From assembly GCA_003990765.1 (NCBI GenBank), contig RBNJ01000068.1, positions 1 to 44,345 of the forward strand: 44,345 nucleotides of DNA. Reading direction: 5' to 3'. This document shows, piece after piece, positions 1-44,345 of this stretch. A program made the translations under genes and the position numbers. Numbering within the stretch: position 1 is the first letter of the stretch; the number at the start of each line of letters is the position of its first letter. The notes beneath the pieces are model-generated. The model was not told the origin of the DNA, searched no databases, and saw nothing but the letters and a program-made list of their open reading frames with translations. This stretch comes from Jimgerdemannia flammicorona. Its lineage: Eukaryota.

Positions 1-864
1 GCCTCATTCCAACGAATGATGAACTATGTCTACTGGGACCTCATTGGAAGAAATGTACTAGTGTACATAGATGATGTAATCATCTACTCTGAGACATTCA
101 AGCAGCATTTGCAAGACCTCCATGAAGTATTCAATACCATTCGAAATTCAGGACTCAGACTCAATGCCAAGAAGTGCTTTTTTGGAAAACATCAAGTTGA
201 ATATCTGGGATATGTTGTCTCAGCTCAAGGAACACATGCTGACCCCCGCAAGGTAGAGAAAGTCAAGAACTACCCAACCCCAACCTCAGCAAAGGAGACC
301 CTATCTTTCCTTATGCTGGCATCCTACTACCGACGATTCATCCCAAGGTTTTCAGATAAGGCAACACCTCTCCGAGATATCTCCAAGAAGGACCAACCAT
401 TCTACTGGAAAGAAGAACAACAAAAGTCATTTGACCTACTCAAGAAGGCCCTTACCAAAGCCCCTGTCCTGGTGCAACCAGACTTTGGCAAATCATTCAT
501 CCTGGCAACTGATGCCTCGGCCTTAGGACTTGGATCAATTCTGTCTCAGCAAGATGACCAGAAGAGGGAGCATGTTATCCAATATACTAGCAAGGCCACA
601 AATGAAACACAAGCGAACTATGGAGCCACTAAGTTGGAATGCCTAGCCATAGTTTGGACTGTGGACCACTTCCGACACTATCTCTTGGGAAAGAGATTCG
701 CTCTCATCATTGACCATCAAGCTCTATAATGGTTGTTCAATAAGCCGGAGCCCTCAGGAATCTTCGCTAGATGGATCATGTCTCTGCAAGAATACCAGTT
801 CACTATTGTCTACAAGAAAGGTGCTAAGAATTCCAATGTCAATACCCTGTCAAGAATTTCGTGA
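1..864 (+). pseudogene. pol: Gypsy pol: reverse transcriptase and RNase H, premature stop at 727-729
   Basis: YIDDVII, YLGYVVS, ASYYRRFIPRFS, LATDAS, KLECLAIVW. The same frame continues after the TAA as WLFNKPEPSGIFARWIMSLQEYQFTIVYKKGAKNSNVNTLSRIS*. Confidence 0.95.
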
Positions 865-920
865 AACCAACAAGAAGGGAAGGAGCCCCCACAAGAGAAG
901 GCTGCTTCCCGCTCACCCAA

Positions 921-2141
921 ATGAACCAAGAATTGCGCCGCGCCCTCACCTGGAGTCTGCACCATAGAAGCTTCAAAAAAGGAATCCAACCAGCCCACAA
1001 GTTATTTATCCAAAGGAATTTCAAGAAATTCCAAGAAGGCGATGGTGAACTTTGGAGAGTAGAAGGAGAGCAGTACACCCGAGTTCCAAGAGAAGAAGAA
1101 ATATTGAAGATCCTGACAACAAATCATGACCAAAATGCACACCGAGGAATTGGCACCACAATTGCAAGAATCAAAAAGCGATACTGGTAGCCCAAGATGA
1201 GAAAACAAATTTCAATGCACATTCAACAATGTGATACCTGCCAAAGATACCGACAAAAGCCTACCAACAGAGCACCATTAATACTGATCGCAGCACCAGC
1301 TGGAGCCTTTCAAAGACTGAGAATAGACATTATTGGATCTCTACCAGTAACCAGCTGAGGAAGATGCTACATCCTCACTATCGAAGACCACCTGACAAAA
1401 TGGCCTGAAGCCTTTGCCATTGAGACTGCTGATGCCCAGACAATTATTGGAATCCTGTATGATGAAATTTTCAGCCATCATGGTGTGCCCAAGGAAATCA
1501 TTACAGACCAAGGCCGAGAATTCATCAACCAAGCCATGAAGACCTTTGCGAGCAACTTCAAGATCAAGCTACGACCAATAACGGCCTACCACCCACAGGC
1601 GAATGGACTCACTGAATGAATGAACCAGACTATCAAGCGAGGTCTCAGTAGAACCAGAGATCAACTAAACTGGGATATCTATCTACTGGCAATTCTGTTC
1701 AGCATCCGTACCTCTAAGGCAACCACTACCCAACAGACCCCCTTCTACTTGGTGTATGGCCGAGAAGCACAAGATTCTACTGAACCAGTCCAGCTAGATT
1801 TGCCAAAATGAGTCACAGAAGAGATCACCTGGTTATATGATATATGCCAGCAAGCACGAGGATTTATCGCCAAGGCACAAGAACGCCAAAAGAAGTACTA
1901 TGACCGCAAAGCTGACCTCGAACCCCTGCTCATTGGGCAAAAGGTTCTGGTGTACTGTACCATCATAGAAGGAAATTGGAGTGCCAAGCTTGAACCAAAA
2001 TGGGAAGACCCCTATCTCATACACCAAGTATTCTCGAACCACACTTATCAACTCAAGATCTTGGATGGAGTTATACTCAAGACCAAGATACATCGCAACC
2101 GTATAAGACTCTACTACTCAAGAGAAGCAAAACGCATTTGA
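921..2141 (+). pseudogene. Gypsy integrase (HHCC zinc finger, DDE core, GPY-like module) with in-frame stops
   Basis: HD..AHRG..CDTC, IDIIG, EDHLTKWPEA, ITDQGREF, AYHPQANGLTE, TPFYLVYGREA, PKWEDPY, IHRNRIRLY. Stops are consistent with TGG>TAG and CGA>TGA changes. Confidence 0.93.
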
Positions 2142-2355
2142 ACAATTCTGTTCACTCTGTCTGTGTCGCCTCCGCTGGAGATACGACAGACATTTCACTC
2201 GGAACTCAAGAAAGCCAACAACATTGGAACCAGACTCAAGCCCATCTACATGACAGACATTGTTACTAAGAAATTGCCTCGGATTACAAGTAATACTATT
2301 TCCGATGGGTTCGAACCCCCAGCCGCGACTATGGGAGCCCTTGCCCGAGACAAGG

Positions 2356-3672
2356 ATGGCCAGTCCTCATAAATGTGCCAGCATTCTGCTCATCCCTGGA
2401 GTTAAGACCACCCAACTCTGTGTAACCCTCACCGCCGAGGACGGCTCTAATTTTGCAAGGGGCAGATGTGACATCTACAATTGACTCTGTCCAAATTCGG
2501 AGTACTCTGTGACCACAAGATCAGACAACATTATGGTGCGATAACTGGTGACCAGCCCAATCCGTCAAGTGATTTCACCAAAAGAAGACAAGATGATCCG
2601 AGCCAAAATGAAGACCACGTTATTTAAGGAACCATACTCCGCCTCAGGGATTAGCACCAAAGAACCAAGTACTCACCACACAATGCCTCCCATTTGCTGA
2701 TCCAACCAGACCTCCCACCGCTCTATCCCTTTGCCCGGCCCAATGACTCTGATCTTTGAAGCTATCAAGAAGGCCATCTGGTGCCCAGATACTTCCGAAC
2801 ACTTGAACTTCTACACCGAGGACCTTGGACACTTCATCAACTACCGGTATATAATGATCCAACAGCTCAAAGACACTACTGAACGAATGACCCTCTGACA
2901 TGACTATGAAATCGGACACCGCCTTCGCAATGAGACTCAAGAAGACAACTGGGAAGGCCTCATTACCGAGTTGTTAACCACCAGCCAGCTAATCAAGAGA
3001 GCTCTCCGTGTTCACCAAATCTTCCGCTATATCTCCTGGGCTATAGCACACTTACAAGGAGTGACTGCTGGAAGTCTTACCCGCCTCTCAACTGAAGATG
3101 CAGACTGGATAGAATCTGAAGTAGCCAACTCTATTGGCAGCAACTGTGTCACCGTAGGAAGTCAACAAACCAAACCCACTCAGCCAGGTTTCCACACCAC
3201 CCCACTCCGAGACAACCATCAAGGTCACCTAATGAGTCTTATGGAGATATTTGAAGGACCACCCATTACCATAGAAGTACCCATTGGAGCTACCCCAACC
3301 ACCCACCACCCTGTCAGCCACAATTCACATCTCATCATTTGGGAACCGAATCAAGAAGAAGCCCAAGAGGTCCCCATCTTTAAAGAGGAAGCCCAAGAAC
3401 TCCAAGACCCTGCCTCTGAAGAAACCCCCTCTGATACTGAAACTGACGAGTTTTCAGAAGAAGAAGAGGAGCAACAGAGAGCCTACCAGTCCTCTGTCTG
3501 CATTCAAGCTGTTCAAGGGTTGGAGAATGTTGTTGAAGATGACTGGCCACTTTTCTACCCCCTCACCTCTTGGCCGGCACTCCCCCCCTTTGAGGAGAGA
3601 TATGATGAAGAAGAAATCGCAACCCAGCAAGATTTGCCCACCACGGACGAAGGGTACTACTATTCCCTCTAG
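2356..3672 (+). pseudogene. Extra ORF of the Gypsy element downstream of integrase, unknown function, acidic C-terminus
   Basis: One frame runs from ATG 2356 to TAG 3672. It is interrupted only by TGA/TAA at ~2482, 2542, 2698 and 2896, each revertible to CGA/CAA. It includes listed ORF 2971..3672. Confidence 0.7.
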
Positions 3673-3699
3673 AAGTACCACCCATCAGCTGTGAGAATT

Positions 3700-4644
3700 G
3701 TGCAGCCTTCATGTCAGCAAGTCAGCAAGTCCGAATCCAGCATTACCACCCTCAACATCCATATCCAGCACTAGCACTCATCTTATCCCTATTCGGCACA
3801 AACAATTGTCACACCCGTTTTCAGTGTTGCAATCTCCTACAACCTAATCTGTAGTAAACAATAGCCTGCACCTCACATTGTGCAAGCCAATAGCATAGCG
3901 AAGTTTGCCACAATGTAGTATACCTTAGCCTTAGTCGCACCCCCTCCTCCCCATAGCTAGCAAACTTGTATAAATAACCCATATTCTTAGAGTGAATAAA
4001 CCTCAGTCAACTGGTTTTGAGAAATAACCACTGCCTCCAAGAGACCGGATAAATTCTGAGAACAAGATAACAACCTAGAGCAATGGATCACTCAGAAGTT
4101 TGAGTTAAAGAATTTTCTCTTGCCACAGAAAGAAAACGTTACCCGACCACCGCCATTCGACCGCCGCCATTCGAGATTCAAGACCCCGAAAAGCCAAGGA
4201 ACTCAAGGATACCAGTACAAGACTCACCAGCTAGCAAGAACAACTGTCAAAGACCCAAACGACCGCCAGGAACCTTTCAAGTTAACCAAGACGGATGAGT
4301 GAGCCGTCAACCTCCGTTTTCCCAACCTACTGCGCCATGAACCACTTAAAGCCAAGCCCATCGTTGCCGCATAAATTCGAGTTCACTGTCAAGTTAATCG
4401 CTGCCAGGAAACTTAGCCAGCATAACCGCTACCCTTTTCCACTAAACAATTGAGCCATCGACGTCCCTGAGCCAACAAACAATCGAAGTCCCGCTATTAT
4501 CAATTATCACATGAATTGAACGACCCGTCATGTGACCATCAACCGCAAATGTCACCAAAACCTTCGGTTATATATCGCGCGCTTCACCAAGTGGCACACA
4601 TTGAGCCGTGCAGTTGAAGTTCATTATACATAACCAATGCCACA
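3700..4644 (+). repeat. Probable 3' LTR (left boundary uncertain)
   Basis: Non-coding, with TATAAATA ~3969, AATAAA ~3995 and terminal CA at 4644 abutting host repeat. No clear polypurine tract was seen and the partner LTR is not in the window. Confidence 0.55.
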
Positions 4645-4761
4645 ATAGATTATGAGCTTCTTTCTATATATAATACTTTACACAGTTCTGACATACAGGA
4701 GATTCAGCTCAGCCAAGGTCATATTATGTTTCAGAGACTTGGCTAGGGCACATGCTCTCTT

Positions 4762-4812
<51 letters not shown>

Positions 4813-7455
4813 TACCTCCTCATTGCCAATATTATTCCCTTTAAAATGAACAGAAGATGAGCAAAACATATACAACATGAGCTTTATTCTATCATACAAC
4901 TGTATACAATACTTTACACAGTTCTGATATATCTCAAAGATTTAGCTCAGTCAAGGTTGTGTTCTGCTTCAGAGACTCAGTAGGATATATACTCTCTTGC
5001 TACTAATATCATTCTCTTTAAAATTGAACAGGGAATGAGCGAAAATGTACAGATCATGAGCTTTATTCCATCACATAGCAGTATATAATGTTTTACATAA
5101 TTCTGACATACCTCTGAGAATCAGCTCAGTTAAGGTTGTGTTCTACTTTAAAGACTCAATTAGGGTATATACCACTTCATTATCAATGCTATTCACTTTA
5201 AAAATAAACAAAGAATGAGTGAAAACATACAGATCATAAGCTTCATTCCATCATGTAGCTGTACATAATGCTTTACACAGTTCTGATATACCTCAAAGAT
5301 TCAGCTCTGTTAAGATCATATTCTGCTTCAGAGACTCAGTAGGTATATACCCTCTCATCACTCATGTCATTCCTTTTAAAATTGAACAGGAGATGAGCAA
5401 AAATGTACAGATCGCAAGCTTCATTCTATCATATAGCAGCATACAATATTTCACACAGTTCTGACATACCTCTGAGAATCAGCTTGGTTAAGGTCATGTT
5501 CTGCTTCAAAGACTCAGTTAGGGTGTGTGCCACTTTATCACCAATACTATTCTCTTTAAAAATAAACAGAAAATGAGTGAAAATGTACAAATTATGAGCA
5601 GCTATATACAATGCTTCACACAGTTCTAATATACCTCAGAGATTCAGCTCAGTCAAGGTAGTGTTCTACTTCAGAGGCTCAGCTAGGACACAGTATCATT
5701 CCCATTAAACTCTGCCTTAGAGACTCGGCTAGAGTGCATGCCCCTTGTTGCTAATACTATTCCTAGAGGAGATGAGTGAAAACACACAGATTGTGAGCTC
5801 TATTCCATCATACAGCTGTATACAATGCTTCAAGTAGTTCTGATATATCTCTGAGATTTAGCTCAAATTCTGCTTCAGATACTTGGCTAGAGCACATGCC
5901 CCTCATCACTAATGCTATTCTCATAAGAGATAAGTGAAAATACACAGATCATAAACTTCATTCCATTATATAGTTCTGACATACCTCTAAGATTCAGCTC
6001 ATGTTCTACTTCAGATACTTGGCTAGGGTGTATGCCCCTCATCACTAATGCTATTTTCTTTAAAAATAAACAGGGAATGAGTGAAAACACACAGATTGTA
6101 AGTTTCATTCCATCATATAGCTATATACAATGCTTCATACAGTTCTGATATACCTTGGAGATTCAGCTCAGTCAAAGTCATGTTCTGCTTCAGAGACTTA
6201 GTAGGATATATGTATACCCTCTTACTGCCAATGTCATTCTCTTTAAAATTGAACAGAGAGTGAGTGAAAATGTACAGATTATGAGCTTTATTCCATCATA
6301 TAGCAATACAATGTTTTACATAGTTCTGATATGTATGTCTCTGAGAATCAGCTTGGTCAAGGTCATATTCTACTTCAGAGACTTGGTTAGAGTATATACT
6401 ACTTCATTGTCAATACTATTTCCTTTAAAAATAAACAGGAGATGAGTAAAAATGCACAGATCATGAGCTTTATTCCATCATACAGCTGCACATAATACTT
6501 TACACAGTTCTGATATACCTCAAAGATTCAGCTCAGTCAAGGTCATATTCTGCTTCAGAGACTCAATAGGATACATACCCTCTTGCCATCAATGTCATTC
6601 CCTTTAAAATTGAACAGAGAATGAGTGAAAATATACAGATTGTAAGCTTCATTCCATCACACAGCAGTACACAATGTTTCATACAGTTTGACATACCTCT
6701 GAGAATCAGCTTGGTCAAGGTCATGTTCTGCTTCAGAGACTCAGTTAGGGTGCATGCTACTTCATTACCAATGTTATTCACTTTAAAAATAAACAGGAGA
6801 TGAGTAAAAATATACAGATCATAAGCTTCATTTCATTATGCAGCTGTACACAATGCTTTATATGGTTCTGATATACCTCAGAGATTCAGCTCAGTCAAGG
6901 TTATGTTCTACTTCAGAGGCTTGGCTAAGATATGTACTCCTCACTGCTAGTGTTATTCTTATTAAAATCTACTTTAGAGACTTAGCTAGGGCACATGTCC
7001 CTTGTCACTAATACTATTCCCATAAAAGATGAGAGAAAATGTACAGATCATGAGCTTTATTCCATTATGCAGCTATATACAATGCTTCATATAGTTCTGA
7101 TATACCTCCGAGATTCAGCTTATATTCTGCTTCAGATACTTGGCTAGGGTATATGCCCCTCATTACTAATGCTATTCCCATAGAAGATGAGTGAAAACAC
7201 ATAGATCATAAGCTCTATTCCATCATGCAGCTGCACACAACATACTTCACACAGTTCTGACATACCTCTGAGATTCAGCTCATGTTCTGCTTCAGATACT
7301 TGACTAGGATATACATATACCCTCTTATTGCCAATGTTATAACTTAAAAATAAATCAGAGATGAGGGAAAATGCATAGATCATGAGCTTCTTTCTATCTT
7401 ACAGTTGCACACAATGCTTCACATATGATATACCTTTGAGATTCAGTTTGGTAAA
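4645..7455 (-). pseudogene. LRR exon-intron tandem array 1 (about 16-18 units of ~178 bp), RI/NLRC3-type LRR
   Basis: Minus-strand repeats translate as N.IGDE.A..L.ESLKQN.TLT.L.LR. Each is bounded by TTTTAAAG acceptor and GTATGT/GTATAT donor sequences. Confidence 0.88.
4763..4809 (-). mobile_element. Poly(A)-only retroinsertion with degenerate ~15-bp TSD inside an LRR exon
   Basis: The T-run is flanked by ACATGCTCTCTTGTT and ACATACCTCCTCATT, two decayed copies of the same exon segment. Confidence 0.6.
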
Positions 7456-7484
7456 CCCTTTAAAATTTCTGAATTCCATTTCTC

Positions 7485-7537
<53 letters not shown>

Positions 7538-7599
7538 GTCACTTGGACTTGTCCTTTATTTCATCCATCTATCCTATATAAATACAACAAACCCACCCC

Positions 7600-10500
7600 C
7601 TATCCAATCCCCCTAGGGGGGCCCCTCCCCCCTACCCCTTCTTGATGAAACACTACTCTATCGAATATAATTCTCACCCTCCCACTACTCTGTTCACATA
7701 TCCTTGCCACCAAACTATGCTGCCACTCTCCTGAAGGACCCCAACCTATCCACCATCCAGTCAACAGATCCCCCAACAGCTCCTCCCACCTTATAACCTT
7801 CTCCTGTAGGCTCATCTGCTACCCCTCCTCAAATACAAATAGCCAATGTCCTACCAGACCCACCCAAACTGCTAACACCCACCTGACAGTGAGCCAACTA
7901 TCATCCACCCCCCCCACTAGCCAAGATCTCAAGTCTTCCCAGCAATCCCCTTCACCTACCAGCCTGTGCTCCACACCTAGTCTATTCCCTATTTCAATCC
8001 AAAAGTCCCCCAAAACCTCACACTCTCCCAGCCAATGTTCCGGCATCTGCACCAAACCCCCAGCTTGCCCTATGTTGTAACACTCCTTATAGTCGAAACA
8101 GCCACCATCCACCAGATGCCTGGTGCAGAAATTCAGCATGACATTCCTCTGCAGTATTCACCACCACACCACCCAGAACTTGGGGGGAAGCCACCGCCAC
8201 ACCTCAGCACTCCAAGATCAGATATCTGCCCAGTCCCACTCCTCGCTGATCCTGACTGCCTGCCAACCACTCGGCCAAAGGTCCCAGCCAAGACCCTGCT
8301 GACACTCTACTCCATCCCCAATATCAAAAGCAATAAGTAGAGTACCCTCCAGAAGCAGTCTATTCCATTGCTACATATGAGGACCCCACAATACCTCCCC
8401 CTCATTGCTCTGCCAGTGCAGACCAATTCTGTACACTCCATCGACCACTCCCCACCAAAAGCCCTTAAATCATAGCTGCCGAATTCCATTGAGCCCTACT
8501 AAAGAGAGTAGATCTCCTGAGGACCCTTAGGGGGAGGTTCTCATCTCCCACACCTTCTGCATCAGAAGTACCCAACCCCCTCCCTGTAGTTCAGCTGCTC
8601 TCTTCAACCACCAGGCTTGCAAGCAGTGCAATCTCTTAGAGAAATCCACAAGACCAAGACCTCTCCTATCCACCAGTGTCGCAAGAGTATCTCAACTGAT
8701 CTGGGACCTCCTCCCTGCCCAAATCCAATCCCTAGCCACCTTTGTCAGCCTCTTCACCACCCAAGCTGGGAAGTCTAGGTGGTATGCCACATACTATAGC
8801 TTGGGGAACCAGTATGTATTCAGAATTGATACCTGCTCAGCTAGAGAGATATGGTGGCCTCCCCAACCTCAAAGGGCCTCCCCCCAAGTAGCCACCCTGC
8901 TCTCCCACCACACTTGTGGCAAGACGGAACCATATATAGAGAGGAAGATGCCCAGATACTGTACCACCTCACCAGTAGGGACAATTGTTCCAATGATGTC
9001 CCCACCCACCTGTCCATTCTCTAGCACTATAGTCTCACACTTATGCCAGTTGAGCTTTGCCCCAGAGTGTACCTCATACCATTCCACCATCTCCCTAAGT
9101 GCCTCAACATCTGCTACAGACCCAAGACCAACCACCATATCATCCACAAAGGCCCCCACCTTCCACACTATGCCATAGATAGAGAGCCCCACTACCTTCT
9201 GGTGAATCCTATCCATCAATGGTTCTAATGAGAGAGCATAAAGAATAGGGGACAAGGGGTCCCCCTGAGGAACCCCTCTTCTCAAGGTAAATGCCTGACT
9301 CTGGTGACCATTACACATCAGTGCCACCTGACTACCCTCAAGCAGATTCACCATAGAAGCCCAAAATCCAGGAGGAATTCCAATATGATCCAACATCTTG
9401 CCCAGCCAAACCTGCTGGACCTGGTCATAGGCCTTCTCCTGGTCCAAAAAGACCAACCTTCCATCCAGGCTGCAAGCTCAGGCCTCTTCAATGACACCAT
9501 ATACCCAAGCAGTCCCATCTCTTATAAGCCTGCCTCCAACAAAGCCCCACTGCTCCTCCCCCAACACCCATTGGGCAACCTTCTGCAGCCTTATAACAAC
9601 CATCTTAATTACCATCTTCCTGTCCATGTCTAAAAGTATGATTGGTCACCAGTTCTTCCAGTTTTCTCTCCCCCCCTTGTCTTTGTACAATAAAGCAACC
9701 AGCCCGAGGTCCTGCTCTCCAACCCACTCACCACTCTGAAGAATATGATCACAGAGAGCAGTCATCTCCCCCAGAATGCTGGAGACCTTGACCATCTTCT
9801 TCCAGAAGTCCCACAGTAATCCATCCTCCCCTGGTGCTGTTCCAGTTTTAGTTGCTGCAAGGACACTCTGGACCTCCTCACCTCACACCAGCAAGGCCAA
9901 GTCATCCAGTCCAGCCACCTGCAGCAGTCTCCATTCCCCTAATGCATCTTCAATAGCTGCCTCATCAGCACCCCCTTCATCCTCACTCCACAAACCCTGC
10001 CATCTCTCTTTCAAAACCTCTAGGATTTGTTGTGTGCTGTGTACCATGTCCCCATCAGTATTGAGGACTCCATCCTACCAATGTCTCACCCTCCTAGCAT
10101 TGAGCAGATGGGATAAATATCTAGTAGGCTGCTCACCCTCCTCAAGCCCCTGCCACCATAGCCTAGCAGCCATACCTCACATATGCACCTCCTCCTCTTC
10201 TCTCAGCACCTGTTACAGTTCCAATATCTCCAATTTAATCTGTGCTAACCTTCAATCCTCCACCCCATCAGAAGTAAGCAAACCTGCCCAATCCATTTGC
10301 AATCTTCTCAGCCTGCTGGAAGCATACCTTGTGTGCTTCCTCTTCTATCTCCCAGCTTCTCTCCCAGCCTCTCCCCAATAGACCCTCATAGTCTCTTTCA
10401 ATCTCATCTACTGGACACCCACTGACAAACCCTCACACCTCCAGTGAGAAACTTTTGCCTGAATGTCCTCTACCCATGAATCCCACAACCCCTTTTCAGC

Positions 10501-11259
10501 CAGCAGGGAGGAGTTGAGGCACCAATGTCCAGGTCCATCTCTACTCCCCCCAAACTGCCCCTGTCCTAACAGTCCCCAGTGATCAGACCATGGGTACCAT
10601 TCCACCTCCAATATCTTCCAGACATCAGACCCCCAGTATTCTGCCATCAGAATCCAGTCAATCCTTGTACCCAAGCCATTCACCCAATGCATGTAGACCC
10701 TGGAGTTGCCCCATTATGTTCTACCCATATCTCCTAAGGAGCTCAGCCTCTCCACCTCCTCCCATGTATCCAGGCCTCCACTTCTCCCTCCTGCACTCCT
10801 CCCACCATCAGTGCAGTCCAGGTGCTGATCCCAAACCATATTAAAGTCCCCCCCAATCACATCAACCCCTTCTGCTAAGAGAACACCCTCCTCTAGCAGC
10901 TCCTCAATCCATACAATCCTCTCACCCCTAACTGCAGGGCAGTAGCAAGAGCCAACCCTCACTGACTCCCACCCTGGCCACTGTCAATCTCTCCAGACCA
11001 AGCAGTCACCCCAGCTCCTGATTCCCTCCAAGTCACCTCTACCCTTCCTAACCAGAATCGCCACTTTTCCAAACCAAGCAGTAGCCCCACCCCATTCCTT
11101 AGTCCACTTCATTCAATCATCCTCATCCTCACACTGAACATCCTATAGTAAAAAGAGATCAGCCTCCAATTCCTTGAGCCAAGTAAAAATGTTCTTATAC
11201 TGTCCAGAACCCCTCAACCCATTTACATTCAAAGAGAAAATATTAGTTGTACTGTTCAT
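7600..11259 (-). pseudogene. LINE ORF2: AP endonuclease, reverse transcriptase, C-terminal Cys/His motif
   Basis: MNSTTNIFSLNVNGLRG, IGGDFN, RIDWIL, WSDH, FLDQEKAYD, RRGVPQGDPLSP, AFVDD, CFDYKEC..PEHWLGEC. Many stops. Confidence 0.93.
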
Positions 11260-11292
11260 AAGGAATAATATTAAAAAAAGTAATCCCATCCT

Positions 11293-13309
11293 CTATAAGT
11301 CCACATCCAGCTCCTCCTGCACCAAGTCCAATTTATGTTCAGCAGCTAGTTCCCTTTCCCCAGCTTCTTGTGCCTCCAACCCTCACAGAAGTTCTACCAT
11401 CACCTCATCTTCCCTCTTCTCAAATTCCTCTCGATACTCTAAACAGGCCTCCCTCCAGAGCTACAAACCATGTCGCTCAGCCCAGCAGTATGTTGCCTGC
11501 TCACCTGCAGCCACCACCAGCTCTGCCTTCCTTACCTCATTGACTTCATATCCCTCCTCCTTTAAGAGGATCACAAGAATCTCCCCCCTCAGTGCCTCCA
11601 CTACTCCCTCACCATGCAGAATCCACTCCCAGTGCTCCTCAGGCATAACCTGTAGGTCCACTTCTCCCAATGCATCAGCCACAAGGGTATCCATCACCTT
11701 GCTCATCCACAGCAAGTTTCCTACCTCCTTCCCTCCTGGAGTCCCTGGCCATCCTGCATCCAATATCGTGGTGTCAGCACCCACACTGGCAGCCTCATCC
11801 CACTCCTCCTCAGGGACATCCACTAGCTCATCCTTGCCAGCTACCACCACCTGGCCCCCTTTTGCCACATCAGGGACCCCAAAATGCACTCACTGGGCCC
11901 CCTTCATCAGCACATCCTCTGACATTCTTCTCTTTGCAGCTGGGTCCCTTCTGATCAGAGGAGGGGGGGTGGAGTTCAATTCTGGCTCCCAGACCTCAAA
12001 GGTGCTATCAGTAAAAGGGTTCTTGCTCAGCACCTCCCCATCTCCTTCCTTGCCTACCTCCACCTCCCCTACCCCTTTACTAGCCCAGATACTGGCTTCG
12101 ACACCCCCAGACACCTCAGCCCCAACTGCCATCTTCTTTGTCTCAACTATCATACTCGCCAGTAGCTCCCTCTGCCTCCTACACCCCTGTGCCTGCTCCC
12201 ATGCCCTTTGTCCATGTGGATACACTTCCCCTCCACAACCTCCAGATGCATCAACTCCTCATACATCTTTCAGGCCCTTGCCCTCCTCTCCATAGCTCCA
12301 CTCATCTCCTCCAGTACCTCTAACAAGTCCTCCTCCTCCTCCTCACTCCTCTTTACCCTCAACACCCTACAGATGAATGCCCCCCATATCAGCACAGAAG
12401 ACCAGCCACTTGCCTTCCCCATGGCCTCCTTTCCTGCCAGCCAAATCCTGACATCAATGTCACCCATCCTGATTGTTGTTCCCTTCCACATCTAAAAGCC
12501 AATATCTACCATGTCACTATACTCAATCATCACCTCCTCTACCCTCTTCCTAGTCTCCTCCTTAGTCACTGTGGGCACCCCCTTTACCAGAAGCTGCACC
12601 ACTCTGGGGTCTCATCACAAGCACTACACCATGGAGACCATCACCTCTCCAACCACAACTCCAGTCTTCAGTACCTCATCCAGTGGACTGGCCTCCTCAA
12701 AGCCCACCTCGACCCCCTCCAGACCCTTCAAGAACTTCACTGAGGCTGCCCCAGCCACCTGCTTTGAAACAAGCCCCAGAACCATCCTTGCTGTTACCAC
12801 CAAGCCCCAGAAGCACAAGGTTACCACAAACTCTGAGATTGACTTCTTGAGCAACGGAGTCACCGCCAGTCCCATTACACCATCTGCCAGGTCCCCCTTC
12901 CACATTGGGAACCCCTGCTCTACCTGACAATCAGCCATCACATCTCTTTTTTTTTTCTGATTCCCCATCATACTCCCATCAACAGTCACATCCCCAGCCA
13001 CAGCTCCTCCAGCCCCTACGTCTGCACTCCCAGCTAGAGTACTGCCCCCTCTCCCAAGACTCATCTTGCCCTTCCCCTCAGCAGCACCAGCTCTATTACC
13101 AGCTGGCCACCCACTCTCCTTAACTTTGTCTGTGAAGCTTGGGAGACCAGATCTTCCCCCATTGCCACTGGTTACTGGTCTCTCTCTAGAGCCTTCTCCA
13201 TTCTTTGATCCTCCGAAGGCCCCCATCCTCAGGTCATAACCCCTTCCCACCTGCTGCCAGTTGAAGACCCTAGATCCACCTGACCTAGTACATGCACCTA
13301 TATGGTCAT
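11293..13309 (-). pseudogene. LINE ORF1 (Gly/Glu-rich), boundaries approximate
   Basis: ORF fragments 12624..13250, 12270..12491, 11890..12225 and 11461..11889 lie upstream of ORF2 and match fragments in copy B (VKFLKGLEGVEVGFEE, GKEVGNLLWM). Confidence 0.8.
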
Positions 13310-13585
13310 TGCTCTCTATGTTGCTAGTTGCTTTTTACCAAAAAACATTGTTGAAAGTATTGTCTGAGTCTTATATCATCTGAATGTTACTGGTGAAAGG
13401 TGTGTATGCCATTTCTCATTCTTGTTCATCTCTTATCCTCTATTATTAATTGTTATTTATTCTTTATATTTTATTCAATTATTCAACTATATTATATCCT
13501 GTTGTCTATTAATTGTCTATCTGTATTCATCTCTATTATATATATGTATTTAATTCTGTCTCTCATTTCCTCATTCATCTCTCTA

Positions 13586-14630
13586 TCATTGTCTATTTTC
13601 TTTCTTAGTCTCATCTTCTTCCTCAGTCCTATTTTCTTTCTCAGTCTCATCTTCTTCCTTGGTCTCATTTTCTTCCTCTGTCTCTCTCTCATTGCTTTTA
13701 CTGGAGATTATAACTTCTTCTTCTATCATACTTTGACTTTTATATCTCATCTCAATAAAATACATCTTTCTTTTATTTCTGCATTTATTCTGTCTTGCCC
13801 TTTCCTCTACTCTCTGTCTTCTTGTCTCTACATTCTTCTCTCTTATTTCTGCATTCTTCTCAAATACTTTTATGTGCCATAATTCCAAATTATAGGTAAG
13901 CTGATCATGTTTTCTCTTTCTATTCTTCTCTCCTTCTATCTTTTTACCTATCAACTTCTCTAAGTTTTGCACTGCCTTAGTCAACTCATGAATAGATTCA
14001 GCAATATTCTGATCAGCCTTTTTCTTTGATATATCTTCATTTGTGATTGTTACACCTGTTGAATCTACCAGTAGATGTGGGAAGAGATTTGTAAGATATC
14101 TGAAGATATCATGTATAGTATCATACCATTCTCAGCACAATGATTCATTGCCTGATTCCTTATTATGCTTTCAAATAAGATAATAGGTCTCAAGTATATA
14201 GTATACTTTGCACTGGACACTGTCCTTATTGTGAGTAAGTCTCTCTTGCTGTATCTACTGCATATATAGCTTGTCCTTAGTTATTTGATACTTTATAAAG
14301 TTTATCCAAATATGTTCAAGAAACCTATGAAGCAGTTCTTTAGGCTATAGCTTTGTTTCAACAGATCAAAGATTAGATATATTAGAGATAATGAATGATA
14401 TTGGTCAAAGCATATTCTCTACAGATTCATCAGCATCACTACTATTTCTTTCTTCCTCATCTTTTACATCTAGATCATCTGGAGCATATATTTTTTATAA
14501 GGCTTCAACTGGATTGTATGATATAGTAGTGATGATTACAGATGTGGTGGAGGGGGTAGCTCTAGGTTTCTTAGATAATGTAACCTTTACTTTTTTCTTT
14601 CCCTTATCTCTTGATTGCTTTTGTCCTTAA
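13586..14630 (-). pseudogene. Probable Harbinger accessory (Myb/SANT-like) protein with charged C-terminus
   Basis: Acidic stretch, KWYDTIHDIF motif and a K/E/R-rich coiled-coil tail. Its position opposite the transposase fits Harbinger organisation; the domain call is inferred. Confidence 0.5.
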
Positions 14631-14994
14631 TGTAGTGTTTGAGTTGGTTTGCTTTCATTCTTATTAATGGTAATAGCATTCAATTCTGTTCCTAAGGAGG
14701 CAGTGGTGGAGATAACTGACCCATCATCTGTCCCAGACCAAGAAAGTGCTGGTATATATTCAGATTCAAATATAAACCTGGTTTTGTACTACATAGCTGA
14801 TTTCTGTATTTGTGCTGAATTTTGTATATCAGAATGTAGATATTGTACTGAATTATAGAAGTCTTATTAAGTCATATCATACTTAATTGTAGTAGTGAGC
14901 ATTATATTGTAAGTCAGAACATAAACTAGAACTCTGCAACCTAATCTGACCTATATATAATTGATGCAATCCAGCAGAATACTCAATCCAAAAA

Positions 14995-15430
14995 AAAAAG
15001 CTGACCTTGTAGCTCACCTGATCCTTTACATAAATATAAATAACTCCACTAATACTTATCAGAATTTAATAATTTTCCTATACTGGATTTGCCATGTAAA
15101 GGTAAATCCAACAAGCTAAAGTACATATAAATTGGGTGTATATTTATGGAATTATTAACATTATCTGTGGTTGGGTCAGGGATAGGTTTATTATCAGGTT
15201 CAGTATGATACAGAGAGACAGAGAATAAATCCATCTCTGACCCACCTACATATACAAATGTTAATAACTCTATAAATATACATCTGATTTAGATATACTT
15301 TAGCTTATTGAATTCACCTTTATATGGCAAATCCAGCACAATAAAAATTATTAAATTCTGATATATATTCTTGGAGTTATTCATGTTTATATGAAGCTTC
15401 AGATATGTTACAGGGTCAGATATTTTTTGC
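14995..15430. repeat. Foldback inverted repeat between the Harbinger ORFs
   Basis: CTGGATTTGCCATGTAAAGGTAAATCCAACAAGCTAAAGTA (~15085) is the reverse complement of TACTTTAGCTTATTGAATTCACCTTTATATGGCAAATCCAG (~15296-15337). Confidence 0.8.
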
Positions 15431-16114
15431 TGCTGTCAAAATCAAATCTCTGACCAGTACTATTTGTATATATAACAAATAGCTCAAATTTAGAGTCTGA
15501 TCTGACATAGCCCAATTACCAATATATTTTAACTTCAGCACAATGCTAACATTTTTCTAACTTATAATATGACACCAACAATACCAACTTCAACAATTCA
15601 GCACAACAGCCATATTTTGACTTATATTATAATACCTGCAATACCAACCTTTATAATTTATTTCAATATCCATATTCTGACTTATAGTATAACACTCATA
15701 ATACTGATCTCTATAATTCAATATAACATCCATATTCTGATATACATATATATAGTCTCTCACAATTCAGTACAATATTCATATTCTACCTTATAGTACT
15801 TCTGCAATTTAGTATGATCTCTATATTCTTTTACAGACTCTGCAATTTGGAAATCTCTGTTGTGTGAACTTCTACAATTCAGGATAATATCAATATTCTG
15901 ACCTATATGGACTTTCACAATTCAGTACAATCCTGACTTCAACAGCACATCACTATATTTAGACCTAACTTACAATATAACATCTTATTCTAACTTACTA
16001 TGACTACTGGTGTGACAATCTGATACCTCAACTTTTTAAAAAATTTCAGCCCTCATATAAGTAGCAGCAAGTCTATCAGTAATAGCTATAATAGACACCA
16101 TTATTGAAAATAAA

Positions 16115-17327
16115 ATGAGTTCTTCTGATAGTGATGTTGATGATAATGATAATAATAATAATAATAATAATGACAAAACTACTCTAGAAGAGATAATAGA
16201 TATTTATTACTTAGCAAATGAGGTATTTGCAAGTGCAGATTTATCTCAATCTTAATATAGTACTCCTTGAAGACATAGAATACCTATCTCTTTGGACTGA
16301 GTAAATAATGTGCTTTCATACTATGAAGATAGAGAATGTCTTAAAGTTCTGAGAATAAAGCAGAGTACATATGATAAGTTGGTATTAAAGTTGATGTCAT
16401 ATTCTATATTCCAATCAAACAAACAGCAAACTCCAGTATATATTCAGGTTGCAGTATTACTCAAGCAACTTGACAGACTAATGATATGTATATACTGAAT
16501 TATCAATACTTTTTGGTTGTATAGAAGGATCTATTGAAACCTTTTATACAAGAACTATAACAGTAATTATTGATAACCTGAGGGCAATATATATTCAGTG
16601 GCCATGTAGAAAACAATATCAAGAAGTTCATAAAGGATTTCAGAAAATTGCAGGCTTTCTGAGTATTATTGATGCAATTGATAATACTCATATTTTTTTT
16701 CAAAATGTACCAATAGACAATAAGATATCTTACTGGTCAAGGAAGATAAAGTATGTACTGACAGTATAGGCAACAGTTGACCATCTTGCAAATTTTACCA
16801 GCTTTGTAATTGGATAATTAGTATTATGTTATGATAAAAAGATTTTTAATGAATTATTTCTTTCTAAAAACTATACAAAATATTTTATTAATAATAACTA
16901 TCTTCTTATAGATAATGACTACAAACCTTGTACAATATATATGATATATTCTTATCCAAAGCCATTATATAGAGATCTTAAAAATGTATTCAACAAGCAT
17001 CTATCTAAAACTCATATTGTTGTTGAGCATGCTTTTGGTAGACTGAAGATATGTTTTCCACTCTTGAGAAGTCTTCATACATGAAATCCCATCAAAGCTA
17101 TAAATCTCATCTATGCAGCTATGATATTATACAACTTTATTCAAGTCTCAAATGACATCATATTACCATCTAGAGAAGAAAATAAAGGAGATAAAGAAAA
17201 TGAAGATAAAGACAAAAATGGTCAATATGAAGTACAAAGAAATATATTATTTCAAGAACTGGAGAATGATGGTGAGGGTGACCAGAAAAGGAATATAATT
17301 ATGGTAATGTTACTTACTTCACAATAG
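16115..17327 (+). pseudogene. PIF/Harbinger (HARBI1-like, DDE_Tnp_4) transposase
   Basis: IIDAIDNTHI (consensus GAIDGTHI), ATVDH, YLLIDNDY (consensus GDSGY), FNKHLSKTHIVVEHAFGRLK, AAMILYNF. Contains stops and a frameshift. Confidence 0.9.
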
Positions 17328-20300
17328 TAGAGAAGAAGATGAAAGTCACACTATTGAAATAGAATATAGACAGATGATAGGATAAAATCTGGATGATGAG
17401 CAATAAATAGACAATAGAATATAATATAAATAGCTAACAGAATGGAATATGGATGATAAAATATAGATGAACAATGGATATAATATATAGATAGACAATT
17501 GTAGAGAATGTGACAGATCTCTGCTAAACCAACTAAATCTGCCAAACTTGCCAAATAAATACCTGCCCCTGTGGAACTAATATCCACCACACCTTTCCCT
17601 GCAAAGCCAACACCCACTACTGATGAACCAACATTTATCTCTATCAAACCAATATTCATCTTCACTGAACTGATACTTGCTCCTAAAAGAAAGCCTGATA
17701 CCACCAACTCTGAAACACCTACCACAAGACTGAGTAATATTGTGAACTTATAAAAGTAATGTTGTGTAAATATAAGAGCAAGATCTGTCTGACAGAATAG
17801 AAAGATCCACCCTACCTTGACTGAGCTGAATTATGAAAGTATGTAAAGCATTTTGTACAGCTGCATGACAGAATAAGGCTTACAATCTGTGTATTTTCAT
17901 TTATCCCCTGTTCAATTTAAAGGGAATGATATTGATGATGAGAGGACATGCATGCTAGCTGAGCCTCTGAAGTAGAACATGGCCTTGACTGAGCTAAATC
18001 TTGAAAGTACATATGTCAGAACTGTTGTAAAACATTGTGTACAGCTGCATGATAGAATGAAGCTCACAATCTGTGTATTTTTGCTCATTCTCTATTTATT
18101 TTAAAGGGAAAAGCATTGACTAAGCTAAATTTTGAAGATATATCAAAACTGTATAAAGTATTATATACAGCTGTATGATAACAATTTGTGCATTTTTACT
18201 CATCTCCTATTCATTTTAAAGGAAATAATATTGGTAGTAACAGGTATGTACCCTAATTAAGTCTCTGAAGCAGAACACAACATTGACTAAAATAATTCTT
18301 AGAGATATATCAGAACTGTGTGAAGCATTGTATGCAGCTGCATGATGGAATATAGTTCACAATCTGTGAGTTTTTACTCATTCTCTATTCATTTTAAAGA
18401 AAATGATATTGGTGATAAAGGGGCATGTACTCTAGCTGAGTCTCTGAAGTAGAACATGACCTTGACCAAGCTGATTCTCAGAGGCATATCATAACTGTGT
18501 GAAATATTGTATACTGCTGTATAATGGAATAAAGCTCATGATCTATATATTTTTGCTCACTCTCTGTTTAATTTTAAAAAGAATGATATTAGTAATGAGA
18601 GGGTATGTGCCCTACTGAGTCTCTGAAGCAGAACACAACCTTGACTGAGCTAAATCTTTGAGGTATATCAGAACTGTGTGAAGCATTGTATACAGCTATA
18701 TGATGGAATGAAGCTCATGATCTGTGCATTTTCACTCATTCTCTGTTTATTTTTAAAGAGAATAGCATTGGTGACAAGGGGCATGCACTCTAGCTGAGTA
18801 TCTGAAGCAGAATATGAGCTGAATCTTAGAGATATGTCAGAACTATATTAAGCATTGTATGCAGCTGCATGATGGAATTAAGCTTACAATCTGTATATTT
18901 TCTCTCATCTTCTATGAAAATAGCATTAGTGATGAGGGGCATATGTTCTAGCCAAGTCTCTAAAGTAAATTTTAATAGGAATGATACTGGTGGTAAAGAG
19001 TACATGCCTTAGCCAAGCCTCTGAAGCAGAATATGATCTTGATTGAGCTGAATCTCCAAGGTATATCATAACTGTATAAAGAATTGTATACAGCTATATG
19101 ATGGAATGAAGCTCATGATCTGTGCATTTTCACTCATCTCCTGTTCATTTTTAAAGTGAATAGTATTGGCAACAAAGTGGCATACACCCTAACTAAGTCT
19201 CTGAAGCAGAACACGACCTTAACCAAGCTATTTCTCAGAGGCATATCAGAACTATATAAAATATTGTATACTGCTATACGATGGAATGAAGCTTATGATC
19301 TGTACATTTTTGCTTATTCTCTGTTTAATTTTAAAGAGAATAATATTGGCAGTGAGAGGGTACATGCCCTACTGAGTCTCTGAAGCAGAACATGACCTTG
19401 ACTGAGCTGAATCTTTGAGGTATATCAGAACTGTATGAAGTATTGTATACAGCTACACAATGGAATAAAGCTTATGATCTGTATATTTTCACTCATCTCC
19501 TGTTCATTTTTAAAGAGAATAGCATTGACAACAAGAGGCATGTACCCTAGCCAAGTATCTGAAGCAGAACACAAGCTGAATCTCAGAGATATGTCAGAAC
19601 TACATGAAGTATTGTATACAGCTATGTGATGGAATAAAACTCATGATCTGTGTGTTTTCTCTCATCTCCTATGGGAATAGCATTAGCAACAAGGGGCATG
19701 TACCCTAGCTAAGTCTCTAAAGTAGATTTAAATGAGAATGACACTGGTAGCAAGAGAGCACATATCTTAGCCAAACCTCTGAAGCAGAACATGACCTTGA
19801 CCAAGCTGATTCTCTGAGGTATATCAGAACTGTATAAAGCATTATGTATAGCTGCATAATGAAATGAAGCTCATAATCTGTGTATTTTTACTCATCTCCT
19901 GTTCATTTTTAAAGTGAATAGCATTAGTGATAAAGTAACATGCACTCTAATCAAGTCTCTGAAGCAGAACATAACCTTGACTGAGCTGATTCTCAGAGGT
20001 ATATTAGAACTGTGTAAAACATTGTATACTGCTGCATGATGGAATGAAGCTTATGATCTGTATATTTTTGCTCATCCCCTGTTCAATTTTAAAGAGAATA
20101 ACATTGACAGCAAGAGGGTATGTACTCTACTGAGTCTCTGAAGCAGAATACAACGTTTACTGAGCTAAATCTTTGAGATATATCAGAACTGTGTGAAGCA
20201 TTGTATACAGCTACATGATGAAATAAAGCTTATGATTTATGCATTTTCACTTATTCTCTGTTCATTTTTAAAGAGAATAGTATTGGTGATGAGAGGCATG

Positions 20301-20774
20301 TACTCTAGCTGAGTATCTGAAGCAGAATATGAGCTGAATCTCAGAGGTATATCAGAAATGTGTGAAGCATTGTGTGCAGCTGTATGATGGAATGAAGCTC
20401 ATAATCTGTGCATTTTCTCTCATCTCCTATAAGAATAGCATTAGTGACAAGGAGCATATACCCTAGCTGAGTCTCTAAAGTAGATTTTAATAGAAATGAT
20501 ACTGGTGGCAAGAGAGCACATGCCTTAGCTGAGCCTCTGAAGCAGAACACAACCTTGATTGAGCTGAATCTCCAAGATATATCACAACTGTGTGAAGCAT
20601 TGTGTGCAGCTGTGTGATGAAATGAAGCTTATAATCTGTATATTTTCACTCATCCCCTGTTTATTTTTAAAGTGAATAGCATTGGTGATGAAGTAGCATA
20701 TGCTTTAACTGAGTCTCTGAAGCAGAACATAACCTTGACCAAGCTAATTCTCAGAGGCATATCAGAACTGTGTG

Positions 20775-21377
20775 TAGTGCTCCGAACGAGTCAATCCGGA
20801 TGGGATTCGGATGGATTCGAATCCCATCCGGATCAACTCAGATGGGATTCGAATCAACCATTGTTTTGATTTCCAAATTAGACAATTAAATGTTTACATC
20901 AATAACTCGATTAATAATCATCCAAATTTGATGATCTTGGTGTCATTTTAAAGCCCTTAATAAGGCCTTTCTAATTTTACCAAGAAAATTAAAATCGGAT
21001 TACGCGTTGCTGAGATATTAAGGAAAATGTTCTATTTGACGAAATTTCCAAAATCGGTAAATCAAAGAATTTCCAAAATCGGCGATTCAGACGTTTTCCT
21101 TCATAACTCAGCAACGCATAATCGGATTTCAATGTTCGTGGTATCATTAGATAGGCCTTATTAAGGGCTTTCAAATAACACCAAGATCATCAAATTTGGA
21201 TGATTATTCATTGAGTTATTGATGTAAACATTTAATTGTCTAATTTAGAAATCAAAACAATGGTTGATTCGAATCCATCTGGATGGGATTCGAATCCCAT
21301 CCAAGTTGATCCGGATGGGATTCAATCTGAATCAATCCGAATCCAATCCGGATTAAATTGACTCGTTAGGAGCACTA
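20775..21377. mobile_element. Young hAT-type MITE (603 bp, palindromic)
   Basis: TIR TAGTGCTCCGAACGAGTCAAT / ATTGACTCGTTAGGAGCACTA. Perfect 8-bp TSD ACTGTGTG at 20767-20774 and 21378-21385. Confidence 0.95.
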
Positions 21378-21719
21378 ACTGTGTGAAACATTATATTCTG
21401 CTGCATGATGAAATGAAGCTTGTAATCTGTATATTTTCGCTCATCCCCTGCTCAATTTTAAAGGGAATGACATTGGCAGCAAGAGGGTATGTGCTCTACT
21501 GAGTCTCTGAAGCAGAATATGACCTTGACTGAGCTGAATCTTTGAGGTATATCAGAACTGTATAAAGCATTGTGTGTAGTTATATGATGGAATAAAGCTC
21601 ATGATCTGTGTTTTGCTCATCTCCTGTTTATTTTAAAGGGAATAGTATTGGCAATAAAGGGGCATATACCCTAGCCAAGTCTCTGAAGCATAATATGACC
21701 TTGGCCAAGCTGAATCTTC

Positions 21720-21998
21720 TATCCCTTTGACTGTTTTGTACCTATATTTAGAGGTAAGATTTTAAAAGTTTATAACTTTTAAAATCATAATAGCTTTTAA
21801 AAAAAATTTTACCAATAATATTTTATATAATAATTCTACCTTTGGTAAAAATTTTATAAAAAAAAAAAAAATTGTTTTTAAACAAATTGAGATATATTTT
21901 TAACAGAAAAACAATATTTCAAAAAATCATTTTTTTCAAACTTTAGTTTGTCTGCTAAATGATTTTAAAAGATGATCTTATCTATAGATAAAGGGATA
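21720..21998. mobile_element. Small AT-rich TIR element inserted at an LRR splice donor
   Basis: Ends TATCCCTTT / AAAGGGATA. LRR unit sequence continues on both sides. Confidence 0.65.
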
Positions 21999-22210
21999 TA
22001 TCAGAACTGTATAAAGTATTGTATATAGAAAGGAGCTTATGATCTGTGCATTTCACTCATCTCTTATTCATTTTAAAGATAATAACATTGGTACTGAGAG
22101 GGCACATGGCCTAGTTAAGTCTCTTTTTTTTTTTTTTTTTTTTTTTTTATAGTCACTTGGACTCTATCTTTATTACCAGTCTATGAATAAGTATACAGTA
22201 TTACTACCCA

Positions 22211-25200
22211 CTATCCAATCCCCATAGAGGAGCCCCTCCTCACCTCCTTATGAACAAAGATCACTCTCTCACTCACTACTCCAACTCTCCCCCCACTCTG
22301 ACCACAGATTTTTTCCACTAAGCGGTACCTCTGACCACCCTGTAGTCCCCAACCAAGCCACTAGCCTGTTAAGGTGTCTTCTATAAGACTATGCCACTGC
22401 AACACACAGTCCCCCAAGCCCTGTCTCTTCTTATTCTCAAAAACAAATAGCCAGTAACTGGCCAGCCCCACTCAAATGGCCAAAGCCCAGCCTAAGATAA
22501 GCTACTCCTTTCCTATCCCCCCTACCAATCAATCCCTCAAGTCCTCCCACCACCCCCATACTTCACCACCCCTACCTCTTACGCCCAAGTGATCCCCAAT
22601 GGCCTGCCAAAAGTCCCCCAGCACCTCACACTCTCCTAGCCAATGTTCCAGTATCTGTATATATCCCCCTTCCTACCCTTCATTATAGTATTCCTCACAG
22701 TCAAAGCAACCCCCTATGATAAGGTGACCCAAGCAGAAGTTGAGCATTATATGCCACCTCAGTATGTGCCATCAGACCACCCAATACTTTGGTGATATCC
22801 ACTTTCTCACTGCTGCACTTCAGGTCCAAATACCATACCAGTTCCACTCTTCTCCAATTCCAACTCCTTGCCAACTACTAGGCTACAGATCCTGGCCTGG
22901 TCTCCTTTGGTATTCTATTCCATCACCAATATCAAACTCAATTAAAGGTATGCTACTCAGTAGTATATAATCCCATCTCTACATTACCAGGTCCCAAGCC
23001 TCCTCTCCTTCATTCTCTTGCCAACAAATTCCAATGAGATGTACCCCCTCTGCAATCCCCCACCAGAATCCTTTATATCACAATTGTTCAGTATTTCAAA
23101 GTCCAACCAATGAAAGAAGATTGCCAGTTGAGCCTCTTAGTGATGCCCATCTCTCTCAGACCTTCTGTAGCAGAGAAACCCAACCACCTCCTCTCAACTC
23201 CACTGCTCTCTTTAGCCACCATACTCTCAAGCAGTGTAGTTATTTGGGAAAGTCAACTAGCCTAAGGTTGCCCCTTGCCACCATAAAGGACAAGGTCTCC
23301 CAACCAATCTGACTCCTTCTGCCAGCCCAGATCTATCTCTTTGCCAGCTTCATCAATCTCTTCACCACCCAGACCAGGAAGTCCAGATGATAAGCCAGAT
23401 ACCACAGCTTCAGCAGCCAATAGACATTTAAAATTGAGACACACCCTGTCAGAGAAAAGTGTCTTCCCCCTCAATCCTGCAGAGCCTCCTCCCAGATTCC
23501 AATTCTCTGCTCCCACCAAAGCCTGAGCAGAACTGACCCATAGACTGATAAATAGATACCCAAGTATTGCACCATCTCACCAGTGGAGACAATTGTTCCT
23601 ATGATCTCTCCTCCCACCAGGCCATTGTCTAGCACCATTGTTTCACACTTATGCTAATTAAGCTTAGCCCCAGAGTTCTTCTCATATCACTCCACTGTCT
23701 TCTTGAGTTCCTTGACATCAGTAATCGATTTCAGACTGACCACCATATCATCTGCAAAGGCCCCAACTTTCCACCCAATTCCAAAAACAGAGAGCCCCAC
23801 TATCTTCCACCTAATTCTGTCTATTAGGGGTTTCAGGGAAAGGATATACAGAATAGGGGACAGTGGGTCCCCCTGGGGCACCCCCCTACCCAGGGGGAAT
23901 GCTATCCCTCTATATCCATTACACATGAGTGCAGCCCTACTTCCTTCCAGTAGGCTGACCATTGTTGACTGGAACTGGTGTGGAACCCCAGTTCTATCCA
24001 ATACTTTTGCCAGCCAGACTTGTCGCACCTGGTCATAAGCCTTCTCCTGGTCCAAGAAGACTAGTTGCCCATCTAGTCCACATGCCCTTGCCCCTTCAAT
24101 AACTCCATATACCCAGGCTGTATCATCTCTAATGAGCTGACCACTCACAAATCCCCTCTGCTCAGCACTCATGACTTACTGGGTCACCTTCTGTAGCCTT
24201 GCAACCACCACCTTAGTCACCAACTTTCTGTCCATATCTAGCAACATTATCAGCTGCCAGTTCTTCCAATCCTCTTACCTTCCTTTGTGCTTGTAAAGCA
24301 GTGTCACCAGCCCAAGATCCTGCTCCCCCACTCATCTCTCTATCTATAGGATAAAATAACACAATACTGTCATCTCTCCCATCACCCCTGGGACTCCCAC
24401 CATTTGCTTCCAGAAGTCCCAGGGGCAGACCATCCTCCTCAGATGCCATACCTGGTGTTGTTGCAGCAAGAACCTGATGGATCTCATCCTCCTGTACAGG
24501 TATCATCAAGTTACCTAGCCCCTCTACTCATGGTGGATGCCAATCTTCCAATGTTTGGTCTATGGTGGCAGTATCTGCCCCACCCTCCTCCTTACTCCAC
24601 AATCCACTCCATCACTCCTTCAATGATCCAAGAATGTCCTGTACACTATGCACTAGTATACCATCAGAGTCAAGCACCCCTTCCCACCATTGCTGTATCC
24701 TTCTCACCTGCAGGGCTCTCATAAGAAACTTGGATAGTCTCTCCCCTTTTTCCAGATCCTGTCAACAAAGCTGTGCCACCAAGCTTTGTACCCTTGCTTC
24801 TTCCTCTTTCCACTATACCTATTATAGTTCTCCAACCTCTATCTTTGCTCTCATTAATCTCCAATCTTCTTCTCCCTCCAACATTGCCAGCCTCACTCAC
24901 TCCTCCAGGAGTCTAGCCAATCTAGTAGAAGCCCAATGCACTCTTTACCTTCTCTGCTTCCCTGCCTCCTTGCCAGCCTCACTCCAGTAGATCTTGGTCA
25001 TTGCTTTTATCCTCATCTACTAAATACCAACTGAGGCACCTTTCTGCTACCAGTTCTCCACCCTCAGCTGATTGTCCTTAGCCCACTCATCCCACTGGGC
25101 CTTATCATCTAATAAAGAGGAATTTAGGTGCCAATGTCCAGACCCATCCCTACTCCCCCCAAAGTGCCCCTGTCCCAAAAGCCCTCAGTAATTCGATCAT

Positions 25201-25868
25201 GGATACTATTCCACCTCCAGCAACTTCCAAACATCTAGACCCCAGTAACTGGTCATCAGAATCCAGTTGATTCTTATCTCCAGGCCCCCTGCCCGATGCA
25301 TGTAAACCCTCCTATCTCCCCAGTACTCCATACCAGCATCTACCAGAGCACTTAGTCTTTCTACTTCCTCCCATACTGCCAGCCCTCCACTCCTGCTCTC
25401 AGCACCCCATCCTCCATCTGTTCTATCCATCAGTATATTCCAAACCATATTGAAATCTCCTCCAAGCACATCCACCCCAGCCTCTACAAGGATCCCACTC
25501 TCCTGGAGACCCTTCACCCAATCTACATACTCTTTCTATACTGCAGGGCAGTAATAGGAGCCAACTATAACTGGCTCCCAGCCTGTACAAATCCACTCAC
25601 TGCAGACCAGTCTCTCCCCCCAGCTCCTCATACCTCTTTTCTCCCCTCTACCTTTCTGAACCAGAATTCCAACCTTGCTCTTCTAAATTACCACACCTCC
25701 TTATTCCTTTGTCCATTCCATCCTATTGGAATCATCCTCACACCTGACATCCTGCAAGAGGAAGAGATCGGCCTCCAATCCTTTCAGCCAAGTAAAAATG
25801 TTCCTATATCTAGCAGTACCCCATAACCCATTCACATTCAAAGAAAAAATGTTGATTGTACTATTCAT
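22211..25868 (-). pseudogene. LINE ORF2 (APE-RT)
   Basis: SLNVNGL, LGGDFN, QRGFVSG, FLDQEKAYD, GRGVPQGDPLSP, AFADD. Confidence 0.93.
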
Positions 25869-25898
25869 AATGAAATATGATGTATTAACAGTTGATCC

Positions 25899-27858
25899 CT
25901 ATTGCTCCATATTCATCTCCTCCTGTGCCATATCTAGATTATGTTCCACAGTCACCTCCTCTTCTTCAGCCCTCTGAGCCTCCAATCCAGTCAACAGTTT
26001 GTTCATCTCCCCATCTGCCTTCTCCTCAAACTCCTCCCAGTACTTGAGGCAGGCCTCCTGCCAGAGCTGTAATCCATGACATTTGTTCCAGCAGTATTCA
26101 GCTCTCTCCCCAGTAACAACTGCCAACTCTGCCTCCCACTCCTTATCCACCTCATACCCTTCCTTCTCCAGATATACTGCAAGAATTTCCACCTTCAATG
26201 CCATCATCACTCCATCCCCCTGTAGTATCTATACCCAATGCTCATCACTCATTACTCTCAAGTTCACCTCCCCCAACTCTTCTGCCACCAGGTTATTCAT
26301 CATCTGATACATCCAAAGTAGGTTCCCCACCTCCTTCCCTCTAGGAGTTGCCAGCCTCCCTCTATCTAGCATTGTGGTATCAGCCCCAGTGCTCACAGAC
26401 TCATCCCATATCTCTGGGATATCCACCAGTTCCTCCTCTCTGGCTGCCACCCCTTGTTCTCTGTTTGCCACCTCCAGAACTCTGAATTTCACCCACTGGG
26501 CCCCCTGCATTGGCACATCCTCCACCACCCTGTTTCAGGAAGCTGGGCCTTGCCTGATAAGAGAAGTAGGGATAGGGGAGTCCTTCCAGTCCACCTCCCA
26601 GACCTCCAGTGTACTATCAGCATATGGGTCATTATCAGTCACCTTCTTATTCTCCCCTGTCTCCTTTCTGGCCTTTCCACTCCCCTTGCTGGCCTAGAAC
26701 TCACTTTGGCCCCCCCCATGCCCTTCATCTTGCTTGCATCCTCCAGTGGTCTACCTTCTAGCTTAGCCAGCAGATCCTTCTGTCTCTTACACCTCTGAGC
26801 CCTTTCCCACTACTTCTTGTCTACTTGAATCCACTTTCTATCTACCACCTCCAAGTGTGTCAACTTCACAAAATCCTTCCAAGCCTTCACTCACCACTCC
26901 ACAGCACTACTCAGCTCTTCTAGTACTTCTAATAAATCCTCTTTCTCCTCCTCACTTCCCTTCACCCTCATCACCTTATATAAGATTGCTCTCCAGACCA
27001 TCACCAAAGGCCAGTTCATTATCTTCCTGGTAGCTTCTTTTCCAGCTAGCTGAATCTGATATCCACTATCTCTCTATATTCTGCCATGACTTCCTCAACT
27101 CTCCTTCTCATCTCCACCACCATCACTGTGGGCACTCCTTTCACCAGCAGTTGGACTACTCTGGGATCCCATTTCAGGTAACATGCCATCAGAACACACA
27201 CCTCCCCAACTACCAATCCAATCTTCAGCACCTCCTCTAGTGGCTCAGTCTCCTCAAAACCCACCTCCACTCCTTCCAGTCCCTTCAAAAACTTCACTGA
27301 CACAGCCCCTACCACCTGCTTAACAATAAGCCCTAGTACTATCTTCACTATTACTACTAAGCCTCAGAAGTACAGTATAATTACAAATACTGAGATTGAT
27401 TTTTTGAATAACAGAGCCACCACCAAGTCCATCATGCCATCCACCAAATCTCCTTATCTTCCAAACCTCAACTGCTCAGCCTTACCATTAGCTATTATAT
27501 CTGGATTTTTTTCCAGATTGGCAGTCCCATCACTATCAGCAGTCACACTCCCCCCCACAGCTCCACTGTCCCCCCTTCCAAGAGCTACTCCCCCATACAC
27601 TGCCACCTTCTCAGTCTCCTTGCTCTTTCTTAGCCAGCCCTCTAGCTCTGATGTCTGCTGTCTCTCCTTCACTATCTCCACAAAGCTCACCCTCCCAGAC
27701 CCTTGACCTCCACCACTATCTCTACCTCTTCTATGTCTACCTGCCAGCAGCCCCCTCATGCCCCTCCCCAGGCCCAGGCCTCACTCCACCTACTGTCAGT
27801 CAAAAGCACTTGGGCCACCCTACCTAGTATATACCTCAGATTACCTGTTGGTCGTCAT
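25899..27858 (-). pseudogene. LINE ORF1, boundaries approximate
   Basis: Fragments 27454..27759, 27046..27348, 26229..26528 and 25899..26210 are homologous to copy A ORF1. Confidence 0.8.
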
Positions 27859-28139
27859 ATTGTTAGTCTCTTTTCTCCAAAAACAATGTTGTAAGAGCTT
27901 TCCAAAGATTGTGTAACCTGAATAATATTAGAGAAAGATGTGCTGGCCTAGTCAAGTTTCTGAAGCAGAATATGATCTTGACCTAAATCTCAAATGTATG
28001 TTAGAACTATATGAAGACTATATAATAGAATGAAGTTTACATCTATATTTGCTTATCTCAATAGTAGTAGCCATAAGGGAGCATATACTTGTGAGCTGAA
28101 TCATAATTCTGATCTTAAATTAGAAGCCAGTAACTAAGA

Positions 28140-28575
28140 TAGCAGTCCTAAATTTAGGCCAAGATTATTAGTGGTCTATAATTTAAGGCCACTTAATAGA
28201 TTTGTATGATACTTCATTTCTCAATGACTTATTATCCAAATTTTATAAAATATAGTATACTACAATCCCAATATTCATGGATTTTTAATGAGCTTAAAAA
28301 CATCAAATCCAGATGATAGATTATTGAGAAATAAGGCAAATTGTTTATAGGCCACTAATAATTATTATCTTTATTCAGACCTAAATTAAGGCCAAAATCA
28401 TTAGTGGCCTGTAATTAAGACTACATTATAGAAATTTGGATGTTTTCAATCATAACTCTACAGAATATTATCCAAATTTAATGTTCTTAAGCTTGTTAGA
28501 ACTATATTATCAAGGGCTTTCTAATGGGTCTAAGAATATTAAAATCAGATTATAGGTCATAGAATTCACCTAATT
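28140..28575. repeat. Decayed non-autonomous DNA-element relic
   Basis: CCTAAATT(T/A)AGGCCAA..ATTAGTGG occurs at ~28147 and ~28380, with two copies of the ATCCAAATTT...AAATC(C/A)GAT palindromic core. Confidence 0.5.
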
Positions 28576-28709
28576 CAGCTAGGATTAGAGTTCTATCTAA
28601 AATTAGAAGGTGCTCATAATGAAAATGGAAGGTGCTTAAGATAAAAATGGATGAGATCATTTTCAGATTAAACTTTGAGCAGCTCTAAAGAGATAAAAAT
28701 AGGCAAACC

Positions 28710-30365
28710 AAATTTTTGCACTATTGCATTCAGTATAACCTAATTTAATACAAAATCTGGTATTACCCTCCAAGACCAGAGTGCATTTGATAGTACAATT
28801 TTATAAGGCCAAATCTAAGAGGCTGGAATTTTGTTGAGGGTGGGTAGAAATTGGTTGAGGGTGGGCAGAATTTGGTAGAATTTGGTTGAGAGTGGGCAGA
28901 ATTTAGTAACTCTATTATTCATGCATCCTCTCTACTAAAATCAGTTATAAGATTTAGTAGGCAACCTTCTGAGTCTCTTTTTCCTAACTTCTACTTCCTT
29001 TATCTTAGATTAGTTTACTGTACCTATTGTAGGATAGTAGAAGGGAGGTAATAGTGATGAGTTGTCTCTTTGTCAGTATTAGATTGGTGCTTTCTCCACT
29101 TTTTTACAATTTCTGGTACCTTCAGATAAGTCTGAGATATATTCATCTTGACATGGTACCTTCTTTCTTTTGCCATCATCAACAAGATATTGTCTTAGTA
29201 TATGTATCTAGTACTCCCAACAAATTGAATCAAATTGAATCAAATTGAATTTAACCCCAATTCAATTTGATTTAAAATATTCAAATCAAATTAAGGGCTA
29301 ATTTGATTCAAATCAATTCAAATTGAGGCCCAATTTAATTTGAAGTTCAATTCAAATCAAATTTTTCAAAATTTAATAGCTTAACTAAAATATATTTAAA
29401 TTTAATGAATTTTAGCTTATTAGATATACAAATCTAGTACAATAAAGAATATTAAATTTGGATGTATTTTTATTAAGTTATGGTATTTTGAAGTTGGGAT
29501 GAAAATTTCAAATCAAATTGAACCTCAATTCGATTCAATTGAATTGAGGTTCAATTTGATTCAAATTTTTTATCCCAAATTCAAAATGCTGTAACTTGAT
29601 GAAAACACATCCAAATTTAATATTCTTTATTGTGCTAGATTCATCTTAATAAGGTGTATCTAACAAGCTAAAATTTATTAAATTTGGATATATTTTAGTT
29701 GAGTTATTGAATTTTGAAAAATTAGGTTTGAATTGGGCCTCAATTCAAATTGATTTAAATTGAATTAGCCCTTAATTCAATTCAAATATTTTGAATTAAA
29801 TTGAATTGGAGTCAAATTCAATTCAATTCAATTTGTTGAGAGCATTAGACATATTAAGACAATATCTTGTTGATGATGGCAAAAAGAAGAAGATACCATA
29901 TTAAGATGGATATACTTCAGAGTTATCTAGAGGTATCAGAAATCACAAAAAAGTAGAGAAAGCACTGATCTGATACTGACAAAGGGGCAACTCATCACTA
30001 TTGCCTCTCTCCCACTATTCTGCAATAGGTACTACAAACCAACCCAAGGTAGAGGGGGTAGAAGTTGGGGAAAAGAGACTCAGAAGGTTACCTACCAAAT
30101 CTTGTAACTGATTTTGAGAGAGAGGGTACATGAATAATAGAGTTACTAAATTCTGCCCACTCTTAATCAAATTCTGTCAAATTCTGCCCACTCTCAACCA
30201 AATTCTGCCCACTCTTAATCAATTTCTGCCTACTCTTAACAAAATTCTGACCTCTCACTATCAAATACACTCTGGTCTTAGAGAGTGACATCAGATCTTA
30301 CTTTGAAATTACACTATCAGAGTATTAAATTAGGTAATACTGGACATAATAGTGCCAATTTTTTT
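28710..30365. repeat. Large foldback palindrome (arms ~500 bp) with a MITE at its centre
   Basis: 28710-29205 is the reverse complement of 29848-30365, including the GTTGAGGGTGGGCAGAATTT tandem motifs. Confidence 0.9.
29209..29847. mobile_element. Older hAT-type MITE of the TAGTGCTCC group
   Basis: TAGTACTCCCAACAAATTGAAT / ATTCAATTTGTTGAGAGCATTA, internally palindromic, CpG largely lost, TSD degenerate. Confidence 0.85.
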
Positions 30366-30829
30366 TTACTATTGTAGTTTCAAGCAGTTACCCACTCTTA
30401 ATAATTATTCCTTAATATTTTATTAAGGGTGGGTCACTAGCTCAGACTTCAATTTTCTGCAAAATTTTCCATTTTTATCTTTCTATAGTTTAGAGCAGTT
30501 ACTCACTCTTAATATTTGTTTTCTTCCTTAACTTTGATATTAAGACTTAGTCTAGAGCAGTTACCCATCTTTAACAATTTATTCTCTCTCTCAACATTTT
30601 GTTGAGAGTGGGTTACTAGCTCAGACTTTAATATTAAGACCTTGATCTAGAGCATATTCTCACTTTCAACATTTATCAGTAATTTGTTGAGGATAGAATA
30701 TAGACTCAAATTTCTATTTTGATATTAGTAATTAGCTCAAATATGTAATTATTATTAAAGTGTAGAGTAAGTTCAAGATATGATAAGTTGATCAGATAGT
30801 AGTAGATTGTAACTTCAAGCTTTTGAAAT

Positions 30830-31665
30830 TTAGAGATTAATAAAAGCTGTTACTAGATTAATGAAATATATAAAGTGAAATTAAAGTGCTCTGGTCAATA
30901 TTATTTCTTCAAATATTATATATATTTAATAAAATATAGCCCTATAACTATATATAATATTATAGAGCTCAAATATATAATTGTAGAGAAATTAACTATT
31001 TTACAAAGTAAAAATTCAAGATATAATGAGTTGATTAGATCTCATTAGTAGATAGTATTTTAAGCTAACTAAATTTCAGAAATCTAGATATTACTTTCCT
31101 TACAAATATTTATTTAGAATTATAAAGTGAAATATATTTGCTTAAATAACTAAATTCTCAGTCAAATTATTTTACTACAAAGCAAAATTTCAAGATTAAG
31201 TCAATCTGAACTAAAATTTTAGAAATTTAAAGATTGTATTCTATATAATTAGAAATGACAACTATGCTAGATGGGTGAATCATAACAAATTCTATCTTAC
31301 AACATTAGAATACAATCTTTAGATTTCTGAAATTTGGTTAGTATAAAATATCATCTACTAATAAGATCTGATCAGCTTATCATATCTTGAAATTCTGCTT
31401 TATAAAATGTCTTTTTAATGGTTAATTCCTCTGATATTTGTCAGTAATCATATATTTAAACTTTGTAATATTTTATATCAAATATCTTTATACATAATTA
31501 CAAAATTATATTTTGCCAAATATATATAATATCTGAAAGAATAATGCTGGCCTGAGTACTTTAATTTTACTTCTATACAAATTACATTAAATCTAGTGGT
31601 GGTTTTTACTAAGTGCTAATTCTAAATTTATATATATCAAATATACATAATTAATAATAAATATA
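30830..31665. repeat. AT-rich inverted repeat; right arm repeated directly at ~36912-37240
   Basis: 30830-31090 is inverted relative to 31315-31620. AAAATATCATCT..AATAAGATCTGATC..ATATCTTGAAATTCTGCTTTATAAAAT is present at ~31346 and ~36912. Confidence 0.8.
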
Positions 31666-32294
31666 TATAAATATATAAGAATAATTATATATTTATTTTC
31701 TGTAATTAGCTTTTTTTTCCTCTCAAACACCAGAGGGTAACTTAGTAATCTTACACACTAATATAAATTTGCCATTGAGTGACCTACAAAATTTAAACTT
31801 TATTTGTATACTCAAAAATATTATATAAAATCATATGTCTAATATAATTTAGATTTTGCACTATACAAATTATTATTAATAATTGTATAGCAAAATAATT
31901 TGACTATATATATATGTATAATGTAAAAGTTGGTTATTATAAGTATCTCAACTGTTATTATATAGTAAAACACTTCAAAATTTCAGTTTGTATAACCAAT
32001 TTTATATATATACTAACAAATAATTTGATCATAAATATACAATAATTTTAAGTAATATTAAATTATGCTAGTACAGTTTAGAAATACTTTGTAAGAAAAG
32101 ATAATCATATTAGTATATATATAGTGTAAAAATTATAATTAGTGAATATTTCTTTAAAATATTAACATATTAAAAATATAACTCTGTATTTATATAAAAA
32201 TATATATATCCAATAATACATGTTTAGAAATTACAGTTATTACAAAGTTGTAATAATTATTGTATAGTGAAACACTATAAATAGCTTCTTTCTC

Positions 32295-33330
32295 TACTAT
32301 CTTACCAGTCACAAGGTTTGGTAGATGACCTTCCAAGTCTCTTTTCCCCAACTTCTACCCCCTCTATCTCAGGTTGATTTGTTATACTTATTGCAGAGTA
32401 GTGGGAGAGAGGCAATAGTGATGAGTTGCTCTTTTATCAGTATCAGATTGGTACTTCCTCTACTTTTTCATAGTTTTTAATATCTTTGGCTGTATCTAGA
32501 GTATACCTATCTTGGTATAGTACCTTCTTCCTTTGCTGTAATCAATAAGGTATTGTCTCAGTATATCATAAGCTATATAGAGAGTCAGCTGACCATGGGC
32601 ATCAAGTGCCAGTGTAGGTTACCTGCAGGTTTTCAGTATCTATGGTAGTGCCCTCTGAGTTTTGGCAAGCTTTCTAGTAAGTACAGTTCTGGCATAGGTG
32701 ACTGATTTTTGAGTGATATCAGGATGAGAGGAGAGATAACTGTCACAGATAGGTAGAAGAGTAATAATAGTAGACCAGTAGGATGCCAGGCTGGGGGTGG
32801 TCATTGGGGCTGGGGCAGGTGCTACATTGGTGAGGCCTTCTGCTTGATGTGGAGTAGTTAGATAGTAGGTATCACTCTTGGCTTCTCTTGGCACACTGTG
32901 GTATCACTTGAGGGTTGTTGAGAGCCTGAGGCTATCTGGGTCAGGTGTCTTGGCTGCACTCAACTAGAACTGGAAGCTGATGTGATAATATGATCAAGGT
33001 CCACAGGCTTAAGTAGTGGGGTATTGGGGGTCTCTTCTCATCTCATATATAAGTCCTCTACTTACTGAACCAGGTCTTACCCACTGTTCTGTATCTTTTG
33101 GAGGGGTTTTTCTTTGCCTATTGCTCTATTTGAGATGGCAGGGACTTTTCTATTTAGCTTGAGTATGATCTTGTACATATGTTGGAGTTTTGGGCATACA
33201 CTTTCAGTTATTGGCATATGGCTGCTTTCTCCCTAGTAGTAGGGAGAGCTTGGTGTACAGAATGAGGTATGGGCAAAAATGCCCTACTGCACTGGTATAG
33301 TTGAGCTGCTGGACAATAGCTATAGCCTAG
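32295..33330 (-). pseudogene. Decayed coding-like segment of unknown product; its distal part is a third copy of the foldback arm
   Basis: GC-rich block. 32305-32565 matches 28940-29200. A minus-strand frame reads ..RTVLTRKLAKTQRALP*ILKTCR*PTLALDAHGQLTLYIAYDILRQYLIDYSKGRRY. Confidence 0.4.
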
Positions 33331-33879
33331 GTTAATGGGGGGTGCAGTGCTCAGGGGGGGGGGGGATGGGAGAGGGTTTTGGCCTATATAGTCTAGATTC
33401 CCTTCTAATAAAAATCCACAGGACTTCAAGTCTGTATAAAAAAAGGAACCAATATCTAGTCATATAATCATATGCTCATATTGTAAAAATTGTACACCCA
33501 ATATATAAAACAGAATTACTGGATTGAGTTAGACAATTTGCTATTTCAATTATGATCAAAATGGTCCAACCATGAATATACACAATATGCTAATATATTT
33601 TAGAAATACAAAATTTCGAAATCATATTAGTGTAAAATAGTACAATCGATAAAATACTATCTTATAACATAACTCTCTAACTATATAAAAAGATGAGTAT
33701 CAAACAATACTACATATTCAAAAACTACAATCATTAAATTTATAAGCATTTCTAACTATTATTAAACACTGATAGACTGATTATGAATAATTTTGTACAA
33801 TATTGAATTTTGCAGATTGAATATAATCTAGATCCCAAGTAGATGGATATATAGCTATATATTGGCTCATTCCACTACT

Positions 33880-34560
33880 AAATTCTTGTAAATTGAGTTG
33901 TTCTTATCCACCAAGATCTCCAATTTCTTCCAGAAGTATATTTCTGTATATATATATTATTGATCATATTTTGTCAAATATTGATGTCCCAAAGAATTAC
34001 CTTCAGATATTAGGCATAATGGTACTTCAAATTGTCTATAAATATAAATGCTATAAGAATATTCCTGTAAGCTACATTAGATGGCATTGTGAAGACATTT
34101 ATTCAATAGAGGAGTTAAATAATGCTGAATGGGTTATACTGGAAACTCTAGAATATAAACTTAAATGGCCAGGACCTATGTCCTGGCTACGTCAATTTGA
34201 GGATATTAAAGATAACAATATTCTCATTCTATCTCAATATTTAATTGAGTTGACACTTCTTGATAAGAAATTTCTAGAATAGTCTACAAGCTATATAATA
34301 GTAGCTAGATTCTGTCTCACACTTTATCTATACCAAAATAATTAAGTAAGTTAATATAATATTTATATTAATATTGTAGCTATATGATACTTATTAATAT
34401 TGGTTTATTTATATCTATAGACAAATAATAATATTTTTATCTCAGGCTACACTATTGAGAATCTTGCTAGTCTAATTAATTGTCTGTTTGATATTCTTCA
34501 AGATAATCACAAAAACTCTACAATCTACAATAAGTATAAAGGTTTCAGAGTCATCATGTA
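33880..34560 (+). pseudogene. B-type cyclin pseudogene with intron 34346-34420
   Basis: HQDLQFLPE, IIDHILS, LQILGI, YSIEELNNAEWVILETLEYKLKWPGPMSWLR, QYLIELTLLDKKFL; GTAAGT...TATAG intron; then SGYT and IYNKY. Contains stops and a frameshift. Confidence 0.85.
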
Positions 34561-35544
34561 GACTGAAGATATGACTAAAACTATTGCCAGATGCCTCTTC
34601 TTATAGTTTATTATATAATAAAGTCTGGGTATAAATTTTTGCAAGCAATAATATAATATTCAATATTTGTCCTTATAAAGGCATCATGCTCTTTCTTCAA
34701 TGGATTCATCATTGCCAAAATAATTATTAAATTTAAGTAAGCCTAGAATTTGAACTATTGTACAGACCTTTCTCTTATCTACAAAGTTTTGGAATTATCA
34801 TTATTTTATTTTCATTGCTTATTGTAATATAACAGATAGACACTTATTGCTATATCTTTCTGAGTAAGCTGGCTTTTGAATGAATAATATTGTATAATAG
34901 TGGATTCATAAGAGCTAACAGAAGAAGTAATTTATTTATAATACAAATTATATACTTTTAGACACTGGAAATAATAATGTAAAATAATGCAAAATGAATT
35001 TGGTATAAAGTTATATAAATATATATTGAGTTATAATACCAACAAATAAGACTCTTGCTATATAATATTTCAATATAACTAGTAAAATACTAACCAATTC
35101 ACATGTTCAAACTAAACAGAGAAATCAAAGTAGTGGGACTAATAATGAAATGTCTTCAACTACAAAGTCAGCCAAATAAAGTGGTAGAGTACCTTCAAGT
35201 ATAGGATTATCTAAGCAAGGTCTAAGTACTATTGAATCAATAGATATCTGACCTCATTGACATCTATTTCAACTCCAGTAGGAATATGAATAGAAATGAG
35301 TTGTGGGAAATATCTGGCAATATCTTGTCAGACTCTATTGTTTAGATAGATCTAAAGAATGTGAAAATTCCTATTGCCACCTATACCAGCATAATAGAAG
35401 TGGAAATTTGTACCAGAATATGATAGGCTCCCCTAGGGTATATAGTCTATTACCAGTAAATGTCAAATATCTGTCAGGAATTTCATTGACAAAATTGTTT
35501 AGATGGGCAGCCATAACTACAAAGATGTAAGAATACATCAGGAT

Positions 35545-35976
35545 TAGTACTTCTAAATAAATTGAATCAATTCAAATCAAATTGAATTGAGGGTCATTTG
35601 AATTGAATCAAATTGGGGATTTTTTTATTCAAATTAGATTTAAATCAAATTGAGTTTGAATTGAATTGGAGGTCTAATTTGATTCAATTCAAATCAAATT
35701 GAGGTTCAATTTGATTCGAAATTTTCATCTCAACTTCAAAATGCCATAACTTGATAAAAACACATCCAAATTTAATATTCTTTATTGTACTAGATTCATC
35801 TTAATAAGGCATATTTAACAAGCTAAAATTTATTAAATTTGGATATGTTTTAGTTAAGTTATTGAATTTTGAAAAATTAGGTTCAAATTGAACTTCACTC
35901 TTAATTCAATTCAAATATTTTGAATCAAATCAAATTGGGGTCAAATTTGATTTGATTTGATTCATTGGGAGTACTA
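35545..35976. mobile_element. Older hAT-type MITE of the TAGTGCTCC group
   Basis: TAGTACTTCTAA / TTGGGAGTACTA. 8-bp TSD ATCAGGAT / GTCAGGAT. Body similar to 29520-29847. Confidence 0.88.
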
Positions 35977-36472
35977 GTCAGGATTTAAACTCTTATAAAA
36001 TGAATTTAGTATATAAATAATACATATCTTTTGATGTCAATTAGGATACACTAGGTCTGCTTTATACTATTATCTCTACTATTCTTCAAATTTGATTTAT
36101 TTACCAAAGGTACATAGAGCTTACAGAATTATTGATTTGCTGACTCAGATTCCCACAGATTTCATAGTCACACTTTTAACATAATTTCAATATAGTTATT
36201 CTCAGACAATACAAGAGAAACATTATTTCTATTATGTAAGAGAACTCTGTGTTGAAATATCATATGGGTGGGTGGTAAGCAAAACTGGATAGATTGGTGA
36301 GAATAGAGTCTGGTATGATACAGAAGACCACAAGAACATATACTACTATTATTATAATAACCTAACTTTGGTAATAAAATTATTATAGTATATCATAATA
36401 TAGTCTGACATAGTTTATATTTTATACTTATACTATAATTTCTCATTATCACTACTCAGAGTTTAGCTGAAA

Positions 36473-36528
<56 letters not shown>

Positions 36529-36911
36529 ATACTATCTATTATCTTTTATTTGTTGTGGACACAATCTCTCTTCACCATCTTTGATAACAAATAGATGACC
36601 TTGATAAGGATGGCTGCTGGACAAATGAGATTATCAGAGAATAATATTTAGATATAGTCTATATTATATCTAATCTTTATATATATATGTAGCTAGCATA
36701 AGTATTTTAGGAGTTTTAATAGTATTAATACATTGACAGTTCCAATCTCTCATCTTCATCAACTATTCAGTAAGAACTATAGAACTTAGTTTATAATTAG
36801 TAGTTTGTAAATAGATCACTTATGTGATCATAATGTTAATAGGTCTCATACTGCTTATTTGTTTATTTGTATATCTATATTTGTTAGTATAACTTATACT
36901 ATATAGCCAAT

Positions 36912-37240
36912 AAAATATCATCTGCCAATAAGATCTGATCTGCTCATTATATCTTGAAATTCTGCTTTATAAAATATCTTTTCAATAGTTAATCTCTCTG
37001 CTATTTATCAGTAATCACATATTTAAACTTTATAATATTGTATATTAAATATCTCAACATATAATTACAGAGCTATATTTTACTAAATATATATAATATC
37101 TGAAAGAATAATACTGACCAGAGTACTTTAATTTTGCTTCTATACAAATTACATTAAATCTAGTAGTGGTTTTTACTAAGTGCTAATTCTAAAATTTGTA
37201 TATATCAAATATACATAATTAATCATAAATATACATGAAT
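36912..37240 (+). repeat. Direct repeat of ~31346-31665
   Basis: Collinear match over ~320 bp by eye. Confidence 0.85.
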
Positions 37241-38523
37241 ATATATTGGAATTATAAGTCAATATATATCCATATGACTTTACACTAATTTGTAAAATAT
37301 TATTTATATATATATGAGAAATGAGACACAATATCTCTTTTATAATAAATAAAATAATATAATACTTCTCATATTACAATAACTCTTATTGAACTGCAAT
37401 TAATATATATTCAGATATATTAAAAAAAAAAACAGTATACTATATACTTACTTTAAATAGATTAAGTGAGAGTAGTATATAGTTATCTAGTATCTATAAT
37501 ATAAACTAAACTAGTAATTTAGATAAATAACAGAATATACCTTTTACATATAGTAAATTATTAAATTTTAAATTAAATTAAACACTTAATTTAAATTTAA
37601 ATTTAATTTAAATTAATTCAATTTAAATAATACTTAATTTAATTAATTTAATTTGTTTGAAAGTATAATGGTATTTTTAATATAAAATTAATTTTAATAA
37701 TAACTAAAAGCAATTATCAAGATTTAAATATTATAAGTAGCCAATTTCTAATATAAGATATTTAATAATAATTATAAATATATAGTATATTTTTATTTAA
37801 ATATTCTACTTTATTTCTAACCATTAACTTTTATAGCTGAGGTTACTGTCCATGGAGATAGAATAAGTGATTGCTGCATGAACTTTCCAAATGAACCATT
37901 TGATATCCATTGGATGTGATAATCAGTCAGATTAAACCCTGCTTTTGATACAACTGCTGAGGAGTGTTGGAATACGGGTTAATTCGTTAGAAGTGGCCCG
38001 ATGGGTTGTGTAGAAGATGGGTGGAGACATATCCGAGAAAATAGTATAGGAGAATCTGCTCGTAGCTTTTCCGATCCAATGTGGTCGTTGTTTATACCAA
38101 ATTGAGATTGAGGTATCCGGGAGCGAAGTACCCTTGTACCAGATGTGAAACTACTGATTTGGCAGTGCGAATTCATGCATGAAGAGGAAGAGCGAAATAC
38201 TTTCTGAAAGAAGTGCGAAAGACGAAAGGAGAAATACGAATAAGTTGCTAGATCTGGAAATACGAATTAACTTCCTAGATAGGATATACTTAATGTGGAG
38301 TGGAGTGGACCCAGGCTCCAATGAATTGTAGGTCCAAAATCGCCGTGGCCTTAACTTGAAAATGTTTTCCTCATCGCAATATTGAATGACTAAAAAGACT
38401 TTACATTTGAATAAGAACGATGAACAAACTCGTAAAGGCTAAAATGGGTACTAGTTTAAAAAAGCTCGTTGAAAAATATGGGGTGGTTCCGAATAGTTAT
38501 AACCAGAATTATATACACATGTG

Positions 38524-39750
38524 TCATTTAGTTAGACATGTTATAAAATACTCTGGATATGACTGCACGATAAAACATAGGCCCCACAACAAAATACTCA
38601 GACACAGCATCTGCAAGGCAACTTCCACCTTATCCCACACGACCCTACCAATCTGTATGATGATCCACCAGGTGAAGAAAGTGCCGCCAATGGCCTTCAT
38701 TGGCTCGACCTCGTACACGGTCCCACACCACAAGGTCGCGATGTACACCGCGAGCTCGATAACGAAACTCTCCAATGTATTTCCCAGGTCGATCAGCATG
38801 GCGACGTGGCCTGCAAAGACGGCCCAGAAGCATACGCCCACGTCGAAAACGCGCATCCACGTCATTGGTGGCCTCTGGCCTGTACTGATGATCGACACCA
38901 TCCAGCCACCCACGAGCGCCAGGGCAAATACCTTACACCTGCCTAGGGAGAAGCTATCGTCGATCCAAACGAAGACGCCCCACCATGATACATAGCCCCT
39001 AAACCCGAAGTGGACCATCAGCAGCAGCACGGTCAGTGTCCCCACGATCCCGACCTCGCAGTACAGGGCCACGAAGGCGTACACAATGGCGACCTCGCCG
39101 AAAATTTCACCTCCTTCCCACCTTCGTCTGGAGAATGTGTACAAGGCGCCCCATAGCAAGCATCCAGTGAGCATCACGTAGTCTCTTCGTGAGTCACCTG
39201 CCGGCCAGTATCGAGACCCAGCCATCACCGCGAGGCAAATAAGGTGCCCGAGCAATTCCCATACTATAACGGGTACCATCAAGAACAGCCGGCGGATTAA
39301 ATCGAAGACATGGTGGACTTCGAACAGGATAACCACCGAGAGAGCAAACAGAGCAACGGCGACAAACCAGAGGATGTTTATGAAGGTGATGAAACCGGAC
39401 ACCCGACGCATGTATGATAGCTCTGAAGATACTAGGATCCAGTCGTAAGATGGGAAGCCGGACTTCAAGAGCAAGACGACGTGGTCGAGATTGTAGTCGA
39501 TGGGTGACAAGAACGCAGCCTCTGCGGTGGGAGAGTCGTTCGGATAGCACGCGCGATAAATCAAACCAAGGATTCGGTTTTGCTCTTGTATGAGTTGTGC
39601 CGAGGTTAGGCCAAGGTTATTGGCTACCCAGCGGAGCTCATCCAGCTGGTTTATCAGACCGTGGATTAACATGAAGGTGGGCGGGTGTTTGATTTTGGAG
39701 ATGGAGGAGGAGAGGAGGTCGAGTGCGGACGGGGTGATTAGGGGGGCCAT
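38524..39750 (-). CDS. Intronless 408-aa multi-pass membrane protein, unknown function
   Basis: Uninterrupted ATG-to-TGA ORF, CpG retained, roughly 8-10 hydrophobic segments after residue ~115, upstream TATA. Confidence 0.85.
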   Translation of the reverse strand: MAPLITPSALDLLSSSISKIKHPPTFMLIHGLINQLDELRWVANNLGLTSAQLIQEQNRILGLIYRACYPNDSPTAEAAFLSPIDYNLDHVVLLLKSGFPSYDWILVSSELSYMRRVSGFITFINILWFVAVALFALSVVILFEVHHVFDLIRRLFLMVPVIVWELLGHLICLAVMAGSRYWPAGDSRRDYVMLTGCLLWGALYTFSRRRWEGGEIFGEVAIVYAFVALYCEVGIVGTLTVLLLMVHFGFRGYVSWWGVFVWIDDSFSLGRCKVFALALVGGWMVSIISTGQRPPMTWMRVFDVGVCFWAVFAGHVAMLIDLGNTLESFVIELAVYIATLWCGTVYEVEPMKAIGGTFFTWWIIIQIGRVVWDKVEVALQMLCLSILLWGLCFIVQSYPEYFITCLTK

Positions 39751-39796
39751 GCTGAGGGAAGACAGGTTACGTGCGTTCTCCTCGTGAGTGATGCAG

Positions 39797-39803
39797 TTTA
39801 TAT
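39797..39803 (-). promoter_or_regulatory. TATA box candidate for the 408-aa gene
   Basis: ATATAAA on the minus strand ~50 bp upstream of the ATG, in a CpG-rich region. Confidence 0.5.
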
Positions 39804-40719
39804 CTCGAGTGACTGTTTAACTACGCCACAATACCCCAAGTTCCCGAAAGGACTTCAATGAAAAATAATTTGAATTCGATGGCCATTTGCTCGATAGAAC
39901 GGCAGAGCGTCCGCCATTCTAAAAGGCGGAAGTGGGTTAAATTTTGGTCATCTGTCGTGGAGTTACAATGGAAAACGTCCACATGGTAAGTGTCAAACTA
40001 TTGAGACGCAAACAAATACACGGACTGGGGCGGTTCAGTTTGGCAGTTCGGCATCTATGATGTCATCACCAGTTGCTATCGGGAATTCATTTTTTATTTT
40101 TTATCTCTGAGAAAATTTTTAGATTATAAATAATAGATAAATTGAGTTATAATTATCTAATAGAAGATATAAATTTGAAAAATCTATTATTATTATTATT
40201 TTAAAAAAAAATTGCTAAAAAAATTCTTAAGAGATAAATTAAATATATTAATTATAAGATATTTATTTTAAAATAATTTAAATAATTAATTGAAAATAAT
40301 AAATAAATAAATTTTAATTAATTTAATTATAATAAAATTTATTTTATAATTAAATAAAGTTATTAAAATGTTTAGTTATTTATTATAGCAGACCATTATG
40401 AGGATCAGACCATTATAAGCAAAATACAAATTTGGATAGAGAGGTTTAATACCAATCTACACTATCTATTCATATTATTAGTTTTATCAATTCTTTAAGT
40501 TCTTTATTAAATCAATAAAAATAACAAAATTGATACTTAAAATTTAAAATTTACTAAATTTAAATATAAGTGAGCTATTAAAACTGTAAAGAAGTGTAGT
40601 TTTCATAGCAAATATCTACTAATGAGATGTAAGAAGTAGATTGTTGAGATTGTTAACTATAATGTTTACAGATAAAGAATATCTTATTTTTATCAGAATT
40701 AGATTTTGAGTGCAATAAA

Positions 40720-40895
40720 GACTATAGTCTATAATAAAGGCTGTCATAAGATCTATGATAAAGACTTATAATGAGGGCTATAATAAGAGCTACAATGAGA
40801 GCTATGAGGGCTGCAAGAGCTATAAAGACTATGAAGACTATGATGAGGGCTATGATAAGAGCTGCTATAATATATAAGAGCTATAATGAGATAGG
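40720..40895. repeat. Degenerate 9/12-bp tandem repeat (CTATGATGAGGG-like)
   Basis: Repeated CTAT(G/A)AT(G/A)AG(A/G)G units. Confidence 0.65.
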
Positions 40896-41129
40896 CTTGA
40901 TTTTATTGTATTTAACCTCTTTACTTCAATAGTATAATTGTTGATACAATGTCTAATGACTTTAGCAGTATCTTTAAATGTGAACTCTAACTTATACTTC
41001 TTTGTCTTAGTATTTATATTATATTCTAGGTAGATAACAATAGTAGATCCAATTGATAGAGTACTTGTTATTGATCCAATATATACTTTGCTTCAAGTTC
41101 TAGAAAGTTAGAAAGAGGAACTGATCAGA

Positions 41130-41280
41130 TATTAAAATATAGTTCAATCTTAAAATACAGTTTAAAATATAGTTTAATCTCAAAATACAGTTTAATCTCA
41201 AAATGTAATTCAATCTCAAAATGCAATTTAATCTCAGAATACAGTTCAATATTGAAATATAGTTTAATATTAAAATATAT
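41130..41280. repeat. ~18-bp tandem repeat (AAAATACAGTTCAATCTC-like)
   Basis: About eight degenerate copies. Confidence 0.75.
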
Positions 41281-43589
41281 AATATCTTATCTTTTTTTTA
41301 TAATAATAATCTAAAGCTATATTGGTAGTTTTTCATACTTCTGAAATAGATTTGAATTGAAGTTTGATGGTCACAATTATTGACTCTACTGGAGATTTAT
41401 CATCAAGTTCAACTTCATTATTATTTAAAGTTAGATTATACATAGCTTTGAAATGTGCCTTTTGGTTTATAGCTGAAAAAAATCTCAAAAGGAGTTATTC
41501 TATAGACAGAATAAATATGAGTATTATATTCAATAAGTATTAGATGAAGAATACTAATTTATTTAACCTTTTGTTCTTTCTTGTCTTTATCCTAGAGTAT
41601 CTTTATAAGTATGTCCATAGTCTAATTGAGTCATTCAACTTAATCTTGGCTCTGAGAATGGTAAGAATGACCATATCTAATATTAATTTATAACAGAATA
41701 TAAATATATTTTGGAAATAAGATTTCAAAGATTACAATTTTGAAATTTGAACTAAATTAAACTATACTTATATGGAGTATTTTATATAATAGCTCAATTA
41801 CACTCTAAGTAGATTCCTTACCATTATTAGATTGAAGAATTCTGAGAGTATCAATAATTACAAATAGTTACAATAGTATATTGCTGATATCTACTTGGTT
41901 TTTGTTAAATAATGGAATTATCTACAAATGTTTTAAAAAGATATTAATGATAGTCAAAATCCAATAGTAGCTATTGTTTTTAGCCTCAAACTTACTCATA
42001 TTAATCAGATTTATCTGAAGATATTCTATAGATGCTCAGGCTATAATTAGAGTAAAGTCATTATCTTCCTTAATGTTGAAGCTTAACTATATATAATTGG
42101 GAAAATTTTGAACATACTTAGCTATCTCAGCCTATAGAATATCTGAGTTCAATTTCAAAATCAGTACCTATATATCAATTTCGAAATTGATAACTTTATC
42201 ATTTTCAAAAATTAACAATATACTTATATATATCTTACAAATTATAGCAAAAGTTTTGTAATAATCACTATGGTCTACCTTTATGTAAAATTTAGCTAGA
42301 GTTTTTGCACATCTCTTTTTTCAAAAGTTAGATATTAAAGGCTTAATTGAGAAGGATTTCAGAAATAGTACATCTTTATTAGAATCTTCAGAGTTGTATT
42401 TTATAATATATTGGCTGCATTGTCTATGAAAATTGGAATAGTTTTTGGAAGATATTAGAAATTTCTTAGTTTTTAAATAAGAAACTATCTTATTCCATTT
42501 CTCTTCAATCTTAACTTAAACAGAGACTACTATTGTTGAGAAAGATTGGGGGAGATAAATTAATAGGGAGAGAGAATAATATACCAAAAATATTTATTCT
42601 CTATTTTACTATGGAATATTAAATTTAAAAATATACTATTGATATATATTATTTCCTTTATCTAACTAATTAGATATATACTGTGATTTTGATTATACAT
42701 ATGAGATAAACAATATAATCATCTGTTTTCAGTCTCTATCCTCTCTTCTTTCTTTAAATCTCTTTTTTCTCTCTCTCTTAAAAAATATATATACATATCC
42801 AAGTTATTTATAAAATACTCTATACTACTGCAGTTGACTCTATTGCAAAAAGACTACCTGGCAATATATATATGACAAAAACTCTATCTAGAAAAGAAGC
42901 AAGATTATAATTCTGTAAGGTACTAAAACAACTCTCAAATCAAGAGGTAACTAATTCTCTATATTATATAGTAGTTTATAGCATTGTAAAGGTTAGTATA
43001 TATTAACTCTAAATTACCAACTGATCAATCTTTTAAACAATCAACTAACTTATAATATATATTTTTCTCTAAGTATATGTCTATTAAACTTGAATTACAA
43101 ACTGTCCAATTTATCTTTAAAGAGTTTGATAATGAGAAATTTCTCCTTAACAACTTGTTAGTTCTCACTCAATTGAGAAGAGTATGGTTAGTCAATGATG
43201 AACAAATTGTAGGTACTAGAAACAGAATATATTTCTTTGATGAGACAAATGGCTATAGATATAAAGTTCAAAATTTAAAATTATATCTATGTATCATTTT
43301 CATTATACTAATATTATAAATTGAAGATAAATAAATAAATTTTGAAATTGAATTTTAAAATTGAATTTAAATTTGAATTTGAATTATTTGAATTTTGATT
43401 AAAAAGTGACTTAGGAGTAAAATAACAGCCACTAAATCTGTTCATTAGTATAATAATAATAACTCTATGATAATAATTATCTTTCTTAAATATACTATCA
43501 AGAGAAAGAGTGGCCAAGTAATAATAAATTCTCTCTCAAATCTGATAACTCTACCATAACAATTATCTCTTCTCAATCTACTAAGAATC

Positions 43590-43842
43590 TATATCTAAAG
43601 CTCTCTAAGATATATCTAAAGCTTATAAGATTACAAGATTGCAGAGCATAGAGTTATAGGGTGTAAGCTATATCTAAAGCTCTTATAAGATTATAAGATT
43701 ATAGAGTACTGACTATCTGAAGCTCTTATAAGATTGTAAGATTACAGAGTACTGACTATTTAAAGCTCTTATAAGATTATAGAATACCGGCTATGTTTGA
43801 AGCTCTCATAAGATTGTAAGATTGCAGAGTATTGGCTATATC
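43590..43842. repeat. ~43-bp minisatellite
   Basis: Repeats of TATCTAAAGCTCTTATAAGATTATAAGATTATAGAGTACTGAC, cut by the hAT end at 43843. Confidence 0.85.
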
Positions 43843-44345
43843 TAGTGCTCCGAACAAATGGAGTTGATCCGGATGAGATTCGATTCAGATTCGTCATGTG
43901 ATGGATTCGAATCAACTCGGATTGGTCTCGTGATCTGATCCGGATTGATCTGGATTGATCTGGATTGATCCATCCGGATTGATCCATCCGGATTGACCAT
44001 CCGGATTGACCCATCCGGATTGACCCATCCAGATTGACCCATTCGGATTGAAATCTTTGGTGACGTCACCCTTTCTTTTGTTCATTTCGCTCTTGTTTTT
44101 TTTTCCTGCCGCACTTTGGTGACATCACCCTTTCCTTTGTTCCCTCTCTTTTCTTTGTTCTTTTTCTTTGTTCTTTCCTGCCGCATCACGAGCAAACAAA
44201 ACAGCAGCCCTAAATTCGTACATTGGTCCAGTCTACTCATTTTTCACCTTGCAATGATCGTCAAAAGAGGGAGTATTCGAGGTGGAAACGCACTCTCTGC
44301 TGACAATGTTAGATTCTTTCTCATATGGACAGCACACAAGCTGCT
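43843..44345. mobile_element. Left end of a young hAT-type element (TAGTGCTCC group) running off the window
   Basis: Starts TAGTGCTCCGAAC as at 20775, with subterminal CCATCCGGATTGA tandem repeats and CpG retained. Confidence 0.85.

Follow-up and report, generated by a model that had tools for sequence, protein, structure and literature searches.

The 44,345-nt stretch of DNA analysed here (the window) carries two arrays of an LRR exon-plus-intron unit in opposite orientations, interrupted and bordered by mobile elements. Unit types are denoted A to F, and the features of the region are the following.

1 to 4644, + strand: Ty3/gypsy LTR retrotransposon with RT, RNase H and integrase zinc-finger domains; CpG observed/expected (o/e) 0.48.
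4645 to 7456, − strand: reverse arm of the LRR array, with 18 pieces running x, (C C D E A B A B)x2, F-type.
4763 to 4809, − strand: poly(A)47 insert in an LRR exon, read as T47 on the + strand, with similar stretches of ~15 nt on either side.
7489 to 13408, − strand: LINE1, non-LTR retrotransposon; RVT_1 domain, poly(A)46 tail.
13422 to 17808, no strand assigned: decayed inter-arm spacer with a DDE_Tnp_4 fragment only.
17809 to 22124, + strand: forward arm of the LRR array, with 25 pieces running x, ?, x, ?, (A B C D E)x3, A, B, terminal F-type.
20775 to 21377, no strand assigned: young palindromic MITE of 603 bp in the intron of an A-type unit; CpG o/e 1.33.
21719 to 21992, no strand assigned: AT-rich insert of 274 bp, which parts exon from intron in the terminal F-type unit.
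22125 to 27918, − strand: LINE2; RVT_1 domain, poly(A)25 tail; within an LRR exon of the forward arm.
27919 to 28120, + strand: tail of the forward arm past LINE2, one further unit and a trailing fragment.

The unit measures 179 bp and consists of an 84-nt exon and an intron of ~95 nt (GTATGT...AAAG). The exon is composed of 2 nt, 27 codons and 1 nt and hence is in phase 1 at both ends; with the split codon counted it holds 28 codons, in accordance with the 28–29 residues of RI-type repeats. Tandem Repeats Finder reported arrays of period 179 at 18181-20428 and 4812-6922, and an nhmmer profile built from six units found 44 pieces in the window. The + strand holds 26 of these, 25 within 17809-22124 and one at ~27919-28057 past a LINE, and the 18 pieces on the − strand (4645-7456) form an inverted second array. 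An earlier note, made from the letters alone, had described this tandem unit as repeating about 23 times in 17800-22124. Unit and number (23 exon-bearing pieces) were borne out and the array is indeed present there, but the 758-bp period, the MITE, the AT-rich insert, the resumption at 27919 and the inverted − strand array had been missed. Among 35 scorable units the splice donor is GT in 22, AT in 10 and GC in 3, and the AG acceptor is kept in 17 of 19.

LINE1 is flanked by a 13-nt target-site duplication (7476-7488 and 13409-13421) and lies directly upstream of the reverse arm's first mini-exon. LINE1 and LINE2 belong to one family (71-74% identity). The exon part of the forward-arm tail repeats ~46 nt present before LINE2, and this repeat on both sides of the element may be a long target-site duplication. 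The MITE is flanked by an 8-bp target-site duplication, ACTGTGTG, at 20767-20774 and 21378-21385, and the flanks of the poly(A)47 insert are as expected for a 5′-truncated retrotransposition event. The end of the Ty3 LTR cuts the reverse arm at 4644/4645. Searches with the Ty3 polymerase gave best identities of only ~50%, with named matches from frog, pseudoscorpion, Rhizopus, Dentiscutata and Absidia.

The two arms are 83-89% identical in inverted orientation and, without LINE1, were originally ~4.4 kb apart, with a PIF/Harbinger DDE_Tnp_4 fragment between them at 16818-17081 (+). They could accordingly be read as parts of a foldback-like or other DNA transposon with a captured LRR gene fragment, the arms being its long, internally repetitive terminal inverted repeats and the Harbinger fragment its coding part. 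We consider this highly improbable. Unit order differs between the arms, and their outer ends are not termini, one being cut by the Ty3 LTR and the other fading at ~28120. Neither a target-site duplication nor a common terminal motif was found for such an element, nor a second copy of it in the window. Moreover, terminal repeats of PIF/Harbinger elements are normally short. An assembly artefact as the origin of the inverted arms was ruled out by their ~15% divergence and unlike unit order. Between the sequences upstream of the two arrays we observed one purine-rich local alignment (score 59, shuffle maximum 41), which we judged to be low-complexity sequence.

Five unit types (A–E) are arranged in higher-order repeats, with periods of 758 bp in the forward arm and ~1257 bp in the reverse arm. 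The block is (A B C D E)n in the former and (C C D E A B A B)n in the latter. Unequal exchange of cassettes, which the earlier note had proposed, is thus visible in the unit register (E-A-B-C-D against C-C-D-E-A-B-A-B). However, these symmetric one-LRR-per-exon units were already broken when their order changed. One identical base is missing in 8 of 8 type B copies, and the resulting frameshift reaches a TGA inside the conserved ‘CTGAAG’ stretch of the exon; in the B copy at 6155-6238 a 4-nt insertion restores the frame. All seven type C copies carry 1-nt and 10-nt deletions and a truncated intron without acceptor, and all five type D copies end at exon column 52-54. Because these B, C and D lesions are common to every copy and to both arms, amplification came later than inactivation. 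The copy is decayed, as had been supposed: among 29 scorable exons, no more than 7 are still open with a length of 81-84 nt. On the other hand, given these open exons and the B copy with restored frame, a few units could in principle still be spliced into some transcript.

Decay has affected exons and introns alike. Between copies of the same type, identity is 0.843 for exons and 0.843 for introns (93 pairs), which agrees with the earlier impression that introns are as similar to each other as exons. Between types, it is 0.745 for exons and 0.810 for introns (268 pairs). Differences at codon positions 1, 2 and 3 amount to 0.158, 0.111 and 0.206, and 2058 transitions stand against 131 transversions (15.7:1). 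Per-copy loss is 53-65% for CpG, 31-32% for CpA and 3-6% for CpT. CpG o/e has fallen to 0.03-0.06 in the arrays; the intact gene at 38000-40000 has a value of 0.96, and the MITE one of 1.33. The multi-monomer period, the lesions common to block copies and the equal divergence of coding and non-coding parts are those of an amplified pseudogene or higher-order satellite. Since the units were already broken when amplified, amplification in the window is satellite-like drift and not selected receptor diversification.

Introns conserved at least as well as exons would also be expected if they hosted small structured RNAs such as snoRNAs, with the exons as mere carriers, an idea that we find scarcely credible and have rejected on the following grounds. 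No Rfam family reached its gathering score across the window, and the sole match with E<=1 in 18300-20780 was a lncRNA at 16.9 bits (gathering score 70). Six folded introns were no more stable than shuffled sequences (z −0.22 to +1.63), and their weak consensus fold reached only −5.9 kcal/mol, with double changes in 2 of 20 pairs. In addition, the 63-80-nt introns of the relatives described below are probably too short for a snoRNA.

We consider it likely that the region is a non-functional, repeatedly amplified remnant of an RI-type (RNI-like) LRR gene, derived from its repeat domain. In the live ancestor, every 84-nt phase-1 exon would have encoded one 28-residue LRR and been followed by a short intron. 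The near-identity of these 179-bp exon-plus-intron units would have allowed misaligned recombination or slippage during replication, in the unit register, to copy them as DNA. A five-unit block may then have gained its lesions, namely the 1-nt deletion in type B, the 1-nt and 10-nt deletions and the lost acceptor in type C, and a deletion of ~115 nt leaving a 54-nt exon stub in type D. The broken block would then have been amplified into higher-order repeats, and the entire array duplicated in inverted orientation, with the unit orders of the two arms diverging afterwards. Later the arrays have behaved as silenced repeats, and C-to-T transitions, for which we infer cytosine methylation as the cause, have stripped nearly all CpG. 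The two LINEs, the poly(A) retro-insert, the Ty3 element and the MITE were inserted, probably all after amplification. This order of events, like methylation as the cause of decay, is the one that we infer from the present state of the sequence.

With respect to protein class, RI-type LRRs have the form LxxLxLxxNxIGDxGAxxLAxxLxxNxxL, and the consensus of the unit types, N[SD]IGD[EK]..A..LAESLKQN[MT]TLT[EK]L[NI]L[RQ], conforms to it. None of seven single exons of 27-28 aa passed Pfam (one at E 0.36), the exon straddling two Pfam repeat halves. An exon profile retrieved 63 proteins, of which 62 contain LRR_6 (PF13516), and a PDB profile search found the leiomodin/tropomodulin LRR at E 1e-4. Queries for homologue searches were stop-free read-through ORFs of 41-93 aa, each comprising one exon and intron-derived residues. 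The nearest named LRR proteins were from Jimgerdemannia and Mortierella, and the only intact gene in the window has its best named relative in Gigaspora margarita; hence, the suggestion that the host is an early-diverging fungus is reasonable, and the host is probably Mucoromycota-like.

Partner domains were sought in eight long ORFs and, among 110 flanking ORFs with a length of 45 aa or more, in 90, and no NACHT/NB-ARC, ROC-COR, kinase or F-box domain was found. The 90 flanking ORFs yielded only the DDE_Tnp_4 fragment and one cyclin fragment, and the spacer at 13422-17808 likewise contains no NACHT, kinase or F-box domain. The 5′ part of the parent gene may have been lost. At 13589-14131 (− strand), a candidate exon upstream of the reverse arm matched no Pfam family and showed no likeness to the N-terminus of the relative L002 (E 4.7).

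CpG-retaining relatives, for which the earlier note had advised a search, do exist. Among 209 pattern matches in metagenome contigs, five loci, four of them distinct, have the same exon design: an 84-nt phase-1 exon between ag and gt, and introns of 63-100 nt. The 28-residue repeat on an 84-nt exon recurs in all five (L001-L005), and CpG o/e is 0.93-1.08 in L001, L002, L004 and L005. A degenerate 36-nt intron pattern matched 11 units in the window and none in the metagenome contigs. L002, the one relative with a 5′ part, has an N-terminal ORF of 138 aa for which no Pfam match passes the threshold (LOH1CR12, 19.7 bits, cut-off 24.7). No NACHT/NB-ARC, ROC-COR or kinase domain was found in its N-terminal exon or neighbours. 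The partner domain that had been anticipated was hence found neither beside the two arms nor in L002. In a comparison picked out of 21 pairs, introns 4 and 6 of L002 agree at 59/63 positions (94%); the exons preceding them agree at 64/84 (76%) and those following them at 70%. Overall, L002 exons are 0.70 and its introns 0.68 identical, a pattern not expected of old exons under purifying selection. Judged from these contigs, the cassette architecture is real and alive elsewhere.

These relatives bear on whether the locus belongs, as one decayed copy, to an active and diversifying family of LRR receptors whose phase-1 cassettes are reshuffled by unequal crossover, conversion or exon skipping to vary ligand recognition. 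The symmetric 84-nt exons, the unlike unit order of the arms, the CpG-retaining loci of the same exon design, and in L002 both the near-identical introns 4 and 6 beside diverged exons and the similar exon and intron identities are consistent with it. Even so, we regard this account as unlikely. Reshuffling in the window came after inactivation, no NACHT, ROC-COR or kinase accompanies the arrays, the N-terminal ORF of L002 stays below the Pfam cut-off, and its intron pair was chosen among many. The sign of positive selection that was looked for is weak as well. Differences between types are nearly all transitions; transversions are fixed at 4 of the 84 columns of the exon and at 2 of the 95 columns of the intron (Fisher p 0.42). 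The helix side of the repeat (positions 5-14) has more of the variable residues than the LxxLxL strand. The between-type excess in exons, which could be a trace of diversifying selection predating the death of the gene, is mostly gone after allowing for exon GC content (0.303 versus 0.238 at C/G sites).

Zambounis et al. (2012, PMC3341825) describe ‘exon-shuffled’ LRRs on 72-nt (24-aa) exons in Ectocarpus ROCO LRR-GTPases, attached to ROC-COR. Like these, our arrays have one LRR per exon on equal-length, frame-preserving exons, and the ROCO families are also pseudogene-rich and clustered, with repeat number and order varying through exon-unit duplication (PMC3341825). However, the window exons are of 84 nt (28 aa), RI-type and phase 1, and neither ROC-COR nor another partner domain was found with them. 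The window copy is also dead and amplified as a higher-order satellite, and its host is probably a fungus. RI-type LRRs of animal NLRs (NLRC3/NOD class) share the 28-residue repeat and nearly the same consensus (..IGDEGA.ALAE.LKQNTTLT.L.L), and LRR exons of NLRC3/NOD1 are of 84 nt. Animal matches included a 1825-aa Death+NACHT+LRR_6 protein (P0001) and an Acropora NOD2-like protein (P0010). This likeness reflects a generic repeat summed over many units (25 in P0001) and not a specific orthologue; moreover, in contrast to animal NLRs, NACHT is absent beside both arms and in L002.

Per unit, the nearest named proteins are RNI-like LRR proteins of Mucoromycota: a Jimgerdemannia flammicorona MYND-LRR protein (P0005, up to 31.5 bits per unit), a Mortierella alpina RNI-like protein (P0003), and proteins of Entomortierella lignicola (P0021) and Gigaspora rosea (BACK-LRR, P0033). 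The named relatives from these four species are recorded as BC936DRAFT_140501, BGZ70_007073, BGZ46_000999 and C2G38_2185322, respectively. They have the same LRR flavour and probably belong to the same broad lineage as the window, although their N-terminal partners MYND and BACK were not found at the window arrays.

NLR/STAND proteins of Dikarya have highly internally conserved WD40/ANK/TPR repeats. Their near-identical tandem units, whose number and order shift via unequal exchange, resemble ours, but they lie in one exon, are of other repeat classes and are attached to NACHT/NB-ARC, whereas the window repeats each carry their own intron and show no nucleotide-binding domain. Fungal NLRs are described as using ANK/TPR/WD40 in place of LRR, with marks of positive selection in the repeats (PMC9815663). 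As in higher-order-repeat satellites, a ~179-bp monomer is organized in blocks of 758 bp and ~1257 bp, block copies are more alike than adjacent monomers, coding constraint is lacking, CpG is depleted, and transposons have invaded. Unlike in such satellites, the monomer is a recognisable LRR exon plus intron, and there are only ~44 pieces on the contig.

The locus itself is ordinary, a pseudogene fragment that became a small higher-order satellite among transposons in silenced DNA. It is of interest as a pointer to some lineage, probably the early-diverging fungi, that builds RI-type LRR domains from one-exon-per-repeat cassettes with co-duplicating introns. In that group, LRR-based receptors are said to be nearly absent (Soanes and Talbot 2010, PMC2939053), and a literature search, mostly at the level of abstracts, found no description of such LRR cassettes in fungi. 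Rather doubtfully, the array may be a fossil of a lineage-wide RI-type LRR family (probably Mucoromycota), in which co-duplicating cassettes and unequal exchange serve recognition of microbes, endobacteria or hosts, the four metagenomic loci being its live members. Near-identical introns beside diverged exons would then reflect conversion or selection on cassettes, and the family would be, by analogy, the fungal counterpart of the exon-shuffled ROCO receptors of brown algae. In a cassette architecture, repeat number is easily changed while the frame is kept. A live family that turned out to be large and variable, with signalling domains attached, would be relevant to how non-Dikarya fungi recognise partners and pathogens.

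Aligned in register, the repeat unit consists of an 84-nt exon followed by a ~95-nt intron. In the exon, 27 codons are preceded by 2 nt and followed by 1 nt, so that it is of phase 1 at both ends; its translation, N[SD]IGD[EK]..A..LAESLKQN[MT]TLT[EK]L[NI]L[RQ], is predicted to be a 28-residue RI-type leucine-rich repeat (LRR). Introns start with GTATGT or GTATAT and end with TTTTAAAG. The donor GT is intact in 22 of 35 scorable units (AT in 10, GC in 3) and the acceptor AG in 17 of 19. Short introns of the GTAYGT...CTGAC type are characteristic of fungi.

Tandem Repeats Finder placed period-179 arrays at 18181-20428 and 4812-6922 of the window, and an nhmmer search of the window with a profile of six clean units returned 44 unit pieces, lying in a forward arm, in an inverted reverse arm and in one further single piece. 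Thus, the LRR exon and intron array described in the earlier note is confirmed as a whole, and register alignment and exon translations show that its 84-nt phase-1 unit was accurate; that description had overlooked that a second array lies in inverted orientation, that the units form a higher-order structure and that other elements are inserted.

Features of the LRR arrays and their surroundings
Ends at 4644: Ty3 element (RT, RNase H, integrase), truncating the reverse arm
4645-7456, - strand: reverse arm, 18 unit pieces (nhmmer)
4763-4809: poly(A)47 tract inside an LRR exon, with flanks of ~15 nt alike
7489-13408, - strand: LINE1 (RVT_1), with a 13-nt target-site duplication
16818-17081: Harbinger DDE_Tnp_4 fragment
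17809-22124, + strand: forward arm, 25 unit pieces (nhmmer)
20775-21377: palindromic MITE, 603 bp, near-perfect, within an intron, with an 8-bp duplication
21719-21992: AT-rich insert, 274 bp
22125-27918: LINE2, splitting an LRR exon; of LINE1's family, 71-74% identity
27920-28057, + strand: further single unit piece (nhmmer)
33827-34279, + strand: cyclin N/C-domain fragment (Pfam E 1.7e-8 and 1.2e-4)
38524-39816, - strand: the contig's one gene that looks intact, encoding a multi-pass membrane protein of 408-430 aa

The arrays are decayed, as the earlier note had claimed for this copy: CpG observed/expected is 0.03-0.06 and only 7 of 29 scorable exons are still open. Copies of the same unit type are as similar in exons as in introns (identity 0.843 in both, 93 pairs), and differences between copies amount to 2058 transitions and 131 transversions. 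Per-copy loss of the inferred ancestral C is 53-65% at CpG, 31-32% at CpA, 16-32% at CpC and 3-6% at CpT. The LINEs have a similar CpG ratio (0.03-0.07). Unconstrained DNA under cytosine deamination shows this pattern, for which we infer methylation as the cause. A live diversifying receptor locus is not what the window shows, and a reading of the introns as hosts of RNAs is not supported.

The units fall into recurring types, A to E. In the forward arm they form blocks in the order E-A-B-C-D with a higher-order period of 758 bp (copies at 18997, 19755 and 20513); the reverse-arm block, C-C-D-E-A-B-A-B, is ~1257 bp long, occurs twice and differs in order from the forward arm. Types A and E keep an exon length of 84 nt. 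All 8 copies of type B lack a single base, leaving an 83-nt exon whose shifted frame meets a TGA inside the conserved exon stretch CTGAAG. All 7 copies of type C share 1-nt and 10-nt deletions, and their intron stops early without an acceptor; in all 5 copies of type D only the first 52-54 nt of an exon remain, and these abut the final bases of an intron. These lesions occur in both arms alike, and the ends of both arms share a special unit, with the exon ..SLKHNMTLA.LNLL and an 11-nt deletion in its intron. Fixed purine/pyrimidine differences between types are rare, with only 4 among the 84 columns of the exon and 2 among the 95 of the intron, in keeping with a near-uniform starting array. 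In the simplest history, a near-uniform cassette array would predate the lesions, disabling deletions would then have arisen in its units, unit-register amplification and inverted duplication would have followed, and each arm would finally have expanded in its own way. A foldback-type transposon with repetitive arms would be another reading of the inverted arrangement, but the arms are without termini or target-site duplications, and the window has no further copies.

Several later or neighbouring repeats were also observed. The CpG content of the MITE is undepleted (observed/expected 1.33), so this insertion is recent; it has a decayed relative at 28429-28553 (68-70% identity), and a 14-bp tandem repeat, ATCCGGATTGACCC, at 43958-44051 resembles its subterminal motif. 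The LINE bodies (7535-13408 and 22149-27918) show strong strand asymmetry, with 35-37% C and 13-14% G on the + strand (GC skew about -0.45) and no corresponding A/T skew; the LINE sense strand is therefore G-rich and C-poor. This asymmetry is much weaker in the LRR arrays than in the LINEs that decayed alongside them. Among four long pure T runs, at 4763-4809 (47 nt), 7489-7534 (46), 22124-22148 (25) and 36475-36524 (50), two are LINE tails and one is a tail-only insert within an LRR exon. A further foldback-like or MITE-like element is a 381-nt inverted repeat pair (28826-29206 and 29846-30226, 84% identity, 639 nt apart) with 21- and 31-bp tandem repeats in its arms.

No NACHT, NB-ARC, ROC-COR, kinase, F-box or other partner domain was found in the 90 flanking ORFs scanned (of 110 with at least 45 aa, from 13250-17850, 28000-38500 and 39800-44345), where only the Harbinger and cyclin fragments gave domain matches. 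The cyclin fragment sits in CpG-depleted, AT-rich DNA and is probably another decayed gene fragment. The membrane protein gene has no Pfam family, a GC content of ~50% (20-30% in the surrounding decayed DNA) and a CpG ratio of 0.96, also the value over 38000-40000; among named relatives Gigaspora margarita F8M41_019400 ranks best (34% identity across 98% of the length), and weaker relatives include a bacterial MAG. This relative, the named LRR and Ty3 matches and the short introns agree in pointing to a host that is probably a Mucoromycota-like fungus. The reverse arm opens with a 24-nt mini-exon after an acceptor, similar to the 16-nt first mini-exon of a metagenome locus, L002. From this likeness the array probably starts at the start of the LRR domain; sequence originally upstream of that domain is not recoverable in the window.

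Relatives were sought with A2, a profile of stop-free read-through ORFs with one exon in each. It retrieved 63 proteins, 62 of them with Pfam LRR_6. The top match, a 1825-aa Death+NACHT+LRR protein, scored via 25 generic units, and the best named per-unit matches were a Jimgerdemannia flammicorona MYND-LRR protein and Mortierella/Entomortierella RNI-like proteins. Among metagenome contigs A2 matched 209 stretches, of which five (L001-L005) passed tblastn; the matches and exon sequences of L003 are those of part of L002, which leaves four distinct loci. Their 84-nt exons are bounded by ag| and |gtatgt, |gtacgt or |gtaagt, with introns of 63-100 nt, exon translations that look intact (e.g. NNIGGEGAHALAEVLKQNTTLTKLDLG) and CpG ratios of 0.93-1.08 in L001, L002, L004 and L005. 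These exons are 52-77% identical to the de-decayed consensus of the window (69-94% at the purine/pyrimidine level), which marks the loci as members of the family in other organisms. In L005, ORF translations read by eye show a Ty1/copia-type gag-integrase ORF at ~2670-3550, ~2 kb downstream of the LRR exon array.

A small gene, seemingly complete, lies in L002: a first exon with an ATG start and ~130 residues, a mini-exon, and seven to eight LRR exons, one of which (4182-4265) has an in-frame TAG. The first exon had no Pfam match above cut-off (LOH1CR12 was sub-threshold, 19.7 bits vs 24.7). Exon and intron identities within the gene are about equal (0.70 vs 0.68). The non-adjacent introns 4 and 6 (4426-4488 and 4729-4791) are 94% identical and their adjoining exons 70-76%. 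Picked out of 21 pairs, this single case is a hint that cassettes are duplicated or converted as units in a live gene. The introns of L002 fall into two classes, alternating along its 3' half.

Each LRR of Ectocarpus ROCO genes is described as lying on one 72-nt exon, with many pseudogenes (PMC3341825). None of the 49 fungal genomes covered by Soanes and Talbot is reported to encode LRR+NACHT proteins (PMC2939053), ANK, TPR or WD40 repeats replace LRRs in fungal NLRs (PMC9815663), and Glomeromycotina and Mortierellaceae have transferred LRR-bearing genes to their own endobacteria (PMC10507103). The retrieved text of a zebrafish NLR paper (PMC4852459) holds nothing on single-LRR exons, and no description of LRR exon and intron cassettes in fungi appeared among the literature listings examined.

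The locus in the window is a dead, amplified pseudogene array, ordinary in kind. Judged from the sequences of its relatives, the cassette architecture preserved here is genuine and lives on in related organisms, and a live LRR cassette family outside the window is possible. This architecture is a modest lead, worth pursuing.
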